In this document: positions 1 to 64,000 of the stretch, one piece after another
Numbering within the stretch: position 1 is the stretch's first letter
Layout of the letters: every line of letters starts with the position of its first letter
Assembly: GCA_044350515.1 (NCBI GenBank)
Contig: JBILHL010000002.1
Location: 1-64,000 of the forward strand
Direction of reading: 5' to 3'
Source of the DNA: Crocinitomicaceae bacterium
Lineage (GTDB): Bacteria > Bacteroidota > Bacteroidia > Flavobacteriales_D > Crocinitomicaceae
Length of the DNA: 64,000 nucleotides
The notes under the pieces: generated by a model
Told to the model about the DNA's origin: nothing
Seen by the model: only the letters and a program-made list of their open reading frames with translations
Database searches by the model: none
Program-made: the position numbers and the translations under genes

Positions 1-791
1 GGCTGAAAATGGTCTTGAATATGATTGATTTAACAACCCTCGAAGGAAAAGATACGCCCGGAAAAGTGAAACAAATGTGTTATAAAGCGCAACATCTTCA
101 CGATGACTTTCCTGATTTACCTACTGTTGCAGCCGTTTGTGTTTATCCGTCAATGGTGGCAATCGCCAAAAAAGAAGTGCAAAACTCAGGAGTAAAAGTT
201 GCTTCTGTTTCTACAGCCTTTCCTTCAGGACAAGCGCCTTTAGCAGTAAAAATTGCAGATACAAAATTTGCAGTTGAATCGGGTGCGGATGAAATCGATA
301 TGGTTATCTCGCGCGGAAAATTTCTCGCTGGCGAACATAATTTTGTTTTCGATGAAATCGCAGCCATTAAAGAAGCTTGTGGTGCGGCGCGATTGAAAGT
401 GATTTTGGAAACAGGTGAATTAGTGACTTTGGACAACGTTCGTCGAGCAAGTGACATCGCAATTTATGCTGGTGCTGATTTTATAAAAACCTCAACAGGA
501 AAAATACAACCTGCCGCAACGATGCAAGTAACTTACACGATGTTGATGGCCATTCGCGATTATTTTGACGAAACAGGAATTATGATCGGAATGAAACCTG
601 CTGGTGGAATTTCAACTTCGAAATTAGCGTTGCATAACTTGGTTATGGTCAAAGAAATTCTTGGTGATGCTTGGCTTACGAATGAATGGTTCCGCTTTGG
701 AGCAAGCAGCTTGGCAAACGATGTATTAATGCAAGTATTAAAAACTAAAACAGGAGTTTATCAGTCTTCTGATTACTTCTCTATCGATTAA
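1..791 (+). CDS. deoC: deoxyribose-phosphate aldolase (long-type DERA); 5' end probably cut by window edge
   Basis: ORF 9..791; IDLTTLEGKDTPGKV and ADFIKTSTGK motifs are typical of DeoC. Long-type DERAs carry about 30-40 more N-terminal residues, so the true start is likely upstream of the window. Confidence 0.7.
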   Translation, partial: LKMVLNMIDLTTLEGKDTPGKVKQMCYKAQHLHDDFPDLPTVAAVCVYPSMVAIAKKEVQNSGVKVASVSTAFPSGQAPLAVKIADTKFAVESGADEIDMVISRGKFLAGEHNFVFDEIAAIKEACGAARLKVILETGELVTLDNVRRASDIAIYAGADFIKTSTGKIQPAATMQVTYTMLMAIRDYFDETGIMIGMKPAGGISTSKLALHNLVMVKEILGDAWLTNEWFRFGASSLANDVLMQVLKTKTGVYQSSDYFSID

Positions 792-793
792 TT

Positions 794-2245
794 ATGGCAC
801 AAGAACAATCAACTTGGGAATATGCGCCGGCTCCGGAAGGAACAGGACATATCAAATTGAATAAAAAATACAACTTATTCATCGACGGAAAATGGGTAGC
901 GCCATCGTCAAAAAAATACTTTGAAACGATCAATCCAGCAACGGAAGAAGTGTTGGCTGAAATCGCTTACGCAAACGAAAAAGATGTAGATTTAGCGGTG
1001 AAAGCAGCACGAAAAGCTTATACAAATGTATGGTCTAAAATGCCTGCTTCTGAACGTGCAAAATATATTTATCGCATTGCACGATTGATGCAAGAACGTG
1101 CTAGAGAATTTGCTGTGATTGAATCATTGGACGCAGGAAAAACCATTCGTGAATCACGCGATATTGATGTTCCGTTGGCTTGCAATCATTTTTTCTATTA
1201 CGCAGGTTGGGCAGATAAATTGGAATATGCTTTCCCAAATCGCAAGGTTGAATCTTTAGGCGTTGCAGGTCAAATTATTCCTTGGAACTTTCCGCTTTTA
1301 ATGGCTGCTTGGAAAATTGCTCCTGCTTTGGCCGCTGGAAATACAGTTGTACTTAAACCTTCAGAAACTACTTCATTGACCGCTTTGAAATTGGCTGAAA
1401 TCATTGAAGAAGCTGGTTTGCCACATGGCGTTGTAAACATCGTAACAGGTTACGGCGACACAGGTGCAGCGATTGTTAATCATCCCGACATCAACAAAAT
1501 TGCCTTTACAGGTTCGACAGCTGTTGGAAAATTAATTCAAAAAGCAATTGCTGGAACGCACAAAAAAGCAACTTTAGAATTAGGTGGAAAATCAGCGAAT
1601 ATCATTTTTGAAGATGCTCCAATCGATCAAGCTGTTGAAGGAATTATCAACGGGATTTTCTTCAATCAAGGTCACGTTTGTTGTGCTGGCTCGCGCTTAT
1701 TTGTGCAAGAAGGTATCGCTGAAAAAGTAATCCGAAAATTAAAACAGCGAATGGATAGTTTATACGTTGGAAATCCAATGGATAAAAACACAGACATTGG
1801 TGCAATCAACTCTAAAAAGCAATTAGAAACGATAAACAAATACATACAAATTGGTTTAGATGAAGGTGCAGAAATGTACCAACCAACTTGCAATTTACCG
1901 TCCAAAGGTTATTACTGCGCACCGACTTTGTTTTTAGATGTTGCGCAATCAAGCGTCATTGCTCAAGAAGAAATTTTTGGTCCTGTTTTAACGATTCAAA
2001 CCTTCAGAACGGTGGATGAAGTAATTCAAAAAGCAAACAATTCACCGTATGGATTAGCAGCAGGAGTTTGGACAGATAAAGGCTCTCGTATTTTTAACCT
2101 AACGACAAAACTAAAAGCTGGAGTTGTTTGGGCAAATACTTACAACAAATTTGATCCAACTTCTCCTTTCGGCGGTTACAAAGAAAGTGGATTTGGTCGC
2201 GAAGGTGGAGTTCACGGATTGAGTGGATATGTTAAGTTAAGTTGA
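794..2245 (+). CDS. NAD(P)-dependent aldehyde dehydrogenase family protein
   Basis: 483 aa; ELGGKSANIIFEDA (catalytic Glu), FNQGHVCCAGSRLFV (catalytic Cys) and FTGSTAVG motifs; starts 3 nt after the deoC stop. Confidence 0.85.
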   Translation: MAQEQSTWEYAPAPEGTGHIKLNKKYNLFIDGKWVAPSSKKYFETINPATEEVLAEIAYANEKDVDLAVKAARKAYTNVWSKMPASERAKYIYRIARLMQERAREFAVIESLDAGKTIRESRDIDVPLACNHFFYYAGWADKLEYAFPNRKVESLGVAGQIIPWNFPLLMAAWKIAPALAAGNTVVLKPSETTSLTALKLAEIIEEAGLPHGVVNIVTGYGDTGAAIVNHPDINKIAFTGSTAVGKLIQKAIAGTHKKATLELGGKSANIIFEDAPIDQAVEGIINGIFFNQGHVCCAGSRLFVQEGIAEKVIRKLKQRMDSLYVGNPMDKNTDIGAINSKKQLETINKYIQIGLDEGAEMYQPTCNLPSKGYYCAPTLFLDVAQSSVIAQEEIFGPVLTIQTFRTVDEVIQKANNSPYGLAAGVWTDKGSRIFNLTTKLKAGVVWANTYNKFDPTSPFGGYKESGFGREGGVHGLSGYVKLS

Positions 2246-2248
2246 AAA

Positions 2249-2325
2249 GAATGTAGAATGTAAAATGTAGAATGTAGAATTACGGTTATTTTCAATTTTA
2301 CATTCTACATTTTACATTTTCAATT
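2249..2325. repeat. long imperfect inverted repeat built from GTAGAAT/GTAAAAT heptamers (24-bp arms 2257-2280 and 2295-2318, one mismatch); likely a terminator hairpin between the two ALDH genes
   Basis: Left arm aatgtaaaatgtagaatgtagaat is the reverse complement of right arm attttacattctacattttacatt except for one position; a T-rich tail follows. Confidence 0.55.
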
Positions 2326-2339
2326 ATAAAATATAAATT

Positions 2340-3217
2340 ATGTCACGATTGGAAATTCTAAAAACATACAAAATATACATCGGAGGTCAATTTCCGAGAA
2401 CAGAATCAGGAAGGTATTATACACCACTTGATGCAAAAGGAAAAGTATTAGCGAACGTTTGTTTGTCTTCGAAAAAAGATGTTCGCAACGCTGTTGTGGC
2501 GGCTCGAAAAGCAGCAGGCTCTTGGGCAGAACGTTCCGCTTTCAATCGCGGACAAATTTTGTATCGCATCGCTGAAATGTTGGAAGGAAGAAACGCTCAA
2601 TTTGTAGAAGAATTGGTGAAACAAGGTCTTTCCAAGGCAAATGCAGTAAAAGAAGTTAATTTGAGTATAGACCGCATCGTTTATTACGCAGGTTGGTGTG
2701 ACAAATACAATGCAATTTTGAGTTCAGTGAATCCAGTTGCTTCTTCGCATTTTAACTTTTCGAGTTGCGAACCGATGGGAGTTGTTGGTGTAATTGCTGA
2801 ACAATCAACAAGTTTAATCGGTTTGGTTTCATTGGTTCTACCCGCGATTTGTGGAGGACGGTTGTTGTTTTAGCATCCGAGAATTTACCTCTATGTGCTA
2901 TGACGTTTGCTGAGGTGTTGAATTCTTCTGATTTACCAGGAGGTGTGGTAAATATTTTAACCGGTTCTCCTGCTGAAATGGCACCAACTTTAGCAAGTCA
3001 CATGGATGTTAATGCCTTATTGGTTTCGCATTTAGAAGATGGATTCAAAAAAGAGCTATCAATTCTAGCAGTCGATAACTTAAAACGTAAGTTTGATTAC
3101 ACTCCTGATTGGAATTCTGAAAAATCACAAGCTCTTCATTATATTGCAGATTTACAAGAAATAAAAACTACTTGGCACCCAATTGAAAATGTTGGTGGGG
3201 CAACGAGTTCTTATTGA
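2340..3217 (+). pseudogene. frameshifted, shortened aldehyde-dehydrogenase-like paralog (ORFs 2340..2873 and 2849..3217 join through a -1 shift near 2856-2860)
   Basis: Frame A, PMGVVGVIAEQSTSLIGLVSLVLPAICGGR, aligns to the upstream ALDH segment SLGVAGQIIPWNFPLL..APALAAGN. Frame B, TVVVLASE..LPGGVVNILTG, aligns to TVVLKPSE..LPHGVVNIVTG. The combined length is about 290 aa and it lacks the catalytic Cys/Glu region. Confidence 0.5.
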
Positions 3218-3344
3218 TTTAGGTCAATTCACTAATTAAGTCTTTTGCCTTTTATTAACATATTCAAATCTTTTTTTCTAACTTCGAAAGTGATTTAAAG
3301 TACTGATATCAGTATTATTCACAAATCTTTCGAATAATGAAAAA

Positions 3345-5864
3345 TTGTTTCTTTTTGCTCTTAGCTTCTGTGTTTTTTTAACCGTCGGATGTCGCTCTTA
3401 TTCTTCTTACAGCCTAAAGTTGAAGGAAGATAAAATTCCAAATAAACTAAAACCTGTTAAACTCAAAATCAATGCTAATTCATACTTAGACACCACATCA
3501 ACTCGTGTTTTTGAATACGAAATACTCCATAATATTTGTCAGCTAACAGCAAAAGATTCTTTAGCATTTGACAAGGAAAACATGGGAAGTATTGAAATTC
3601 AAAAATTCATGCAAAAAAAGACACGAAACCCTCTATGGTTTATTTTTTGTACTGCCACCTCAATTGGAACAGCAGGAACTGCATCATTACTCGGAATACC
3701 CGTAGGTCATAGAAAAGGCATTACAAAATTGCAATTAGATTTAAAAGACAAAGCTGGAAATGTTATAAAAACCTATAATTCAAAAGGAACTTATACCGCA
3801 TTTATCACTTGTTATTGGGGGTATAAAACAAATGATGCTGAATCAAAGGCTTATGATATGTCTTTTTACAAAGCAATGGGAAAAATCAGAAAAGAAATGG
3901 CAAATGACACTGCCGAACTGAATGAAAAACTACCAAAAGGATTATTGGAAGAAGATGAAGTTGAAGCAAAGACGTATGTTCAGTTAGGCGATGTATATTA
4001 CACAGCGAAAAATTACACTTTGTCAGCTTCTAATTATTTAACGGCATATTCGACCTTAAAAAATTTCAAAAAGAAAGATGCTCAGTTTATTTATAAATTA
4101 GGAATGAGTTACGTTAATGACGGAAAGGATAGTTCAGAGATTAAAGGAATCAAATACTTAACTAAAGCTTTGGAATTAGATCCACTTGTTGATTTTATGG
4201 CTCCAGTTGGAATGTATTTGGCCTACAAAAGTTTGGGTGATTTCGACAATGCTGTTAAATGGCTTGATTACACTTTAGATAAATTCTCCTTGAATACAGC
4301 ACAAAAAGAATTGATTATTAAATGGAAAAAACAAACGATTGCAAATAAAGAACAACTTCAAGCAGGCGCACAATTAAAGTTAACTCCTGAAAAGGTTGAG
4401 GTTGTTAATCTAGGGTCAAAAATAAATGGAATGGAAGCAGATTATTTTCCATCGGTGACTGCAGATGAGTCCATGCTTTTGTTTACTTCAACTCGTGTGG
4501 GAAGTACAGGTGGAAAAAACAAGTAAGGTGTTAATGATGAAGATTTATGGTACAGCTTGAAAACAGTAGATGGTAAATGGAGTGCTCCACAAAACTTTGG
4601 AACACCTGTAAACACTAAAAACAACAATGGAATTGCCTCTTTTACAGGTGATGGGCAGTTTGTAGTTTGTGGTAGATGCAACGAACCTGATGGTTATGGA
4701 AGCTGTGATATCTATGGCGCAACTTTAACAGGAAATACTTGGAACACACCAATAAATCTTGGTGCAGTAATTAATTCAAAATCATGGGATGCTCAAGTTT
4801 CTATCGCCGTAGATGGAAAAACGTTGGTTTGGTCATCCAATCGCGAAGGAGGTTATGGTGATCAAGATTTATGGATGTCAAAAAGAAATGAAAAAGGTTT
4901 TTGGACAGAAGCTAAGAACCTTGGAAAAACAATTAATACTGTTGGAAATGAGTATTCACCTTTCCTTCATCCTGACGGAAAAACGCTTTATTTCAGCTCG
5001 AACAATCATTCACCGAGAATTGGAGGAATTGATATTTACAAATCCACTTTAAATGAAAATGGAACATGGACAACACCAGAAAATTTAGGTTTTCCAATCA
5101 ATACTGAATTTGATGACTTGTATTATGTGCAAACTCCTTCAGGTTTAAAAGGATATTTTGCTTCAGATCGAGAAGGTGGATTAGGACAATATGATATCTA
5201 CGAAATCATTTATCCACAAGAGAAAAAATCTTCCTTAATTACATTCGTTGGTTACGTAATCGACGAAGTAACAGGATTGCCGATTGAAGCAAATATCAAA
5301 GTGGAAGATATTGATAGTAATACTGTTGTTGGAGAATATGTTTCGAATTCTGTAACTGGAAAGTTTGTAGTGATTTTAACTCCTGGACGAAATTATTCCA
5401 TGACCTTTAGCAAGGACAATTTCTTATTTTACTCTGAAAACTTTAACGTTTCTGATACTGCTGTTTTCCAAGAAATCAAGAAGGAAGTCAAAATGCAAAA
5501 AATTGAAGAAGGAAAGAAAATTGTCTTAAACAATATCTTTTTTCAAACAGGAAAATCTGAATTGACAGAATCTTCGGCACTTGAAATTGGAAAACTGTAT
5601 GATTTACTTAAACAAAACCCAAAAATCAATGTGGAAATTTCAGGACATACAGACAATGTGGGCGGCGATGCAGAAAATATGAAACTGTCTTTCGACCGTG
5701 CGAAAGTCGTGGTTGAGGCATTAATTACTAAAGGAATTCCAACAGAGCGAATGATAGCAAAAGGGTATGGCAAATCACAACCAATAGCACCTAATGACAC
5801 CCCAGAAAACAAACAATTGAATAGAAGAACAGAGTTTAAAATTTTAGGTCAAACGAAGAATTAA
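3345..5864 (+). pseudogene. TPR / PD40 (TolB-like beta-propeller) / OmpA-C lipoprotein gene interrupted by an in-frame TAA at 4524-4526 (ORFs 3345..4526 and 4557..5864 share one frame)
   Basis: The lipobox LTVGC follows an N-terminal signal. PD40 repeats (DGKTLYFSSNR.GG.G..DIY pattern) run straight across the stop: TSTRVGSTGGKNK*GVNDEDLWYS. The C-terminus NNIFFQTGKSEL...HTDNVGG...NRRTEF is an OmpA/MotB peptidoglycan-binding domain. Start codon is ambiguous (TTG 3345 or ATG 3337, see the T7 tract). Confidence 0.55.
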
Positions 5865-5924
5865 TACTATTTCTAATCAACAATTCAATCCAAAATCCTT
5901 TCCGTTTTGTACCTTTGAACTTCC

Positions 5925-6923
5925 ATGGATCATAAACTCATCATCAAGGACATAAAGAGTAAAAAACTCGAAAAGATTTACTTTCTGCACGGGGAAGAAC
6001 CTTATTTCATTGACTTGATTTCTAATGCGATTGCCGAACATGCGTTGGAAGAACACGAACGCGACTTCAATCAGACAGTTGTTTACGGAAAAGATACGGA
6101 AATTTTATCGTTAATCAGTGAGATAAAGTCTTACCCGATGATGGCTGAAAGGCGAGTGGTAATTCTAAAAGAAGCACAAGATTTGAAACAATTTGACGAA
6201 TTAGATGCCTATTTTGAATCGCCATTAGAATCAACTGTTTTTGTGATTTGTTACAAATATAAAGCATTTGATGCACGAAAGAAATCCTTAAAAAACGCTG
6301 CAAAACACGGGGTTGTTTTTAAATCAGATAAAGTAAAAGAATATCAATTGTCTGAATGGATTCAGGCTTACGTAAAATTATTGGGCTACGGTATAACTTC
6401 GAAAGCAGGAATGCTTTTAGCAGAATTTTTAGGAAATGATTTAGGGCGGATAGTTAAGGAAATTGAGAAGTTAGCCTTATTAATTGAAGCTGGAACGACG
6501 ATTAATGAAATTCATATCGAGGAAAACATTGGGATTTCAAAAGATTACAACATATTTGAATTAACAAATGCAATTGCTACAAAAGACAGCGTGAAAGCGT
6601 TTAAAATTGTGCAATACTTCGAGTATAATCCGAAAGCAGGGGAGTTAGTTGCTATTATTCCGAATTTATTTAAGTTGTTTACGCAGCTGATGAAAATTCA
6701 CTTTTTACCGAATAAATCACGAGATGCGGTTGCTCAAGCTTTAGGTGTTCATCCTTTTGTAGCCGGAGAATTGAGTAATCAACGTAATAATTATGACCCC
6801 AAAAAATTAGCTCAAAATATTGCGACACTTCACGAATATGATTTAAAAGCAAAAGGAGTTGGAAATTCAACTACGCCATCTTCCGAATTGATGCGCGAAA
6901 TGACTTATAAATTGTTGTATTGA
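5925..6923 (+). CDS. holA: DNA polymerase III delta subunit
   Basis: 332 aa; N-terminus KIYFLHGEEPYFID and overall length fit the HolA family. Confidence 0.75.
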   Translation: MDHKLIIKDIKSKKLEKIYFLHGEEPYFIDLISNAIAEHALEEHERDFNQTVVYGKDTEILSLISEIKSYPMMAERRVVILKEAQDLKQFDELDAYFESPLESTVFVICYKYKAFDARKKSLKNAAKHGVVFKSDKVKEYQLSEWIQAYVKLLGYGITSKAGMLLAEFLGNDLGRIVKEIEKLALLIEAGTTINEIHIEENIGISKDYNIFELTNAIATKDSVKAFKIVQYFEYNPKAGELVAIIPNLFKLFTQLMKIHFLPNKSRDAVAQALGVHPFVAGELSNQRNNYDPKKLAQNIATLHEYDLKAKGVGNSTTPSSELMREMTYKLLY

Positions 6924-7603
6924 TGGCTTCTTTTTTCGCTCCTGAAATTATTTTAGAAACCAAAGCTTACACACTTTCCGAGGAAGAATCAAAGCATTGT
7001 GTGCGTGTTTTACGCAAGAAAAAAGGAGATTTTTTAGAATTGTTGAATGGTAAAGGAGCGCAATTAAAAGCACGCATCATTGATGATAATCCTAAAAAAT
7101 GTTCCGTAGAAATAATGGAAGCTATTTTGCATCCAAAAGCTTCAACTGAAATTCATATTGCCGTTGCACCCACCAAAAACATGGACAGAATCGAGTGGTT
7201 TTTGGAAAAAGCAACAGAATTGGGTTTAACGAAATTGACTTTTTTGAAGTGTGCCAACAACGAGCGAAACAACGTAAATTTAGAACGTATTCATAAAATT
7301 GCAGTCGCTGCGATGAAGCAATCGAAACGTTATTATTTGCCTGAAATTGAAGATTTAAAATCGGTAACTGCTTTTATCAATGAAACTCCAAAAGCATACA
7401 TTGGACATTGCTACGAAGGAGAAAAAGCACCATTGAAATCAATGAACGAATTTATTCCCTTTTTAATTGGTCCAGAAGGCGATTTTTCTGAAACTGAAGT
7501 AAAATTGGCTTTAGATAAAGGCTTTATTCCTATAAATCTGAGTGAAAATCGTTTGCGTACAGAAACTGCTGCGCTGACAGCTGTTTTTGGATTGATTTAT
7601 TGA
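6920..7603 (+). CDS. rsmE: 16S rRNA (uracil1498-N3)-methyltransferase
   Basis: 227 aa; LIGPEGDFSETEV motif near the C-terminus; ATGA overlap with the holA stop. Confidence 0.75.
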   Translation: MMASFFAPEIILETKAYTLSEEESKHCVRVLRKKKGDFLELLNGKGAQLKARIIDDNPKKCSVEIMEAILHPKASTEIHIAVAPTKNMDRIEWFLEKATELGLTKLTFLKCANNERNNVNLERIHKIAVAAMKQSKRYYLPEIEDLKSVTAFINETPKAYIGHCYEGEKAPLKSMNEFIPFLIGPEGDFSETEVKLALDKGFIPINLSENRLRTETAALTAVFGLIY

Positions 7604-7747
7604 TTTTGTTTCTCATGGTAAATATATCTTTACAATAGATTAGCTTTGTTTAGCATAGTAAACAAAATCCAAAAGGAATCGAACATTGGAATATTCGGAG
7701 TTTTTTATTGAATTTTAGGTTGAATGGTTTTAAAAAATAAATGAATT

Positions 7748-8533
7748 TTAGTTTGCAGTCATAATTGCTAGTACAATTGCTGCAGATAATACAACACCGC
7801 CAATAAATCCGCCAAAACCAGTAGGTTTAGAATTGTAAAATTGTGACGGCATAAAATTTAAGAGTTCATTTGGACCAGCTTTGGTAATCATTATTTCATT
7901 CACCCAAAAATTAGAATCAAAAAATCGTGGATTAGTAAACTGTTCATTTGTTGACAAGGTTATAAAACTTCTGAACTCGAAAGGTGTATTTTCTTTTGCG
8001 TAGTAATAAAATAGACCATTCATTGATTCATAATTGCAAGGAACATCGCCTTTTTTTCCATAACTTGGATCTAATTCTATCCATGAACTTTTTATCGAAA
8101 TTGGACTGTAAATAACATTAGAATTAGGAGGGATAAAACTAATACGTTCATTTCTAACCATTACTCCATTTGTATTACTGCTTGCGGTTGATACAATTCT
8201 ATTCCATTTTATTTCAGTACTTTCTGTATTCATTTTGATTGAAGTTGCATCCGTCCAATAACTAAAACGTTGACCACCAAGAATCACTGAAGACTTACTC
8301 CAATCAACATAAATTGGTTGATTTAACTTATTGTAAACTGTAATTTTAACAGGACAATCTGGACCATTAAATGAATAGTTAATTATCAAGCTATCTGTTT
8401 CAATTTGATTCTCCATAATTTTCTCATTGTAAACATCTCCAACAACAGAAAGGTATTGGTACTTTTTACAACTTGAAAAAAGAAGCAAAAACAAGATAGA
8501 AACTAGTGTAAATCGAAGTTGAAAATAATTCAT
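7748..8533 (-). CDS. hypothetical lipoprotein with C-terminal TM helix
   Basis: Signal peptide plus lipobox LFSSCKK; C-terminal hydrophobic GGFIGGVVLSAAIVLAIM. Confidence 0.45.
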   Translation of the reverse strand: MNYFQLRFTLVSILFLLLFSSCKKYQYLSVVGDVYNEKIMENQIETDSLIINYSFNGPDCPVKITVYNKLNQPIYVDWSKSSVILGGQRFSYWTDATSIKMNTESTEIKWNRIVSTASSNTNGVMVRNERISFIPPNSNVIYSPISIKSSWIELDPSYGKKGDVPCNYESMNGLFYYYAKENTPFEFRSFITLSTNEQFTNPRFFDSNFWVNEIMITKAGPNELLNFMPSQFYNSKPTGFGGFIGGVVLSAAIVLAIMTAN

Positions 8534-8569
8534 GAAGGAAGACTTAAAGAAACTAAATTACTTAATTTT

Positions 8570-9076
8570 TTATTTCTTTACGTACTTCGTGAATACAAAT
8601 CCATTAGAATGCTTTTCGTCAGGTGCTTGGTGCCCCACAATCGATTGTTCCCATTGGCTTTCATCGAATTCTGGAAAAAATGTATCTGCGCCAAAAACTC
8701 CTTGAACATAGGTAATATATAGTTCATCTACACAATTAGATTCCAAAGCCATTTTGTAAATTTCACCACCACCTATTATGAAAACTGTTCGTTCGGATTC
8801 ATTTTGAAAAGCATTTAAACAATCTTCCAATCCATGAAAAATCATACAATTTGGAGCTTCAAATGTTTTGTTTCTTGTTAAAATTACATTCAAACGATTG
8901 GCAAGCGGACGGTATTTTTCTGGAATTGAATCGTAATTTCTTCGTCCCATAACTACAATATGATCTTTCGTTGTTTCCTTAAAAAAACGCATATCGGCAG
9001 GCAAATGCCACATCAAATCGTTGTTTTTTCCGATTCCTCTTTCGGCATCCATTGCCACAATAAGTGCTACTTTCAT
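8570..9076 (-). CDS. folA: dihydrofolate reductase
   Basis: 168 aa; IVAMDAERGIGKNNDLMWHLPADMRFFKETT is a DHFR signature. Confidence 0.85.
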   Translation of the reverse strand: MKVALIVAMDAERGIGKNNDLMWHLPADMRFFKETTKDHIVVMGRRNYDSIPEKYRPLANRLNVILTRNKTFEAPNCMIFHGLEDCLNAFQNESERTVFIIGGGEIYKMALESNCVDELYITYVQGVFGADTFFPEFDESQWEQSIVGHQAPDEKHSNGFVFTKYVKK

Positions 9077-9168
9077 ATGTGTTTAATTGTTTTTTTAATG
9101 GTCATATGGAATCGCAAATTGAAATCATCCTTTTAGTGACCAATCCCGTTATGGCTTATTTCATATAC

Positions 9169-9963
9169 TTAAACCGCTACGGCTGCTTTAATGTGAGGAT
9201 GCGGATCGTAACCAATTAATTCAAAATCTTCAAATTTAAAATCAAAAATATCTTTCACTTCAGAATTGATTTTCATTGTTGGAAGCGGTCTGAAATCACG
9301 GGTTAATTGTAAGCGTGCTTGTTCCAAATGGTTGGAATATAAATGCGCATCGCCCAAAGTATGAACGAAATCTCCAGGTTTTAAGCCACAAACTTGCGCC
9401 ATCATCATCGTCAATAATGCATAAGAAGCGATATTAAATGGAACACCTAAAAATGTGTCGGCACTTCGTTGATACAATTGACAACTCAATTTTCCTTCAG
9501 CCACATAAAACTGAAAAAATGCGTGGCAAGGCGGCAATTTCATATTCTCAATTTCACCTACATTCCAAGCAGAAACAATGATTCGGCGTGAATCAGGATT
9601 ATTCTTAAGTTGATTAATTACTTGTTTAATTTGGTCGATGTGACGTCCATCAGCAGTTGGCCAACTTCTCCATTGAGAACCATAAACAGGACCTAAATTT
9701 CCATTTTCATCTGCCCATTCGTCCCAAATAGAAACATTGTTATCTTTCAAATATTGGATGTTGGTATCGCCTTTTAAAAACCACAACAATTCGTGAATAA
9801 TGGATCGTAGATGTAGTTTTTTTGTTGTCAATGCAGGAAAACCTTCATTCAAGTCAAAGCGCATTTGATAACCAAAAACAGAAATCGTTCCCGTTCCTGT
9901 ACGGTCTTCTTTCGTTACGCCTTTGTCTAATATATGTTGTAATAAATCGTGGTATTGTTTCAT
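9169..9963 (-). CDS. thyA: thymidylate synthase
   Basis: 264 aa; [15 protein letters not shown]..., [11 protein letters not shown] (catalytic Cys) and C-terminal [11 protein letters not shown]. Confidence 0.9.
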
Positions 9964-10115
9964 TTACATTTAATCGTAAAAATTTTCGGTAAAGATAGCT
10001 GATAAAAGTATAATTTTGCCAACAGTATAAATCTAACCTTCAATTATTCTAAATCTAACCTTAAGAAGAAAATAGGTGATTTTTAAATAAGCAAAATAAA
10101 TCAGAAATAAGGGTA

Positions 10116-10754
10116 TTATCTAAATAATCCATTTCTTAGGGCATAAATGATAATGCCTGAAGTATTTGTCGATTTTGTTTTTTGCAATAATCGCATTTTG
10201 TGACCTTCAACAGTTCTGTGGCTAATAAATAATAAATGAGCAATTTCTTTAGATGTTTTTTCTTCACAAACCAATTTTAGAATTTCAAGTTCCCGAGCTG
10301 TAAAACTCTCTCTTAAATCAGACTCAATTTTTGGGGTAACCAAAGGTGTTTTTTTAACGTAATCAAAACTACCCGAATTATGAACAGATTCTACAGCATT
10401 TAATAAGATAGGATAATCAACGTGCTTAGGTAGATAAACATGAGCTCCAATTTTCAGCATTGCGTTAACCAATGGTTCTGAATAATAGGCGCTTAAAATA
10501 ATAATTTTAAGGTTTGGAAACGATTTTCTTATAATTGGAATACATTGTTCGCCATCTATTCTCGGCATATTGATATCTAAAATTAGGACATCAACTGAAG
10601 TGTCTTGAATTTTTTCTAGTAATTCAAATCCATCTCCTACTTCCAAGGCTACGGAAAGCATTTCTTCCGTTTTTAATAATGCTACTAAACATTGTCTTAA
10701 GATTTGATGATCTTCTGCTATCCCAACTCTTATTTTCACTTCATCATTTTTCAT
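10116..10754 (-). CDS. two-component response regulator, NarL/LuxR family
   Basis: Receiver domain (VLILDINMP) plus C-terminal LuxR HTH (ELEILKLVCEEKTSKEIAHLLFISHRTVEGH). Confidence 0.8.
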   Translation of the reverse strand: MKNDEVKIRVGIAEDHQILRQCLVALLKTEEMLSVALEVGDGFELLEKIQDTSVDVLILDINMPRIDGEQCIPIIRKSFPNLKIIILSAYYSEPLVNAMLKIGAHVYLPKHVDYPILLNAVESVHNSGSFDYVKKTPLVTPKIESDLRESFTARELEILKLVCEEKTSKEIAHLLFISHRTVEGHKMRLLQKTKSTNTSGIIIYALRNGLFR

Positions 10755-10765
10755 AGATTATTTCT

Positions 10766-11131
10766 TTAATACCAACTATCAAAAAATAAAAAATAGGGCT
10801 TATTAATCAATTTTCCCAATAAATAAATCCAAAATAGAATAGCAATGGGTACAACCAAAAAAGATAGTTTATTGAACTCCCAAGCTTCTTTAAAATCTAA
10901 ATGAATGAGGTGCATAACGCCTCGAGTTAAACCACAACCTAAACATTGTAAGTCAAATAAATAAACCGACAAACAAATACTTTCACCGCTATCAAAATAA
11001 TCCGCAGGTAAAAAGAGTAACAAAAAAGGTCCAACTAATAATAAAATTAGAAGGACCTTCCCAATATTTTTTTTTAACTTATTTGTTTCCAAAAATAACA
11101 ACAAGTGCGTGAATGAATCCAGGTAAACCAC
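10766..11131 (-). CDS. DUF2752-like small membrane protein
   Basis: CLGCGLTRG motif between hydrophobic helices. The ORF N-terminus overlaps the upstream gene by 53 nt, so the real start is probably internal. Confidence 0.45.
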   Translation of the reverse strand: MVYLDSFTHLLLFLETNKLKKNIGKVLLILLLVGPFLLLFLPADYFDSGESICLSVYLFDLQCLGCGLTRGVMHLIHLDFKEAWEFNKLSFLVVPIAILFWIYLLGKLINKPYFLFFDSWY

Positions 11132-11714
11132 ACAAAAGCGTTAAAATTAAATTCACTGTAACTCTGCTTGTCCAACTACCTTCGTATAAGTACATTGAAA
11201 TCACTGTACCAAATGGAACTAACAAAATCAATAATAAATAAACCCAATTTTCAACCAATGAACCTTTTTGGTTAAATTCCTTTGATTTAGCTTTTGCAAT
11301 TGTTCCTTTAAATTTCTTCGCTGAAACTTTTGTCGAAGTTGCATCATTTGTTGAGGTAGCAACAGTAGTTTCTTTTGCAACATTTTTTGAAGCCAAAACT
11401 TTATCAGTTGACAAACTTACAACTGATTGAATATCATCTGAAGTTGAAGCAACGTCAGTTGTTTCAATTGTCGAATAAGTGTTCGCCGACTCATTATTTT
11501 CAACTTTTTGAATTGATTTCACTTCTTTCACTTCAGCAACTTCTTCTTCTGAAGAATTATAAGAATCCATTTTCTTATCTTTTTTACCACCAATTGAAGT
11601 ATGATTCCAATTTACAGTGAACCCTTTTCGGTGGTAACGTTTCTGAATTGAACATGAATCAAGTGATAAAGATGCGATAAACGCTACAACAAATAATAAA
11701 CCTAGTTTTTTCAT
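11079..11714 (-). CDS. lipoprotein with Ser/Thr-rich linker and C-terminal Pmp3/YqaE (UPF0057) membrane domain
   Basis: Lipobox LSLDSC; C-terminus LLILLVPFGTVISMY...LLCGLPGFIHALVVI matches the Pmp3 proteolipid signature. Confidence 0.5.
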   Translation of the reverse strand: MKKLGLLFVVAFIASLSLDSCSIQKRYHRKGFTVNWNHTSIGGKKDKKMDSYNSSEEEVAEVKEVKSIQKVENNESANTYSTIETTDVASTSDDIQSVVSLSTDKVLASKNVAKETTVATSTNDATSTKVSAKKFKGTIAKAKSKEFNQKGSLVENWVYLLLILLVPFGTVISMYLYEGSWTSRVTVNLILTLLCGLPGFIHALVVIFGNK

Positions 11715-11892
11715 AATTTTAAATTTTTATTGCATAATTCTTCAAATATATCAACAAATTGTAAAAAAACAAATCTCATTTTTAAATAATCTTAACAAAA
11801 TTCAAAAGGTCTCAATTTTCAATTACAGGAATATTTGTGTTGGTTGAAAAAAGAATGCTTCATTTTCAAAATTAAGCGTAATTTAGTGCATT

Positions 11893-12462
11893 ATGGAATT
11901 TTTTGACGCACTTGATCCGTTTTTAAGAACCTATTGGTTTATTGCTTTACCAACAAGTTTGATTTTTATCATTCAAACAGCTATGACATTCATTGGTGTG
12001 GATGCATCCGAAGGATTAGATGCTGATTTTGATGGAAACTTAGATGGTGGAGATGGACCTTTTCAAGTTTTTTCTTTTCGCAACTTAATCAACTTTTTAC
12101 TTGGTTTTAGTTGGTCCGGTATCTCATTTTACGATACTATTTCAAATAAAACATTTTTACTAATTGTCGCTTTAGCAATTGGTGTTGCGTTTGTTTTGGT
12201 GTTTTTCTTTATTATGAAGCAAATACAGAAATTAGCTGAGGACAACACTTTCAAAATTGATGAAACGATTGGTAAAACAGCCGAAGTTTATCTTGCAATT
12301 CCAGCAAAAATGTCAGGAAAAGGAAAGGTAATGATTAGCGTAAAAGGCTCCTTTCACGAACTTCCAGCAATGACTGAAAACGAAAACAAAATCGCTTCAA
12401 ACGCAATGATTAAAGTCATTCGAGTTGAAAGTGACGAAATTCTTATTGTAGAACAAATTTAA
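11893..12462 (+). CDS. YqiJ/NfeD-like membrane protein (partner of flotillin)
   Basis: Two TM helices and a C-terminal OB-like KGKVMISVKGSFHELPA...IKVIRVE; lies immediately upstream of the flotillin gene. Confidence 0.55.
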   Translation: MEFFDALDPFLRTYWFIALPTSLIFIIQTAMTFIGVDASEGLDADFDGNLDGGDGPFQVFSFRNLINFLLGFSWSGISFYDTISNKTFLLIVALAIGVAFVLVFFFIMKQIQKLAEDNTFKIDETIGKTAEVYLAIPAKMSGKGKVMISVKGSFHELPAMTENENKIASNAMIKVIRVESDEILIVEQI

Positions 12463-12472
12463 TCTAACAACT

Positions 12473-13981
12473 ATGTCACCAATTATCATGATTGCCATTG
12501 CGGCGGTTGCGCTTTTTGCCACAATCTCTGCTTTAATTTCTCGCTACAAGCGTTGTCCTTCTGATAAAATCTTAGTGATTTACGGTCGAACAGGCGGTAC
12601 ATCTGCAAAATGTGTACATGGTGGAGGTGCTTTTATTTGGCCAGTAATTCAAGATTATGCGTTTTTAGATTTGAAACCACTTTCAATTGAAGCTAACTTA
12701 ACGAATGCTTTAAGCCGTCAAAATATTCGAGTAGATGTTCCTTGTCGATTTACGATTGCTATTTCAACTGAAACAGACAGTATGAACACTGCTGCTGAAC
12801 GTTTATTAGGTTTAAGCTCTGAGCAAATTCAAGAGTTAGCTAAAGACATTTTGTTTGGTCAATTACGTTTAGTTATTGCAACTATGACAATCGAAGAAAT
12901 CAACTCTGACCGCGATAAATTCTTAGATAATATCTCTAAAAATGTCGATAGTGAATTGAAAAAAATCGGTTTAAAATTGATTAATGTTAACGTAACTGAT
13001 ATTAAAGATGAATCAGGTTATATTGAAGCATTAGGTAAAGAAGCTGCAGCAAAAGCAATCAACGAGGCGAAAATTAGTGTTGCTGAACAAGAAAAAATCG
13101 GTGAAACAGGTAAAGCGTTAGCTGATAGAGAGAAAGATACACAAATTGCTGAAACACACAGAGATCGCGATGTAAAAATTGCAATTACCCAAAAAGATAG
13201 AGAAATTAGTATTGCATCAGCAGCTAAAGATGAATCAATTGGTAAGGCAGAAGCACAAAGAGATACGCGTGTGAAAACTTCCGAAGCAAATGCCATCGCC
13301 ATTCAAGGGGAAAACGAAGCAAAAATTGCAATTGCTAATTCAGAAGCGTTGAGAAGAGAAAAAGAAGCGGAATCCTTACGCATTGCAATCACAGCTGAAA
13401 AAGTACAACAAGCACGTGCTTTGGAAGAAGCTTATTTAGCAGAGCAAAAAGCAGAGTTAGCGCGTTCAGAAAGAGAGCGTTCAACACAAATAGCAAACAT
13501 TGTGATTCCTGCTGAAATTGCTAAACAACGAGCGATTATTGATGCACAAGCTGAAGCAGAACGCATTCGTGAGAATGCAAAAGGGGAAGCAGATGCCATT
13601 TTCGCAAAAATGGAAGCCGAAGCAAAAGGTTTATATGAAATCTTAACCAAACAAGCTGAAGGTTATAAAGAAGTTGTGGCTGCTGCTGGTGGTGATTCAA
13701 CGAAAGCCTTCCAATTATTGATGATTGAGAAATTACCTGAATTGGTTAAAACACAAGTGGAAGCAGTTAAAAACATTAAGATTGATAAAATCACTGTTTG
13801 GGATTCAGGTAATAATGCGGACGGTAATGGTTCAACAGCGAATTTCGTTTCTGGAATGATGAAAACGGTTCCTCCTTTAAATGACTTGTTTAATATGGCT
13901 GGTTTGAATCTTCCAACGTATTTAAAAGGAAACGATGAAGGGCAAAAAGCAAGTGATGCAACTATTGAAGAAACGAAATAA
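12473..13981 (+). CDS. flotillin / SPFH (band 7) family protein, YqiK-like
   Basis: 502 aa; N-terminal TM, SPFH core, long Ala/Glu-rich coiled coil (EAQAEAERIRENAKGEADAI). Confidence 0.8.
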   Translation: MSPIIMIAIAAVALFATISALISRYKRCPSDKILVIYGRTGGTSAKCVHGGGAFIWPVIQDYAFLDLKPLSIEANLTNALSRQNIRVDVPCRFTIAISTETDSMNTAAERLLGLSSEQIQELAKDILFGQLRLVIATMTIEEINSDRDKFLDNISKNVDSELKKIGLKLINVNVTDIKDESGYIEALGKEAAAKAINEAKISVAEQEKIGETGKALADREKDTQIAETHRDRDVKIAITQKDREISIASAAKDESIGKAEAQRDTRVKTSEANAIAIQGENEAKIAIANSEALRREKEAESLRIAITAEKVQQARALEEAYLAEQKAELARSERERSTQIANIVIPAEIAKQRAIIDAQAEAERIRENAKGEADAIFAKMEAEAKGLYEILTKQAEGYKEVVAAAGGDSTKAFQLLMIEKLPELVKTQVEAVKNIKIDKITVWDSGNNADGNGSTANFVSGMMKTVPPLNDLFNMAGLNLPTYLKGNDEGQKASDATIEETK

Positions 13982-14356
13982 TTGAGAAATTTAGTTCGGT
14001 TATTAATCGCGTCTCTTCTAAACTTTGCCGGACTTGGGCATTTATTTTGGTTGCGATTCGAATTCCAAGCTCAGGTTCCAAATTGGTTACCACTTGATCC
14101 TGATTTTGTTGTTATTTCTTCAGGTATTGTAGAACTAATTTTAGGGCTTTTACTCCTATTTTGGAAAAAACAACGAACAAAAATAGGATGGCTTATTGCT
14201 ATGTTTTTCGTGGTTATTTTTGTTGGAAATCTCAATCAATATTTTCAAGGAATTGACGCATTTGGCCTGAATTCAGACTTGAAAAGATTAATCCGTTTGC
14301 CCTTTCAACCGCTTTTAGTTATTGGTGTTTTGTGGTCGACAAAGGAAAAAAATTAA
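13982..14356 (+). CDS. small polytopic membrane protein (DoxX-like?)
   Basis: TTG start directly after the flotillin stop; three hydrophobic helices; no recognisable motif. Confidence 0.3.
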   Translation: MRNLVRLLIASLLNFAGLGHLFWLRFEFQAQVPNWLPLDPDFVVISSGIVELILGLLLLFWKKQRTKIGWLIAMFFVVIFVGNLNQYFQGIDAFGLNSDLKRLIRLPFQPLLVIGVLWSTKEKN

Positions 14357-14387
14357 GTCTAAGTCGTTGATTTTCCAATTTTTGCTT

Positions 14388-14885
14388 CTAAAAATCCCTA
14401 TTAATCCAATGCGGGTCATTATGATTTTCTTCAATTTTATCTTTGATTATTTGAATGCTTTTCGCAAGGATAAAAATGTCTTGCGATCCGTTTTTTTGTA
14501 ACCACAGCCAACTTTCATCTTCATGATCAACTGCTTTAGCAATGTGGTATAAAGTCTCAAAATTGTTTTGCAACAACCATTGTCCTGCGGCTTTATTTCC
14601 TTCGGCAGCATTAATCATTGCCATCAAATGTGGATAGCCGTTTTCCATCAACCAATCACGTGGTTTATCTTGCAAATAAATCGCTAAAACTCCGGCATAT
14701 AATTCACGGTAACCATTCAGATTCAACCAATCTTGCAATTTTTCGTCACCTTCAATCGCTTTTGCCCACGCTAAAATCACCATCGACGAATAATTCATCG
14801 GTTTCATCGCTACATTCGTTCTCGGTATAGCTTCCTGCACAACAGGCTTTGATTCTTTTTCCTTCTTTTTAAATGGATTCCACAT
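14388..14885 (-). CDS. hypothetical protein with four tandem ~22-aa repeats (WL.NGY....A pattern)
   Basis: Repeats LQDWLNLNGYRELYAGVLAI, PRDWLMENGYPHLMAMINAA, AGQWLLQNNFETLYHIAKAV, SWLWLQKNGSQDIFILAKSI; its start overlaps the upstream stop as TAATG. Confidence 0.45.
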   Translation of the reverse strand: MWNPFKKKEKESKPVVQEAIPRTNVAMKPMNYSSMVILAWAKAIEGDEKLQDWLNLNGYRELYAGVLAIYLQDKPRDWLMENGYPHLMAMINAAEGNKAAGQWLLQNNFETLYHIAKAVDHEDESWLWLQKNGSQDIFILAKSIQIIKDKIEENHNDPHWINRDF

Positions 14886-16123
14886 TAGGCGAAAAATAAA
14901 TACGAAACAAAGATAGCAACGATTCCACCGATTACATCACAAATAATTCCAGCTAGTGCTGCGTAACGTGTGTCTGCGACTTTTACCGAACCAAAATAAA
15001 CGGCTAAAACATAGAAAGTTGTTTCAGTACTTCCTTGAAAAGTTGAGGCTAATTTCCCAACAAATGAATCGGGACCAAAGGCTGGATTTTGATAAATTTC
15101 TATCATTAAACCTCTTGCTCCATTTCCTGAAAATGGTTTCATAAATATCACAGGCAAGGCATCAACAAATTCAACAGCTGTCAATCCGGCGAATAAAAAC
15201 CCATTCTTTATCAAGGTCATTCCATCTGTAAATGCGCCAGATGAACGAAACAATGAAATCGCTGCCAACATCGCAATTAAATAGGGTACAATGTTTAATG
15301 CGACTTCAAATCCGCCTTTTGCACCTTCGATAAAACTCTCAAAAAGATTCACTTTTGCTCGGACAGCAAGCCCAAAAAAGAACAAAATAATACCAAAAAT
15401 AATCGTGTTACTAACAACGGATGAAATAACATCAATTTTGTCTGGATAAGCATTTAAGATAAAAATCAATCCAAAAACAGCACTCGTTAAAGTGCCAAGA
15501 TAGAGAAGAACCACTTTGTTTAGTAAATTGATTTTCTGACGAATGGAAACATAAATTAAACCACCAAGTGTTGCGAAAAAAGTAGTGATTAAGATGGGAA
15601 GAAAAACAGACGAAATACTGTTTGAATTATTAGCTGCACGCGCGGCAAGAATACTCACTGGAATTATGGTCAAACCTGAAGCATTCAAAACCAAAAACAT
15701 AATTTGCGCATTCGAAGCCACTGACTTATTTGGATTTAATTCTTGCAAATCTTTCATCGCTTTCAGTCCAAAAGGTGTGGCTGCATTGTCCAAACCAAGC
15801 ATATTAGCTGAGAAATTCATCATAATCGAACCAACTGCAGGATGGTCTTTTGGAATTTCAGGAAACAAACGTGTAAATAAAGGTGCAACTAACTTTGACA
15901 TGATTTTTATTGCGCCACCTTCTTCGCCAATTTTCATAAAACCCATCCACAAACACAAAGCGCCTGTCATAAAAATGGATAACTCAAAACCGTTTTTGGA
16001 GGCTTCAAACAAAGCATCCATCATTTTTTGAAGAATCGCAGTGTCTTGCCAAAAAATAAGTTTTGAAAACCCCATCACAATCGCAATGAGAAACATACCA
16101 ATCCAAATTCGATTCAATACCAT
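14885..16123 (-). CDS. nucleoside-recognition (Gate) domain membrane protein, fused SpmA/SpmB-like
   Basis: 412 aa polytopic; duplicated Gate-domain architecture. Confidence 0.65.
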   Translation of the reverse strand: MVLNRIWIGMFLIAIVMGFSKLIFWQDTAILQKMMDALFEASKNGFELSIFMTGALCLWMGFMKIGEEGGAIKIMSKLVAPLFTRLFPEIPKDHPAVGSIMMNFSANMLGLDNAATPFGLKAMKDLQELNPNKSVASNAQIMFLVLNASGLTIIPVSILAARAANNSNSISSVFLPILITTFFATLGGLIYVSIRQKINLLNKVVLLYLGTLTSAVFGLIFILNAYPDKIDVISSVVSNTIIFGIILFFFGLAVRAKVNLFESFIEGAKGGFEVALNIVPYLIAMLAAISLFRSSGAFTDGMTLIKNGFLFAGLTAVEFVDALPVIFMKPFSGNGARGLMIEIYQNPAFGPDSFVGKLASTFQGSTETTFYVLAVYFGSVKVADTRYAALAGIICDVIGGIVAIFVSYLFFA

Positions 16124-16268
16124 TCAACGAAATTGCTGATAATTTTAACGCTTTTTAAACCTTCACGGCTTTTCTATTAACATACGTTATTGAATTACGA
16201 ATCAATGCTTGAGTTTTGAAGTCAATTGTTTGTTCGTGCGTACATTTGTTTCATCAAATTACAACTAC

Positions 16269-16982
16269 ATGAAAACAGTATTTCATTCTGAAGCATCAAG
16301 AGGTCACGCTAATCACGGTTGGTTAAACGCTAAACATTCTTTCAGCTTTGCAAGTTGGCAAAATCCAGAACGTATCCATTTTGGGGCTTTACGCGTTTTG
16401 AACGATGATGTAGTTGCACCATCAATGGGTTTCGGTAAACATCCGCATGAAAATATGGAAATCATCACGATTCCTTTGAAAGGTGCGCTGAAACACCAAG
16501 ACAGTATGGGAAATTCTTCAGTGATTGAAGCGGGAGAAGTGCAAGTGATGTCGGCTGGGACAGGCGTTCAACACAGTGAAGTAAATGCTAAAGAAGATGA
16601 AGCCATTAATCTATTTCAGATTTGGATTTTCCCCAACCAGCAAAACGTTACACCGCGCTATGACCAAATTCGTTACAACGAAGAGTCAATGAGAAATAAT
16701 TTCCTACAAGTTGTTTCACCTAATCCAGACGATGCAGGAACATGGATTCATCAAGATGCTTGGATTCACCTTTCGCAAATGGAGGCAGGAGCACATTTAA
16801 CGTATGAGCTGAAAAAAAGTGGAAATGGTGTTTATATCCTAAATATTGATGGTACTTATGAAATAGCTGAACAAACATTGAATAATCGCGACGCAATTGG
16901 CATCTGGGAAACTGAATCCGTTACGATTCACGCAAACAAAAGCGGTCGTTTGTTGTTGATTGAAGTTCCAATGATATTTTAA
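16269..16982 (+). CDS. pirin family protein
   Basis: HPHENMEIITIPLKG cupin metal site; start taken at MKTVFH inside ORF 16209..16982. Confidence 0.85.
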   Translation: MKTVFHSEASRGHANHGWLNAKHSFSFASWQNPERIHFGALRVLNDDVVAPSMGFGKHPHENMEIITIPLKGALKHQDSMGNSSVIEAGEVQVMSAGTGVQHSEVNAKEDEAINLFQIWIFPNQQNVTPRYDQIRYNEESMRNNFLQVVSPNPDDAGTWIHQDAWIHLSQMEAGAHLTYELKKSGNGVYILNIDGTYEIAEQTLNNRDAIGIWETESVTIHANKSGRLLLIEVPMIF

Positions 16983-16991
16983 ATTTAGAAA

Positions 16992-17627
16992 ATGAAACAC
17001 CCAATTATAGAAGATTTATCGTGGCGCTATGCTACTAAAAAATACAATCCTGAACTGAAAATTTCAGACGAAAACATCGAAATCATCAAAGAATCTTTGC
17101 GTTTGGTTCCAACAAGTTACGGCTTGTTTCCATTGAAATATATTTTTGTTGAGTCTAAAGAAATAAGAGAACAATTGCGACCGAAAGCTTGGGGACAAAG
17201 TCAAATAACTGACGCTTCCCATTTGTTGGTGATTTGTTCACACATTGAGCTTGACCACGATTACATAGACGGACATATTGAATTGACAGCCAATACAAGA
17301 AACATTGAACCAAGTACTATTCAAGGTTACGGAAACTTTGTGAAGACAAAAATTGGCGAAATGTCAGCTGAAAAACACAGCGACTGGAACGCAAAACAAG
17401 CCTATATTGCTTTGGGTCAACTGATGCATACCTGTGCAAGTTTACGCATTGATGCAACTCCAATGGAAGGATTTGATCCAACAGCTTTTGATGAAATTCT
17501 AGATTTAAGAAAGGATAATTTGAAATCGGTACTTGTGTGTGCGATGGGTTATCGTTCTGAAGAGGACAACAATCAACATTTGGCGAAAGTTAGAAAAAGC
17601 TCGGAGGATATTTTTGAAGTGAGGTAA
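16992..17627 (+). CDS. nitroreductase family NAD(P)H oxidoreductase
   Basis: 211 aa; SWRYATKKY...IIKESLRLVPTSYGLFP N-terminus typical of the NfsB/nitroreductase fold. Confidence 0.8.
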   Translation: MKHPIIEDLSWRYATKKYNPELKISDENIEIIKESLRLVPTSYGLFPLKYIFVESKEIREQLRPKAWGQSQITDASHLLVICSHIELDHDYIDGHIELTANTRNIEPSTIQGYGNFVKTKIGEMSAEKHSDWNAKQAYIALGQLMHTCASLRIDATPMEGFDPTAFDEILDLRKDNLKSVLVCAMGYRSEEDNNQHLAKVRKSSEDIFEVR

Positions 17628-17674
17628 AACACAAGTTTTTTTCCTACATTCGTCTATAATCAAAAACCCAACTT

Positions 17675-18088
17675 ATGAAATTTGTAGATGAATTTAAGGA
17701 CTTCGCCATGAAAGGAAATGTAATCGACATGGCAGTCGGAATTGTTATTGGAGTTGCGTTTGGCAGAATTGTCTCCTCCATCGTTAATGACATTTTGATG
17801 CCTCCAATCGGTGTACTTATTGGCGGTGTTAATTTTTCTGATTTGAAATTTATCATCAAAGAAGCAAGCGACAAAACACCTGCTGTAACAATCAACTATG
17901 GAAATTTTATTCAAGTTGTTTTTGATTTTTTAATCATTGCCTTTTCTATGTTTATTGTAATCAAAGCAATGAATGTGGCAAAACGTAAAAGAGAAAAAGA
18001 AGCGGAGGCTGAAAAACCAGCAATCGTTGAAGAACCAAAAGATTTGGAATTGCTTTCTGAGATTAGAGATTTGTTGAGAAAGAGCTAA
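17675..18088 (+). CDS. mscL: large-conductance mechanosensitive channel
   Basis: 137 aa; [35 protein letters not shown] is the MscL signature. Confidence 0.9.
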
Positions 18089-18099
18089 TGAACATAAAT

Positions 18100-18305
18100 T
18101 TAAAGTAGCTATAAAGTCATTCTCTCATTTCTCATTCTCTCTCCGCCGCGAAGGACCTAAAATCCTAAAGTCATTCCTCATTCATCATTCTTTCCTAAAG
18201 TCTTAATGTCCTATCGTCATTCACTCATTCGTCATTTCCTCATAAAGTCTAACGTCTTAAAGTCATTCTCTCATTTCTCATTCCCTCATTCCCTCATAAA
18301 ATCCT
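18100..18305. repeat. low-complexity TCATTC/TAAAGTC-rich region; ~40-bp unit ttaaagtcattctctcatttctcattc(c)ctcatt occurs twice (around 18109 and 18258)
   Basis: Seen directly; lies in the convergent intergenic region between mscL and the VWA-like gene; ORF 18206..18394 inside it is low-complexity. Confidence 0.5.
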
Positions 18306-18308
18306 CCT

Positions 18309-20387
18309 TCAATAACTCCCCAAATACCTTCTCAAAAACCACTCTCCAGCCAGTAAAAGAAAGAGTAAAAGGAAGATGGAAAAATAATCCATAAGGTCGT
18401 TGAACGCTGTTTCTTCGTATTGAACATTTGCGATGTCTTCTCTTTTTTCAATGTCTGAAAGTAACGATTCATATTGATTCAATTGGTAAAATTTTCCGTT
18501 TGATTGTTTTGTTAGTTGCTTCATTACGCCGTGATTAGCAGAAGTTTCTGATTTTTCAATTTGAATATCTTCCACCACAAAATATCCTTGCTTGCTGTAC
18601 GATTTTCCATCGTAAGCCGTTTTTGCAGACCAATTGTATTTACCAGCTTTCAATTTACCCAACGAAAGTTTGTAAGATGAACCAAAAACACCAAATTGTG
18701 AACGGTAAACTTTCCCTTTTTCGTCCGTAACTTTCATGTCAATTAAAGGTTTTGTAATCGGTTCCAACGAAGCATTATAGAACGAAGCATTAACAATCAC
18801 CTCTTCATCAATTGTAAAACGTTTTTGAAATTCGACACGTAAACCCGCGCCTTGTTGTTTCACGAGCAAGTAATTAAAGACTTTACTCCAAAGTTCTTTG
18901 AACGCATCGTGACTTCCACTTCTCACAAAATCATTCAGTTTCCAACGCCATAAGCCTTCACCATAAAGTACGCCTGAACGCAAATTATTCTGTTGTTGAA
19001 AAAATAGTAAAGGTTCTTTTTTTCGGATTTGACCAATGCGTTGGTACAATAAGATTTCCGCATTTCCATTCATTTTCAAGCTGCCGAATTTGCTTTTCAA
19101 AGGTGGATAATAAGTCAAAGCATCCGACACTTTATCGTCGATTTCAAACGAAGAAAAACTTGGATTAAGAAAAGCTTGGTTGTCGTCAGTTTGATTTCCT
19201 GCAGCTAGGGTAAGTCCAAGATTTAGTTTCGAAAGTGCTCCATTTGTCGTATTTGGACCGATTATATAAAAAATCGGGATTTTCTTTGATTGAATCGCAT
19301 CCAAAGTTTGCGGGTCGAAATTAACTCCTGGTTCGTGCCAAATCACCAAGTTGACTTTGTCAAGTGATTTATTCCAATCTTTCAAAAGCACACTTTCCGC
19401 TTCGATGTTCTCGTTTGCATCTAAAACTTCTTTCAATGCTGAAATATCAGGATGTGGCGCTCCTCCTAAAATCAATACTTTACTGCGCGCATCAATAACT
19501 TCAATGTAAAAAGTACGCGTGTTATTTTTCAGTGTGTATTCATTTTCAACCGCATCAACTTTCACAGTGTAAGTCTGAAAACCTGGTTTTGTGGCATTTA
19601 ATACAAAATTTACTTGTTGAAAATCACGTTTCCCATTTTTATATTGAACCACTTGATTACCAACTTTTTGACCATTTTGAAAAATAGAAACATTCACACT
19701 GCGAGATCCGATTTTAAATGTTTCTAAATCAACTTCTACTGGAAAATCATTTTTCAAAAAAGCAATATCATTGACAGTTATATTTCGAATCAATTGATCT
19801 TTTTTCGGAGTTGTATCACCAACAGCAAGTGCAAAAACAGGCGTTAAACTAATTTTTTCTGCGGAATAACTCGGATTTGCACCAACGTTGTAATTTCCAT
19901 CAGAAATAAAAGCAATTCCACCAATATTACGGTTATAATAATCGACATTTATCTTTTCAAATCCCAATTCTAAAGCAGAGCTATTTTCTTGAAAGCTTGG
20001 GTCTTCAGTACCAACTTCCGAACCAATAGTCATTGTTACTAATTCAAAACGTTCCGCATATTTTGCTTTCAATTTTGCAAGAAAATCAGTAGTATTTTTG
20101 CGAACACTTCCGCTGTCTTTATAATTCATCATCGAAGAAGAATTGTCAACAAGCGCTATAAAAATTGGTTTTTCTTCTCGGTAATTAAGTGATTGAACGA
20201 TGAGTCCAAGAAGCAAAATCCCAATCAATGTCAAAGATGAAAATCGTAAAACTCGCAAAACCCATTGAAAGCTAGGTTTAACTTCCGCAAACCAACCTTT
20301 GTTTTGATAGTGAAAATAGGTTACTCCAGCTGCAACAAGTACGATTGGAATTAACCACCAAATTGAAAAATCAGAAATTAGATGCAT
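18309..20387 (-). CDS. large membrane protein with BatA-like N-terminus and VWA-like region
   Basis: 692 aa; N-terminal two TM helices then IALVDNSSSM (VWA MIDAS-like DxSxS); C-terminal TM helix. Confidence 0.45.
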   Translation of the reverse strand: MHLISDFSIWWLIPIVLVAAGVTYFHYQNKGWFAEVKPSFQWVLRVLRFSSLTLIGILLLGLIVQSLNYREEKPIFIALVDNSSSMMNYKDSGSVRKNTTDFLAKLKAKYAERFELVTMTIGSEVGTEDPSFQENSSALELGFEKINVDYYNRNIGGIAFISDGNYNVGANPSYSAEKISLTPVFALAVGDTTPKKDQLIRNITVNDIAFLKNDFPVEVDLETFKIGSRSVNVSIFQNGQKVGNQVVQYKNGKRDFQQVNFVLNATKPGFQTYTVKVDAVENEYTLKNNTRTFYIEVIDARSKVLILGGAPHPDISALKEVLDANENIEAESVLLKDWNKSLDKVNLVIWHEPGVNFDPQTLDAIQSKKIPIFYIIGPNTTNGALSKLNLGLTLAAGNQTDDNQAFLNPSFSSFEIDDKVSDALTYYPPLKSKFGSLKMNGNAEILLYQRIGQIRKKEPLLFFQQQNNLRSGVLYGEGLWRWKLNDFVRSGSHDAFKELWSKVFNYLLVKQQGAGLRVEFQKRFTIDEEVIVNASFYNASLEPITKPLIDMKVTDEKGKVYRSQFGVFGSSYKLSLGKLKAGKYNWSAKTAYDGKSYSKQGYFVVEDIQIEKSETSANHGVMKQLTKQSNGKFYQLNQYESLLSDIEKREDIANVQYEETAFNDLMDYFSIFLLLFLLLAGEWFLRRYLGSY

Positions 20388-20552
20388 CGCTTCAAAAATA
20401 GTTAGAATAAAGAAAAGAAGCGAAATTTAATTTTGAGTAATAGTTAAAAAGTTTGATAGAAAGGCTAATTGCAACTCAATTTTTAGGTTAAATAAAGGAA
20501 AACTGTAAACTAAAAACAAAGTGCAATAATCACAAGAATAAAGCTATAAAAC

Positions 20553-20590
20553 AAAAGCGAGAATGACGCTCTCGCACTCATTCTCGTTTT
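20553..20590. terminator. hairpin cgagaatga(cgctctcgcac)tcattctcg followed by TTTTGTTTT; candidate bidirectional terminator downstream of abiEii
   Basis: 9-bp perfect stem plus T-tract, seen directly. Confidence 0.4.
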
Positions 20591-20712
20591 GTTTTGTGAC
20601 CCCGAAAGTCGAAAAATCTAACTTTATAAAGAATTAAACACGCTGATGGATTGGGAGTTTACCACTCAAATAACGAAGGAAAAATAATAAAAATTAAATG
20701 AGAATAAATCTT

Positions 20713-21669
20713 CTAATGGATTTGTTGAATAAGTTTCTTAAAGCAAATCGACACATCAACTTCATTAGGGATTGGCCGATAAGCATAGGCGGAAAGTTCT
20801 GTTTGATAAGTGATTTTTAATTGAGCCCAAAGATTATCAAAATCATTTACCAATGGTGAATCAACAATTTGCTTCAACTGCCATCCCGATGGTTCATCGA
20901 ATATTTGACGGTCATGCTCCACTATTTCTTCGAATCGTTTTTTAAAAGATTTGGAGCTAACAAATAAAGCACATTCTGTATTACTCATCAAGTAATAAAG
21001 ATCATAAAAATGTCTGATTTTTTGAGAAACACTATCAATTGGATTTGAATTAAATGAAAATCGAATTAATGAAACTAATTTCTCCAATAAGGTTTGTTCC
21101 ATACTTAATACATTCACCTCAAATGGATTCAAATCGTATTGATGTATATATGTTTCATATCCAGTCTGCACCAAAAAGTCATAAACCATACTTTTTATAG
21201 ATAAACGTTTATAAGGAAATGGATTAGCAAACGAATTGATTTCTACAATCAAGTTATTGCCAGAATTAATCTTATTTATCGATGGATATTCAAAAACAGA
21301 TTTCCTAAATTGTGATCCTTTGCTTGTAATTCCCTTGGTTTTTATTTCATTCAATCCGTGCGTAATTTCTTTTTCAAGGCTTCTAATAATTGTTTTTATT
21401 TTATTTCCAGATGAATTTCCATCATCAATGATTGCTAAATCAACATCCTCAGAAAATCTTTCGATTAAGTTATACCCCTTGGAAAGTGATGTTCCGCCTT
21501 TAAAAACAGAAATGTCGCTGAATTTGCTCCTTGAAAGTTCGCACAATACCTGGGTTATCCAATAGTCTTTTTCAACAAATTCAAGTTTGATGTTTAAATG
21601 TTGTGACGCTGCTCTTATCGTATCTGAAAATAATTTTGGGTCTTGGTGCAGCTTCATACGATGTTCCAT
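20713..21669 (-). CDS. abiEii: AbiEii/AbiGii-family nucleotidyltransferase toxin (DUF1814), type IV TA
   Basis: VFKGGTSLSKGYNLIERFSEDVDLAI matches the GGTaL...RFSEDiDl nucleotidyltransferase motif of AbiEii. Confidence 0.8.
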   Translation of the reverse strand: MEHRMKLHQDPKLFSDTIRAASQHLNIKLEFVEKDYWITQVLCELSRSKFSDISVFKGGTSLSKGYNLIERFSEDVDLAIIDDGNSSGNKIKTIIRSLEKEITHGLNEIKTKGITSKGSQFRKSVFEYPSINKINSGNNLIVEINSFANPFPYKRLSIKSMVYDFLVQTGYETYIHQYDLNPFEVNVLSMEQTLLEKLVSLIRFSFNSNPIDSVSQKIRHFYDLYYLMSNTECALFVSSKSFKKRFEEIVEHDRQIFDEPSGWQLKQIVDSPLVNDFDNLWAQLKITYQTELSAYAYRPIPNEVDVSICFKKLIQQIH

Positions 21670-22376
21670 TTTTCTGCAGTGGACAATACGGAGAAAGCAC
21701 CTGCTAGTTTATATTTTGTAATAGGGTTTAATGTGTTAAATAGCGTTTCTGTTTTCGTTGATTTTATTTCATCTAACATTGCACCTAACAGTGCTCGAGT
21801 GGCAGGAGGATATTTATTTGCCAAACGCATGATTAACAAAAGATCCTTTTCTTTCAATTGTCTCAAAATGGCAATAAATCGAATACAAGAATTTGTTACA
21901 GTTGTATCTGGTATCTTTTTAATATTGCGAATAGCATCCAAAATTTGCAACAATGGAATATTGTCTTTGGTGATATTGTTTTTCTGTTTTATAAAATCAA
22001 TGGTATAGCGATCTCTTTTGAAATTGGGCCGAATCTCATTTTTCCCAATCTGTATGGTGTTACTCACTTGTGTTGTTAATCCCAATTGATTGTAAATGCT
22101 ATAACCTGTAAGGTATCCATTGATTTTCCCTTTCTCTTCCAACAAATCTTTTACAACTTGTTTTTGATTCGGAAGCAAATCTCCAAAGGGTGTAGTTTCT
22201 GGTTTGTAGTATTTACCTTTTGAAAGTTTGGCTATTTTCCCGGATATAACCATTCGATTAAGGGCTTTTATTAGCGCTTGCTTCTGACTCACCTCACTGT
22301 TAAAGTCAACATAGGTGAAAACAAACCCTTTTGGGAATCTATCAATTATATATGCTATGTAATCAGTTGTTTTCAA
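21654..22376 (-). CDS. abiEi: AbiEi-like antitoxin (DUF6088-type transcriptional regulator)
   Basis: 240 aa; N-terminus GFVFTYVDF...ISGKIAKLSKGKYYKP typical of DUF6088 partners of AbiEii; 16-nt overlap with abiEii. Confidence 0.6.
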   Translation of the reverse strand: MKTTDYIAYIIDRFPKGFVFTYVDFNSEVSQKQALIKALNRMVISGKIAKLSKGKYYKPETTPFGDLLPNQKQVVKDLLEEKGKINGYLTGYSIYNQLGLTTQVSNTIQIGKNEIRPNFKRDRYTIDFIKQKNNITKDNIPLLQILDAIRNIKKIPDTTVTNSCIRFIAILRQLKEKDLLLIMRLANKYPPATRALLGAMLDEIKSTKTETLFNTLNPITKYKLAGAFSVLSTAEKWNIV

Positions 22377-22404
22377 TCTATTTTATTAAATACAAATATA
22401 GATA

Positions 22405-22440
22405 AAATGTCCAGTTTTTTACATAATAAACTGGACATTT
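22405..22440. promoter_or_regulatory. perfect 13-bp inverted repeat AAATGTCCAGTTT-N10-AAACTGGACATTT, 29-64 bp upstream of the abiEi start; candidate AbiEi operator
   Basis: Seen directly; AbiEi antitoxins are autorepressors that bind inverted repeats in their own promoter. Confidence 0.4.
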
Positions 22441-22561
22441 ATTTATTTTATAAAACTGAATTGTTCAAACTTTTGGAACAGCTAAAGAACTTAAGTCAGT
22501 AAAGGGAATTAGAAGAATAAAAACAATATTAATCCGCTTGGGGTTCAACCATAAAAAAAGC

Positions 22562-22598
22562 CCCAAACCTATGTGGATTGGAGCTTTTAGCTTAACTT
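22562..22598 (-). terminator. rho-independent terminator of tRNA-Arg (minus-strand RNA AGCUCCAA-loop-UUGGGGCU then UUUUUUU)
   Basis: 8-bp stem with one G-U pair followed by a U7 tract, directly 3' of the tRNA. Confidence 0.55.
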
Positions 22599-22599
22599 G

Positions 22600-22673
22600 T
22601 GACCTTGTTAGGATTCAAACCTAAAACCTCCTGAGCCGTAATCAGGTGCGCTATTCAGTTGCGCCACAAGGCC
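22600..22673 (-). tRNA. tRNA-Arg (anticodon ACG)
   Basis: Hand fold of the reverse complement: acceptor GGCCTTG/CAAGGTC (one G-U), D-stem GCGC, anticodon stem CCTGA/TCAGG with loop TTACGGC, T-arm TTAGG-TTTGAAT-CCTAA; CCA not encoded. Confidence 0.8.
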
Positions 22674-22819
22674 ATTTTCGTTATTTCTAAACCGAAGCTT
22701 AAAAGTTTGCGAGTGCAAAGATAGTTAATTTCGTTTTATCTTTCCAAATGAAAAATTAATTATTTTGTAATAGAATTTAACTAACAGAATATCTGATAAA
22801 TAATTTCAACTTTAATTGA

Positions 22820-23932
22820 TTACAACCCATTCAACCACATCATCGTATCCACATTGTCCGCATAATCCGATAAACTTGGGCATTGAGCTGTTCCCAATGG
22901 TAAATAATCATGACCAACCACGCATTGAAGTGCATCTTTGTGTGTTTCGAGGTACGATTTAATTTCTTCTTGCGTAGAATAAGTGTGATAATGCAACATC
23001 GCCAGTGGTGAAAATAATTGTTCACTTTCTTTTAAAAGCAAGAAATTATTGTCCAAAAAAGACTCCAAGTTCAGTAAATGAATTGTTTTATTGTAGTCGT
23101 AATTATTGCCGTATTTTTTATTGTTAATAACTTCTCCTAAGTCAACAATTGATTCAAAAAAACGATTCAAATCAAAATCTTTCGGAATCAAAAGGTGCGT
23201 AACATTGCGACAACCTCTTCCGAAATAATTCAAAATATCTTCACCCAAAGCTTTTAATTCTGCTTTCGTTTCTGTTCCATCTAATACGGCAATGGAAGTA
23301 CGATTGTGACGAAACAAATGGGGGTATTTAGAAAAATAACTTTCAAAATTCACCAAACTGTTATTACTACCTGTTGCAATCACAGCATCAAAACCGCTTA
23401 AATTCCTATCTGAAAAAGAAATACATGCTTTCAATTCTGGAGCAAACTGCAACAAGTTATTCACTAATAATGGTAATAATTTATTATCCTCAGAACTTTG
23501 TTTGCATTGCACTTTATTACCTGAAAGTAAAACACAAAGAAAATCATGAAATCCAACAAGTGGAATATTGCCTGCCATAATCACCGCCACAACTTTCGGA
23601 TTTCCCGTGAATTCGTACTTACTTGCCCACGCGGTTAATTGTTCTTCTGTAAGCCAATTCCCAAGGTTGAGTAGCGCGTTTCTGACGGAGGCTTCTGTGA
23701 ACCAACCATTGTGATGAACTTGACGTTCAATTACCAATTCTACTGCCAAAAATTCGTCTTCAGTCACACCACAACTAAATCCAGGCCAAGGCAATTTTGA
23801 ACCATGAATTCGCATTAAATTACCCAAATGGTGAAATGCTACAATTACTTCTTCTTTTTTCACAGCACAAAGGTAAGTAGCAAGATTGAACAAGAATGAA
23901 GAATTTTCTCTGAAATGAACAAAACAATCCAC
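22820..23932 (-). CDS. acyl-CoA reductase (LuxC-like) family protein
   Basis: MAGNIPLVGFHDFLCVLLSGNKVQCKQSSED matches the LuxC-like acyl-CoA reductase core; exact start uncertain. Confidence 0.65.
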   Translation of the reverse strand: MDCFVHFRENSSFLFNLATYLCAVKKEEVIVAFHHLGNLMRIHGSKLPWPGFSCGVTEDEFLAVELVIERQVHHNGWFTEASVRNALLNLGNWLTEEQLTAWASKYEFTGNPKVVAVIMAGNIPLVGFHDFLCVLLSGNKVQCKQSSEDNKLLPLLVNNLLQFAPELKACISFSDRNLSGFDAVIATGSNNSLVNFESYFSKYPHLFRHNRTSIAVLDGTETKAELKALGEDILNYFGRGCRNVTHLLIPKDFDLNRFFESIVDLGEVINNKKYGNNYDYNKTIHLLNLESFLDNNFLLLKESEQLFSPLAMLHYHTYSTQEEIKSYLETHKDALQCVVGHDYLPLGTAQCPSLSDYADNVDTMMWLNGL

Positions 23933-23967
23933 TAAGCGTTCTTATATTTGCAAAAAAAAAATAATAG

Positions 23968-24324
<357 letters not shown>

Positions 24325-24340
24325 TTTCTTTTCTTCCCGA

Positions 24341-26611
24341 ATTAAGAAATTACCTCTTTTACTTCTTGTTTTAATTGTTGTAATTGACTCTTTTGCAGGT
24401 GTTGCTCAAAAAGAAGACTCCATTCTTTTTTACCGAAGTAACTACGCGGTCAAAAACGTAAATGTTTATTTCGTTCCTGTCGATGTGAACGTTGACAAAA
24501 GTTTTCAAAAGAACATTGAAAAAGCATTTTTAAAAAGTAATATTTATTTAAACACCTACGTTCTTCCAGTATATCGACGAGAAAAGAATATTGAAACCGA
24601 TTTATGGTCAAATCCACCGGCAGACAGCATGCGTTATTCGCGCGAAATGAAAGGATTTCGTGATGATTACTTCAAAAATTTTCCAAGTAAAGATCCAAAC
24701 GCTATTTACTTTTTTATCATCAAAGGTTTTAACAACGAGAGCCTAAGAGCTTATTCTGTTCCAACGAAAGGAATGATTTTTATTAAAAACAAAAAGGATT
24801 CTACTTTCGTAAAAACTGTTTCTTACCACATTGGTGCTTCTTTCGGTTTGCAACAATCACTCGATTCTACCAATATCATGTTTCCCGAAAAAGGACAAGA
24901 ATTAACTTGGGAACAATGCTTGCAACTCCGAAAAAACCCACTTTCGTTATCTCTTTTCGACGATTATGAATTTGTTCGAACCAACAACGGACTCAATGCT
25001 TATTATTTTTGGAAAGAGGACAAAGATGGATTCATTGAAGTAGATAGTTTAAATCCTGCTAGTCGTATTTTACGACCTTTCAAACGAAATTATTTATTGT
25101 TTTATGTAAAAATCGACAATGTTTTCTTCAATCCTTTATTTAAAATTTACGGAAAAACGTTTTGCTTAATGCACGTTTTAGCTGTTTTTTTAGCTATAAT
25201 TTTAGTATTCATTATTCGGCGTAAAGTCAATAAACGCTTGGTAGAAAAAAAGGGGTTTTTCAAGCGACTATCGCTCCGAAGTTTAAAGTCGATTGCTTGG
25301 ATTTCATCGATTGCATTGGTTTATTCTGCATTTTGGTTGGTCGATTGGTATTATCAAAACAGCGTTTTAAAAACACATCGTTTAAAGGATTTCAAAGGGT
25401 ATTCAATAACTGAACTGTTTGCTAAAATGAACAACAAGGATTTATTTGCAAAAGAATACAACAAAACAGTTTCGAGTTATATTTTCCAACGCCGCAATAA
25501 AGATTGGTACGTTTTTAAACGCGATAAAGTACTTTATTTCGACATTGAAAAAATAGAAGGTTCTTTCAAAGCAAAATTGATAAGTTCAAGTAACCGTTTA
25601 GAATTGACGACCAAAGATTTAGTGCACAGCGCAAAAAGTCATTATTTAGTCTTTAGGCACAAAGACAGCACTGGAACTATCGTCAATGAGCGGGTTTACA
25701 ATCATTTAGGAGTGGATTTAACAAAGCGCTTCAAAATGGCTGATCCTGCTAAAAGAATTTTGGTTTTCGTTAATGGATATCGCCCAGTTTCAATAAGTAA
25801 TTCGCTTGAACAAAACTTGAGCGATATTCAAAATAAAGGTACGGAGTATCCAAACTCTAAAAATTACCTGTACAGCTATGATCGCTATAACTACTGGCGA
25901 CCTTGGAATGCAATCGACTTATTGTTTCAAAATCGCATCAACCCTGGAGAAGTTTGGTATGCAGATGGTCATCATTCCGTTTCAACGTCCAATCATGGCT
26001 CCTTGGTAAATTTTACTAGTTCATCTGGAATTTACCCAAAACCTTGTAAATCAAAGAAAAAACACAAGTGCTACCAAACTACAATCGCTGGAAATAAGAA
26101 AGTTAGAACCTTGGATTTATTGGCTACAAATCCGAATAGTGATGGTTTTAAATTACGAAAAGAAAGAGGTAGAATTGCGGGTAAAAACTTAAATCAAATT
26201 CTGAATGAATTGCCCAATCAATCCAAAAATGACACCTTATATATCGTTTCGCACAGTATGGGTTATGCCTATTCTCTTGGGATTATTGAGATACTTCGTG
26301 GGAAAATCCAATTTGGTGCGTGCTACATTCTTGCACCTGAAAATGCATCTTCTGGTAAAATCGTACAAAGCGAATGGCGCGAAGTTTGGCAATATGGTGT
26401 AAAACTTTCTGGTGCAGGAAAAAATAAACCTTGTCAGCAAGATGGCGTTGCACCACAAGTGAGCGTAAAAGGTTTAAGCAAAAACAACCGTGTCTATTTT
26501 CCGAAAAGTCAAGAACATAAAATGGGTTATTTCCAAAGTCATTTTGTTGGTTATTACACCTGGATTTTAGACATTCCAAAAGGCGAAAAGGGACACGTTC
26601 AAGGACGATGA
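24341..26611 (+). CDS. large membrane-anchored alpha/beta-hydrolase (lipase/esterase-like), start codon uncertain
   Basis: ORF 24176..26611 overlaps the ferredoxin gene in another frame, and there is no in-frame ATG after the ferredoxin stop until aa ~155. The signal-like KKLPLLLLVLIVVIDSFAG begins at ATT 24341. Two internal TM helices. C-terminal nucleophile elbow YIVSHSMGYAYSLG. Confidence 0.5.
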   Translation: MKKLPLLLLVLIVVIDSFAGVAQKEDSILFYRSNYAVKNVNVYFVPVDVNVDKSFQKNIEKAFLKSNIYLNTYVLPVYRREKNIETDLWSNPPADSMRYSREMKGFRDDYFKNFPSKDPNAIYFFIIKGFNNESLRAYSVPTKGMIFIKNKKDSTFVKTVSYHIGASFGLQQSLDSTNIMFPEKGQELTWEQCLQLRKNPLSLSLFDDYEFVRTNNGLNAYYFWKEDKDGFIEVDSLNPASRILRPFKRNYLLFYVKIDNVFFNPLFKIYGKTFCLMHVLAVFLAIILVFIIRRKVNKRLVEKKGFFKRLSLRSLKSIAWISSIALVYSAFWLVDWYYQNSVLKTHRLKDFKGYSITELFAKMNNKDLFAKEYNKTVSSYIFQRRNKDWYVFKRDKVLYFDIEKIEGSFKAKLISSSNRLELTTKDLVHSAKSHYLVFRHKDSTGTIVNERVYNHLGVDLTKRFKMADPAKRILVFVNGYRPVSISNSLEQNLSDIQNKGTEYPNSKNYLYSYDRYNYWRPWNAIDLLFQNRINPGEVWYADGHHSVSTSNHGSLVNFTSSSGIYPKPCKSKKKHKCYQTTIAGNKKVRTLDLLATNPNSDGFKLRKERGRIAGKNLNQILNELPNQSKNDTLYIVSHSMGYAYSLGIIEILRGKIQFGACYILAPENASSGKIVQSEWREVWQYGVKLSGAGKNKPCQQDGVAPQVSVKGLSKNNRVYFPKSQEHKMGYFQSHFVGYYTWILDIPKGEKGHVQGR

Positions 26612-26650
26612 ATTGTAATTGTTTTTGCTAAACTTCAAAAAGTTAAGCAT

Positions 26651-26687
26651 AAAAAAAAAACGGGTCATTACAACCCGTTTCTCTTTT
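26651..26687. terminator. bidirectional rho-independent terminator (A-run, AAACGGGT-cattaca-ACCCGTTT, then ctcTTTT) between convergent hydrolase and cphA genes
   Basis: 8-bp perfect GC-containing stem with flanking A and T runs. Confidence 0.55.
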
Positions 26688-26705
26688 ATTATTTAATTGA
26701 AAAAT

Positions 26706-29333
26706 TTAAGCAATTACTCCTTGTTCGATTTCAGAATCTAAATACGATTGAACGATGTCAATTGCATTGTCGATTACATCACTCAAAGCAACGATAAACG
26801 TTCCATCTTGTGCCAAAGAAATAGCGTGGCGAATTGCTTCCGTTTCTAAAGTCACTACTTCATAAGTTGTTTCTTTGTCAGCACTTGCAATTCCTTCCAA
26901 AATCAATCCGATGATTTCTTGCTCTGTTCTTCCACGTAAATGCTTTTCTTGGCGAATTACAATGTGGTCAAACATATTTCCAGCGATGCGAGCGCACTCT
27001 CGGATGTCTTCGTCGCGTCTATCCCCTACTCCTGAAATGATTCCAATTTTGCGTGTCGCATCCACTGATTTCAAGAAGTCTTCGATTCCTCGGTAACCAT
27101 TTGGATTGTGTGCAAAGTCAATCATTACTTTGAATTTCGAGAACTCAAAAATGTTCATTCTTCCAGGCGTTTGAGCTGCTCCTGGAAGGAACGTTGCCAA
27201 TGAAAGTTTAATATCTTCCGTTTTGAATCCATACAAATAAGAAGCTAAAGTTGCTGCCAATACATTCGCAATCATGAATTTCGCTTTTCCGTTCATTGTC
27301 AGCGGAATATGTGTTGCACGTTCCACTCGGAATTTCCAATCGCCTTTTTTGATTGTTATAAATCCATTCTCATAGATTGCTGCAATTCCACCAGCTTTAC
27401 AATGTTCCACAATCGCTGGAGCATTTTCGTCAAGACTAAATAAAGCAACATTGCAACGTAAGTTCTTAGCGATTTCTAAACAGTTTTCATCTTCGCCATT
27501 CAATACTGCCCAACCATCTTTCTTAACACTATCCACAACAACAGATTTCACACGTGATAAATCTTTCAAATCGTGAATGTCGCTGATTCCTAAATGGTCT
27601 TCTTGAATGTTGGTAATTACACCAATATCACAGCGACTGAAACCTAATCCAGAGCGTAAAATTCCACCGCGAGCAGTTTCCAGAACCGCAAATTCAACAT
27701 TCGGATCTTTCAAAATATATTCAGCACTCAAAGGTCCAGTTGTGTCACCTTTTTCCATCATGTGATTTTGGATGTAAATACCATCTGAAGTAGTAAATCC
27801 AACTCGGAAACCATTGTTTTTAACGATGTGTGAGATTAAACGAGTCGTTGTTGTTTTCCCATTTGTTCCAGTAATCGCAATGATTGGAATACGTGATGCT
27901 TTACCTGGAGGATACAACATATCAATTACAGGAGCAGCAACGTTTCTTGGCAATCCTTCAGAAGGCGCTAAGTGCATACGGAACCCTGGTGCAGCATTTA
28001 CTTCTAAAATAACTCCACCATTTTCTTTCAAGGATTGCGTAAGATTTGGAGCCATGATGTCGATACCGCAAACGTCTAATCCAATTACGCGCGAAATACG
28101 TTCTGCCATGAAAATATTTTCGGGATGCATCAAGTCAGTTACGTCGATGGAAGTTCCACCTGTACTCAAATTAGCTGTTGATTTCAAGTAAACGATTTCT
28201 CCTTCAGTAGGAACACTGTCAACCGTATAATTTAATTTTTCAAGTAATTCTAAGGTGTCGCGGTCCACATCGATTTCTGTCAAAACATTTTCGTGACCGT
28301 AACCTCTGCGCGGATCTTTATTTGTTTCTTCAATTAAAAATTGAATCGAATCTTTTCCATTTCCAACTACGTGAGCAGGAACACGCTGAGCAGCAGCAAT
28401 CACTTTATTGTCAATGACTAACACTCGGAAATCGTATCCAGTAATGAATTTTTCAACAATTATTCGACGCGAATATTTTTTTGCATATTCTAAACCTGCA
28501 ACCGCATCTTCCCAATTGGTAACATTGATTGAAGCTCCTTTTCCATGATTTCCGTCCAAGGGTTTCAAAACGATTGGATAACCGATGGATTTGATTGTTG
28601 CTTCTAAATCTTCTTCATCCACAACGATGTCACCTTTTGCAACAGGAATTGATGAAGCATCAAGCATTTTTTTCGTTTGCTCTTTGTTACAAGCAATGTC
28701 AACAGCAATATTTGAAGTTTTGCAAGTAATAGTAGCTTGAAAACGCATTTGGTTGATTCCATAACCCAATTGAATCAAGGAATTTGTTCCTAAGCGAATC
28801 CAAGGGATATCTCGCGCTACAGCTTCGTCAACAATACTTCCTGTACTTGGTCCAAGTCGTACTTTTTCACGAATTTCTCGCATTTTTTGAATATCTGCTT
28901 GTAAATCATAATTCCTTCCAGCGATTAAAGCCTCAACGATATTTACAGCAGATTCAGCGGCAAACAAACCAACTTTTTCTTCAATATAATTGAAAACGAC
29001 ATTATAAACACCAGGTGTTTTCGTTTCACGTGTGCGACCAAAACCAACGTCCATTCCCGCGAGTGTTTGGATTTCTAATGCAACGTGTTCGATGACATGC
29101 CCCATCCAAGTACCACGATCGATACGTTGGAAGAAACCACCTTTGCAACCTTCCGAACAACGGTGGTCAATTAAAGTTGGGAGCAGTGCTTCGATACGTT
29201 CTCTAAATCCTGGTATTAAGTTCGTTGGACGCTCTTCCATTTCCTCTAAATCAAGACGCATTTGGATTAACTTTTTGCGCGTGATGCTCCAAATATTTGG
29301 TCCGCGAAGGGCTTGAATTTTTAATATCTTCAT
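26706..29333 (-). CDS. cphA: cyanophycin synthetase
   Basis: 875 aa; MKILKIQALRGPNIWS...HVIEHVALEIQ N-domain, ATP-grasp middle and Mur-ligase-like C-terminus (TGTNGKTTT). Confidence 0.9.
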   Translation of the reverse strand: MKILKIQALRGPNIWSITRKKLIQMRLDLEEMEERPTNLIPGFRERIEALLPTLIDHRCSEGCKGGFFQRIDRGTWMGHVIEHVALEIQTLAGMDVGFGRTRETKTPGVYNVVFNYIEEKVGLFAAESAVNIVEALIAGRNYDLQADIQKMREIREKVRLGPSTGSIVDEAVARDIPWIRLGTNSLIQLGYGINQMRFQATITCKTSNIAVDIACNKEQTKKMLDASSIPVAKGDIVVDEEDLEATIKSIGYPIVLKPLDGNHGKGASINVTNWEDAVAGLEYAKKYSRRIIVEKFITGYDFRVLVIDNKVIAAAQRVPAHVVGNGKDSIQFLIEETNKDPRRGYGHENVLTEIDVDRDTLELLEKLNYTVDSVPTEGEIVYLKSTANLSTGGTSIDVTDLMHPENIFMAERISRVIGLDVCGIDIMAPNLTQSLKENGGVILEVNAAPGFRMHLAPSEGLPRNVAAPVIDMLYPPGKASRIPIIAITGTNGKTTTTRLISHIVKNNGFRVGFTTSDGIYIQNHMMEKGDTTGPLSAEYILKDPNVEFAVLETARGGILRSGLGFSRCDIGVITNIQEDHLGISDIHDLKDLSRVKSVVVDSVKKDGWAVLNGEDENCLEIAKNLRCNVALFSLDENAPAIVEHCKAGGIAAIYENGFITIKKGDWKFRVERATHIPLTMNGKAKFMIANVLAATLASYLYGFKTEDIKLSLATFLPGAAQTPGRMNIFEFSKFKVMIDFAHNPNGYRGIEDFLKSVDATRKIGIISGVGDRRDEDIRECARIAGNMFDHIVIRQEKHLRGRTEQEIIGLILEGIASADKETTYEVVTLETEAIRHAISLAQDGTFIVALSDVIDNAIDIVQSYLDSEIEQGVIA

Positions 29334-29485
29334 GAGTTTCTGAATTGAAATTTTAGTTTAGAGCCTTGAAGGTAAAAAAAAGAATTAAAATTTGAAATTT
29401 TCAAGCACTTTTCTGCTCAAGAATTAAAAAAAAGAAAATGAATACGTCAATTATATATTAAAGTTTTTGAAACCCAATCGACATT

Positions 29486-30046
29486 TTAATCATTAGAAAG
29501 TAGTTTACATCTCTCCATTTGAATACTTTCAAGCATTTCTTCCGTCGATAAATGTTCAAAATCAGATTTTAATATCGAGCGCTTTTCCTTGGATAACTTC
29601 TTGATTACCATGCCTTCTGCAAAACGTCTAATTTGTTCGTCATTCTCTAAAATTATTCCAGGAGCTTCCACTAACTGACCTTGTTCATTTTTTGATGCCA
29701 TGGTGAAGTAACAGGAGTTTGTATGTTTCACCACACCTGTTTTCGGATTCAAAGCTTCGATACGCATTCCAACAATTAAAGATGTTTTTCCAACATAATT
29801 TACTGAAGCTTTAAGCGAAACCAACTCTCCTACTTCCACAGGGTTTAAAAATTCGACGCCTTCCACAGCGACAGTTACTGCATAATTTCCACAATGTTTA
29901 ACCGCAGTTACGTATGCCACTTTATCCATCAGTGATAATAAAATTCCACCATGGACTTTACCCCCAAAATTGGAGTAACTAGGAATCATAAGTTCAGTTA
30001 GAATTGTTTCGGAATCAGAAACTTTTTTGAAAGACGTTTGCATTTT
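29486..30046 (-). CDS. acyl-CoA thioesterase (hotdog fold, YciA-like)
   Basis: FGGKVHGGILLSLMDKVAYV motif; start taken at MQTSF inside ORF 29486..30106. Confidence 0.7.
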   Translation of the reverse strand, partial: KMQTSFKKVSDSETILTELMIPSYSNFGGKVHGGILLSLMDKVAYVTAVKHCGNYAVTVAVEGVEFLNPVEVGELVSLKASVNYVGKTSLIVGMRIEALNPKTGVVKHTNSCYFTMASKNEQGQLVEAPGIILENDEQIRRFAEGMVIKKLSKEKRSILKSDFEHLSTEEMLESIQMERCKLLSND

Positions 30047-30266
30047 ATAGTTGAATTTATTCTCGAAAGTAATAAATATTGTGTGAGCATTTTTACCATC
30101 CAACAAATTTCAAACTATTACACAAATAATCTTCAGTCGTTGAAGATGCAAATTTTCATTTTAAAAATAACTAATAATTAATAGTGAACAAGTCTAACAA
30201 CTTTCTCAAACTGAATTTTTTAATTCCATTAGTTGGCAAAACCGAATTTAAAAGGTTTAATCTAAA

Positions 30267-31589
30267 CTACTCACCCATTAATTTTTCCATGTTAGCAACA
30301 TTGTACTTTTTGATGTAATAACCTGGAGCAATCGTTTTGGATATCCAAACAATACCTCTTTTTATGGGATAACCTTTTCTGCCTTTTTTGCTTCCTCTTC
30401 GAATTGTGTTGAAGAAAAATTTAGTGTTCATACTTGAAAAAACAGAACATTGAAAATGATCAAAACGTTTTCCTCCCGATTGTTTGCGAACAAACTTGCT
30501 TCCATTCGCCGTCATTTTATCATAAGCAACAAACGCATTGATATAATTTACTTGTTCATCTGACTGACAATAACACAATTGCGTTGGTGCTTCTGGTTTC
30601 CAATCATATACATCGTTATCTTTTAAAATTCTTTGTAATTTTTCTGGATTACTAGAAATGTATTTTTTAACATATTCATCTTTTAGCATTGTCACTGGAA
30701 CTTCTGGCATCATTGGATTAATGTCCCAAATATCATAGTTTCCGTCGTAGTATTTTGCTACCACAGTATCGTATGGTGCTTTGAATAAGGATGTAAAATC
30801 TTCCTCAAATAAATCATAAACTTCGTCGTATGCTTTTAACAAATAAGGCAAATAACTTGGGAAAGCATATTTTTCAAACATACACTTACTTTGAACACCA
30901 GAAATATCGTAAGCCCCAGACATTGGCGAAGAAGCAGCAACATTGAACTCTTTACTATATTTTTCTTGAATTTCTTTATGCATTGCCATTGCCGCGTGTC
31001 CACCTTGCGAATAGCCAGTAATAAAAAGTCGATTGTCTGTTTTTACATTGTTTTGTTTCATTAATTCATGAACAGCTCGCATCATATCAATACTAGCTTG
31101 GGCCTCTGTTCCTGCATGTTGATATAAATGAAAACGATCTCCATTTCCAAGGCCAACATAATCCGGATAAGCAACAACATAACCTTCTGCCGCAAATCCA
31201 GCACAAATGGATTGCTCACCAATTTTGAGATTAATAGTTCTTAATTTACTTATTTTAGTTCCATGTAAATAAATCAGCTCTGAAGGAACAAGTTTGTTTG
31301 TGATTTTTGGGATAAAAACCATTCCTGAGGCTATAACAGTTGAGCCATCATGCCATTTTGTTTTGTAGGTAATATCAAATACCTCAAATCCAAATTTGAT
31401 GGGCATAATCATTTTTGGAATACTTCCTTGTTTCCAAATTTTACTTAACTCTTTTTTGGTAAACGACTTTTTTGCTGTTATACTAACTAAGTAACTATTC
31501 CCACTTGAATCTATATCGTTCGTTTGGTAAAATGCCCGACCAAAAAAAGACAATATTAATAACAAAGAAACTAAAGTTAATTTACACAT
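30267..31589 (-). CDS. secreted alpha/beta-hydrolase (lipase-like)
   Basis: Signal peptide; nucleophile elbow FITGYSQGGHAAMA. Confidence 0.5.
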   Translation of the reverse strand: MCKLTLVSLLLILSFFGRAFYQTNDIDSSGNSYLVSITAKKSFTKKELSKIWKQGSIPKMIMPIKFGFEVFDITYKTKWHDGSTVIASGMVFIPKITNKLVPSELIYLHGTKISKLRTINLKIGEQSICAGFAAEGYVVAYPDYVGLGNGDRFHLYQHAGTEAQASIDMMRAVHELMKQNNVKTDNRLFITGYSQGGHAAMAMHKEIQEKYSKEFNVAASSPMSGAYDISGVQSKCMFEKYAFPSYLPYLLKAYDEVYDLFEEDFTSLFKAPYDTVVAKYYDGNYDIWDINPMMPEVPVTMLKDEYVKKYISSNPEKLQRILKDNDVYDWKPEAPTQLCYCQSDEQVNYINAFVAYDKMTANGSKFVRKQSGGKRFDHFQCSVFSSMNTKFFFNTIRRGSKKGRKGYPIKRGIVWISKTIAPGYYIKKYNVANMEKLMGE

Positions 31590-31768
31590 ATATAGCTAAT
31601 TAAAAAAGATTTAGCTCAAATAAAAGTTTAAAAAAACCAATTTATTTGAATAGCCTAAGGTAATCTATTTATGAGCCGTAAATGTGAATTGAAATTGAAA
31701 TTAATGTTAAACTTGAAGTCATTGAATCGGTTTATAATATATCTAAATTCAAGAAAACCTGATAAAAT

Positions 31769-32254
31769 TTACTTCAAACACTTAAAGTAATCGAATGGCT
31801 CTTGGCAGTCATTGCACTGATACAATGCTTTGCATGCTGTGCTTCCGAATTGACTAACCATCCGTGTGTTTCTAGATGAACATTTTGGACAAGGAACGAC
31901 AGTTGGTTCTGCAAATAGTAAACTTTTGTCAACTTCATGTTCGGGTGGTGCAATACCATATTCTCTTAATTTGATTCTTCCGTTTTCAGAAAGCCAATCG
32001 GTATTCCAAGCTGGAGCTAAAACCAATTCTACTTTTGCAGAATCAATTCCTTTTTCTTTTAATTTCGAAAGAATATCTTCTTCCATTGTTTTCATAGCGG
32101 GGCAACCGCTATAAGTTGGAGTAATAGTAATCAACCAATCTCCATTAATAAATTGGGCGTCGCGAACAACGCCCAAATCAATTACTGATAGCACCGGAAT
32201 TTCCGGGTCACTAACTTCTTCAAGCCAATTATAAATCTGCTCATTGTTTACCAT
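31769..32254 (-). CDS. paaD: 1,2-phenylacetyl-CoA epoxidase subunit D
   Basis: DUF59/MIP18-like EIPVLSVIDLGVV plus C-terminal Cys4 ribbon CPKCSS...CNDC. Confidence 0.7.
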   Translation of the reverse strand: MVNNEQIYNWLEEVSDPEIPVLSVIDLGVVRDAQFINGDWLITITPTYSGCPAMKTMEEDILSKLKEKGIDSAKVELVLAPAWNTDWLSENGRIKLREYGIAPPEHEVDKSLLFAEPTVVPCPKCSSRNTRMVSQFGSTACKALYQCNDCQEPFDYFKCLK

Positions 32255-33003
32255 TGCATATTTGGGTAAGCACGTTGCATATATTGTAATTCGGACAACA
32301 AATGCCCAAAATGTTCTGAGTGCCGACCTTTACGACCTCCTCCAAACTTCCAATTATTAGTTGGTATTTCTAGTGTTGCTTCAGAGAAAACATATTTAAT
32401 TGTTGATTCCCACTCCGAACGAATTCCAGACAAATCGGGTAAAACACCACTTACTGTTAATTCATTTTCAACCTCATCTGAGTAAAATAATTCATCAGCG
32501 TAGCGCAATAAATTATTTAGTGAATTTTGAATGCGATCATGTGACTCAATTGTTCCATCACCTAAACGAATAACCCATTCCGAAGAATGTTTCAAATGGT
32601 ATCGTGTTTCTTTTAAAGATTTATCTGCAATTGCTGCCAATTGTTTATCAGAAGAATTTACTAATTTTTCAAACAAAGGCTTTCGGAAAGCATCGAATAA
32701 AAATTGTCGCATTAGTGTATCGCCAAAATCTCCATTTGGTTGTTCCACTAAAAGTACATTCACATACTCTTTTTCGTAGCGTAATAAACCTAATTTATCG
32801 CAATCTCTTCCTTTGTCTTCAATCAGTCCTGCATAATCCAAAATACTCATCGCTTGACCAATTAAATCCAACGATATATTTGTCATTGCGATGTCTTCTT
32901 CAAGGATTGGACCGTGACCACACCATTCTGCCAAACGTTGACCAAGAATCAAACTATCGTCTCCTAATCGAAGTAAATAGCGAAATAAAGCTTCGTTTTT
33001 CAT
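32248..33003 (-). CDS. paaC: 1,2-phenylacetyl-CoA epoxidase subunit C
   Basis: 251 aa ferritin-like; lies between paaB and paaD. Confidence 0.7.
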   Translation of the reverse strand: MKNEALFRYLLRLGDDSLILGQRLAEWCGHGPILEEDIAMTNISLDLIGQAMSILDYAGLIEDKGRDCDKLGLLRYEKEYVNVLLVEQPNGDFGDTLMRQFLFDAFRKPLFEKLVNSSDKQLAAIADKSLKETRYHLKHSSEWVIRLGDGTIESHDRIQNSLNNLLRYADELFYSDEVENELTVSGVLPDLSGIRSEWESTIKYVFSEATLEIPTNNWKFGGGRKGRHSEHFGHLLSELQYMQRAYPNMQW

Positions 33004-33006
33004 AGT

Positions 33007-33294
33007 TTACATGTGTTTGATTCCTTCATGTACTTCGTAAAAAGTTGGATGACGGAAAATTTTCGTGTCAGAAGGTTCAAAATATGCATCTGCATCTGCT
33101 GGGTCATTAGCATGAACATAGTTTGATTCAACTACCCAAATGCTAATTCCTTCCGAACGACGTGTGTAAACATCTCTAGCATTATCTAAAGCCATTGTTG
33201 AATCTGCTGCTCGTAAGCTTCCAACATGTTTGTGATTTAAACCTTGTTTACTTCTGATAAATACCTCCCAAAGAGGCCATTCCTTTGTTGACAT
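33007..33294 (-). CDS. paaB: 1,2-phenylacetyl-CoA epoxidase subunit B
   Basis: About 95 aa from MSTKEWPLWEVFIRSKQGLNHKHVGS; ORF 33007..33348 extends further upstream. Confidence 0.75.
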   Translation of the reverse strand: MSTKEWPLWEVFIRSKQGLNHKHVGSLRAADSTMALDNARDVYTRRSEGISIWVVESNYVHANDPADADAYFEPSDTKIFRHPTFYEVHEGIKHM

Positions 33295-33313
33295 TATTGC
33301 TGATTTAATGTAA

Positions 33314-34261
33314 TTATGCTGATTGTTTTTTCTTTCTTTTTTCTGCAAAAGCCAAAGCCGCTTCTCTTACCCACATTCCTTCTTCTTTTGCTTTTCTACG
33401 TGCGTCAACACGTTGTTTGTTGCATGGGCCATTTCCATTTACTACTTGCCAAAATTCATCCCAATTAATGGGTGTAAAATCATAATGACCAGTTTCCTCA
33501 TTCCATTTCAAATTTTCATCTGGAACTTTTAAACCAATCAACTCTGCTTGTGGAACTGTTGCATCAATAAAATTTTGACGTAATTCATCGTTCGATAAAC
33601 GTTTAATTTTCCACTTCATGGATTGGGCAGAATTTGGAGATTCGTCATCATTTGGTCCAAACATCATTAACGATGGCCACCAAAAACGATTCAAAGCATC
33701 TTGCGCCAATTCTTTTTGTTCTGGAGTTCCTTGTGCTAATTTTGTCAAAGATTCATAACCTTGACGTTGGTGAAAAGATTCTTCTTTACAAATTTTAACC
33801 ATCGCTCGTGCGTATGGGCCATAAGAACAACGACACAATGCAACCTGATTCATAATAGCAGCGCCATCAACTAGCCAACCAATTGCGCCAATATCAGCCC
33901 ACGAAAGTGCTGGGTAATTGAAAATCGAAGAATATTTTGCTTTACCTGAATGAAGGTCATCAATTGTTGCTTCTCTATCTGCACCTAAAGTTTCAGTTGC
34001 ACTATATAGATATAAACCATGACCCGCTTCGTCTTGAACTTTAGCTAGCAAAACAGCCTTTCGTCTTAGATTCGGAGCACGTGTAATCCAGTTCGCTTCC
34101 GGCAACATCCCTACAATTTCAGAATGTGCATGTTGCGACATCTGTCTAATTAACGTTTTTCTGTAGGCATCAGGCATCCAATCATTTGGTTCTATTTTAA
34201 CTTCTCGGTCGATTTTATCTTGAAACTTTTGCTCAAGATCGTTAGTTTCTAAAACTTTCAT
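33314..34261 (-). CDS. paaA: 1,2-phenylacetyl-CoA epoxidase catalytic subunit A
   Basis: 315 aa diiron ferritin-like oxygenase; E..H motifs (DEAGHG, EESFHQ). Confidence 0.8.
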
Positions 34262-34394
34262 AAGTAATGATTATTTGACAAATATAACTAAAATTTGAGG
34301 GGCTAAAATATGATGTAAATCATAAAAGTTAACCCATCATCGAAAACATATAATTCATTCAATTGTTTATCTTTGGCGAATTAAAAAACACTAA

Positions 34395-35465
34395 ATGACT
34401 CCTAAATTTCATTCACTTATTATCAAAGATATAAAAAGAGAAACAAAAGATGCTGTATCTATTTCTTTTGATATTCCTGATGAATTAGTAACAGACTATC
34501 ACTACGAGTCGGGTCAATATTTAACCTTAAAAACAACAATAAGTAACGAAGAAATTCGTAGGTCATATTCTTTGTGCTCTTCACCTTTTGAAAACGAGTG
34601 GAGAGTTGCTGTTAAACAAATAGAAAATGGTGTTTTTTCAACTTACGCTAACAAATCACTTAAAGTTGGAAATACTTTAGAGGTTATGACCCCAACTGGT
34701 AATTTCAAGCTTACTTCTGTGAAAAACTCAAAAAAATCATACGTTTTATACGCGGCAGGAAGCGGAATAACTCCGATTTTCTCCATTGCTAAAACTATTT
34801 TAGAAGAAGAAGAGGGTGATGTTACTTTGTTTTACGGTAATAAAGGATTTTACGGCGTTATTTTTAGAGAAGAATTAGAGGCTTTGAAAAACAAGTATTT
34901 AAATCGCATTCGCATCATTCATATTTTCTCACGTGAAAGTCCTGGAAATAAAATACAAAAAGGACGCATAGACAAAGAAAAATGTGGAGAATTATTCAAT
35001 GCCTTTTTAAAAAACCAATCAATTGATGAAGTGTTTATTTGTGGTCCTGAACAAATGATTTTAAATGTTCGCGAATCACTGATAGAAAACGGTATCGATT
35101 CGCAAAATATTCATTTTGAATTATTCGCATCTAACATTAAAAAAGAAAAAACAGCAGATGAAATAGCTAATCAAGCACCTTCATTTGATTCCAAAGTTCA
35201 GATTATTCTGGATGGTGACATCATTGATTTTGAATTAGATTCCAATGGAAAAACGATTTTAGATGCTGCTCAAGATGCAGGTGCAGATTTACCTTTTGCT
35301 TGTAAGGGTGGAGTTTGTTGTACTTGTAAAGCAAAAGTATTAGAAGGTTCAGCGAGCATGGACGTTAATTACGCATTAATGCCTGACGAGGTTGAAAACG
35401 GTTATATATTGACTTGTCAAGCACATCCGACAAGCGAGAAAATTTTAGTTTCATTTGACGATTAA
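34395..35465 (+). CDS. paaE: phenylacetyl-CoA epoxidase reductase subunit (FNR-like FAD/NAD domain plus 2Fe-2S ferredoxin)
   Basis: RRSYSLCSSP (FAD site), GSGITP (NAD site) and C-terminal CKGGVCCTCKAKVLEG 2Fe-2S; 356 aa. Confidence 0.7.
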   Translation: MTPKFHSLIIKDIKRETKDAVSISFDIPDELVTDYHYESGQYLTLKTTISNEEIRRSYSLCSSPFENEWRVAVKQIENGVFSTYANKSLKVGNTLEVMTPTGNFKLTSVKNSKKSYVLYAAGSGITPIFSIAKTILEEEEGDVTLFYGNKGFYGVIFREELEALKNKYLNRIRIIHIFSRESPGNKIQKGRIDKEKCGELFNAFLKNQSIDEVFICGPEQMILNVRESLIENGIDSQNIHFELFASNIKKEKTADEIANQAPSFDSKVQIILDGDIIDFELDSNGKTILDAAQDAGADLPFACKGGVCCTCKAKVLEGSASMDVNYALMPDEVENGYILTCQAHPTSEKILVSFDD

Positions 35466-35468
35466 GAA

Positions 35469-36536
35469 ATGGGGATATTTGATATTTTTAAGAAAAAAGA
35501 ATTTAAACCGAAAGGAAGTAAAGGTTTCCACGAGGTAAGTATTGACTTGAAACGTATAACGAAAGATGCTGTTCAAGTAACTTTTAACATTCCAACGGAG
35601 TTAAAATCTAGTTTTGGATTTATTGCAGGTCAATATGTTAATATTGAAGTTTTCCTAAAAGGTAAAAATCAACGTCGCTCCTACTCTATTTGTAGTGGTG
35701 AAAATGAGGCACTTTCGATAGCAGTTAAAGCTGTCGACAAAGGAATTGTTTCCAATTGGTTTAATTCAGAAGCTATCTCAGGCGATAAAATTCACATTTC
35801 AAAACCAGAGGGAGGGTTTTACTTGACTGATGAGCAGAAAAATGTGGTTGCAATCGCTGCTGGAAGTGGAATTACGCCTATTTTATCGATTGCTAAAAGC
35901 TTGGAAGGAAAAGGGAAATTGAACTTATTTTATGGAAATCAAACCCAAGATAAAGCACTATTTTTAGCAGAATTAAATGCTTTAAGTTGCGTTAATCCAA
36001 CTTACTATCTAAGTCAAGAAACGAAAGAAGGATACAAAAAAGGACGTATTGACAAAGAAAATTTCACCTCAGAAATTAAACAAAACCTAGAATTATTAAA
36101 AGCGGACTGCTTTTTAATATGTGGTCCTGAAGAAATGATTCATTCTACGAAAGAAGTTTTAAAATTCTTTGGTGTTCAAGATACCAAAATCAAATTTGAA
36201 CTTTTTACCACGCCAACGGCAGCTCCCATTTTACAAAAAGAAATGAACTTCAAAGGAAAAAGCCACATCAAAGTGACGCTTGACCACGAAGTGACAGCTT
36301 TTGACATGCAAGTTCCAGGAGGTACAATACTTGAAATGGTTGAGAAATCAGGTTTAGATGTTCCATACTCTTGTCGTGGTGGTGTTTGTTCTTCTTGTAA
36401 AGCTAAAGTTTTAGAAGGAGATGTTGCCATGAAATTAAACTATTCTTTAACCGATGAAGAAGTAGTGAAAGGTTATGTCTTAACCTGTCAATCTGTTCCT
36501 CAAAGTGAGAATGTTACACTAACTTACGATGTTTAA
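35469..36536 (+). CDS. second paaE-like ferredoxin-NAD(P) reductase paralog (tandem duplicate)
   Basis: Same architecture: RRSYSICSGE, GSGITP, CRGGVCSSCKAKVLEG; 355 aa. Confidence 0.65.
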   Translation: MGIFDIFKKKEFKPKGSKGFHEVSIDLKRITKDAVQVTFNIPTELKSSFGFIAGQYVNIEVFLKGKNQRRSYSICSGENEALSIAVKAVDKGIVSNWFNSEAISGDKIHISKPEGGFYLTDEQKNVVAIAAGSGITPILSIAKSLEGKGKLNLFYGNQTQDKALFLAELNALSCVNPTYYLSQETKEGYKKGRIDKENFTSEIKQNLELLKADCFLICGPEEMIHSTKEVLKFFGVQDTKIKFELFTTPTAAPILQKEMNFKGKSHIKVTLDHEVTAFDMQVPGGTILEMVEKSGLDVPYSCRGGVCSSCKAKVLEGDVAMKLNYSLTDEEVVKGYVLTCQSVPQSENVTLTYDV

Positions 36537-37218
36537 AACCGTTGTAATTGTTGGTGCTAGCCGAGGAATTGGAAAAGCACTAGTTGAAAATTTTGCGCAA
36601 AGAGAAAATTTCAAAGTGATTGCACTAGCTAGAAATTTGGAGAAAATGCAAGCAGATTTCGCTGGTTTTTCGAGTGTTAGTTGTTTTTCATTTAATCTTG
36701 AAAGAAATGTCAAAACACAAGCTGAAGCAATTTTTTTGCAAATTGGAAAAATAGACTTTTTAATCAATAATGCTGGCTTTTTAGTGAATAAACCTTTTGT
36801 TAAAATTAGTGCTGAAGAACTTCAGAAATCCTACCAAATCAATCTTTTTGGAGTTTTTGAAACGGTACAGGCAGCTATTCCCTTTTTCAATGTGTCAAGT
36901 TCTCACATTGTCAACATTAGTTCAATGGGTGGATTTCAAGGCTCTATGAAATTTGCGGGTTTAAGTGCTTACTCTACATCTAAAGCAGCACTTTGTAGCT
37001 TCACTGAATTGTTTTCTGAAGAATACAAAGATTCAACTATAGCAATGAATTGTTTGTGTCTTGGATCGGTTCAAACTGAAATGCTAGAAGAAGCTTTTCC
37101 GGGTTACCAAGCACCTTTGAATCCGGAACAAATAAGTGAATACATTTCTGACTTCACATTAAGTGCACATAAATTTATGAAAGGGAAAATAATTCCTTTA
37201 TCCTTAACAAATCCGTAA
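36529..37218 (+). CDS. short-chain dehydrogenase/reductase (SDR)
   Basis: VIVGASRGIGKAL Rossmann motif and YSTSKAA catalytic motif; ATG sits inside the upstream stop (gATGTTTAA). Confidence 0.75.
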   Translation: MFKTVVIVGASRGIGKALVENFAQRENFKVIALARNLEKMQADFAGFSSVSCFSFNLERNVKTQAEAIFLQIGKIDFLINNAGFLVNKPFVKISAEELQKSYQINLFGVFETVQAAIPFFNVSSSHIVNISSMGGFQGSMKFAGLSAYSTSKAALCSFTELFSEEYKDSTIAMNCLCLGSVQTEMLEEAFPGYQAPLNPEQISEYISDFTLSAHKFMKGKIIPLSLTNP

Positions 37219-37267
37219 CAATTAGATTTTTCATTTTTTTTAGTAACTTAGTTGACTAATCTCCCAA

Positions 37268-38263
37268 ATGACAAAACGAACATTGCTCTCCATTCTCGTT
37301 TTTTCCTTCTTCCAAACAAGTTTTGGTCAGGACATTCATTGGTCACAGTTTAACGACAATCAATTATTTCAAAACCCAGGTCAAGCTGGGCATTTTGATG
37401 GAGACTATCGTTTTATTGCCAACTACCGCGATCAATGGAGAAGTGTTACCGTTCCTTTTAGTACGCTTTCTATGTCTGCCGACGCTAAGTTCAAGGATTA
37501 CGGAGTTGGTTTATTGCTTTTTCATGACCAAGCCGGAGATGGTACTTTTAGAACTGTAGAGTTTCAAGGAAATGTTTCTCGTTTGTTTAAACTCACAAAA
37601 GACTCCACCCATACGATTCGTCCAGGAATAAACTTCGGTATGAATCACCGACAAATTAATTGGGATGCTTTATATTTTGACAGTCAGTATAATGGTTACA
37701 TTTTTAATCCTTCAGCGGCAACAAATGAAAACTACCAAAGCGACCGCAAAACAAATATTTCCATTGGTGTAGGTTCTTTGTATGAATGGAGGAAAAATGA
37801 ACGCTTTAAAGTGCTTTCGGGTTTTGGAATTTACAACTTGAATAGACCAAACCAAGGGTTTTATTTCGATAAAATTCAACGAGACATTCGCTTTACAGTA
37901 TTTGCCAAAGGAACGTTTAAAATCAATCGTAAATGGGATGCAGTTCCAAGTTTACAATTCAATAATCAAGGAAAATACCGGGAATTATTACTGGGAGGTT
38001 CCGCAAAATATTACGTTACCTCAAACACAAAAATTTACCAAGCACTTTACGGTGGAATTTGGTACAGAAATCGAGATGCTGCTTACCTTACTTTTGGATA
38101 TGATTATAAAGATTTTTTCGTGGGAGTTAGCTATGATATTAATTTTTCGAAATTAGTACCAGCCAGCAACGGAAGGGGAGGTTTAGAAATTGCAGTTAGG
38201 TACATCATCCGTACGTTTAAACCAAAAAAAATCATTCACCGTGTATGTCCAGATTACATTTAG
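37268..38263 (+). CDS. sprF: type IX secretion system membrane protein, PorP/SprF family
   Basis: Signal peptide then QDIHWSQFNDNQLFQNPGQAG typical of the PorP/SprF N-terminus; beta-barrel-like C-terminus. Confidence 0.8.
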   Translation: MTKRTLLSILVFSFFQTSFGQDIHWSQFNDNQLFQNPGQAGHFDGDYRFIANYRDQWRSVTVPFSTLSMSADAKFKDYGVGLLLFHDQAGDGTFRTVEFQGNVSRLFKLTKDSTHTIRPGINFGMNHRQINWDALYFDSQYNGYIFNPSAATNENYQSDRKTNISIGVGSLYEWRKNERFKVLSGFGIYNLNRPNQGFYFDKIQRDIRFTVFAKGTFKINRKWDAVPSLQFNNQGKYRELLLGGSAKYYVTSNTKIYQALYGGIWYRNRDAAYLTFGYDYKDFFVGVSYDINFSKLVPASNGRGGLEIAVRYIIRTFKPKKIIHRVCPDYI

Positions 38264-40536
38264 TTGTTCTATTTATCCTATTTACTTTCCAATCTTTCTC
38301 GCAAGCGAAACTCAAACAAATCGTTTCATTTGCTGACGAGCAATTTAAAAAAGGAGATTACTACTACGCGCTTGAATATTACAAACTAGCACTTGCTCAG
38401 GATTCTAATTCACTTGAACTTACTTGGAAATATGCAGAAACACATAGAGCTTATAAAGATTACTTTCAAGCAGAAAAATATTATGCGCTTGTTTATGCAA
38501 AAGATAACGATTTAATTTATCCAGCAAGTTTACTTAATTTGGGTTTAATGCAAAAGCATAATGGTAATTACAAGCAAGCTTTTGAAACGATGAAATTGGC
38601 AAAAAAACGATATAGTGGAGGCGAAGACGATTACCTCTACCGAAAATCGATTCAAGAAGTTGACGCTTGCGCATGGGCAATGAAAAATTACGCTGACACA
38701 GCTAAACCCATGAGCCGTTTACCTTTATCTGTTAATTCTTATGATGCAGATTTTGGCCATACAGTTAAAGATAATAAACTTATATTTTCCTCACTTCGAG
38801 CTGATTCAATAAAAGATGCAACCCAAGAAGTTTACTCCAAAAGTTATAAAACGAAATTATATGCTTCAGAAATAAAAAATGAGAAGTTTGAAGCCAACAA
38901 ACAAATCCAAGACTTAATAATTCAAAAACTAAACACTGGAAATGGCACCTTTTCGCTCGATGGTAAGAAATTCTATTTTAGTGCCTGCGAAGATGAAGGG
39001 TATAACTACCGTTGTAAAATAATGTTTGCAAATTATTCAAATGGAAAATGGTCGAAAATTGACTCACTAAAGCAAGAAATAAATCCTATTGGAACAAATA
39101 ACACCATGCCTTTCATTAGTAAATTGAACGGAGAAGAAGTACTCTTTTTCGCATCAGATAGAGAAGGAACAAAAGGAGGATTGGATATTTGGTATGCTTT
39201 TACTGATGAAAACAATCGTTTCAAAGCAGTCACAAACGTGGCAACAATCAATTCTATTGACAATGAATTAACACCTTGGATGGACACAGTTGAGAATAAA
39301 CTTTACTTTTCATCTTCTTGGCATTATGGATTTGGTGGAACAGATGTGTTTTACTCGAAAATTACAGGAAATAAATTTGCAGCACCAGTTAATATTGGTT
39401 TACCATTTAATAGTCCTGCCAATGATCAGTACTTTTTCAAGCACAACGATACAACTTATGTTTCGTCCAACCGAATTGGAAGTTACTACTCCAAAAACCC
39501 CACCTGTTGCAGCGACATTTTTGCGAAATATCCTCCTAAAAAAGCACCTGAAATTGTTGAAGTAAAAACAGAAACAAAGACGGAAACGAAAACTAATATT
39601 GAAACGAAAATCGAAACTGAATTTCAAAAACGCATTAAAGAAAAACTCCCGGTAACACTTTATTTCAGAAATGATGAGCCGGATGCTTCTTCGATGGCAA
39701 CAGTTACAAAACAAAACTATATCAATACTTATAAATTATACCAAGAACGATATAACCTTTACAAAACAGAGGTTGCAAAAGGTCTTCCACAAAACGAAGC
39801 ATCCAAAAAACAACGCGATTTAGATGAATTTTTTCAAAAAAATGTGGACAAAGGTGCAACAGATTTAATTTCTTTTACGGACATGATTTTGCAAGAATTA
39901 AAAAATGGTTCGGTTGTTACTTTAACTATTAAAGGATTTGCAAGTCCCGTTGCGAAAACAGCTTATAACGTAAACCTGACCAAAAGAAGAATTTCGTCAT
40001 TAACTAATTATTTCAACGAAACTAATAATGGCGAATTCAAAGAATACATTCAAGGAAAAGGAAAAAACGGAGGAAAGTTAATATTTGCAATTGTTCCTTT
40101 TGGAGAATATACTGCAAATCAGACTACAAGTGATGATATAAAAAATCAAAGCAGCTCAGTGTTTTCAAAAGAAGCTGGAATTGAACGAAAAATTCAAATT
40201 GAAAATGTGAGTTTTGACAAAGGCGACGTTCCATTTCCAATTGAAAGTTTAAACCCAATTTTTACTGCTGGCGAAGTTAAAAAAGGCGATAAAATAACAG
40301 GCTCTTTCAAAATTGATAATATTAGTTCTGAAACAATCGAACTTGAACTAGATAATTCAGATACAGCAATTCAAGCAAGTTTCAATTCCATTAAGGTAGC
40401 GCCAAAATCAAGCACAATTGTTACTTTTGTTGTCGATACGCAAACTATGTCGGGACTTTCTAAAAACATGTTCAAAGTGAAGGTGAAAGGATTCCTAGAT
40501 AGTATTGAGTTCTTTGTTACATCAGAAGTTAAATAA
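38245..40536 (+). CDS. TPR / PD40-like beta-propeller / OmpA-like domain protein with a (T-E-T-K)n linker
   Basis: 763 aa; N-terminal TPR (YYYALEYYKLALAQ), PD40-like FFASDREGTKGGLDIWYAF, low-complexity KTETKTETKTNIETKIETE; same architecture as the interrupted gene at 3345-5864. Confidence 0.5.
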   Translation: MSRLHLVVLFILFTFQSFSQAKLKQIVSFADEQFKKGDYYYALEYYKLALAQDSNSLELTWKYAETHRAYKDYFQAEKYYALVYAKDNDLIYPASLLNLGLMQKHNGNYKQAFETMKLAKKRYSGGEDDYLYRKSIQEVDACAWAMKNYADTAKPMSRLPLSVNSYDADFGHTVKDNKLIFSSLRADSIKDATQEVYSKSYKTKLYASEIKNEKFEANKQIQDLIIQKLNTGNGTFSLDGKKFYFSACEDEGYNYRCKIMFANYSNGKWSKIDSLKQEINPIGTNNTMPFISKLNGEEVLFFASDREGTKGGLDIWYAFTDENNRFKAVTNVATINSIDNELTPWMDTVENKLYFSSSWHYGFGGTDVFYSKITGNKFAAPVNIGLPFNSPANDQYFFKHNDTTYVSSNRIGSYYSKNPTCCSDIFAKYPPKKAPEIVEVKTETKTETKTNIETKIETEFQKRIKEKLPVTLYFRNDEPDASSMATVTKQNYINTYKLYQERYNLYKTEVAKGLPQNEASKKQRDLDEFFQKNVDKGATDLISFTDMILQELKNGSVVTLTIKGFASPVAKTAYNVNLTKRRISSLTNYFNETNNGEFKEYIQGKGKNGGKLIFAIVPFGEYTANQTTSDDIKNQSSSVFSKEAGIERKIQIENVSFDKGDVPFPIESLNPIFTAGEVKKGDKITGSFKIDNISSETIELELDNSDTAIQASFNSIKVAPKSSTIVTFVVDTQTMSGLSKNMFKVKVKGFLDSIEFFVTSEVK

Positions 40537-40548
40537 AACATTCCAATA

Positions 40549-41769
40549 GTGTCAGAAATCCTACTTGATATCCAAAAAACTGAGAAAGTAAATAAACCTA
40601 GGCTACAATTTATAGATATGGCAAGAAGTTTTGCCATTCTTTTAATGCTCGAAGGACATTTTACAGGCGCAGGTTTAGCCAATCAATACCGAAACGAAGA
40701 TTATATTTTATACAATATTTGGCATAACCTTCATGGTTTAACATCTCCCCTTTTCTTCACAGTTACTGGATTAGTTTTCGTTTATCTACTAACAGGAACA
40801 AAATCCAACGAGCCATTTTTTCAAAATAATCGGGTACAAAAAGGACTCAAACGCGTTGGTGATTTATTATTTTGGGGTTATTTCATTCAGTTAAATTTAT
40901 GGAGCATCATTAAATCAATCTACTACGGAACTCCTTTTCAATTTGATTGGTTGGGTGCTTTTCACGTATTGCAATCTATTGGTTTTGGTATTTTCTTTTT
41001 ATTACTCATTTATGGAATTCATCTTTTTATTAAAAAAGGAGATATTCATTGGTATTATTTAATTGCTGCATTATTGGTTTTCATCGGATATTCTCAAATG
41101 AAAGCCCATATTCAGGCTGATGAATTACGAATTGCTGGTTCAACTTTAAAAGCTAATTATTGGCCGAATGGTTTTCCTGCTTTTATTCAAAATATGTTCT
41201 ACGGTAAATACTCTGATTTTAGCTTTATGCGCTATGCTGGGTATGTATTATTGGGTGGAATGACAGGAAGTCTTATTCGAAAATATGAACACTTAACGAA
41301 AAAAAATTGGTTTGGAATTACATTTGTTTTGATAGCTGTATTTTTAAATGTGTTTATTCAATCGCTATTTGTTCAACTTGATACGTTCACAGAAATGATA
41401 GGACTTTGCAATAAAGGAGTTTATGAATTAAACAGCACAGCTTTCATGCGTTTTGGGCAAGTCATTGGATTAATTGGTATCTTAATGCTTATCGATGGAA
41501 ACTTTAAAGTGAAGGCTCCGTTATTCTTAAAACTCGGACAAAACACGCTACCGATTTATGTTATTCATGTTATTATTCTTTATGGCGGGATATTTGGATT
41601 TGGATTAAAACCCGATGTAATTAACTTAAATTTAAATCCTTATGCAGCAATTGGGGTTTCTATTATTGCTATGCTTTCATTTACTATAATGGTAAAATAC
41701 ATAGAACCTTTGGAAGAATTCTATAATGCGGTTTTAGGTAAAATCTATTTTTGGCGTAAAAAGAATTAA
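40549..41769 (+). CDS. polytopic membrane acyltransferase-3/HGSNAT-like protein
   Basis: 406 aa, about 10 TM helices, FIDMARSFAILLMLEGH N-terminus resembling DUF1624/acyltransferase 3 proteins. Confidence 0.4.
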   Translation: MSEILLDIQKTEKVNKPRLQFIDMARSFAILLMLEGHFTGAGLANQYRNEDYILYNIWHNLHGLTSPLFFTVTGLVFVYLLTGTKSNEPFFQNNRVQKGLKRVGDLLFWGYFIQLNLWSIIKSIYYGTPFQFDWLGAFHVLQSIGFGIFFLLLIYGIHLFIKKGDIHWYYLIAALLVFIGYSQMKAHIQADELRIAGSTLKANYWPNGFPAFIQNMFYGKYSDFSFMRYAGYVLLGGMTGSLIRKYEHLTKKNWFGITFVLIAVFLNVFIQSLFVQLDTFTEMIGLCNKGVYELNSTAFMRFGQVIGLIGILMLIDGNFKVKAPLFLKLGQNTLPIYVIHVIILYGGIFGFGLKPDVINLNLNPYAAIGVSIIAMLSFTIMVKYIEPLEEFYNAVLGKIYFWRKKN

Positions 41770-41896
41770 CTTTTTCGCTGTTTCTTTAAATTTCCCATTA
41801 ATATTTAGTGGAAATCCCTTTGCTCTTTTCATCAAAAGCACTTTCAACTTCGACCTTTCAAATTTTCCTTTTCAATAAATTCCTATCTTTACTTTA

Positions 41897-42451
41897 TTGG
41901 ATAAGCAAACTAAATATTGGAAAGATTTCTTGAATGGTGACAACGATGCACTCGCTAAATTATACGTGGATTTATTTGAGCCGTTAGTTCTAAAAGCTAT
42001 CTATTATACAAAAAATCCAGAAGTTGCTCGGGACATTGTCAGTAGTTTATTCGTCTCTTTGATAGAGTTGCCTTATGAAGAAAGATGCAAACGTTGGGAA
42101 TGCATTGAAAATCATCAAGCATTGTTAATTGCAATTGTGAGAAATAAGTGTTTGGATCATTTAAAAATTTCTCAAAACCGAGTTCGAATTAATCGTGAAC
42201 TTTTTTCGGAAACAACAACTGAAACAGAAACAACTGCTATGATTGCGCATTTAACGGTTTGCATAGATGAATTAAAAAATGATGAAAAAGAATTGGTAGA
42301 AATGCACTTGCAAGGATTTAACAATACTGAAATTTCTGAAAAATTGAATTTGAGCGAGAAAACTGTCAGAAATAAACTAAGTTTGACACGAAAATCCTTG
42401 TGGAAATTGTGGCATCAATTGGTTGTAATAATTGCCTTATTATGGAATTAA
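41897..42451 (+). CDS. RNA polymerase sigma-70 family (ECF-like) sigma factor
   Basis: TTG start; region-4 HTH FNNTEISEKLNLSEKTVRNKLSLTRKSL. Confidence 0.65.
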   Translation: MDKQTKYWKDFLNGDNDALAKLYVDLFEPLVLKAIYYTKNPEVARDIVSSLFVSLIELPYEERCKRWECIENHQALLIAIVRNKCLDHLKISQNRVRINRELFSETTTETETTAMIAHLTVCIDELKNDEKELVEMHLQGFNNTEISEKLNLSEKTVRNKLSLTRKSLWKLWHQLVVIIALLWN

Positions 42452-43182
42452 AAGATTTAAAAGCATTGTTAGAACACCCAAACCAACTTCAATTGGAACT
42501 GGAAAAATTGCGTTCAGATGTTCATCTTTCGGAAGAAATTAAAGGATTTATTGTGCTTTATGATAGTTTTGAAGGGGATTGCGAAGCCATCAAGAATTAC
42601 CTATCAACGACTGAAAAACAAATTCTTGCGCCATCACAGGCTAAAATAATTCCTTTCTCAGTCCTAAAATATGCAGCTGGATTCGCTTTGCTAATAGGAC
42701 TTGGAGGTTTTTTATATTATTACTCAACCACAAATCCTTCAACAAATCTTAGCTCAAAAAACGCAAAGAAAAAAGATGTTTTCACTGAACCTGGGATTCC
42801 TATTTTTATGGGCGAAAATCCTAAAATTGAATGGGGAAGTTTGATGTTTGCGATTGAAGAAGAAAGTACTTCAAAAGCAATTTTAGAATGGCGAAAAATT
42901 CAAAAAATTGCACCTGAAAATGATACGGTTCTTTATTTTGGCGGCATCGTTTATTTCAACAACAATCAAATACAAAAAGCTGAGAAATTTTTTAAGAGAA
43001 ATCATCAAATTAAAAGTTCATACAACGATCGTTCGCTTTATTTCATAGCAATGATTGATTGGAAACGAAACAAACGAGAGGAAGCAAAGAAAAAGTTCCA
43101 AAAACTTACTTCTTCAACTGATTTAGAACTAAAAAAAGCTGCAAAGAATCGTATTGAAGAAATTGATAACACTTCAGAATAA
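42442..43182 (+). CDS. putative anti-sigma / membrane protein with TPR-like C-terminus
   Basis: ATG inside the sigma stop (ATGGAATTAA); single TM helix AAGFALLIGLGGFLYYY; gene order is typical of ECF sigma/anti-sigma pairs. Confidence 0.4.
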   Translation: MELKDLKALLEHPNQLQLELEKLRSDVHLSEEIKGFIVLYDSFEGDCEAIKNYLSTTEKQILAPSQAKIIPFSVLKYAAGFALLIGLGGFLYYYSTTNPSTNLSSKNAKKKDVFTEPGIPIFMGENPKIEWGSLMFAIEEESTSKAILEWRKIQKIAPENDTVLYFGGIVYFNNNQIQKAEKFFKRNHQIKSSYNDRSLYFIAMIDWKRNKREEAKKKFQKLTSSTDLELKKAAKNRIEEIDNTSE

Positions 43183-43185
43183 AAA

Positions 43186-43218
43186 AATGAGTTGACTTAA
43201 TTTCTAAATCAACTCATT
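43186..43218. terminator. bidirectional terminator hairpin AATGAGTTGA-loop-TCAACTCATT between convergent anti-sigma and fic genes
   Basis: 10-bp perfect stem, A7 upstream and TTTG downstream. Confidence 0.55.
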
Positions 43219-43225
43219 TGCATTC

Positions 43226-44185
43226 TCAAATTTTTCGTCGACGTTTTCGGTTATTTATGTACGAATCAACGGCTTCTTTGGAAGTATACCAGACATTTCC
43301 TTCTTTATAAGCATCAATCTTTCCTTGTCTAGCCAACAGACTCAAATATTCCTGACCATAGGGCAAGCGTTCTTCTTCAATAATCGTCGTTATTGCTGAA
43401 TATTCATACGTTGAGCCAGGAAGTGCTGCCAAATAAATGTTCAAGGTACGTTCTACGGCTTGAATCATTAACAATTGAAGTTTCTTATACTGCCCATTGT
43501 TTGCTTGATTCAAAGCTTCGTAATATTTCTTCCGATCAGCTCTTAGAATAATTGCTGGAGGATAACCATTTCGCAATAAAAGTAGGTTCATTGCCAAACG
43601 AACAGTTCTTCCATTTCCGTCAAAAAAAGGATGAATCCAAACGAAACGATGGTGAAAAAGTGTCGCCAAACTGATTATATTCAACCCATCTGGATTTAAC
43701 TGAATCCATTCCACCAATTCATCAAACAATCCACTCACTTTTGATGCCGCAGGAGGTGTGAAATTTGCTCCATTAATTCGGAAATTTCCTGTTCGGATTC
43801 TTCCAGCATAATGTTCTTCAATGTTATTCAACACAATTTCGTGCAATTTCAGGATATCTATCCCGCGCACTGGTTCAGAAGCATCTGCCAATTTGTATAA
43901 AAAGGAAATGGCTTTGTGGTGATTGAACGTTTCAAAATGCTCGCGTAGACTTTTCCCTTTTACGGTCACACCTTCCTCCAGAATTAGTTGGGTTTCTCGA
44001 AGAGTAATGGTATTTCCTTCAATGGCATTGGAATTATAAGTCCATTCCAGCGCAAGATTTGCTTTGATTTTTTCAACGATAAATGATGGAAGTGGTCGAT
44101 ATGAATCCAATTCTTTTTTCTTGGATTCCAACCTTGAAAGATGAACTTTGATTTCTTCGTCTACAATAAATTGATTTCGCCACAT
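43226..44185 (-). CDS. fic: Fic/DOC family protein with C-terminal winged helix
   Basis: HPFFDGNGRTVRLAM is the Fic core motif HPFx[DE]GNGR. Confidence 0.85.
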   Translation of the reverse strand: MWRNQFIVDEEIKVHLSRLESKKKELDSYRPLPSFIVEKIKANLALEWTYNSNAIEGNTITLRETQLILEEGVTVKGKSLREHFETFNHHKAISFLYKLADASEPVRGIDILKLHEIVLNNIEEHYAGRIRTGNFRINGANFTPPAASKVSGLFDELVEWIQLNPDGLNIISLATLFHHRFVWIHPFFDGNGRTVRLAMNLLLLRNGYPPAIILRADRKKYYEALNQANNGQYKKLQLLMIQAVERTLNIYLAALPGSTYEYSAITTIIEEERLPYGQEYLSLLARQGKIDAYKEGNVWYTSKEAVDSYINNRKRRRKI

Positions 44186-44276
44186 AATATCGTTTTAACC
44201 ACAAATTTAACTATACCGATATTAACTATCAAGCATTTTCAATTTTTTCACATAAATAATTTAAAAATGAAATGAT

Positions 44277-46592
44277 TTACGATTCCCAGTGTAAATAAAA
44301 CCGGAGCACAATTGCGACCAAAGCTAAAAGAACTAAAAACGCTTGCCACGATTTATCTGTCGTTATTGCTGGTTCTGGTGCTAAACGCAAATCTTTTACG
44401 TTGGAGGTTAGTTGTAATCCCGCCCAATAGATTGGATGTGCTTGTTCGCCCGTATGCGATTTGAAGTAATTTTGTTTGGCAGTATAAAGTGCATCTTCTA
44501 CAGAAAATCCTGCCTTTAATTTTAGATAAAACTCCTCCATAATTTCTGCCGAACTCTTGTCAATTGTAGCATGGCGAGATGCAATTACAGCCTTGGCTCC
44601 ATTCTTAAATAAATTAATTTGTAAGTAATTATTTGAATAGGTATAAAACTCAAAAAAGCCAGCAAAACAATTATTCACAACAATTAATTCACGTTTACAT
44701 TTGTTTATTTTGACAGAAGACTGGATAAAATCTTTGCCTTGATCATTTAATAATATTAGATTTTTGGCGGTGCCGGTTGGTTTATAAATTGTCATATTCC
44801 CGTGACCAACAACATTTAAAATTCCATGTTTATTGAATATTGAATTAAAATTTTGAACATCATTATAAATTTTTCCTTTCCACTGATGAATTACAGAATG
44901 CATCATTTGATTCATGAAGGGTAATCTTGCCCTTTTTGGCTGATTAATATTTAAAAAATCGATTTTATTTGATATGGTACTTTTTTGGTCAATGAAAAAA
45001 TCAATAGGATTGTAAATGAATACAAAATTGAATCTTTTAGCTAAATAATTTAATTTATCAAACGAATTACCTACGGTATCAGAAATCATAGCAGGGAATT
45101 CTTGTCTAGAATCAATTGAAAGGTAAATTTTATTTATCCCTTTTATGTTTTGTTCGATTGGTTTAAAATAATGATTGTATTTGTTAAATGCCTTTTTTTT
45201 GAAATTAGACAAATTATTTATTGAAAGATCCATCGTTCCGTATTCTTCTGAATCATTAAAAGATGAAACAGTAATCCTATTTTTTGTAATTAAAATATTC
45301 TTTTTTTCTTTAATAAGATTGTAATTCATGAACAACAAAAAAGCTTCATTTTTTTTAAGTTTTTTTTGCACTTCTTTTACAATGTTTTCATTATTAAATT
45401 TACTTTTTGCTAAGTATTTATAAGAGCTAATTACATTATTTGTTAACCGAATTAGATAGAATTTATTCTTTGTTTTTTGATATAAATATTCATCTAAAAT
45501 GGCTAAAGAAATGTATGGTGAAATATTGTAAGAATCATGCGCCACATTTTTCTGACTTTTAATATATTCATCCCAATCAGCTGTTAGCGATGTAATATCT
45601 GAGTAGAATTGTTTGAATTTTTCGGCGGAAACGTTATTTATTATATCGTCACTTATTTTATATTTAATTAATGACAAGACTTGTAGAAAAGGTTGGTTTT
45701 CATTGTCATAATGAGCATTCTTTTTATACAAATAATAACATTCATTAAACACCTCATCGCCTTTTTCTTTTTCCCCATAACAATAGAAAGCTAAGGTTTT
45801 CAGCGAAAGGACGTTCATTTTTAAGTTCAAATCAGATGGATTTATTATTTGAAGTGCTTTATTATAATGGCCAATTAATTCTTTAAACAATTGATGCTGA
45901 TAAGCTGAAAATTTTTTCTGTTGTTCTTTTGTCTTTACGAAATAATTAATCATATCCAGTTTTCTAGTACCCTTACTTCTGAATATCAATGCCTCTTCAC
46001 ATGAAAAGTGTTTATAGCTTTTTAATATTAACAAGGAGGAATCAAAATAATTCATTATTGGAGCGAGGTGTACCTTTCTTGTTTTATCATAAACTAAGCC
46101 ACTTGTTAAACCTCTTCTATATAGAAAGGTTGTTCCATAAACCTGATAAATAAAATGAAACGGAACTTTAAATCTTTCATTCCAGTTTTTTCTCAGTAAT
46201 CTCATCGATTCATCAGAGAATTTAGTTGCTTTATCACCAACCATATTAAAATGCCAAAAAGCAGCTTTTTCAGCCAAGTAATAAGCTTTATAAATATCTC
46301 CTTTGTCTTTATTGAGCTGATATGCCGCTTCAGAAGCTCGTAAAAAACCATATAAATCTTCACTAAAATATAAAGCCTTAGATTTTAGAACTAGAATGGT
46401 GTATTTATCTGTACTCTTAAGAGTTTCTTTTAATAACCTATTGGCTAATATATTAGCTTGGCGGTGATTTCCTTTTTCTATTAATGATTCAATCCTGGAA
46501 ATTTGTTGTTGTACACGCTCTTTTCCTTTATTCCTCTGGAAAGAGAACAGAAAAAAAATTGAAAAAATAAGAAGCCAAAAATTGCGAAACAT
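44277..46592 (-). CDS. TPR-repeat plus CHAT (caspase-like) domain protein with C-terminal TM helix
   Basis: C-terminal LNVVGHGN (His) and LIVVNNCFAG (Cys) form a caspase/CHAT HC dyad; the N-terminal half is helical TPR-like; ATG at 46592 used (ORF extends to 46664 with GTG). Confidence 0.55.
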   Translation of the reverse strand: MFRNFWLLIFSIFFLFSFQRNKGKERVQQQISRIESLIEKGNHRQANILANRLLKETLKSTDKYTILVLKSKALYFSEDLYGFLRASEAAYQLNKDKGDIYKAYYLAEKAAFWHFNMVGDKATKFSDESMRLLRKNWNERFKVPFHFIYQVYGTTFLYRRGLTSGLVYDKTRKVHLAPIMNYFDSSLLILKSYKHFSCEEALIFRSKGTRKLDMINYFVKTKEQQKKFSAYQHQLFKELIGHYNKALQIINPSDLNLKMNVLSLKTLAFYCYGEKEKGDEVFNECYYLYKKNAHYDNENQPFLQVLSLIKYKISDDIINNVSAEKFKQFYSDITSLTADWDEYIKSQKNVAHDSYNISPYISLAILDEYLYQKTKNKFYLIRLTNNVISSYKYLAKSKFNNENIVKEVQKKLKKNEAFLLFMNYNLIKEKKNILITKNRITVSSFNDSEEYGTMDLSINNLSNFKKKAFNKYNHYFKPIEQNIKGINKIYLSIDSRQEFPAMISDTVGNSFDKLNYLAKRFNFVFIYNPIDFFIDQKSTISNKIDFLNINQPKRARLPFMNQMMHSVIHQWKGKIYNDVQNFNSIFNKHGILNVVGHGNMTIYKPTGTAKNLILLNDQGKDFIQSSVKINKCKRELIVVNNCFAGFFEFYTYSNNYLQINLFKNGAKAVIASRHATIDKSSAEIMEEFYLKLKAGFSVEDALYTAKQNYFKSHTGEQAHPIYWAGLQLTSNVKDLRLAPEPAITTDKSWQAFLVLLALVAIVLRFYLHWES

Positions 46593-46691
46593 TAAGGACA
46601 AAAGAAAGGAATTATACTGAAATATTTTTGCAGTTATGTAACTTGAAACAAAAAATAATCCCACTAACTGAAGCTGATGGTATTTAAAGTA

Positions 46692-46755
46692 AAGTTTCGC
46701 AGGATAAAAGTTCCGCAGTATTTCAAATCCTGCGGAACTTTGCCTGCGGAACTTT
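46692..46755. repeat. palindromic array of the 16-bp unit AAGTTCCGCAGGATTT (two direct plus two inverted copies), 3' of the ATPase gene
   Basis: aaagtttcgcaggat aaaagttccgcagtattt c aaatcctgcggaactt tgcctgcggaacttt; a T-rich tract follows. Confidence 0.75.
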
Positions 46756-46833
46756 AATTTAAATAGAATTTTTCAAACCTGAATCCTTTTTTTTGTCTGT
46801 CAATTTAATAGGTAAAAAACATTTACCCATTTT

Positions 46834-48144
46834 CTATTTAACCCGGCGAATCATTTCTATGGTGTAATCTGCTAGAAAAAGAGGAATATTCAACAAGCCA
46901 TCTCTGTATTGTAAATTTTTCAATGAATACCGTATTCTTAATGAAGGATTAAACTTTTCATTGTATAACGAGAGACTTCTACTTTTAACATTTTCATCGC
47001 TCTTCACTTCGATTGGAATAATTTCATTTTCAATTTGAATTAAAAAGTCAACTTCAGCAGTATTTCCAGATGTCCAATATCTAGGAGGAGTTTTTAATTG
47101 AGCAACCAAACTTTGTAGGATGTAATTTTCTATCAACGCACCTTTAAACTCAGAAAAAAGGCGATTTCCTTCTAAAAATACGCTTGGTGAAAGCTTAGCT
47201 AGGTTTCTTATAATTCCAACGTCTAAAGCATATAATTTAAATGCACTTTGATCGTCATAAGCGCTTAGTGGTAATGATGGCTTTGTATTTAATTTCACTT
47301 GATATACTATTCCTGCATTTATCAACCATTGAATTGCATCTTCATATTCTCTTGCTCTTGCTCCCGTTCGAATTAATTGATAAATGAATTTTTTGTTTTC
47401 TCTCGCAAGTTGGGCTGGCAACGAGTTAAACACTTCGCCAATTTTAGCAACGTTTGTCATAATTGGATGTTTCGCAAAATCACCTTTGTACGAAAGAATT
47501 AGATTATTTAATGTTTCGTCTGTATTTTCAAATGTATTCGAGTCGTTAAATGATTTAACAATTGCTGGCATTCCTCCTGTAATCATGTATTTTTTGAAAT
47601 GATGTAATAAATCATTAAAAAAATAGTCAGGAATGAGATCTAGTGCATCTAATTGCTCTACATACTTCGATAAAGAATTACTCCAATTAGGTAATACTTC
47701 TCGAAATGTCATTGGATAAAGTGTTAAAAATTCAACTTTCCCAACGGGAAAAGAATTGCCTGAATTTAACAAAATACCCAAAAGTGAGCCAGCGCATATA
47801 ATTGGAATTTCAGGTTTTTGTTCTGCAAAATATTTTAAGGTATTCAAAGCCTCAGGGCATTCTTGAATTTCATCTAAAATGATCAATGTTTCGCTATTTA
47901 TTTCTTTACCACTGATAAGCGAAAACGACTCAAGGATTCGATGTGTATCTTTATTTTTTTGAAAAAAATCTTTTAACTCTGGACGTTCGTCAAAGTTGAA
48001 GTAAATAAATTGAGAAAAGGCATGTTCTCCAAACCAACGCATAAGATAGGTTTTACCAACTTGTCTCGCTCCTTGCAGAATTAATGGTAACCTCTCGGTT
48101 TTGTTTTTCCATTTAATTAATTGAAGTTGTAGGTTTCTTTCCAT
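46834..48144 (-). CDS. AAA-family ATPase of the AAA_14/DUF4143 type
   Basis: Walker A ILQGARQVGKTYL, Walker B LIILDEIQE, C-terminal DUF4143-like region. Confidence 0.7.
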   Translation of the reverse strand: MERNLQLQLIKWKNKTERLPLILQGARQVGKTYLMRWFGEHAFSQFIYFNFDERPELKDFFQKNKDTHRILESFSLISGKEINSETLIILDEIQECPEALNTLKYFAEQKPEIPIICAGSLLGILLNSGNSFPVGKVEFLTLYPMTFREVLPNWSNSLSKYVEQLDALDLIPDYFFNDLLHHFKKYMITGGMPAIVKSFNDSNTFENTDETLNNLILSYKGDFAKHPIMTNVAKIGEVFNSLPAQLARENKKFIYQLIRTGARAREYEDAIQWLINAGIVYQVKLNTKPSLPLSAYDDQSAFKLYALDVGIIRNLAKLSPSVFLEGNRLFSEFKGALIENYILQSLVAQLKTPPRYWTSGNTAEVDFLIQIENEIIPIEVKSDENVKSRSLSLYNEKFNPSLRIRYSLKNLQYRDGLLNIPLFLADYTIEMIRRVK

Positions 48145-48206
48145 TTATAAGTGGGTAAAATGTGATTATTTACACAAATATAACATTTATTTTGTGATTT
48201 TAGGAA

Positions 48207-48239
48207 AAGTTCCGCAGGATTTAAAATCCTGCGGAACTT
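48207..48239. repeat. perfect 33-bp palindrome AAGTTCCGCAGGATTTAAAATCCTGCGGAACTT flanked by AAAA/TTTT (bidirectional-terminator-like), 63 bp upstream of the ATPase start
   Basis: Seen directly; same 16-bp unit as the other arrays. Confidence 0.75.
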
Positions 48240-48276
48240 TTCCCGCAGCACAATTTCATTAACTGTTACCATATTA

Positions 48277-48376
48277 CCTTGTGCACGAATTAAATGAATA
48301 AATTCAAACCATTGAAATGGTTATTGGATTATCACGAAATATCCCTTAGGTGAGGGGTTAAATCTTCACCTAAGGG
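48277..48376 (-). ncRNA. copy A of a two-hairpin structured element: conserved box CCTTGTGC.C.AATTAAATGAA, hp1 AAACCATTGAAATGGTT (48306-48322), hp2 CCCTTAGGTGA-loop-TCACCTAAGGG (48343-48376); candidate sRNA, leader or MITE-like repeat
   Basis: Three copies in the window share order and spacing, but the stems differ by compensatory changes (see findings). Confidence 0.45.
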
Positions 48377-48452
48377 ATAACCCCCAAGACAACAAATCTC
48401 AAATTATTTTGAATAACGATAATCCTTAATTTTGTGATATAAACCCGATAAT

Positions 48453-49499
48453 ATGAAATCTGTCAGTGCAATCATTTTGTTTTTTATGCTTTTCGTTTCT
48501 GGATTTGCAAGCTCGCAAGTAAGTCAAACGGATACAAACACCTATGTAATCAAAAAAAGCAATGGCACTGAATATATTGGTAAAATTATAAGTGATGATG
48601 GAAGAGAAGTATTAATAGCAACGAAGGAATTAGGAAACATCTATATACCGAAAGCTGATATTATTTCAATTAAAGTCGTAGATATTGAGAAAGAAATGGT
48701 GAATAATGAATATCGTGGTAAAGGTGTATTTACAACACGTTATCAATTTTCAACGAATGCATTTCCAATAGAAAAAGATGAAAACTATGCATTGATTAAT
48801 TTATATGGACCGGAAGTTCATTTTGCTATAAATAAGCGAATATCAATTGGATTAATGGCAACATGGATAGCAAGCCCTTTAGTTTTAGCCGTAAAATACA
48901 CCATTCCTACTTCCAATGAAAAGATCAATTTTGGATTTGGAACGCTGTTAGGAACAACTGGATATTTAAATCAAGCGAAAGGATTTGGAGGGCTACATTG
49001 GGGTATGGTTACCTTTGGAGACCGAGCTAAAAACGTAACTTTATCACTCGGATATTCTTACTTCAAACCTGGACTATCAAGATACGACACATTTTATCAA
49101 CCGGGTACTTATGTTAATGAATCCTATTATAGTAATATAATTGAAAAAGTGAATTCACCATTAGTATTAGCTCCTGTTTTAGGTATAGCGAGTATAGCTC
49201 CCGTTGGAAAAAAAGCGAGTTTTATCCTTGATGCAATGTTCATTTTAGGTAAAACAAGTGGTGAGAAAGAGCAAGATATTACCAACTATTATAACGATCA
49301 AAATCAAATAACTTACAGTGTTGTTTCGGAATTAAGAAGTGTAACGTACCCTCGAATAAATTTTGTATTTATGCCTGGGATGCGTTTCCAAAAATCTGAA
49401 ACGAAGGCCTTTCAAGTTTCTCTAGCCGGGATTATTGGCTATGCGGATGATTTATACTCATTTCCTGTGCCAATGTGTAGCTGGTTCTATAAGTTCTAA
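48453..49499 (+). CDS. putative outer-membrane beta-barrel protein (secreted, unknown family)
   Basis: Signal peptide, alternating amphipathic strands, C-terminal aromatic WFYKF ending in Phe. Confidence 0.4.
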   Translation: MKSVSAIILFFMLFVSGFASSQVSQTDTNTYVIKKSNGTEYIGKIISDDGREVLIATKELGNIYIPKADIISIKVVDIEKEMVNNEYRGKGVFTTRYQFSTNAFPIEKDENYALINLYGPEVHFAINKRISIGLMATWIASPLVLAVKYTIPTSNEKINFGFGTLLGTTGYLNQAKGFGGLHWGMVTFGDRAKNVTLSLGYSYFKPGLSRYDTFYQPGTYVNESYYSNIIEKVNSPLVLAPVLGIASIAPVGKKASFILDAMFILGKTSGEKEQDITNYYNDQNQITYSVVSELRSVTYPRINFVFMPGMRFQKSETKAFQVSLAGIIGYADDLYSFPVPMCSWFYKF

Positions 49500-49520
49500 T
49501 ACCAATTAACAAGAACAAAA

Positions 49521-49550
49521 AAATCCCACCAACCAAAGATGATGGGATTT
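49521..49550. terminator. hairpin AAATCCCA-loop-TGGGATTT just 3' of the beta-barrel gene
   Basis: 8-bp perfect stem; A7 upstream (T7 on the opposite strand). Confidence 0.4.
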
Positions 49551-49557
49551 GTGAAAA

Positions 49558-49625
49558 AAGTTCCGCAGGATTAAAGTTCCGCAGGATTTGAAATCCTGCG
49601 GAACTTTCAAATCCTGCGGAACTTT
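49558..49625. repeat. palindromic array: two direct plus two inverted AAGTTCCGCAGGATT units; 33-bp perfect core at 49574-49606
   Basis: aagttccgcaggatt aaagttccgcaggattt g aaatcctgcggaacttt caaatcctgcggaacttt. Confidence 0.75.
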
Positions 49626-49644
49626 ACTAACCGAAATAATATTT

Positions 49645-49745
49645 CCTTGTGCGCTAATTAAATGAACGAACCTCAAACCATTGAAATGGTTATTGAATTT
49701 TTGGTATTTCTCTTTAGGTTCGGATTTAAATCCGAACCTAAAGAG
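49645..49745 (-). ncRNA. copy B of the two-hairpin element: box, hp1 AAACCATTGAAATGGTT (49675-49691), hp2 CTCTTTAGGTTCGGA-tttaaa-TCCGAACCTAAAGAG (49710-49745, 15-bp perfect stem); a degenerate partial copy follows at about 49770-49850
   Basis: Seen directly; ORF 49506..49760 (84 aa) lies inside it and is rejected as coding. Confidence 0.45.
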
Positions 49746-49997
49746 AAACCACAATAACAAAAAATGGTTTTAACCATTTATCCATTAAATAATCGAAATT
49801 GAAATGGGGGTTTGATTTGGGGGTTTAGGTTTTTGAAATAAACTGAAATTTCTCAAAAAACAATTTTTTTAAAAAATCCCGCCAATATAAACTGACGGGA
49901 CTTAATCAAAATTACTTAAAACAATAAAAAATTTAAATATTAATAAAATAAATTTGAAAACACGTAATAAATAATAGTTTAAATATGGAGTAACAAG

Positions 49998-50573
49998 TTA
50001 ATTATTAGCAAAATAGTAGGCAATTTTTTGCCAAACAGTAGGTTTTATTTTCCTGTTTTTTTCCTCATAGTATGAACAGTCGACACCTTGTTGTTTTAAT
50101 TTATTTATTCCTAATTCTAATTTGTCAGATATTGCTTTTCTCTCTTTTGGGGAGGAAATATTAGAGCCTTGTACTATCAACTGTTCAATAATATTTGTAA
50201 TTTCTTCTTTACTAGTACCAAACTGTATTGAAGCAATATCCTTTATTTTAGAATCTTGTCTTTCTTTCATTAAATATTCTTGCTCCTCTCGCAAACGGTC
50301 GGCTTCAGCTTGTTTAATGTCAGCAGCAGCCATTTTTTCCATAAAACCTGGTCCAGAATTATTATTATTAGATTTTGAAGTGTAATTATCTTCTGATGAA
50401 TTATTGGATTTTTCTGAATTCTGTGAATTAAACTCATTAAGGCATTTATTACTACAAAATAGCTTAGCTCCAAAACCGAATGATTTATTATAAACCCATC
50501 CTTTAGGTGTAGGATCGTAATTCCCACTTTTATAACCTTCTTTTCCACAATGATAACATGAATAGTCACTCAT
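49998..50573 (-). CDS. hypothetical Cys-rich (CxxC...C...C) protein with Asn/Ser-rich linker and coiled-coil C-terminus
   Basis: CYHCGKEG...CSNKC zinc-ribbon-like N-terminus; weak terminator hairpin downstream at about 49870-49905. Confidence 0.4.
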   Translation of the reverse strand: MSDYSCYHCGKEGYKSGNYDPTPKGWVYNKSFGFGAKLFCSNKCLNEFNSQNSEKSNNSSEDNYTSKSNNNNSGPGFMEKMAAADIKQAEADRLREEQEYLMKERQDSKIKDIASIQFGTSKEEITNIIEQLIVQGSNISSPKERKAISDKLELGINKLKQQGVDCSYYEEKNRKIKPTVWQKIAYYFANN

Positions 50574-50702
50574 AATATATAAATTTAATTTCCCCCTACT
50601 CTTCAGCTTTTCAGGTTTCGCTCTTACTGAAAATCAGCAGTAAGTCTGTTTTGGTTTTGCAATTTTAAATCAAACAACTGCAACCAATTTGCAGTCTTAA
50701 AA

Positions 50703-51185
50703 TTATTTTGCTTGCCATTTTAAGTTCAAATTTCCAGCTTGTTTGAATTGGTAGCTGTTGCTGTTTTTGTCAAAAATTAAAGGGCACTGAAATTCGTTTT
50801 TGAGCACGTTTAAATAGTTAAACAAACTGCGTTCAGAAATTTCAAGCTGCGCTGCAAACTGAGCTGCAGAACCAGTATTACTTTGTTTTACTCCTAAATA
50901 AATGCGTTGCAAGGTTGCCAGTTGTTTATTATTAAAAACAGTATCTGTTTGTACAATCGTTTGGGCTTCTTCGTATTTCCAATTCAACGCACCATTTTCA
51001 GAAAACAGGTAGCTTTGCTTGAAATTATTCCATACAATGGGAGCGTTCAACTCCTCGCGAATAAACTTGGTGTAATTGTAAATCATTCGCTCCGAAACAC
51101 CTAATATCTTTGCAACATCAGCAGGTTTTCCCGTTTGTTTGCGCTCTACTAAATGAATAAATTTTCTCAATTTCTCTAAATGCAT
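50703..51185 (-). CDS. tandem winged-HTH DNA-binding protein (two HTH_11/DeoR-N-like repeats)
   Basis: Repeat 1 PADVAKILGVSERMIYNYTKFIREEL; repeat 2 AAQFAAQLEISERSLFNYLNVLKNEF. Confidence 0.5.
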   Translation of the reverse strand: MHLEKLRKFIHLVERKQTGKPADVAKILGVSERMIYNYTKFIREELNAPIVWNNFKQSYLFSENGALNWKYEEAQTIVQTDTVFNNKQLATLQRIYLGVKQSNTGSAAQFAAQLEISERSLFNYLNVLKNEFQCPLIFDKNSNSYQFKQAGNLNLKWQAK

Positions 51186-51505
51186 ATACCACTAAGTAGA
51201 ATGAGAAAAGAATTTGTCCCGATTACGCTACACTTTTTGCAAGCAATCGTTTTACAACTGCTTTCAACCAAAAGAAATAGATTCATTTCATTAGTGACAA
51301 TTCTACTTTCTCGCGCATCTGGCTCGCAAGATTCCACCTCAGATAGATTTTTCCATCATCGGTGCAAAGAAAAATCAAGGGAGTGCAATCAGTTTGCAGT
51401 TTGAAATTTTATTCTTTTCTAAATTATTATACTTACTAGTATGTGCCCAAATTTTAGACGTAAGGTGTTAGATGTCAATTTTATACGTTTTTGATAATTT
51501 ATAGA

Positions 51506-51597
51506 AAGTTCCTTAGGATTTCAAGTTTCGCAGGGTAAGTTCCGCAGGATTTGAAATCCTGCGGAACTTACCCTGCGAAACTTACCCTACGGAACTT
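51506..51597. repeat. nested palindromic array (3 direct plus 3 inverted units); 61-bp perfect palindrome 51523-51583 centred on G51553; directly 3' of the lptD stop
   Basis: aagtttcgcagggt aagttccgcaggattt g aaatcctgcggaactt accctgcgaaactt verified base by base; outer arms are imperfect. Confidence 0.8.
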
Positions 51598-51600
51598 TTC

Positions 51601-54138
51601 TTACAAAAACGCTGGCGGCTTACGGATTTCAATCTTCGCATCTTTAAATACGGACGAAGTATTGCGAATGCTAAACAAGAAACTTTTATTTCCTCCAATT
51701 GGCGTCCAGAAGAACGAAAGCGCCCAACAATGCATGTTGCGATTCAATGAGAAATAAAGGTTGGTCACCTCAAATTCTTGTAAATTCAAGTTTAAATTCC
51801 CAGAAATATTCCAACGTTTTGTAAAACTCATATCACCATTCAAAACCAATGTTTGCACTTGATTGTAGATTTTTGGGGAAGTAGTTGTTATATTTTGATT
51901 GGCATTAATGGTGTAAACGTGCGACAATGACATTTTCCAAGGAATATCAAAATAGATGGCGCGCTCAGGATACAACGCAAAATAGTTGAAGTCGCTATTC
52001 CAATTCGTATTCAAACGTTCACCTGTTTCCTGAATTTTTTTCCGGTCTTTTGGTGGTGCAATAGTCAATGCGGTAGTTAAACCCGTTGTTGTGAATCGTC
52101 CAAGTCCTTGATCATTCAATAAGGCATAAGCACCAATAGTTTTTCCATTCGTTTCGTTCCAGCCATAAGGACTAAAAGTAGCATTGGAAACAAAGTTTAA
52201 CCAATCAACTGGACTAATTCTCAAAGCTAGTGTGATGTTGGATAAATTCATAGAATCTTTCATAAAATCGTAATTCCCATTGATGGAAAATTGGTCGATT
52301 AAGCGTGTTTTTTTGAAGTCAGTCACGGTGTCTTTATCTGATTTATATTTTAATTCAAACGTGTTATTGATACCAAAATTCAAAAATGCCGCTTGACTCG
52401 AATTACCAACGTTGTAAATACTGCGCTCAAAAGGTGAATAAGTTACAAGCGATTGATTCACGCCCACATTTTCTGAAATTAAAGGATTCAACAAGGGAAC
52501 ATAACGAAAACCAACACTTGGAGTCATGAGGTGGCGCATTTTTGCTTTTTTCTTACCAATAAATTGATAATATGTATAAAGCATCGTTGTCAAACTCACA
52601 TTCATATTGAATTCGTGACCCATTCCATATTTTTTGATAGTATCAGTTATTGTTTTATTAGTTACAATGTCATACGATTTATCCACTTGCTGAAAGTTAA
52701 TTTTGTTACCATAATTAATGGAAGGATTGATTTTGATGGTGTTACCAATTAAGCCAAATGTTGTTTGTAGTGCCGCAGATTGCGAAATTCCATTTAAGAA
52801 TTGATCGGATATTCGTTGAAAATCACCTTGAGACAAAAGAGTATCGCTAAAATTAGAACGATTTTGACCCTCCAAATTATACGTCAAACCAATGCGAGCT
52901 ATCGTTTTTTTCCATTCTTTGTTCGGTACTTTGAAGAGATTTTTGAATGGGAAAACACGTGTTAAATTGGCATTAAAAATTGGACTAACTAAAGAAATAT
53001 TTTTTGCAAGCGAATTCTGGCGTATTGATAATTTCATTCCCATTGTCAACGGTTTTCCAGGAAATAAACGATTGATATTGATGTCAGAATTAAAGGAATT
53101 ATTAAAAAAATCAGGATTTATTGGGTCGAGGTTGTTTTTGGTGGTATTATCAGAAATGAAATTTACGTTGGAAGAAAAATTCCAATAAGGATTTGACTTT
53201 GGTTCTTTGCGATGCGACCAATTTACAATTATTTTATTTTGACTAGAACTATCAGGGAATCCTGCTCGAAACTGCTGAAAACCAACAGATAGTCTTCCTG
53301 AAAAACCATAACGTTTTGAATAATCTAAATCGTTTCGCAAACCCCAACTTCCTCTGCTGTAAAGATTGGCATAAAGTGAAGTTTGCAAATTATCATTGAT
53401 TGGAATATAGTAACCTAAATTCTGGAATCCAAATCCATACTGAGAAAGCGGGACAAATTCAGGGAACAACAAACCAGAAGTCCGTTCTTTTTGATTCGTT
53501 GGTAATAGTGCAAAAGGCAAACCAAATGGTGTTGGAATTCCTTTTACCCATAAATTCATTGGTCCTGTAACAACGCGTTCATTCGGCACAACCACGCCTT
53601 TCGACAATTGGAAATGATAATGTGGTTCCTCCAAATCGCAGGTCGTTAAACGTCCTTGTCGCAAATGAATTTCGTCGTTCGGATGTCGTTTGGCAATTCC
53701 CATGTGGAAATAAAACTCATCTTGCTTAATGGAAAGTTCTTCCAAAAATCCTTTTTTGGTCTCGGTGTTATAGCGCAATTTATGTGCGGTCACCACCTCT
53801 GAACCATCTGTAAATGTTGGAAATTCGACCTTGTTGCTATCTTTATCATACGCATAACTTGCTGAAATTTCATTGGTATTCATATCCACCAAAATATATC
53901 CTGCAGTCATGTTTACTTCGTCCATTTGGATTTTTGCGTCTCCATAAAGATGCACTTGTTTCTTTTTCAAATCGTTGTAAATAGAATCTCGAGCACTGTA
54001 GCGAATGATGCTTTCCAACGAATTATCGTTCATCACAAGCGTATCTTTCGGTACAACTTGCGCTGTAACAAAACCTTGAATGTACATTATTAACAATGTA
54101 ACGAAGAAAAGTTGTTGTATGTTGATATTCTTGGTCAA
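51601..54138 (-). CDS. lptD: LPS-assembly protein LptD/OstA-like outer-membrane protein
   Basis: 845 aa; signal peptide; OstA-like N-domain (VHLYGDAKIQMDEVNMTAGYILVD) and a large beta-barrel. Confidence 0.65.
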   Translation of the reverse strand: MTKNINIQQLFFVTLLIMYIQGFVTAQVVPKDTLVMNDNSLESIIRYSARDSIYNDLKKKQVHLYGDAKIQMDEVNMTAGYILVDMNTNEISASYAYDKDSNKVEFPTFTDGSEVVTAHKLRYNTETKKGFLEELSIKQDEFYFHMGIAKRHPNDEIHLRQGRLTTCDLEEPHYHFQLSKGVVVPNERVVTGPMNLWVKGIPTPFGLPFALLPTNQKERTSGLLFPEFVPLSQYGFGFQNLGYYIPINDNLQTSLYANLYSRGSWGLRNDLDYSKRYGFSGRLSVGFQQFRAGFPDSSSQNKIIVNWSHRKEPKSNPYWNFSSNVNFISDNTTKNNLDPINPDFFNNSFNSDININRLFPGKPLTMGMKLSIRQNSLAKNISLVSPIFNANLTRVFPFKNLFKVPNKEWKKTIARIGLTYNLEGQNRSNFSDTLLSQGDFQRISDQFLNGISQSAALQTTFGLIGNTIKINPSINYGNKINFQQVDKSYDIVTNKTITDTIKKYGMGHEFNMNVSLTTMLYTYYQFIGKKKAKMRHLMTPSVGFRYVPLLNPLISENVGVNQSLVTYSPFERSIYNVGNSSQAAFLNFGINNTFELKYKSDKDTVTDFKKTRLIDQFSINGNYDFMKDSMNLSNITLALRISPVDWLNFVSNATFSPYGWNETNGKTIGAYALLNDQGLGRFTTTGLTTALTIAPPKDRKKIQETGERLNTNWNSDFNYFALYPERAIYFDIPWKMSLSHVYTINANQNITTTSPKIYNQVQTLVLNGDMSFTKRWNISGNLNLNLQEFEVTNLYFSLNRNMHCWALSFFWTPIGGNKSFLFSIRNTSSVFKDAKIEIRKPPAFL

Positions 54139-54160
54139 GCTATGGTACTAATTTTGTAAC

Positions 54161-55375
54161 ATGGAGGAAATTGGTGCAAAACTACCAAAATTCAGTGTGC
54201 GAATGAAAAACGAAAAACAAGTGAAATTATTTGCTCAGCTCTTATTGGTATTTTTTTGTGTCTTTACATCAACTGGATTTTCTCAAAGTGGTAAAGCAGA
54301 AAAGCAATTAATCAAAACTGTTGTTATTGATGCTGGTCATGGAGGAAAAGACCCTGGCTGTCATGGTAATTTTGCGCATGAAAAAGTGGTTTGTCTAGAA
54401 ATGGCTTTAAAATTAGGGACATTAATAAAAACTAAATATCCCGAAGTTAAAGTTGTTTACACACGTGACAAAGATGTTTTTGTAGAGTTGATTGAGCGAG
54501 CAAACATCGCTAATCGTAATAAAGCAGATTTATTTATTTGTATTCACGCCAACGCTGGAAGTTCCGCCGCTTTTGGAACAGAGACGTATGTTTTAGGTTT
54601 ACACAGAACTGAAGCACAGCAAAAAGTAATGGAACGCGAAAACTCAATTATCGCTTTAGAAGACGATAAAGGTGCAAAGTACAAGGATTTTGATATGTCG
54701 CCAGACGCCATTATTGCCAAGCAATTACAAGGTGCAGTTTACTTGAATCATTCAATTATTTTTGCTGAAAATTTACAGCGTGAGTTTAAAAAAATTGGTC
54801 GCTATGACCGTGGTGTGAAACAAGCAGGTTTTTTAGTTTTATACAAAACAACAATGCCAAGTGTATTAATTGAGACCGGCTTTTTAACCAATCCAACGGA
54901 AGAAAAATTTTTAGGGGTGAAAGATGGACAAGATCAAATGGCCAATTCCATGTTTAAAGCTTTTGAGAATTATAAAAATCAGATGGAAGGTAAAACCGTG
55001 GTTAAAGAAACTTCCACTAACTCAACGCCCGAAAGGAATCCTCCCGTAACAAATACGAACACTCCAACTGTAAATCAAGTAAATCAAGCAGTGACAAAAG
55101 ACAGCACAGGATTAATTTTTCGCGTTCAAATACATACTTCAGAAAAGCGTACTTCTTTAACTTCTTCTCGCTTTAAAGGAATGGAAACATTTGAATATCA
55201 ACAAGATAATCTTTACAAATATTGTGCTGGGTTCTTTCAAAATGACCTTCAAGCAGCCAAAAACCACAAGAATGAGTTAATTGAAAATGGCTTTCAAAAT
55301 GCTTTTGTTGTAGCTTTCTTTAATGGCGAACGAATTAGTATTGAAAAAGCTATTAAATTAGCAGAAAAAAAATAG
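54161..55375 (+). CDS. amiC: N-acetylmuramoyl-L-alanine amidase (Amidase_3) with C-terminal SPOR-like domain
   Basis: VVIDAGHGGKDPG...LFICIHANAG amidase_3 signatures; start may be the internal MKNEKQ. Confidence 0.8.
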   Translation: MEEIGAKLPKFSVRMKNEKQVKLFAQLLLVFFCVFTSTGFSQSGKAEKQLIKTVVIDAGHGGKDPGCHGNFAHEKVVCLEMALKLGTLIKTKYPEVKVVYTRDKDVFVELIERANIANRNKADLFICIHANAGSSAAFGTETYVLGLHRTEAQQKVMERENSIIALEDDKGAKYKDFDMSPDAIIAKQLQGAVYLNHSIIFAENLQREFKKIGRYDRGVKQAGFLVLYKTTMPSVLIETGFLTNPTEEKFLGVKDGQDQMANSMFKAFENYKNQMEGKTVVKETSTNSTPERNPPVTNTNTPTVNQVNQAVTKDSTGLIFRVQIHTSEKRTSLTSSRFKGMETFEYQQDNLYKYCAGFFQNDLQAAKNHKNELIENGFQNAFVVAFFNGERISIEKAIKLAEKK

Positions 55376-55376
55376 C

Positions 55377-56414
55377 TTGAAATTCGCAAAAGAAATAAAA
55401 GTAGGAGTGATTGCTGTTATTGCAATCGTAATCCTGGTAGCTGGAGTCAATTTTCTAAAAGGGAATAGTTTTTTTGGCGGCGATGAAAAATACATTGCTT
55501 ACTTCCCTAACTCTGGAAATATAATGGTTTCGAGTAATGTTACCCTAAACGGTGTTGTTGTTGGAAAGGTAATGTCCATCGAAAATATTCCTACCAATCC
55601 ACCTAATAGAAGGGTGAAAATTGTTTTCAGTATCCAAGACAAAAATATCAAATTACCAAAAGGTACTGTTATTGAAATTGGATCGTTAGACGTTTTGACT
55701 AAGGCGATAATTATTCAAATACCCCTGAATTTCAACAAAGGCTATTACAAGGCTGGAGCTGTTCTTCCTGGCAAATTGTCAATTGATATGATGTCGCAAG
55801 TGAAGCAATACGCAGACCCGATTTCACAGCGCTTGCAAGCTATGATGAGTTCAATTGACAAAATGGTTGTCTCACTTGGTGCTTTTTGGGATACAACAGC
55901 AACCTCCGAAATTGAAGGAAGTTTACGCCAAGTAAAAATCACAATTGAAAAATTAGGGAACGTTGCTGAAGAAATCGAATCTTTCGTTGGAGAAGAAAAG
56001 ATTCAGTTTGCGAAAATCATGACTAATGTTGAAAACATAACAGGAAATTTGAAGAAAAGTAACGATCAAGTAACAGCAATTATAGGTAACACTAAGAAAA
56101 TCTCCGACGATTTAGTAACTGCTGATTTTAAAAGTGTGGTCTTAGACGCTCAAACAACCATTAAGAAATTGAACTTAGTTTTAGCTGATGTAGAAAACGG
56201 AACAGGCACAATGGGTAAATTATTGAAAGATGAAAAGCTTTATACCGAATTAGTTGAAACGAACAATGAGCTACAAAATCTTGTTAATGATTTGCAATTG
56301 CATCCTGAAAGATATATCCATTTTTCAGTATTTGGTGCAAAAACTAAAGGTGTACCGTTGACATCTCAAGAAGAAAAGAAGTTTAGAAAATTATTGGATA
56401 CCATCCCAGATTAA
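55377..56414 (+). CDS. mlaD: MlaD/MCE family protein
   Basis: N-terminal TM plus MCE domain (VTLNGVVVGKV), long helical C-terminus. Confidence 0.7.
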   Translation: MKFAKEIKVGVIAVIAIVILVAGVNFLKGNSFFGGDEKYIAYFPNSGNIMVSSNVTLNGVVVGKVMSIENIPTNPPNRRVKIVFSIQDKNIKLPKGTVIEIGSLDVLTKAIIIQIPLNFNKGYYKAGAVLPGKLSIDMMSQVKQYADPISQRLQAMMSSIDKMVVSLGAFWDTTATSEIEGSLRQVKITIEKLGNVAEEIESFVGEEKIQFAKIMTNVENITGNLKKSNDQVTAIIGNTKKISDDLVTADFKSVVLDAQTTIKKLNLVLADVENGTGTMGKLLKDEKLYTELVETNNELQNLVNDLQLHPERYIHFSVFGAKTKGVPLTSQEEKKFRKLLDTIPD

Positions 56415-56423
56415 GATAAAAAT

Positions 56424-57764
56424 ATGATTCAAATTATCGTTTTCGCACTTATTTCCATCGTCGGGTTTGGCGTTTTTGGATACAATATTTGGAAAGTTCG
56501 CAGCAATATTCTACTCGGAAGAGACATTGACAGAAAAGGAAATTCAAGTGAACGATGGAAAACGATGTTTTTGGTGGCATTTGGTCAACAAAAAATGTTC
56601 AGTAGACCTATTCCAGCTTTGTTGCATTTAGCGATTTATGTTGCTTTTGTAATTACACAAATAGAGTTAATCGAAATAATCGCCGATGGACTTACTGGAA
56701 ATCACCGTCTATTCTTTACTTCTTTAGGTGGTTTTTATACGTTCATGATTAGCTTTATTGAAGTACTTTCTTTTTTGGCATTAATTGCAACATTCGCTTT
56801 TTTAGCAAGAAGAAATTTGTTAAAGTTACCAAGATTTACAATGAAAGAACTTGTAGGTTGGCCAACAAAAGATGCGAACTTGATTCTTATAATGGAAATC
56901 GTTTTGGTTTCTTGTATTTTCACAATGAACACTTCAGATGAGATTTTATACCGTATCGGTGGTTCACATGCAATTCATGAAAGTGGGTCATTTGGGTTTT
57001 TACTTTCTTCTTTCTTTGCCGATTTATTGATGCCTTTATTCAAAGATGGTTATCCAACTTCTGAGTTAGAATTGATAGAGCGAATTGGATGGTGGGGACA
57101 TATCGCTATGGTTTTTGCATTTTTAAACTACCTTCCTTATTCCAAACATTTCCATATTGTATTGGCGTTTCCAAATACTTATTTCTCCAACTTGGAAAAT
57201 AAAGGGAAATTCACCAACATGGAAGCTGTTACCAATGAAGTGAAATTGATGTTGGACCCAAGTGCAGATCCATTTGCAGCACCAGCTGACCCGAATGCTA
57301 CACCTCAACGGTTTGGAGCAAAAGATGTGCAAGATTTAACTTGGAAAAATTTGTTGGACGCATACACTTGTACAGAATGTGGTCGTTGTACTTCGTCATG
57401 TCCAGCGAACCAAACAGGTAAATTATTGTCGCCTCGTAAAATCATGATGGACACCCGTGACCGTTTGATGGAAGTGGGCGATAATTTGCGTCAGCAAGGA
57501 AAAGATTACGACGATGGTAAAAGCTTATTCTCGTATATTACAGAAGAAGAAGTTTGGGCATGTACTAGTTGCAACGCTTGTGTTCAAGAATGTCCTGTAA
57601 ACATAGATCCACTTTCGATAATTATAGATTTGCGTCGCTATTTAGTGATGGAAGAATCAAAAATGCCATCAGAATTGACGGGAATGCTTACAAATATTGA
57701 AAATAATGGTGCACCTTGGCAGTTTTCACCAAGTGACCGATTAAATTGGGCTAAAGAAGATTAA
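56424..57764 (+). CDS. membrane-anchored (Fe-S)-binding oxidoreductase subunit (two 4Fe-4S motifs)
   Basis: N-terminal TM helices, then CTECGRCTSSCP and CTSCNACVQECP. Confidence 0.7.
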   Translation: MIQIIVFALISIVGFGVFGYNIWKVRSNILLGRDIDRKGNSSERWKTMFLVAFGQQKMFSRPIPALLHLAIYVAFVITQIELIEIIADGLTGNHRLFFTSLGGFYTFMISFIEVLSFLALIATFAFLARRNLLKLPRFTMKELVGWPTKDANLILIMEIVLVSCIFTMNTSDEILYRIGGSHAIHESGSFGFLLSSFFADLLMPLFKDGYPTSELELIERIGWWGHIAMVFAFLNYLPYSKHFHIVLAFPNTYFSNLENKGKFTNMEAVTNEVKLMLDPSADPFAAPADPNATPQRFGAKDVQDLTWKNLLDAYTCTECGRCTSSCPANQTGKLLSPRKIMMDTRDRLMEVGDNLRQQGKDYDDGKSLFSYITEEEVWACTSCNACVQECPVNIDPLSIIIDLRRYLVMEESKMPSELTGMLTNIENNGAPWQFSPSDRLNWAKED

Positions 57765-57767
57765 GCT

Positions 57768-58556
57768 ATGAGTTTGAATGTACCTACAATGGCAGAAATG
57801 CTAGCTAAAGGCGAAACGGCAGATGTATTATTCTGGGTGGGATGCGCTGGAAGTTTTGATGATAGAGCAAAGAAAATTACAAAAGCATTGGTGAAGATTT
57901 TAAACCATTGCAACGTGAAATTTGCAGTCCTTGGAACAGAAGAAAGCTGTACAGGCGATCCTGCAAAACGCGCTGGAAATGAATTCACGTTCCAAATGCA
58001 AGCAATGATGAATATTCAAGTTTTGAATGGATACGAAGTCAAAAAAATCGTGACGGCTTGTCCGCATTGCTTCAACACCTTGAAAAATGAATATCCTGAA
58101 TTGGGTGGTACTTATGAAGTGGTTCACCACACACAATTGATTCAAGATTTGATCAATACAGGGAAATTAGCTTTAGAAGGAAGTCAAACGTATAAAGGTA
58201 AAAAAATCACTTTCCACGATCCTTGCTATTTAGGTCGAGCAAATGATGTTTACGAAGCACCAAGAAGTTTAATTGAAAAATTAGATGCGGAATTGGTGGA
58301 AATGAAACGTTGCAAAACAAATGGACTTTGTTGTGGTGCTGGCGGTGCACAAATGTTTAAAGAAGCGGAAAAAGGAAATAAAGAAATCAATGTTGAAAGA
58401 ACGGAAGATGCTTTGGAAACACAAGCAGGAATCATTGCAACAGGTTGTCCTTTTTGTAATACAATGATGACAGATGGAGTTAAAAACTTCAATAAAGAAG
58501 ATGAAATTAAAGTATTAGACGTTGCTGAATTAATTGCAAATGCTGCCGAACTTTAG
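57768..58556 (+). CDS. CCG-domain (Fe-S)-binding protein, HdrD/GlpC/LutA C-terminal-like partner
   Basis: Two Cys-rich CCG motifs (CPHCFNTL; GLCCGAGG...GCPFCNTM). Confidence 0.7.
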   Translation: MSLNVPTMAEMLAKGETADVLFWVGCAGSFDDRAKKITKALVKILNHCNVKFAVLGTEESCTGDPAKRAGNEFTFQMQAMMNIQVLNGYEVKKIVTACPHCFNTLKNEYPELGGTYEVVHHTQLIQDLINTGKLALEGSQTYKGKKITFHDPCYLGRANDVYEAPRSLIEKLDAELVEMKRCKTNGLCCGAGGAQMFKEAEKGNKEINVERTEDALETQAGIIATGCPFCNTMMTDGVKNFNKEDEIKVLDVAELIANAAEL

Positions 58557-58971
58557 TCAACTTTTCCCGAATTTACCTGCTCATAGTCGCGTTTGGTTAT
58601 ATCTTGCCGATAGAAAACTCGATGGAACAGAATTGCAGTACGTCAATGAACAAATGCAACATTTCTTGTCAAATTGGGCAGCACACAACAAAAAACTTAC
58701 TTGCGACGGAGTTTTGCTTTTTAATCAATATCTAATCCTGGCAGTGAATGAAGATATTGAATCAGCTTCTGGTTGTTCGATTGACAGTTCAGTTCGTTTT
58801 GTAAAAAGTCTAGGGGCAGAATTGAATATCGATTTTTTCAATCGCTTAAATGTGCTTGTAATCGAAAATCAAGAACCAGTCATTCGCTCTTATTTTGAAG
58901 CTGTTGAGAATAAGCTACACTTCATCAATCCAATGATTACAAAGTTGGAAGAATTAAGAGAAATCAATTGA
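58534..58971 (+). CDS. hypothetical protein
   Basis: ORF only; overlaps the upstream gene end, so the true start is probably an internal Met. Confidence 0.3.
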   Translation: MQMLPNFSQLFPNLPAHSRVWLYLADRKLDGTELQYVNEQMQHFLSNWAAHNKKLTCDGVLLFNQYLILAVNEDIESASGCSIDSSVRFVKSLGAELNIDFFNRLNVLVIENQEPVIRSYFEAVENKLHFINPMITKLEELREIN

Positions 58972-59041
58972 ATTTTACCTTTAAAGTGGTATTCCAATAA
59001 CCATTTTTAATTCCGTACTTCGTTCTCGAAATCTCAAAGAA

Positions 59042-59521
59042 ATGAAAACGAATACCCAAACTCATAATTCAACTTTCCATTTAGTTTCCAAAGAAAAAGT
59101 AAATCTGATAGAATTAAAAGAAGCGCATATTTTCTTTCTTGAGAAAATCATTCCAGAAATAGAACTACACTTTTTATTGGTTACGGAACAATGTTCAACA
59201 ATTGATAAAAAGTTGGTTGCATCTTATTCTCTAAAATTCAAGCAGTTTAGTGCTACACTTCACGACCATATTTTATTGGAAGAAAAGTATATTTTCCCTT
59301 ATTTGGAAGGTAAATCGATGCCATCTGAGAAAGAAGCAATCTTAAATTTCTTAGAACACCACGACGATTTTGAAAAACAACTTCAATATTTTATCGAAGA
59401 ATTGGTTGCTAGTTTATCAAAACTAGAAGATTTAATGGCTTATCGGATACTAGCTTTGAAATTGAATCGCTTAAATGAAAAGCTTATAGAACATTCTTTA
59501 TTGGAAGAAAGTTTGTTTTAA
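59042..59521 (+). CDS. hemerythrin-like (HHE cation-binding) domain protein
   Basis: Spaced H/E motifs: HIFFLEKIIPEIELH, LHDHILLEE, LEHHDDFEKQ, IEHSLLEE. Confidence 0.35.
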   Translation: MKTNTQTHNSTFHLVSKEKVNLIELKEAHIFFLEKIIPEIELHFLLVTEQCSTIDKKLVASYSLKFKQFSATLHDHILLEEKYIFPYLEGKSMPSEKEAILNFLEHHDDFEKQLQYFIEELVASLSKLEDLMAYRILALKLNRLNEKLIEHSLLEESLF

Positions 59522-59550
59522 AAAAATGAGAATCGAATTTTCTTTAATTT

Positions 59551-61074
59551 TCATTTTCTAAAAAAAGAAACATTTTTTTTCTTTGCTTTTCTAAATCTTT
59601 CGATTAAGCAATTTACTGTTATGACTCCAAAAAGTAAAACTAAAGGAAAAACAGGTAAAGTGTAACGTTCTTCGATTCCTCGTTGGAAATAGATTAGATA
59701 AAAGCAATAAAATAAAACTCCCAAAGCCAATAAGCGAACTTGAGAATTTTTACCGACAAAAAAGACGAAAGGAAGCAAAATAAAAGCCAATGAATGAATG
59801 AAAAAACAAACGTAGCGCAATAACTCCATCCAAATTGTTCCTCGATAGGCATGTTGAAATTGATGCAGCGAAAGATTAGAATGAAAGACAAGTGATTTTG
59901 CAACTTTAGAGGGTGTTCTCAAGTGATATTCTATTTTATTCTTGCTTCGAAATTTAAGAGTTAAACGTTCAAAGTTTTTCTGTGCCCGAACCTCTTCTTT
60001 GAATAAAAAAGAAGGCATTTTTTTTCGCTCATCAAAATAGGGTTTTTGAACCAAAATAGCCTCTCGATATAACTCAAAAGCCCAAATCAATTCTTTTTCA
60101 CCAAGTGATTTCACTACGTTTTTAGGAATTTGAGCTACTACTTTATCGATTTGCTTTTTGGAAGTATCCAATGCCATTGTTGCTTCCCAAAAGGGTACAA
60201 CCGTTTCGTGAAAATGTGCACCGTTTGATTCCCAACCTTTAAACATGTTCCATAACGATTCGTGTGGTTTGCGAAAAACGCCAGGGATTTCATTTTGATA
60301 AATAGGATGTAAACCAATCCATTTTCCAAGTTCAATTTTTGATTTTATCTGCCACGAAACAAGACCTGATAGCGAGATTGAAAGGAAAAGTAAAGTATTT
60401 AAAACAGTGGTTAAAAGTCCTTTTTGGCGAAACCAAGTAATGAGTAAACCCAAAGCGAAAAAAGGCAAAAAGACAATCAAAAAAGGACGAACAACTAGTA
60501 AAACTGCAGCAACACTTCCAGCTAGAAAAAGATATAACAATTGATACCTGACCTCTTTTTCAGCGTTTAACTTTAGCAATAAATAAATGGAAATAAGTAA
60601 CAAAGCCGGTGTAATTCCCTCTGTCAAAGTGTAATATAAAAACCCCATCGAAAATGGCAAAAGACCATAAATCAAAGCAGTAATCGCTGACAACCAATTG
60701 GATTTTGCGAAAAATAAAGCAATCTCGAAAAGACAAAAAACGGAGAAAGCAAATAAAACGCATTGAACTGATTTAAGCACAAATAATCCATTTGATTTAC
60801 CTCCCAATTTTAAACTGAAATAGTAGAGTAAACCATAGCCAGGAGGTCGAATCGAAGAGGCAAATCTCTCATATTCAGTCTCGTTTTTACTACCATTTTT
60901 ATACAATCGCTGATAAGGATTCAGATAGCTAGCATCGTCTTCGGTAATGACAGTTTGATTTTCGCGAAGTGGAATACCTACAACTTTTAGGTTTTTCAAA
61001 TTTAGTTCATTCCAAAAAAATGCACTCAATAAAGCAAGTAAAGCTATTGAAATTGGAACGATTCTATTAAACAT
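59551..61074 (-). CDS. polytopic membrane protein, GT39/GT83-like (ArnT/PMT-type) glycosyltransferase fold
   Basis: 507 aa, more than 10 TM helices, loop IRPPGYGLLYY resembling GT-C family proteins. Confidence 0.4.
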   Translation of the reverse strand: MFNRIVPISIALLALLSAFFWNELNLKNLKVVGIPLRENQTVITEDDASYLNPYQRLYKNGSKNETEYERFASSIRPPGYGLLYYFSLKLGGKSNGLFVLKSVQCVLFAFSVFCLFEIALFFAKSNWLSAITALIYGLLPFSMGFLYYTLTEGITPALLLISIYLLLKLNAEKEVRYQLLYLFLAGSVAAVLLVVRPFLIVFLPFFALGLLITWFRQKGLLTTVLNTLLFLSISLSGLVSWQIKSKIELGKWIGLHPIYQNEIPGVFRKPHESLWNMFKGWESNGAHFHETVVPFWEATMALDTSKKQIDKVVAQIPKNVVKSLGEKELIWAFELYREAILVQKPYFDERKKMPSFLFKEEVRAQKNFERLTLKFRSKNKIEYHLRTPSKVAKSLVFHSNLSLHQFQHAYRGTIWMELLRYVCFFIHSLAFILLPFVFFVGKNSQVRLLALGVLFYCFYLIYFQRGIEERYTLPVFPLVLLFGVITVNCLIERFRKAKKKNVSFFRK

Positions 61075-61195
61075 AAATCAAAAAGTATCGCTAAATATAA
61101 AAACTTTTTCGACAATCTATGTTATATTTTGATTAACAGATAGTTACTGAAAAGTTTTGTTAATAAAACCTCTTTATATGCTATCCAAACTTAAT

Positions 61196-62458
61196 CTAAA
61201 CGTGTTTTTCCCAAATCTGAATCAATTCAACCAATGTTTTTACTGCTTTTTGCATGTCTTGAATACTCACATATTCGTGTTTGGAATGAATCGCCATTTC
61301 TCCTGTAAAGATATTAGGACAAGGCAATCCCATAAAAGACAAGCGCGAACCGTCCGTTCCTCCTCTAATAATCGTGCGTTTTGGTTCTATTCCAGCCTTA
61401 ATCATTGCTTGTTCAACGTAATCTGTAACGAAAGGAATTTCTTGTAAAATTTCCTTCATGTTGCGGTATTGCTCAATTACTTTAAAATCAAAACTTGTCC
61501 CTGGATATTGATTGACGATGCATTCTGTTATACGCTTCAATTCTGTTTCGTATTCTTCCAATTTAGACGTTTGATGATCGCGAATAATGAATTGTAATGT
61601 TGCTTGTTCCAGTCCGCCTTCGATGGAAGTTGGATGCACAAATCCTTCTCTATTGCTTGTAGTTTCAGGCGACCAACGATCTTTTGGTAAAGCCGCAACT
61701 ACTTCTGAAGCAAGTTTAATTGCATTTACCATTTTATTTTTAGCGTATCCTGGATGTGCACTGATTCCATGAAACGTAATTTTAACCGCATCAGCTGAAA
61801 ACGTTTCATCTTCAATATCGCCCAATTGTCCACCGTCTAAAGTATAACCGTAATCAGCATTTAATTTTTTCATATCTAGCTGTTCCACACCGCGACCTAC
61901 TTCTTCATCTGGGGTAAACAAAATGCGTACATCACCGTGTTTCACTTCAGGATGTTGCACCAAATATTGAACGAAGTCCATAATGATAGCAATTCCAGCT
62001 TTGTCGTCTGCGCCTAATAATGTCAAACCACTCGCTGTTATCAAATCGTCGCCTATTTTTGATTTTAAATACGTGTGTTTTTCAGTTGTAATAATTTGTG
62101 TTTCATCATCTGGAAGCACAATTGGTGTTCCGTCATAATTGCGATGAACGATAGGTTTTACGTTCGTTCCACTACAATCTGGCGCTGTGTCCATGTGAGA
62201 ACAAAAACAAATTGTTGGCAAATCTTTGTTCTCTGAATTTGATGGGACAGTTCCGAAAACGTATCCCCATTCGTCCATTTCAGCGTCAACGATACCTAAA
62301 TTTTTCAATTCTTCCACTAACACTTTAGCTAAATCTTTTTGCTTCATCGACGAAGGAAACGATTCAGAATTGGGATCGGCAGTGGTATCAATTTGAACGT
62401 ATTTTAAGAAACGTTCTTCAACGCTATAAGAATAAGACATACTAATGAGTTTTTTCAA
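61196..62458 (-). CDS. pepT: peptidase T (tripeptide aminopeptidase, M20B)
   Basis: MSYSYSVEERFLKYVQIDTTADPNS N-terminus and HMDTAPD/GADDKAGIA metal-site motifs; start may be at 62440. Confidence 0.85.
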   Translation of the reverse strand: MKKLISMSYSYSVEERFLKYVQIDTTADPNSESFPSSMKQKDLAKVLVEELKNLGIVDAEMDEWGYVFGTVPSNSENKDLPTICFCSHMDTAPDCSGTNVKPIVHRNYDGTPIVLPDDETQIITTEKHTYLKSKIGDDLITASGLTLLGADDKAGIAIIMDFVQYLVQHPEVKHGDVRILFTPDEEVGRGVEQLDMKKLNADYGYTLDGGQLGDIEDETFSADAVKITFHGISAHPGYAKNKMVNAIKLASEVVAALPKDRWSPETTSNREGFVHPTSIEGGLEQATLQFIIRDHQTSKLEEYETELKRITECIVNQYPGTSFDFKVIEQYRNMKEILQEIPFVTDYVEQAMIKAGIEPKRTIIRGGTDGSRLSFMGLPCPNIFTGEMAIHSKHEYVSIQDMQKAVKTLVELIQIWEKHV

Positions 62459-62507
62459 ATGTAGTGAGAATTAGAGAAATGATAGAATAGTGCGTGCAAA
62501 ATGAATT

Positions 62508-63677
62508 TTAATAACTCATCCCAAAATGCCAAAGTGGAATGGTATTCATGTAACCATATTCGATGTCGTCTTTCACAATGAAAGCATTTTTTAAGTCAAA
62601 GATTTGCTTTTTGGTTTTACTTTTTCCTCCCACCTCAAAAATAGCGTCCTCAATTTGAAAATCCGCCGAAATGTGTGAAGTAACTTTGTGTTCCAAACTC
62701 ATTTGATTGAGAAAAAAGGTTTCTCTTACATTTCCAAGATCTGTTGCGGTCGAACCTATTGCATACATCAAATTTGGATTGTCCAAATATATTTTATTTG
62801 TTTTACCCAGCATTCTTAAGCTTTCCGTTTTATCTCTCAACTGCATACTGATTCCAGCCTTTTCAAAATAATATAGAAAATCAACAATCTGATTTCTATG
62901 CACATCAACCAACTCTGCAATCTTTGTGAAATTGGGTTTGAAAGGAACACTTTTCGCAATAATTGAAAGTAAAAGTTTTAGCTTATAAGCTGTTGACACG
63001 TTCATTTTTGCATAAATTGGAATATCTGTTTCAATGGTCATATTCAAAATGTTATTCAATTTTTGAGTATAATCTGGCTCATTAAAAAAGGGATAATAAC
63101 CTTGTTTTAAATAGTTTTTAAAATGCATTAAAGGAAATTCTATACCTTTAAATTCTACTTTATTTTGCAGGATTTCTTCCAAGGAATAGCTCTTCAAACT
63201 CAGTCCTTGCGAAAGATTTAGGTATTCTCTAAATGATAAGCCTTGCAAGTGATACGTTATCACTCTTCTGCTCAAATCATCCGTTCCTTTGTATAAATCT
63301 AAAATGGATGAACCTGTAAAAACAATCTTTAACTTTGGTAAATTGTCGTACATCATTTTGATTTCCTTTGACCAATTTGGGTACTTATGAATTTCGTCAA
63401 TGAATAGATTTTCACCACCATTCAACTGAAACTGATAAGCTAAATCATACAATGTATTTGTCGAGAAATAAAAGTCATCGGCACTTACGTATAATGCTTT
63501 TGTGATTTCATAGTTAAGTTTTATTTGCTGCAATAATAGCGTAGTTTTACCAACTCCTCTTGCGCCAAGAATAGCAACAATTCGATTTTCCCAATTTATT
63601 TTCGGATGCAAATACCTTAAAAGTGTCGTGTCAGTTCTAGCTAACAAAGCTCTATATTGTGCAATTATTCTTTCCAT
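62508..63677 (-). CDS. AAA-family ATPase of the AAA_14/DUF4143 type (second copy)
   Basis: Walker A ILGARGVGKTTLL, Walker B LFIDEIHK; paralog of 46834..48144. Confidence 0.7.
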   Translation of the reverse strand: MERIIAQYRALLARTDTTLLRYLHPKINWENRIVAILGARGVGKTTLLLQQIKLNYEITKALYVSADDFYFSTNTLYDLAYQFQLNGGENLFIDEIHKYPNWSKEIKMMYDNLPKLKIVFTGSSILDLYKGTDDLSRRVITYHLQGLSFREYLNLSQGLSLKSYSLEEILQNKVEFKGIEFPLMHFKNYLKQGYYPFFNEPDYTQKLNNILNMTIETDIPIYAKMNVSTAYKLKLLLSIIAKSVPFKPNFTKIAELVDVHRNQIVDFLYYFEKAGISMQLRDKTESLRMLGKTNKIYLDNPNLMYAIGSTATDLGNVRETFFLNQMSLEHKVTSHISADFQIEDAIFEVGGKSKTKKQIFDLKNAFIVKDDIEYGYMNTIPLWHFGMSY

Positions 63678-63832
63678 TTTATGTTATTTGAAACAAAAAT
63701 AGCTATTTTCGCTGAATTTATTTAGCGATTAATTAATTTATTGATAATTTAATTTAGCTATTATTAATTTTTATGCTGAATCATAGTAGCGAAATTAGCG
63801 TATTTGGAATTTGAATTGTTGTGTTAAATGGG

Positions 63833-63898
63833 AAACGATTGAAATCGTTATTACTTTTGTTGCTCTCTCATAGGTTTGGGTTTAAATCCGAACCTATG
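63833..63898 (-). ncRNA. copy C of the two-hairpin element: hp1 AAACGATTGAAATCGTT (63833-63849), hp2 CATAGGTTTGGG-tttaaa-TCCGAACCTATG (63869-63898), 156 bp upstream of the second DUF4143 ATPase gene
   Basis: Seen directly; same orientation and spacing as copy A relative to its ATPase gene. Confidence 0.45.
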
Positions 63899-64000
63899 AA
63901 GAATTATATTCACCAACCACTTTAATGGTTTACAATTTTATTTTTTGTTAACGTAAAAAAATAAGAGAAAAAAAAAGGCATAAAATTTTCACTAAATTCG

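Follow-up and report, generated by a model that had tools for sequence, protein, structure and literature searches.

What are the long palindromes that punctuate a run of defence-like genes in a Crocinitomicaceae bacterium, and what do they do there? The window analyzed here comprises 64,000 nt of the forward strand of contig JBILHL010000002.1 (assembly GCA_044350515.1). Four palindromic sites, S1 to S4 (Table 1), lie within 4.9 kb of it, and none lies in the remaining 59 kb. We consider it somewhat probable that these are lineage-specific, terminator-like hairpin repeats that are also substrates for recombination and slippage, by which defence cassettes are shuffled.

Structure of the palindromic sites

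All four sites are built from one unit of 13-17 nt, AAAGTTCCGCAGGATTT. When AAGTTCCGCAGGATTT was searched at up to three mismatches, the window yielded 15 matches compared with an expected 0.98, and none of 100 shuffles reached 15; 12 of the matches fell inside the four sites. The 10-mer core GTTYCGCAGG gave 16 matches in the window, 15 of them inside sites, where 3.2 were expected. The four sites reported by the first-pass annotation were confirmed at the coordinates it gave. Its description of each as two or three direct copies followed by as many inverted ones holds for S3; S1 has this layout in imperfect form, the outermost pair of S4 is decayed, and S2 has one unit per arm plus a decayed inverted third at 48244-48254.

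Table 1. Positions of the palindromic sites and of neighbouring genes and elements in the window
Feature	Position	Strand	Description
S1	46692..46755	.	2+2 units (direct + inverted); imperfect in the outer pair and at one inner base
S2	48203..48243	.	1+1 units, a perfect 41-bp palindrome; A4/T4 flanks
S3	49557..49626	.	2+2 units
S4	51506..51597	.	3+3 units
Module M, copy 1	48259..48414	+	Conserved structured element, ~160 nt; abuts S2
Module M, copy 2	49627..49782	+	Abuts S3; holds a perfect 42-bp palindrome (49707-49748)
Terminator	46650..46686	-	Canonical hairpin + T-run, AAATACCATC...GTGGGATTATTTTTT on minus strand; directly after S1
Terminator	49521..49550	-	Canonical hairpin + T-run; directly after S3
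CHAT-domain gene	44277..46664	-	Far side of S1
ATPase cassette gene	46834..48144	-	AAA_14 + DUF4143; PADLOC PDC-S01; between S1 and S2
348-aa cassette gene	48453..49499	+	No assigned function
Variable gene	49998..50573	-	191 aa, no family
HTH160 gene	50703..51185	-	Tandem winged-helix protein, two winged-helix domains; clade-restricted
lptD	51601..54087	-	Core gene at boundary

The inner 61 bp of S4 (51523-51583) form a perfect palindrome, as had been claimed, with arms of 30 nt (51523-51552 and 51554-51583) that are 100% complementary and 1 nt apart; the middle unit pair carries symmetric variants. The 22-nt arms of S3 (49572-49593 and 49605-49626) are likewise 100% complementary. Single-strand folding of the sites was predicted at -32 to -73 kcal/mol, with z-scores of -9 to -16 relative to shuffles, which supports the earlier view of hairpin- or cruciform-capable palindromes at gene boundaries. 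Each site is organised around a single, nearly perfect inverted pair of AAAGTTCCGCAGGATTT, G+C-rich in the stem and A+T-rich at the centre, and a variable number of extra units extends either arm.

The placement at gene boundaries was also correctly described. S1 is found upstream of the CHAT gene, 79 nt beyond the 3' end of the ATPase gene; S3 is situated between convergent genes, 58 nt past the 3' end of the 348-aa gene, and is followed by T6 on the minus strand; S4 begins 3-4 nt past the lptD stop codon. S2, the shortest site, has the anatomy of a bidirectional terminator, as the first reading had noted, and is found 62 nt upstream of the ATPase start, between divergent genes. There it has no 3' end to serve, which sits awkwardly with the explanation preferred here.

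Distribution across the clade

The same rule was observed at all 21 complete sites of the clade, and at one more cut by a contig end: direct units (+) precede inverted units (-) around one constant centre, and the order -+ never occurs. Sites have 1-5 direct units followed by 1-4 inverted ones, at irregular periods of 14, 16, 18, 19, 21, 23, 24 or 28 bp, and some are strongly asymmetric (+++++-, ++----). Perfect arms of at least 17 nt were found at 15 of 19 centres. A gene's 3' end is faced by 16 of 19 sites, several of which overlap a stop codon or begin 0-4 nt from one (lptD, the MORN gene, AbiEii and the cyclase gene), and the stem is followed by T3-T6.

Among 185,579 species genomes, perfect sites were found in only four stretches, from three MAGs, and they also occur in about four related metagenome contigs. 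Perfect unit copies are confined to a few freshwater Crocinitomicaceae assemblies, where they are concentrated in a hypervariable array that contains the tandem winged-helix gene, the PDC-S01 ATPase, the PDC-S02 nuclease, AbiE, Fic and CHAT genes. The defence-like character of the punctuated genes was borne out by PADLOC, which matched PDC-S01 and PDC-S04/SoFic in the window and PDC-S02 and AbiE in relatives. No sites were present in some 130 kb of the clade's housekeeping DNA (L105, L108, L111, L119); one site does sit between housekeeping genes, in L004/L009. The unit had no match in Rfam or in plasmid, phage and viral collections. It is not a widespread simple terminator, and none of the described families searched matches it.

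The first-pass annotation had also suggested an iteron-like array for the adjacent tandem-HTH protein. Monomers of this clade-specific protein, HTH160, would bind the direct units and dimers the inverted pair. The protein has two tandem winged-helix domains and is confined to the same clade as the sites, its gene is always the first in the array, and a site lies upstream of that gene in the window, L117 and L115. Against such an operator, unit spacing is irregular (14-28 bp) and out of helical phase, and no unit occurs in the conserved region of ~250 nt that precedes the gene. The gene is without a site in reach in L119, has only a remnant in L113 and none upstream in L002 or L054, and the L004/L009 site is far from any winged-helix gene. 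The operator idea is weak, and we regard it as very improbable.

Identical 35-mers follow lptD, the cyclase gene and the MORN gene, which are not linked to one another. They need a means of spread, and recombination suffices only if arrays once sat there, a point that counts against the preferred explanation. The 35-mers, which also occur between two housekeeping genes (L004/L009), would fit a miniature non-autonomous element (MITE- or REPIN-like) that is mobilized by a transposase in trans and prefers the centres of existing copies, so that nesting gives ++-- and +++---. Insertions that abut or overlap stop codons, the perfect inner and decayed outer units of S4 and S1, expected from successive nested insertions, and the odd base of an 'old' centre left on one arm in S3 and in S_a of L003 point the same way. 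However, no site showed a target-site duplication, periods vary over 14-28 bp where a defined element would give one length, and strongly asymmetric sites exist. The copies are also few and clustered, REP tags are absent, no transposase or RAYT gene was seen in the window or the related loci, and neither integrase nor transposase was found among 47 of the 53 window ORFs or in related loci. An origin by such transposition is unlikely.

Unit turnover and cassette rearrangement

Strains that are almost identical differ by a single whole unit. L004 and L009, whose flanks are 100% identical, are separated by one unit of 23 bp, and the window differs from L002 by one of 18 bp. Variant bases are symmetric on the two arms, both in the middle pair of S4 and in L098, where GTTGCGCAGG is present in all three units and in both orientations. 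The sole differences between S3 of the window and its counterpart in L117 are two unpaired bases, exchanged between G and C. Template switching is known to homogenise and expand the arms of inverted repeats and to invert their spacers (PMC8794818, PMC8604942, PMC13100816).

The strain comparison proposed by the first-pass annotation established that the arrays do bound variable cassettes. The order is TA-S-ATPase-S-CHAT in L003 and M-S-ATPase-S-M'-TA-S-CHAT in L001, with block ends inside S; the S-ATPase-S block recurs in both at 92-93% nucleotide identity with different neighbours, and the order in the array frame is M, S, ATPase. A [348aa-M-S] block present in the window, L002 and L117 is missing at the equivalent place in L001, and [M-S2-ATPase-S1] is missing from the otherwise syntenic L113. 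The CHAT counterpart in L003 is only 33% identical, yet the next gene (Fic) is 92% identical, and in place of the 191-aa gene relatives have genes for 114 aa plus a T9SS protein, for 177 aa or for 253 aa. Synteny with array-less relatives ends at the lptD stop codon.

Of about 16 points at which homology between genomes breaks off, at least 12 lie in S or no more than 10 nt away, although S makes up less than 4% of the array, and breakpoints fall within S proper, not just in the spacers of 150-500 bp. One junction, at S_e of L001, was mapped within the direct-unit arm of a hybrid site, not at its centre, and therefore fits homologous or slipped recombination.

The breakpoint coincidence might instead be a by-product of cassette boundaries, not their cause, if the sites were strong bidirectional terminators brought by horizontally acquired genes. 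Their A-tract, G+C stem and T-tract and their position 3' of genes would suit this, and breakpoints between cassettes would be intergenic anyway. However, the same sequence flanks unrelated genes, the breakpoints lie within S itself, and S1 and S3 already adjoin canonical terminators, the one after S1 being conserved in the corresponding position in L001 and L003. L097 has a more distant ATPase cassette (74% nucleotide identity) without S although homology reaches the S boundary, which indicates that S did not arrive with the gene. Passive carriage of terminators is quite improbable.

Alternatively, S could be acted on by a dedicated site-specific recombinase whose gene lies elsewhere, and make up with the cassettes a gene-capture array of the integron or dRS3/NIME kind. 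In the centre, inverted arms of 13 bp would then flank an A+T spacer of 7 bp (AAGTTCCGCAGGA TTTGAAA TCCTGCGGAACTT), and additional direct 13-mers would provide accessory binding sites, as in native FRT. Cassettes are present, absent or relocated exactly at S, breakpoints concentrate there, S is restricted to the variable array, and every site has the same centre geometry. Direct units recur at 14 bp (13+1) in S4 and in S_b of L003, like the FRT extra repeat, and right-arm structure goes with ATPase cassette type in L003 and L098. Against this, neither the 64-kb window nor about 170 kb of related loci yielded a recombinase, the sole mappable junction avoids the centre, spacing is irregular (14-28 bp), and the G/C centre base is inconsistently oriented along the array. 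The site, a perfect palindrome but for one base, has almost no polarity, and a 13-7-13 parse is possible for any perfect palindrome. We consider a dedicated recombinase doubtful.

Comparison with known systems

The native 48-bp FRT carries a third repeat, an extra direct copy of the arm. Some S sites similarly have an extra direct copy 1 bp away (the '++-' layout), and the S arm starts with AAGTTCC, like the FRT arm (GAAGTTCCTATTC). As in S, 13-bp inverted arms flank a short A+T-rich spacer in FRT and loxP, the minimal FRT layout being 13-8-13 (PMC3051101). The S spacer differs in being 7 bp long and symmetric but for one base, direct units are irregular in number and spacing, and the window and related loci have no cognate recombinase; the resemblance is architectural only.

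The Neisseria dRS3/NIME arrays are the closest analogue. There too, a short inverted-repeat element and repeats of a second family, 50-150 bp long (module M in the present case), form intergenic mosaics beside variable genes, repeat number varies between strains, and recombination end points cluster at the arrays; homologous recombination has been proposed for NIME arrays, and so has a specific recombinase (PMC1797815). The sequences are unrelated, and a genome contains hundreds of copies of dRS3, whose 20-bp unit has a terminal inverted repeat of 6 bp (PMC1797815), whereas S has a non-palindromic unit of 13-17 nt, direct arrays within inverted arms and few copies. S also belongs to Bacteroidota, lies between whole defence-gene cassettes and not beside surface-antigen genes, and has no known integrating phage or recombinase.

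The earlier suggestion of REP-like elements holds for behaviour. REP, BIME and REPIN elements with their RAYTs are extragenic, hairpin-forming, mostly 3' of genes and strain-variable, head-to-head pairs fold as a single long hairpin, and termination, mRNA stability and recombination have been proposed as roles (PMC3733652). Membership of the REP/BIME families was not supported: S has no GTAG/CGTC tag, its unit is not itself a palindrome, its copies are few and clustered where REP copies are dispersed in tens to thousands, its stems are 17-45 bp against 5-13 bp (PMC3733652), and no RAYT gene was seen in the window or related loci.

Integron attC sites and CALINs share with S the parting of single-gene cassettes by palindromic sites, the presence, absence or relocation of a cassette with one site, and defence genes among the cassettes (PMC9024848). 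The unit lacks attC geometry, however: the outer motifs are reversed (5'-GTTCC...GGAAC-3' against RYYYAAC...GTTRRRY), the palindrome is perfect, without extrahelical bases or an unpaired central region, and sequence is conserved, not structure alone. The cassettes are in mixed orientation with promoter-like motifs of their own, and there is no IntI.

Bidirectional intrinsic (Rho-independent) terminators share the A-tract, G+C-rich stem and T-tract and the position between convergent or tandem genes. In S, by contrast, a single sequence recurs at many unrelated genes, repeated units make up stems of as much as 45 bp, one site has divergent genes on either side, and ordinary terminators directly adjoin two sites. 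Stems of 30-45 bp far exceed those of ordinary terminators, and this too counts against the preferred explanation.

Proposed role of the sites

The best account of the unit polymorphisms and breakpoint positions is the preferred one of terminator-like hairpins that double as recombination and slippage substrates. Between accessory genes that are expressed independently, each site would stop or insulate transcription in both directions or would serve as a 3' stabiliser, although S is not obviously needed as a terminator at S1 and S3, given the canonical terminators directly beside them. Because the copies are identical, repeated and structure-prone, rearrangement of the gene array would use them as its substrates. 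Units would be gained or lost by slippage between direct copies; hairpin-templated strand switching would keep the arms identical, flip the centre base and lengthen the palindrome; and recombination between copies at different places would delete, insert or relocate whole cassettes, including the defence candidates PDC-S01, PDC-S02, AbiE and others. The enzymology was probably RecA-type or replication-based and not that of a dedicated recombinase. The sites are the places at which related strains of one freshwater Bacteroidota lineage gained, lost or moved the genes of a strain-variable anti-phage cluster.

Anatomy of the palindromic sites

The positions that the first-pass annotation had assigned to four palindromic sites (S1 to S4, collectively S) were confirmed by reading the sequence, as was a perfect 61-bp palindrome within S4. 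Each site consists of direct copies of a 13-17-base unit (consensus AAAGTTCCGCAGGATTT), a centre and inverted copies. The earlier description of two or three copies in each direction did not hold at S2, a perfect 41-mer palindrome of one direct and one inverted unit, and needed the further correction that the outer units of S1 and S4 are decayed; the arms of S3 are perfect over 22 nt. Allowing up to three mismatches, the 16-mer unit matched the A+T-rich Bacteroidota DNA of the window 15 times (0.98 expected; 15 reached in none of 100 shuffles), with 12 of these matches falling within the four sites. The 10-mer core GTTYCGCAGG matched 16 times against 3.2 expected, all but one of the matches lying inside S. 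Folded as single strands, the sites reached -32 to -73 kcal/mol, lower than shuffled sequences by 9 to 16 standard deviations. The density is four sites per 4.9 kb, and zero in the remaining 59 kb.

One sequence rule was followed across 22 sites of the clade. In each complete site 1-5 direct units came first, then a single centre whose geometry did not vary, then 1-4 inverted units; the inverted-then-direct order occurred in none of the complete sites. Unit periods were 14, 16, 18, 19, 21, 23, 24 or 28 bp. At the centre, 15 of 19 sites were perfectly palindromic, each arm being 17 nt or longer. The sites have the anatomy of intrinsic terminators: the stems carry a G+C core, CCGCAGG, followed by T3-T6, and 16 of 19 sites face the 3' end of a gene, several touching or overlapping the stop codon. 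S2 is the clear exception to this placement because it is located between divergent genes. Such sites would serve for termination or insulation between genes.

Ordinary terminators, each a hairpin with a T-run, directly adjoin S1 and S3 (AAATCCCNCC...GGNGGGATTTTTTT). Compared with the S unit in opposite pairing, they have the same outer ends, AAATCC...GGATTT, and a G+C middle. At about 15020-15050 of L113 (L numbers denote related genomic or metagenome stretches compared with the window), AAAGTTGGCGGGATTTTTTT is similar to the unit. Judging from these sequences, the S unit may have been derived from an arm of such an ordinary terminator.

Genomic context

Read on the minus strand, the region begins with lptD (true start the ATG, not the TTG), S4, the gene for the tandem winged-helix protein HTH160, a 191-aa gene, a copy of a structured element termed module M, and S3. 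It continues with a 348-aa gene, which runs opposite to its neighbours, a second copy of module M, S2, an AAA_14/DUF4143 ATPase gene and S1, and ends with CHAT, Fic and, both on the opposite strand, a TPR protein and an ECF sigma factor. PADLOC assigned the ATPase to candidate system PDC-S01 and Fic to PDC-S04/SoFic; in relatives it reported a YhcG nuclease (PDC-S02) and an AbiEii pair. A TAnnTTTG-type motif (TATATTTG) precedes the start of the ATPase cassette by about 35 nt. Thousands of homologues of this ATPase, at about 70% amino acid identity, are found in Flavobacteriia, Saprospiraceae and Bacteroidales, an identity unusually uniform for such distant hosts, which suggests frequent horizontal transfer of a single-gene defence candidate.

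Features of the window, in order of position
Feature	Position	Strand	Remark
Aldehyde dehydrogenase gene, full	794-2245
A+T-rich palindromic repeat (AATGTAGAATGTAAAATGTAGAAT...)	2250-2328		32-nt arms, 88% complementary
Aldehyde dehydrogenase gene, truncated second copy	2340-2873
Second AbiEii/DUF6088 toxin-antitoxin pair	20713-22253	-	without S
Ordinary palindromic terminator	22395-22449		at second AbiEii/DUF6088 pair
tRNA-Arg	22599-22673
Ordinary terminator	46650-46686		adjoins S1
S1	46692-46755
AAA_14/DUF4143 ATPase	46834-48144	-
ARAGORN tRNA-Leu(taa) call	48193-48274		S2 hairpin plus flank
S2	48203-48243
Module M	48259-48414	+
Ordinary terminator	49521-49550		adjoins S3
S3	49557-49626
Module M	49627-49782	+
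HTH160 gene	50703-51185	-	160 aa
Region upstream of HTH160 gene	51186-51440	-	about 250 nt
S4	51506-51597
Perfect 61-bp palindrome	51523-51583		in S4
Start of lptD	54087		ATG
Second AAA_14 ATPase	62508-63677	-	389 aa; PADLOC PDC-S01-like
Module M	63781-63934	+	without S

The second AAA_14 ATPase of the window has a copy of module M upstream and no S; a close arrangement, M'-ATPase389-M-S-YhcG, is present in L054. The second AbiEii/DUF6088 pair, beside tRNA-Arg, shows that the S repeat does not accompany defence or toxin-antitoxin genes in other parts of the window. A different palindromic repeat separates the full aldehyde dehydrogenase gene from its truncated second copy.

Distribution

S is restricted to one clade and, within it, to variable loci. 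When one genome from each of 185,579 species was scanned, the perfect core was found in only four 8-kb stretches from three MAGs, one labelled Crocinitomicaceae and two, from freshwater, labelled Chitinophaga pinensis, a label at odds with the sequence similarity of both to the Crocinitomicaceae MAG. A metagenome scan with a relaxed centre returned 91 stretches, of which only L009, L050, L052 and L054 (perhaps also L069) are relatives, the remainder being mostly unrelated G+C-rich hairpins. In clade contigs around lptD, including those of MAGs with sites elsewhere, about 70 kb of housekeeping DNA held no site. One site, that of L004/L009, lies outside the variable array of defence-like genes: it touches the stop codon of a MORN-repeat gene and is bordered on its other side by an aldose epimerase gene. 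Three clade contigs (L105, L106 and L107) end about 200-550 bp past a KTSC gene and another, L096, ends within S3; such breaks of independent assemblies at or near these repeat-rich variable loci are consistent with repeats or strain heterogeneity there.

Several identities were rejected. Viral contigs, phage records and plasmid records gave no match to S, which argues against a phage or plasmid origin. Uptake sequences (DUS/USS) are excluded as S is not genome-wide and is absent from 59 kb of the window and from the housekeeping loci of relatives, and CRISPR because the units abut without spacers. The tRNA-Leu(taa) called by ARAGORN at S2 is a false positive because the Rfam tRNA model does not match it, and the call could mislead annotation. 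At the Rfam gathering threshold only a tRNA elsewhere in the window passed, and a permissive search of 46400-51800 gave only sub-threshold matches to generic, miRNA-like hairpins.

Cassette exchange and unit turnover

Homology breakpoints and cassette indels coincide with S. The window, L001 and L003 have S-ATPase-S blocks that are 92-93% identical and set among different neighbours, and homology stops at or inside the sites (46693, 46729 and 48240 in the window). The order is TA-S-ATPase-S-CHAT in L003 (TA, toxin-antitoxin block) and M-S-ATPase-S-M'-TA-S-CHAT in L001, where the block again ends inside sites and one hybrid site connects TA with CHAT. The window, L002 and L117 share a segment comprising the 348-aa gene, module M and S, which L001 lacks at the same place. 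Between lptD and the ECF sigma factor gene, L113 follows the window in overall order but is missing M-S2-ATPase-S1. The HTH160-led array adjoins lptD in the window, L113, L117 and L119, a cyclase gene in L115 and a peptidase S51 gene in L002; S marks this junction in the window, L117 and L115, a remnant does so in L113, and L119 and L002 have none. In total, at least 12 of about 16 breakpoints lie in S or within 10 nt of it, while S occupies less than 4% of the array. The one hybrid junction that was mapped (L001, 5723/5727) is in the direct-unit arm, not the centre.

The distant ATPase cassettes of L097 (74% nucleotide identity, with homology reaching the S boundary) and L099 lack S, so S belongs to the lineage and not to the gene, and its interpretation as the terminal repeats of a mobile ATPase gene was rejected. 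L113 and L119 are without S3 or S4, but the surrounding spacer differs too, and they therefore offer no precise insertion boundary and no clean empty site for either.

The units are polymorphic, and their number turns over fast: L004 and L009 have about 180 nt of identical flank, yet differ by one 23-bp unit, and S3 of the window differs from that of L002 by one 18-bp unit. The arms are homogenised. All three units of L098, on both arms, carry one variant base (GTTGCGCAGG), and the middle pair of S4 has symmetric variants on both members. S3 of the window and of L117 differ only at two unpaired positions, G<->C, and the sole arm mismatch in S4 of L117 is a G·T on the lptD sense strand. Only an outer unit and a small palindrome remain of S4 in L113, as though the centre had been removed. 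Unit turnover with arm matching is the pattern produced by direct-repeat slippage and intrastrand template switching; three reports describe template switching as homogenising and lengthening inverted-repeat arms and inverting spacers (PMC8794818, PMC8604942, PMC13100816).

On balance, and by a slight preference, we read S as a hairpin repeat, terminator-like and specific to the lineage, that is also the recombination and slippage substrate of a hypervariable defence-gene array. Structure-induced replication errors at S, and RecA-type exchange between its copies, would be the steps involved.

Comparison with known element families

The first-pass annotation had proposed that S might be REP-like or an iteron array; membership of the REP/BIME family was rejected, and the iteron reading is weak. 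REP/BIME (REPIN) elements are imperfect palindromes of 20-40 bp with a tetranucleotide tag, GTAG or CGTC, at one terminus (PMC3733652), and they occur in tens to thousands of dispersed copies. The S unit is not a palindrome, its copies are few and clustered in the window, and the tag is absent from the unit and from the 35-bp core, GTAG arising solely in the variant CCGTAGG of two decayed outer units. No RAYT (IS200/IS605-like Y1) transposase was found in 47 of the 53 window ORFs or in related loci. Iterons and operator arrays are repeats recognised by a neighbouring DNA-binding protein and are regularly spaced in helical phase; the S units are spaced irregularly, and the winged-helix gene also occurs without S in L119, upstream in L002 and in L054. 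An operator or iteron array for HTH160 is thus a weak candidate. In the structural model (pLDDT 80) the protein is a tandem winged helix of generic type, with weak Foldseek matches to the N-termini of Mga/AcpB and to ScpB.

Transposition of S as a miniature element would explain the identical copies at unlinked gene ends and the nesting of perfect inner within decayed outer units. It is nevertheless doubtful, as no target-site duplication flanks any site read and the unit lengths are irregular. Nested fixed-length insertion was rejected as the sole source of multi-unit sites, given periods of 14-28 bp and the asymmetry of many sites.

The attC sites of integrons were also rejected as an identity for S. 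S reads 5'-GTTCC...GGAAC-3', the opposite order to RYYYAAC...GTTRRRY, and its GTTCCGC does not fit the 3' R' motif GTTRRRY; an attC palindrome is imperfect, with extrahelical bases and no pairing at its centre, whereas most S cores are perfect about a 1-nt centre. Integron arrays have an adjacent integrase and co-oriented, mostly promoterless cassettes, a description that the S array does not fit. No Phage_integrase match and no IntI were found in the window, nor any integrase or transposase among the 47 ORFs scanned. Integrons are rare in Bacteroidetes (PMC9024848).

The core layout of tyrosine recombinases, inverted arms of 11-13 bp around a 6-8-bp spacer, is found in all sites as AAGTTCCGCAGGA-TTTGAAA-TCCTGCGGAACTT, a weak criterion because any palindrome satisfies it. 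FRT has a third repeat. The S core can be read in an FRT-like manner, as 13-7-13 with accessory direct repeats (minimal FRT layout as in PMC3051101), which would suit a dedicated recombinase acting in trans; no such gene was seen in the window ORFs scanned or in related loci, and the proposal is improbable. It is likewise unlikely that S and module M together form the recombination site, with FRT-like core and accessory direct repeats, of an integrase-less, integron-like array that captures single-gene anti-phage systems through a recombinase in trans. Were this so, the array would fill the functional role of integrons, or of the dRS3/NIME arrays of Neisseria, in a phylum almost without integrons.

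The closest analogue of S is the dRS3/NIME arrays of Neisseria, in which short inverted repeats and a second repeat family form strain-variable intergenic mosaics with clustered recombination end points (PMC1797815). These arrays are said to be unknown outside Neisseria, and their mechanism, homologous recombination or a specific recombinase, is debated (PMC1797815), a debate that applies equally to S.

Module M and the region upstream of HTH160

Module M spans about 160 nt and comprises three hairpins; it is conserved, non-coding, confined to the same clade as S and present also in L001, L002, L050, L052, L054, L098, L115 and L117. The pairing of its central 18-bp hairpin (TAGG NNNGG xTTTAAAx CCNNN CCTA) is kept by compensatory changes, and covariation was seen in 15 of 34 predicted pairs across nine copies. 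It has no match in Rfam. A coding role was rejected as the 31-codon ORF of one copy is frame-shifted in others. The module usually adjoins S, always in the same relative orientation, and the genes downstream of it encode an AAA_14 ATPase or a YhcG nuclease.

The region upstream of the HTH160 gene is about 90% conserved in five genomic contexts (window, L002, L115, L117 and L119), to the same degree as the gene itself, and may be a long leader, a promoter/operator region or a small RNA.

Significance

S bears on the turnover of single-gene systems in defence islands, for which most phyla, to our knowledge, have no integron. Short and easy to recognise, the sites mark the exact joints at which closely related freshwater strains exchange accessory genes, among them the defence candidates PDC-S01, PDC-S02 and AbiE. 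Even on the plainest reading S would be useful, as a set of probable strong insulators between toxic genes, as markers of variable loci and as an account of the clade's assembly breaks at these loci. If S causes exchange, whether through structure-induced breakage, homologous recombination or a dedicated enzyme, it would illustrate in nature how palindromes can grow and self-repair via template switching, and would give Bacteroidota a simple, portable means of varying their genomes in modules.

Follow-up and report, generated by a model that had tools for sequence, protein, structure and literature searches.

A covarying three-hairpin repeat adjoins genes for IS200-like Y1 proteins of the 'subclass 1.2' type in Flavobacteriales and Cytophagales and has orphan copies in a Crocinitomicaceae genome

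Short extragenic hairpin repeats that flank a low-copy gene for a Y1 (HUH) transposase are known from the REP/BIME-RAYT system of E. coli (the 'REPtron', TnpA-REP) and from REPIN-RAYT of Pseudomonas, and REP/RAYT is the standard example of long-term coexistence between a transposase and its miniature repeats within one lineage. To our knowledge, the Y1 enzymes linked to it so far belong to class 2 and come mostly from Proteobacteria. In insertion sequences of the IS200/IS605 type (IS608, ISDra2), subterminal hairpins occur on one strand; they are directly oriented at the two ends, and terminal inverted repeats are missing. A further group, 'subclass 1.2' of the TnpA-Y1 proteins from Bacteroidetes and Cyanobacteria, is characterised by the signature DH[VI]H, WQ and Y---Q--HH, a length of ~148 aa and a conserved C-terminal tail; the sections of the 2018 survey that deal with this subclass record it as without an associated REP, give a mean of 1.7 copies with 36% identity between intragenomic copies, and describe it as 'not sharing IS properties' (Quentin et al., 2018; PMC6006769). 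Since on that account subclass 1.2 was neither IS nor REP-associated, its function was left open (PMC6006769). The survey's description of 'atypical secondary structures' in subclass 2.6 (Bacteroidetes) and class 3 (Planctomycetes/Acidobacteria) concerns non-canonical repeats that have no GTAG tag, flank low-copy Y1 genes and occur in copies elsewhere (PMC6006769).

The window analysed here is a 64-kb stretch of DNA (64,000 nucleotides) from a Crocinitomicaceae bacterium. A sequence-only reading had singled out three related copies of an element in it, here called A, B and C, and these stand far above chance: the hp1-type 20-mer occurs three times against 0.17 expected, the box shared by A and B twice against 0 expected, and the hp2 core at 49715-49740 and 63871-63896, again against 0 expected; covariance models give the copies E-values of 1e-8 to 1e-21. 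All three copies are intergenic, all lie in variable regions, and they occur in both orientations relative to the neighbouring genes, the intergenic regions that hold them being divergent in some cases and convergent in others. The GC skew of the window gives too noisy a profile for telling the leading strand from the lagging one. In the following list, the second score of each copy comes from an independent covariance model built from Y1-adjacent copies only.

63826-63950, plus strand: copy C, full and in canonical orientation (107.8 bits; 87.4 bits with the Y1-adjacent-only model)
63834-63849, plus strand: hp1 of copy C, AACGATTGAAATCGTT
63868-63899, plus strand: hp2 of copy C, with two G-T wobbles on the plus strand
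63915-63930, plus strand: hp3 of copy C, AACCACTTTAATGGTT, with a T-rich tail after it
49656-49786, minus strand: copy B, full (120.3 bits; 94.4 bits with the Y1-adjacent-only model)
49763-49778, minus strand: hp1 of copy B, AATGGTTAAAACCATT on the minus strand
49707-49748, minus strand: hp2 of copy B, a perfect 21-bp palindrome around TTTAAA
49676-49691, minus strand: hp3 of copy B, AACCATTTCAATGGTT on the minus strand
48287-48415, minus strand: copy A (81.9 bits; 56.4 bits with the Y1-adjacent-only model)
48340-48379 and 48307-48322, minus strand: hp2 and hp3 of copy A, both intact
about 48393-48408, minus strand: hp1 of copy A, decayed, its pairs broken in the model alignment
48277-48298, minus strand: box TTCATTTAATTCGTGCACAAGG, 3' of hp3 of copy A, common to A and B only
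49645-49666, minus strand: box TTCATTTAATTCGTGCACAAGG, 3' of hp3 of copy B, common to A and B only

The unit measures ~100-130 nt and holds three hairpins, not the two of the plan first proposed, which had missed the third hairpin (63915-63930 in copy C). The small hairpin hp1 has the sequence AAnnnTTGAAAnnnTT, hp2 is a stem of 14-21 bp whose foot is TAGG/CCTA and whose centre is TTTAAA/ATTAAT, and hp3 reads AACCATTTyAATGGTT, or more loosely AACCAyTTyAATGGTT. The foot and the TTAA centre of hp2 are conserved; in the alignments the foot is yTAGG paired with CCTAr, GTAGG being seen in the L016 copies only, and the unpaired 5' GT[AG]G tag of canonical REP is not conserved. The hairpins hp1 and hp3 are alike in inverted orientation and form a pseudo-dyad, and the covariance model scores both strands, with 120 bits for B on the minus strand against 85 on the plus strand, 108 for C on the plus strand against 76 on the minus strand, and 82 for A on the minus strand against 61 on the plus strand; the corresponding values with the independent model are 94/80, 87/72 and 56/54. 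With A and B thus placed on the minus strand and C on the plus, the hairpin of A and B (ACCATTGAAATGGT) that had been matched with hp1 of C is hp3 read backwards, so that the C-G to G-C swap quoted for hp1 compares non-homologous hairpins. The box CCTTGTGC.C.AATTAAATGAA, earlier taken as common to all copies, is present in A and B only, lies outside the family consensus and is absent from the copies of other genomes. A degraded fourth copy had been placed at 49770-49850; its first bases belong to the true hp1 of B (AATGGTTTTAACCATT, 49763-49778), and the rest yields no model match at E<=10. An hp2-like remnant after a toxin-antitoxin pair (L002, ~3650) likewise has no significant model match. 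The element does not look like a 'plain' MITE of the TIR/TSD type. Its alignments, in which its ends are undefined, show neither conserved termini nor duplications at the flanks, and the copies compared define neither cleavage sites nor filled versus empty sites.

The proposal that the stems show structure-preserving covariation holds strongly once the copies of other genomes are added. Across 16 copies 95.2% of the cells are paired, compensatory (double) changes occur in 18 of 26 pairs (69 double-change cells), the observed covariation values are reached by none of 500 shuffles, and slid controls pair at 23-47%. These compensatory changes point to selection on the folded structure. Folded as single-stranded DNA, the copies reach z = -3.5 to -8 against shuffles, with copy B at -30.5 kcal/mol and z = -8.0. 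G-U pairs account for only 5 of 413 cells, which together with the good scores of both strands is as expected for DNA-level palindromes. The comparison with Rfam that the sequence-only reading had proposed places the element in no family: at the gathering score tRNA alone passes in the whole window, and at E<=10 there are only generic long-hairpin (miRNA-model) matches, all under the gathering score. Between the structured RNA and the MITE-like family that were originally considered, the MITE/REP-like side is favoured by the linkage to Y1 genes, and nothing specific for RNA was found. Rfam shows no known REP family here, but by its association with Y1 the element falls into the REP/MITE class. 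The most fitting interpretation is a small non-coding DNA repeat of the type to which single-strand HUH transposases bind, as with bacterial REP/REPIN elements, rather than a new structured RNA.

This linkage emerged from a DNA-pattern scan without protein information, which revealed the same element in a Lishizhenia MAG, where four copies (one truncated), all gene-oriented, flank a 148-aa PF01797 Y1_Tnp gene. In the reverse look-up of Y1 homologues (51-74% identity, Flavobacteriales to Cytophagales) the element adjoins the gene in nine of nine distinct loci (L016, L022, L023/24, L025, L026, L027, L028-30, L031-33 and L034), in L026 as a simpler hp2-type variant. It usually starts at or just past the Y1 stop codon, and in the clade of P0001-like proteins typically at the stop. 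Both sides of the gene carry modules in L016, L025, L026, L027, L031 and L034, those of L016, L025, L031 and L034 being in direct orientation, and on the 3' side only in L022, L023 and L028. Such 3'-side-only elements speak against a REP-like reading, as they would be compatible with a function in the 3' UTR or as a terminator, too. The model built from Y1-adjacent copies alone finds B (94 bits, E 7e-15), C (87 bits) and A (56 bits), as well as an orphan copy in L015 at 105 bits. Furthermore, the hairpin sequences shift with the protein clade: P0001-like proteins are accompanied by hp2 TAGGTGyGGG and hp3 AACCATTTyAATGGTT, and P0040, P0113 and P0085 (P0040 and P0113 are 75% identical) by hp2 ATAGCCCACGG and hp3 AACCGTTTyAACGGTT. 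In the manner usual for REP/BIME elements, the element forms a tandem array of 7 x ~122 nt in L027, the gene end and element are partially duplicated in tandem in L022, and an internally deleted Y1 remnant lies between elements in L034. Contigs with P0113 differ only upstream of a tandem-repeat array. Orphan copies without a nearby Y1 gene, likewise usual for REP/BIME, occur in L015 and in the window, where tblastn finds no Y1 gene, and there are orphan copies in L026 as well.

Among genome contigs, which did not include the source genome, the composite pattern gave five matches, two of them true (L015 and L016) and three due to chance (Caenarcaniphilales, Peptoniphilus and Geminocystis); its four matches in metagenome contigs are all chance. 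In viral contigs the hp1-only pattern matched 10 times, always without hp2 and hence by chance, the 15-mer AGTTCCGCAGGATTT had 72 single matches, uninspected and presumed chance, and no Y1 relatives were found. The small number of relatives recovered with exact hp1/hp2 patterns indicates that the family is sparse or the patterns are too strict. Two candidate Y1 or HUH remnants were rejected. The 191-aa ORF upstream of B, considered as a decayed HUH protein, has neither HUH nor Y motifs and no Pfam match. The A/B box and the DNA upstream of orphan hp1 were considered as remnants of the 3' end of the Y1 gene; an nhmmer profile made from six such ends detects the L022 duplicate at E 2e-16 but gives no match beside A, B, C or the L015 copy.

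In an alignment of 12 Y1 homologues (144-161 aa) the motifs MPDH[VIL]HCLF, KFxWQ and YIxxQKxHH are invariant, the HUH motif being DHVH and the Y motif YIQHQKQHH. The protein scores 82.3 bits against NCBIfam transpos_IS200 (cutoff 55) and does not pass REP_Tyr_transpos (40.6 bits, cutoff 80), and its closest solved relatives in the PDB are the TnpA proteins of ISDra2 and IS608 (E 5e-11 to 4e-9). Judged by its motifs, it carries the TnpA-Y1 'subclass 1.2' signature and resembles that subclass, as far as the survey's account of it goes, in DH[VI]H, WQ, Y---Q--HH, a length of about 148 aa, occurrence in Bacteroidetes and low copy number; unlike in that account, a conserved hairpin element stands beside the gene at every locus examined here (PMC6006769). 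The enzyme looks functional and low-copy. Each exact Y1 protein was encountered in a single genomic context, with housekeeping genes around it, an observation that is weak because it comes from metagenome contigs. The called genes and Pfam matches of the Y1 loci examined include no tnpB or omega-RNA partner.

Copies A, B and C are thus probably orphan copies of a three-hairpin DNA repeat that is the companion of a low-copy IS200-like 'subclass 1.2' Y1 (HUH) ssDNA transposase in Flavobacteriales and Cytophagales. How the enzyme would bind, cleave and mobilise the element can be inferred from analogous enzymes, the TnpA of IS608/ISDra2 and the TnpA-REP of E. coli. The element would fold when the DNA is single-stranded, e.g. 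at the replication fork, the Y1 enzyme would bind the long hp2 hairpin and would cut and rejoin ssDNA near the small conserved hp1 and hp3, and the element could in this way be copied or moved without terminal inverted repeats or target duplications. If recognition relies on hairpin shape and a few fixed bases, the stems may drift along with the enzyme and change only by paired substitutions, which would explain the compensatory changes.

Like REP/RAYT, the element flanks a low-copy Y1 HUH gene as a short extragenic hairpin repeat, occurs as orphan intergenic copies, in clusters and in tandem arrays, keeps its stems by compensatory change and co-varies in sequence with the enzyme clade, and like a REPIN the whole unit is approximately two-fold symmetric. 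By contrast, its partner is of class 1 (IS200-like; Y---Q--HH) and that of REP/RAYT of class 2 (Y---NP), it has three separate hairpins over ~100 nt where REP has a single palindrome of 20-40 nt or a doublet of inverted REPs, the 5' GT[AG]G tag, unpaired in REP, is not conserved and TAGG lies within the stem, and the gene-flanking copies are direct rather than inverted. IS200/IS605 elements (IS608, ISDra2) encode the proteins that come nearest to the Y1 enzyme in sequence and structure and partly share the arrangement of subterminal hairpins on one strand, direct at both ends and without terminal inverted repeats, but the gene described here is low-copy and in one stable context, and the same module occurs on either side or on one side only, whereas those elements have distinct left and right ends. 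The 'atypical' repeats of subclass 2.6 and class 3 are similar in being non-canonical, in having no GTAG tag and in flanking a low-copy Y1 gene with copies elsewhere; by the survey's description they belong to different enzyme subclasses (2.6: NH[LIV]H, YIH[QN]NP, ~179 aa) (PMC6006769).

Copies A and B lie next to members of a second palindrome family, with GTTCCGCAGGATT arms; its sites in this region, and a fragment of the element, are:

46691-46760: palindrome of the GTTCCGCAGGATT family, lying between the stop of ATPase1 and the start of the CHAT gene, without the three-hairpin element
48190-48259: GTTCCGCAGGATT-arm palindrome with A- and T-runs on either side, beside copy A (DNA fold -22.5 kcal/mol, z = -11)
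49557-49644: nested double palindrome of the GTTCCGCAGGATT family, beside copy B (DNA fold -36.9 kcal/mol, z = -14.6)
51520-51603: palindrome of the GTTCCGCAGGATT family shortly past the LptD stop, without the three-hairpin element
62459-62487, plus strand: 29-nt fragment TGTAGTGAGAATTAGAGAAATGATAGAAT, from blastn and alignment to L015

Direct repeats of ~230 nt (77% identity) lie on either side of a 348-aa gene; each consists of an GTTCCGCAGGATT-family palindrome, the box and the element, the left one with A and the right one with B. In the orthologous L015 locus TGTAGTGAGAATTAGAGAAATGATAGAAT makes up the 5' flank of the element and the 5' half of hp1; in the window the ATPase2 gene lies between the fragment and copy C, and the ATPase2 segment is missing from the L015 locus. 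The island genes around the copies include Fic, CHAT, AAA_14/DUF4143 and HTH genes.

Several of these observations could be read differently. If the elements were the ends of an autonomous IS200/IS605-type IS, and A, B and C its MITE-like deletion derivatives rather than part of a domesticated REP/RAYT-like partnership, it would be in keeping that the protein falls in transpos_IS200 and not in REP_Tyr_transpos, that its best PDB matches are IS transposases, that L016, L025, L031 and L034 have modules in direct orientation on both sides as at IS200/IS605 ends, and that an internally deleted Y1 copy lies between elements in L034. However, each exact Y1 protein has its single context among housekeeping genes, no module is found upstream of the gene in L022, L023 and L028, the homologues differ by 26-49% between genomes, where near-identity is usual for a spreading IS, and the survey's entries for the subclass report low copy number (mean 1.7), 36% intragenomic identity and 'not sharing IS properties' (PMC6006769), so that we consider such an origin unlikely. 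The gene bracketing in the window recalls an array of gene cassettes whose recombination boundaries would be integron-attC-like or another kind of hairpin site and which would shuffle small genes of the defence or toxin-antitoxin type: each gene between 46.7 and 51.6 kb is bracketed by repeated palindromes, the ~230-nt direct repeats with A and B surround the 348-aa gene, the ATPase2 segment that L015 does not have is bracketed by the hp1 half-site and copy C, and the island holds Fic, CHAT, AAA_14/DUF4143 and HTH genes. Yet nine scanned proteins around the copies include no integrase or recombinase, the R''/L''-L'/R' boxes of attC (RYYYAAC...GTTRRRY) are absent from the sites, the 'cassettes' lie in both orientations and have promoter-like contexts of their own, and elsewhere the element is tied to the Y1 gene in ordinary chromosomal contexts, not arrays, which makes a cassette system very improbable.

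A structured RNA, either a cis-acting module in the 3' UTR of Y1 transcripts that would act as stabiliser or terminator and have been duplicated elsewhere or, as the sequence-only reading had suggested for A and B, a minus-strand sRNA ending at the GTTCCGCAGGATT palindrome, is in our judgement rather improbable. The element lies on the Y1 coding strand, usually right after the stop codon, and would therefore be transcribed with the gene; a terminator-like palindrome with a T-run follows A and B on the minus strand, B has a second terminator-like site at 49550-49521, two G-T wobbles are tolerated on the canonical strand of C, and covariation statistics cannot tell RNA from ssDNA. Against an RNA, no Rfam family is reached at the gathering score and only miRNA-model noise appears at E<=10, G-U pairs fill 5 of 413 cells, orphans occur in both orientations and in divergent and convergent intergenic regions, promoter-like sites are no commoner than in shuffles (21 found, 21.3 expected), and tandem arrays and transposase linkage are unlike RNA genes.

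With the DNA repeat as the preferred reading, the element illustrates that hairpin covariation alone does not imply RNA, and the two covariance models allow it to be annotated in Flavobacteriales genomes, where such repeats might pass for small RNAs or terminators. For an orphan enzyme, the hairpin module that stands next to each gene examined, conserved and co-varying, is a concrete candidate substrate. The chances are about even that it is the missing cognate substrate of subclass 1.2, in which case an IS200-type (class 1) transposase would have been domesticated a second time and independently into a REP/RAYT-like, vertically inherited partnership across Bacteroidota, with an unusual tripartite recognition module of a long binding hairpin between two small mirror-image hairpins. 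In a bolder version of this idea, the enzyme-repeat pair may also drive the gain and loss of adjacent small genes, such as AAA_14/DUF4143 ATPases and toxin-antitoxin pairs.

The element of the window is a unit of three hairpins, as shown by copies from other genomes, and not of two as the sequence-only reading had it. The hairpins are, in canonical order:

hp1: stem of 6-7 bp with the pattern AA-nnn-TT / GAAA / nnn-TT, for example AACGATTGAAATCGTT, AATCGTTGAAACGATT and AATGGTTGAAACCATT
hp2: about 20 nt past hp1; stem of 14-21 bp with a conserved TAGG...CCTA foot and TTTAAA or ATTAAT at its centre
hp3: about 20 nt past hp2; AACCATTTyAATGGTT, nearly invariant, often followed by a T-rich tail (alignments, consensus fold)

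The covariance model R1 places the window copies as follows:

48287-48415, minus strand: copy A, inverted; hp1 decayed in the R1 alignment
49656-49786, minus strand: copy B, inverted; true hp1 at 49763-49778
63826-63950, plus strand: copy C, canonical orientation

The three copies that had been reported are indeed present at the stated places. The 20-mer AAACSATTGAAATSGTTATT occurs three times in the window (0.17 expected), the conserved box beside copies A and B twice (0 expected), and the hp2 core at two loci (0 expected). As single-stranded DNA they fold with z = -8.0, -3.5 and -3.7. The observation was real, but the orientation was wrong and the anatomy incomplete. Both hp1 and hp3 are palindromic and each resembles the reverse complement of the other, while hp2 is palindromic as well, so that the unit is close to two-fold symmetric and fits an alignment either way round, which misled the first description. 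The R1 scores separate the strands (copy B, 120 bits minus versus 85 plus; copy C, 108 plus versus 76 minus; copy A, 82 minus versus 61 plus), so that C is canonical and A and B are inverted, and the hairpin called hp1 in A and B is in fact hp3. What was taken for a degraded copy at about 49770-49850 includes the true hp1 of B, but its remainder (49790-49850) has no model match even at E<=10. No further copies are found in the window by covariance model at E<0.05; at 56218-56312 (plus strand), within the ORF 55377-56414, both models give a weak match (21-22 bits, E about 0.08) that is taken as noise. Comparison with Rfam, proposed earlier as a check, returns nothing for the copies: in the whole window only a tRNA (22600-22673) passes the gathering score, and at E<=10 the element region matches nothing but miRNA models, generically as long hairpins and always below threshold.

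The proposal that a folded structure is under selection was right, as covariation over 16 copies from 11 loci indicates. With the three-helix structure imposed (a 13-copy version was also run), standard pairs fill 95.2% of cells versus a shuffled mean of 77.1%, and 0 of 500 shuffles reach the observed value, a test that overstates significance because the sequences are related. Both sides have changed in 18 of 26 pairs (69 cells), and the covariation score is 0.474 versus 0.146. When the partners are slid by 1-3 columns, pairing falls to 23-47%. Among the copies hp1 alternates between CGA/TCG, TCG/CGA and TGG/CCA, hp2 varies at nearly all positions, with AGG/CCT and a single inner G-C pair as the exceptions, and the Lutibacter/L031 clade has G-C in place of A-T in hp3. 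A real structure is argued for by the slid controls and by how many independent pair types occur, and the near absence of wobble pairs (G-U in 5 of 413 cells), together with the good fit on both strands, favours selection at the DNA level.

Relatives were sought in one scan of species-representative genomes, whose pattern prescribed no more than the TAGGT/ACCTA foot and a part of hp1; of the five loci that it matched, two are genuine. One, from a Flavobacteriales MAG (L015), is the orthologue of the copy-C region (80-89% nucleotide identity) and carries one orphan copy. The other, from a Lishizhenia MAG (L016), has two full copies upstream of a 148-aa ORF and one full and one truncated copy downstream, all in the orientation of the ORF, whose product is a PF01797 Y1_Tnp protein (E 4e-29), that is, an IS200-like HUH transposase. 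In the L016 copies GTTCCGCA stands between hp2 and hp3 (e.g. 3895-3885, minus strand). In the reverse direction, DNA was retrieved around eight of the 588 homologues of this protein (E<=1e-10), and the element, in L026 as simpler hp2-type hairpins, lies beside the Y1 gene every time:

L022: two copies downstream, the second preceded by a duplicate of the last 80 nt of the gene
L023/L024: single copy, starting at the Y1 stop codon
L025: full copies on both sides
L026: simpler hp2-type hairpins on both sides, one further copy 1.4 kb off
L027 (Lutibacter, 57% identity): full copy downstream, seven tandem hp2-hp3 units of ~122 nt upstream
L028-30: single copy at the Y1 stop codon
L031-33: hp2-hp3 upstream, full copy downstream
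L034 (Fulvivirga, Cytophagales, 53% identity): copies on both sides

The Lutibacter array (5180-5990), directly upstream of the gene, is BIME-like, each unit holding an hp2-type and an hp3-type hairpin. The L031-L033 contigs carry another tandem array at 2100-2390, made of the 21-nt unit aaatgaacatccaaaagcnac and placed immediately 5' of the hp2-hp3 module and the Y1 gene. The number of units varies among contigs, and in contigs with different upstream genes homology begins inside the array. Downstream of the intact Fulvivirga gene, an internally deleted Y1 remnant (L034, 3640-3730) lies between two elements, in which AIWATKERMPFISKNVESKVYKFMK, N-terminal residues 12-35 when read against the homologue alignment, is joined to the last four codons (VNDK and stop). 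A second covariance model, R2, built from Y1-adjacent copies only as a guard against circularity, scores B at 94 bits (E 7e-15), C at 87, A at 56 and L015 at 105, with the same strand preference for the window copies as R1. No Y1 gene is found by tblastn within the 64-kb window. Hairpin sequence follows the enzyme: P0001-like proteins occur with TAGGTGyGGG and AACCATTTyAATGGTT, the type of the window copies, and the proteins P0040, P0113 and P0085 (P0040 and P0113 are 75% identical) with ATAGCCCACGG and AACCGTTTyAACGGTT.

In NCBIfam the L016 protein reaches 82 bits for transpos_IS200 (cutoff 55) and remains below the REP_Tyr_transpos cutoff (40.6 bits versus 80), and its best solved relatives are the TnpA proteins of ISDra2 and IS608. 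Twelve homologues share invariant MPDH[VIL]HCLF (the HUH motif), KFxWQ and YIxxQKxHH. Where the 2018 survey describes TnpA-Y1 subclass 1.2, it gives the signature DH[IV]H, WQ, Y---Q--HH, a median of 148 aa, occurrence in Bacteroidetes and Cyanobacteria, and a mean of 1.7 copies per genome with 36% intragenomic identity (Quentin et al., PMC6006769). Judged by sequence, the Y1 proteins beside the element carry this signature. The survey lists no REP for this subclass; its automatic REP search demanded a GT[AG]G tag (PMC6006769), which most of the present elements lack. None of the other papers searched ties subclass 1.2, or Flavobacteria, to such repeats. Each exact Y1 protein looked up here has one genomic context, among housekeeping genes, which is consistent with a gene inherited vertically at low copy number rather than with an IS that spreads.

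Copies A and B each lie within a direct repeat of ~230 nt (77% identity) made up of the element, the box and a second-family palindrome, and the two repeats flank a 348-aa gene (48453-49499). In the second family, 16-nt units of AAAGTTCCGCAGGATT form nested inverted arrays, in which 1-2 direct units precede 1-3 inverted ones. A- and T-runs on either side make the arrays resemble bidirectional terminators, and their folds are very stable (z = -11 to -15). The family occurs at four sites, so placed that every gene or gene pair in a 5-kb stretch lies between two of them:

46691-46760: second-family palindrome
48190-48259: second-family palindrome
49557-49644: second-family palindrome
51520-51603: second-family palindrome

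Among the other retrieved loci the family is found only in L001, a contig of the same strain; the core of its palindromes is the 8-mer GTTCCGCA that also stands in the L016 spacer between hp2 and hp3, possibly by coincidence. GC content is low (0.29-0.33) across 43226-51600, where Fic, CHAT-domain, AAA_14/DUF4143 and HTH genes lie together with two genes without Pfam hit; set amid housekeeping genes (LptD, 51601-54138), this stretch resembles a variable or defence-type island. Elsewhere in the window, a 30-nt repeat, TAAAGTCATTCTCTCATTTCTCATTCTCTC, occurs in three copies at 18112-18287 (100- and 46-nt spacing). An AAA_14(/DUF4143) ATPase gene starts 130-160 nt away from each of copies A and C, and genes of this kind are found at:

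46834-48144, window
62508-63677, window
2719-3849, L023
794-2038, L028
13716-14915, L026

In L023, L026 and L028 they are <=3.3 kb from the Y1 gene, and the five places span 0.15-3.3 kb from the element or its Y1 gene; this proximity looks commoner than chance and may be a real association. Copy C also adjoins an overlapping, toxin-antitoxin-like gene pair (76 and 61 aa, no Pfam hit; L002, 3687-4210, just past the window end at about 64000-64520; L015, 1384-1826), which the element precedes in the window and follows in L015, so that local order has been rearranged around it.

The nearest alternative, an autonomous IS200-type IS with MITE derivatives, would suit the class of enzyme and the modules in direct orientation on both sides of the gene at several loci, but it is unlikely given the single contexts of the Y1 proteins, the one-sided placement of the module at some loci and the low copy number stated in the survey's subclass description (PMC6006769). 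That the element is a structured RNA is less probable still: at the Y1 loci the element is invariably part of the gene's 3' UTR, and a terminator-like palindrome comes next after it at A and B, but it has no Rfam relative, no promoter signal exceeds shuffles, G-U pairs are scarce and orphan copies occur in both orientations. A role of the repeats in cassette recombination, suggested by the bracketing of the island genes, seems very improbable, as no recombinase is found among the nine neighbouring proteins scanned and attC-like features are absent.

The best identity for the element is a REP/REPIN-like single-stranded DNA hairpin repeat with a class 1, subclass 1.2 Y1 enzyme as its partner. 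Junctions at three places hint at candidate break sites: the truncated L016 copy breaks off right at hp2's 5' foot (between cacgt and AGG), the L022 tandem duplication has its junction within a few bases past hp3, and the ATPase2 segment, present in the window and missing from the orthologous L015 locus, is bracketed by copy C and a 29-nt piece (62459-62487) that equals the flank of the L015 element together with the 5' half of its hp1. Binding of hairpins with nearby cutting and rejoining of single-stranded DNA is established for the TnpA of IS608 and ISDra2 and for E. coli TnpA-REP. By analogy, hp2, once folded in single-stranded DNA, would be the binding site of the Y1 enzyme, with cutting and rejoining close by, and recognition would depend on hairpin shape and a few fixed bases. 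Recognition of this kind would keep stem complementarity strict while sequence drifts freely, and the mechanism would also account for the co-variation of the hairpins with the enzyme clade, the tandem arrays and orphan copies, and the fact that no terminal inverted repeats or target duplications are visible.
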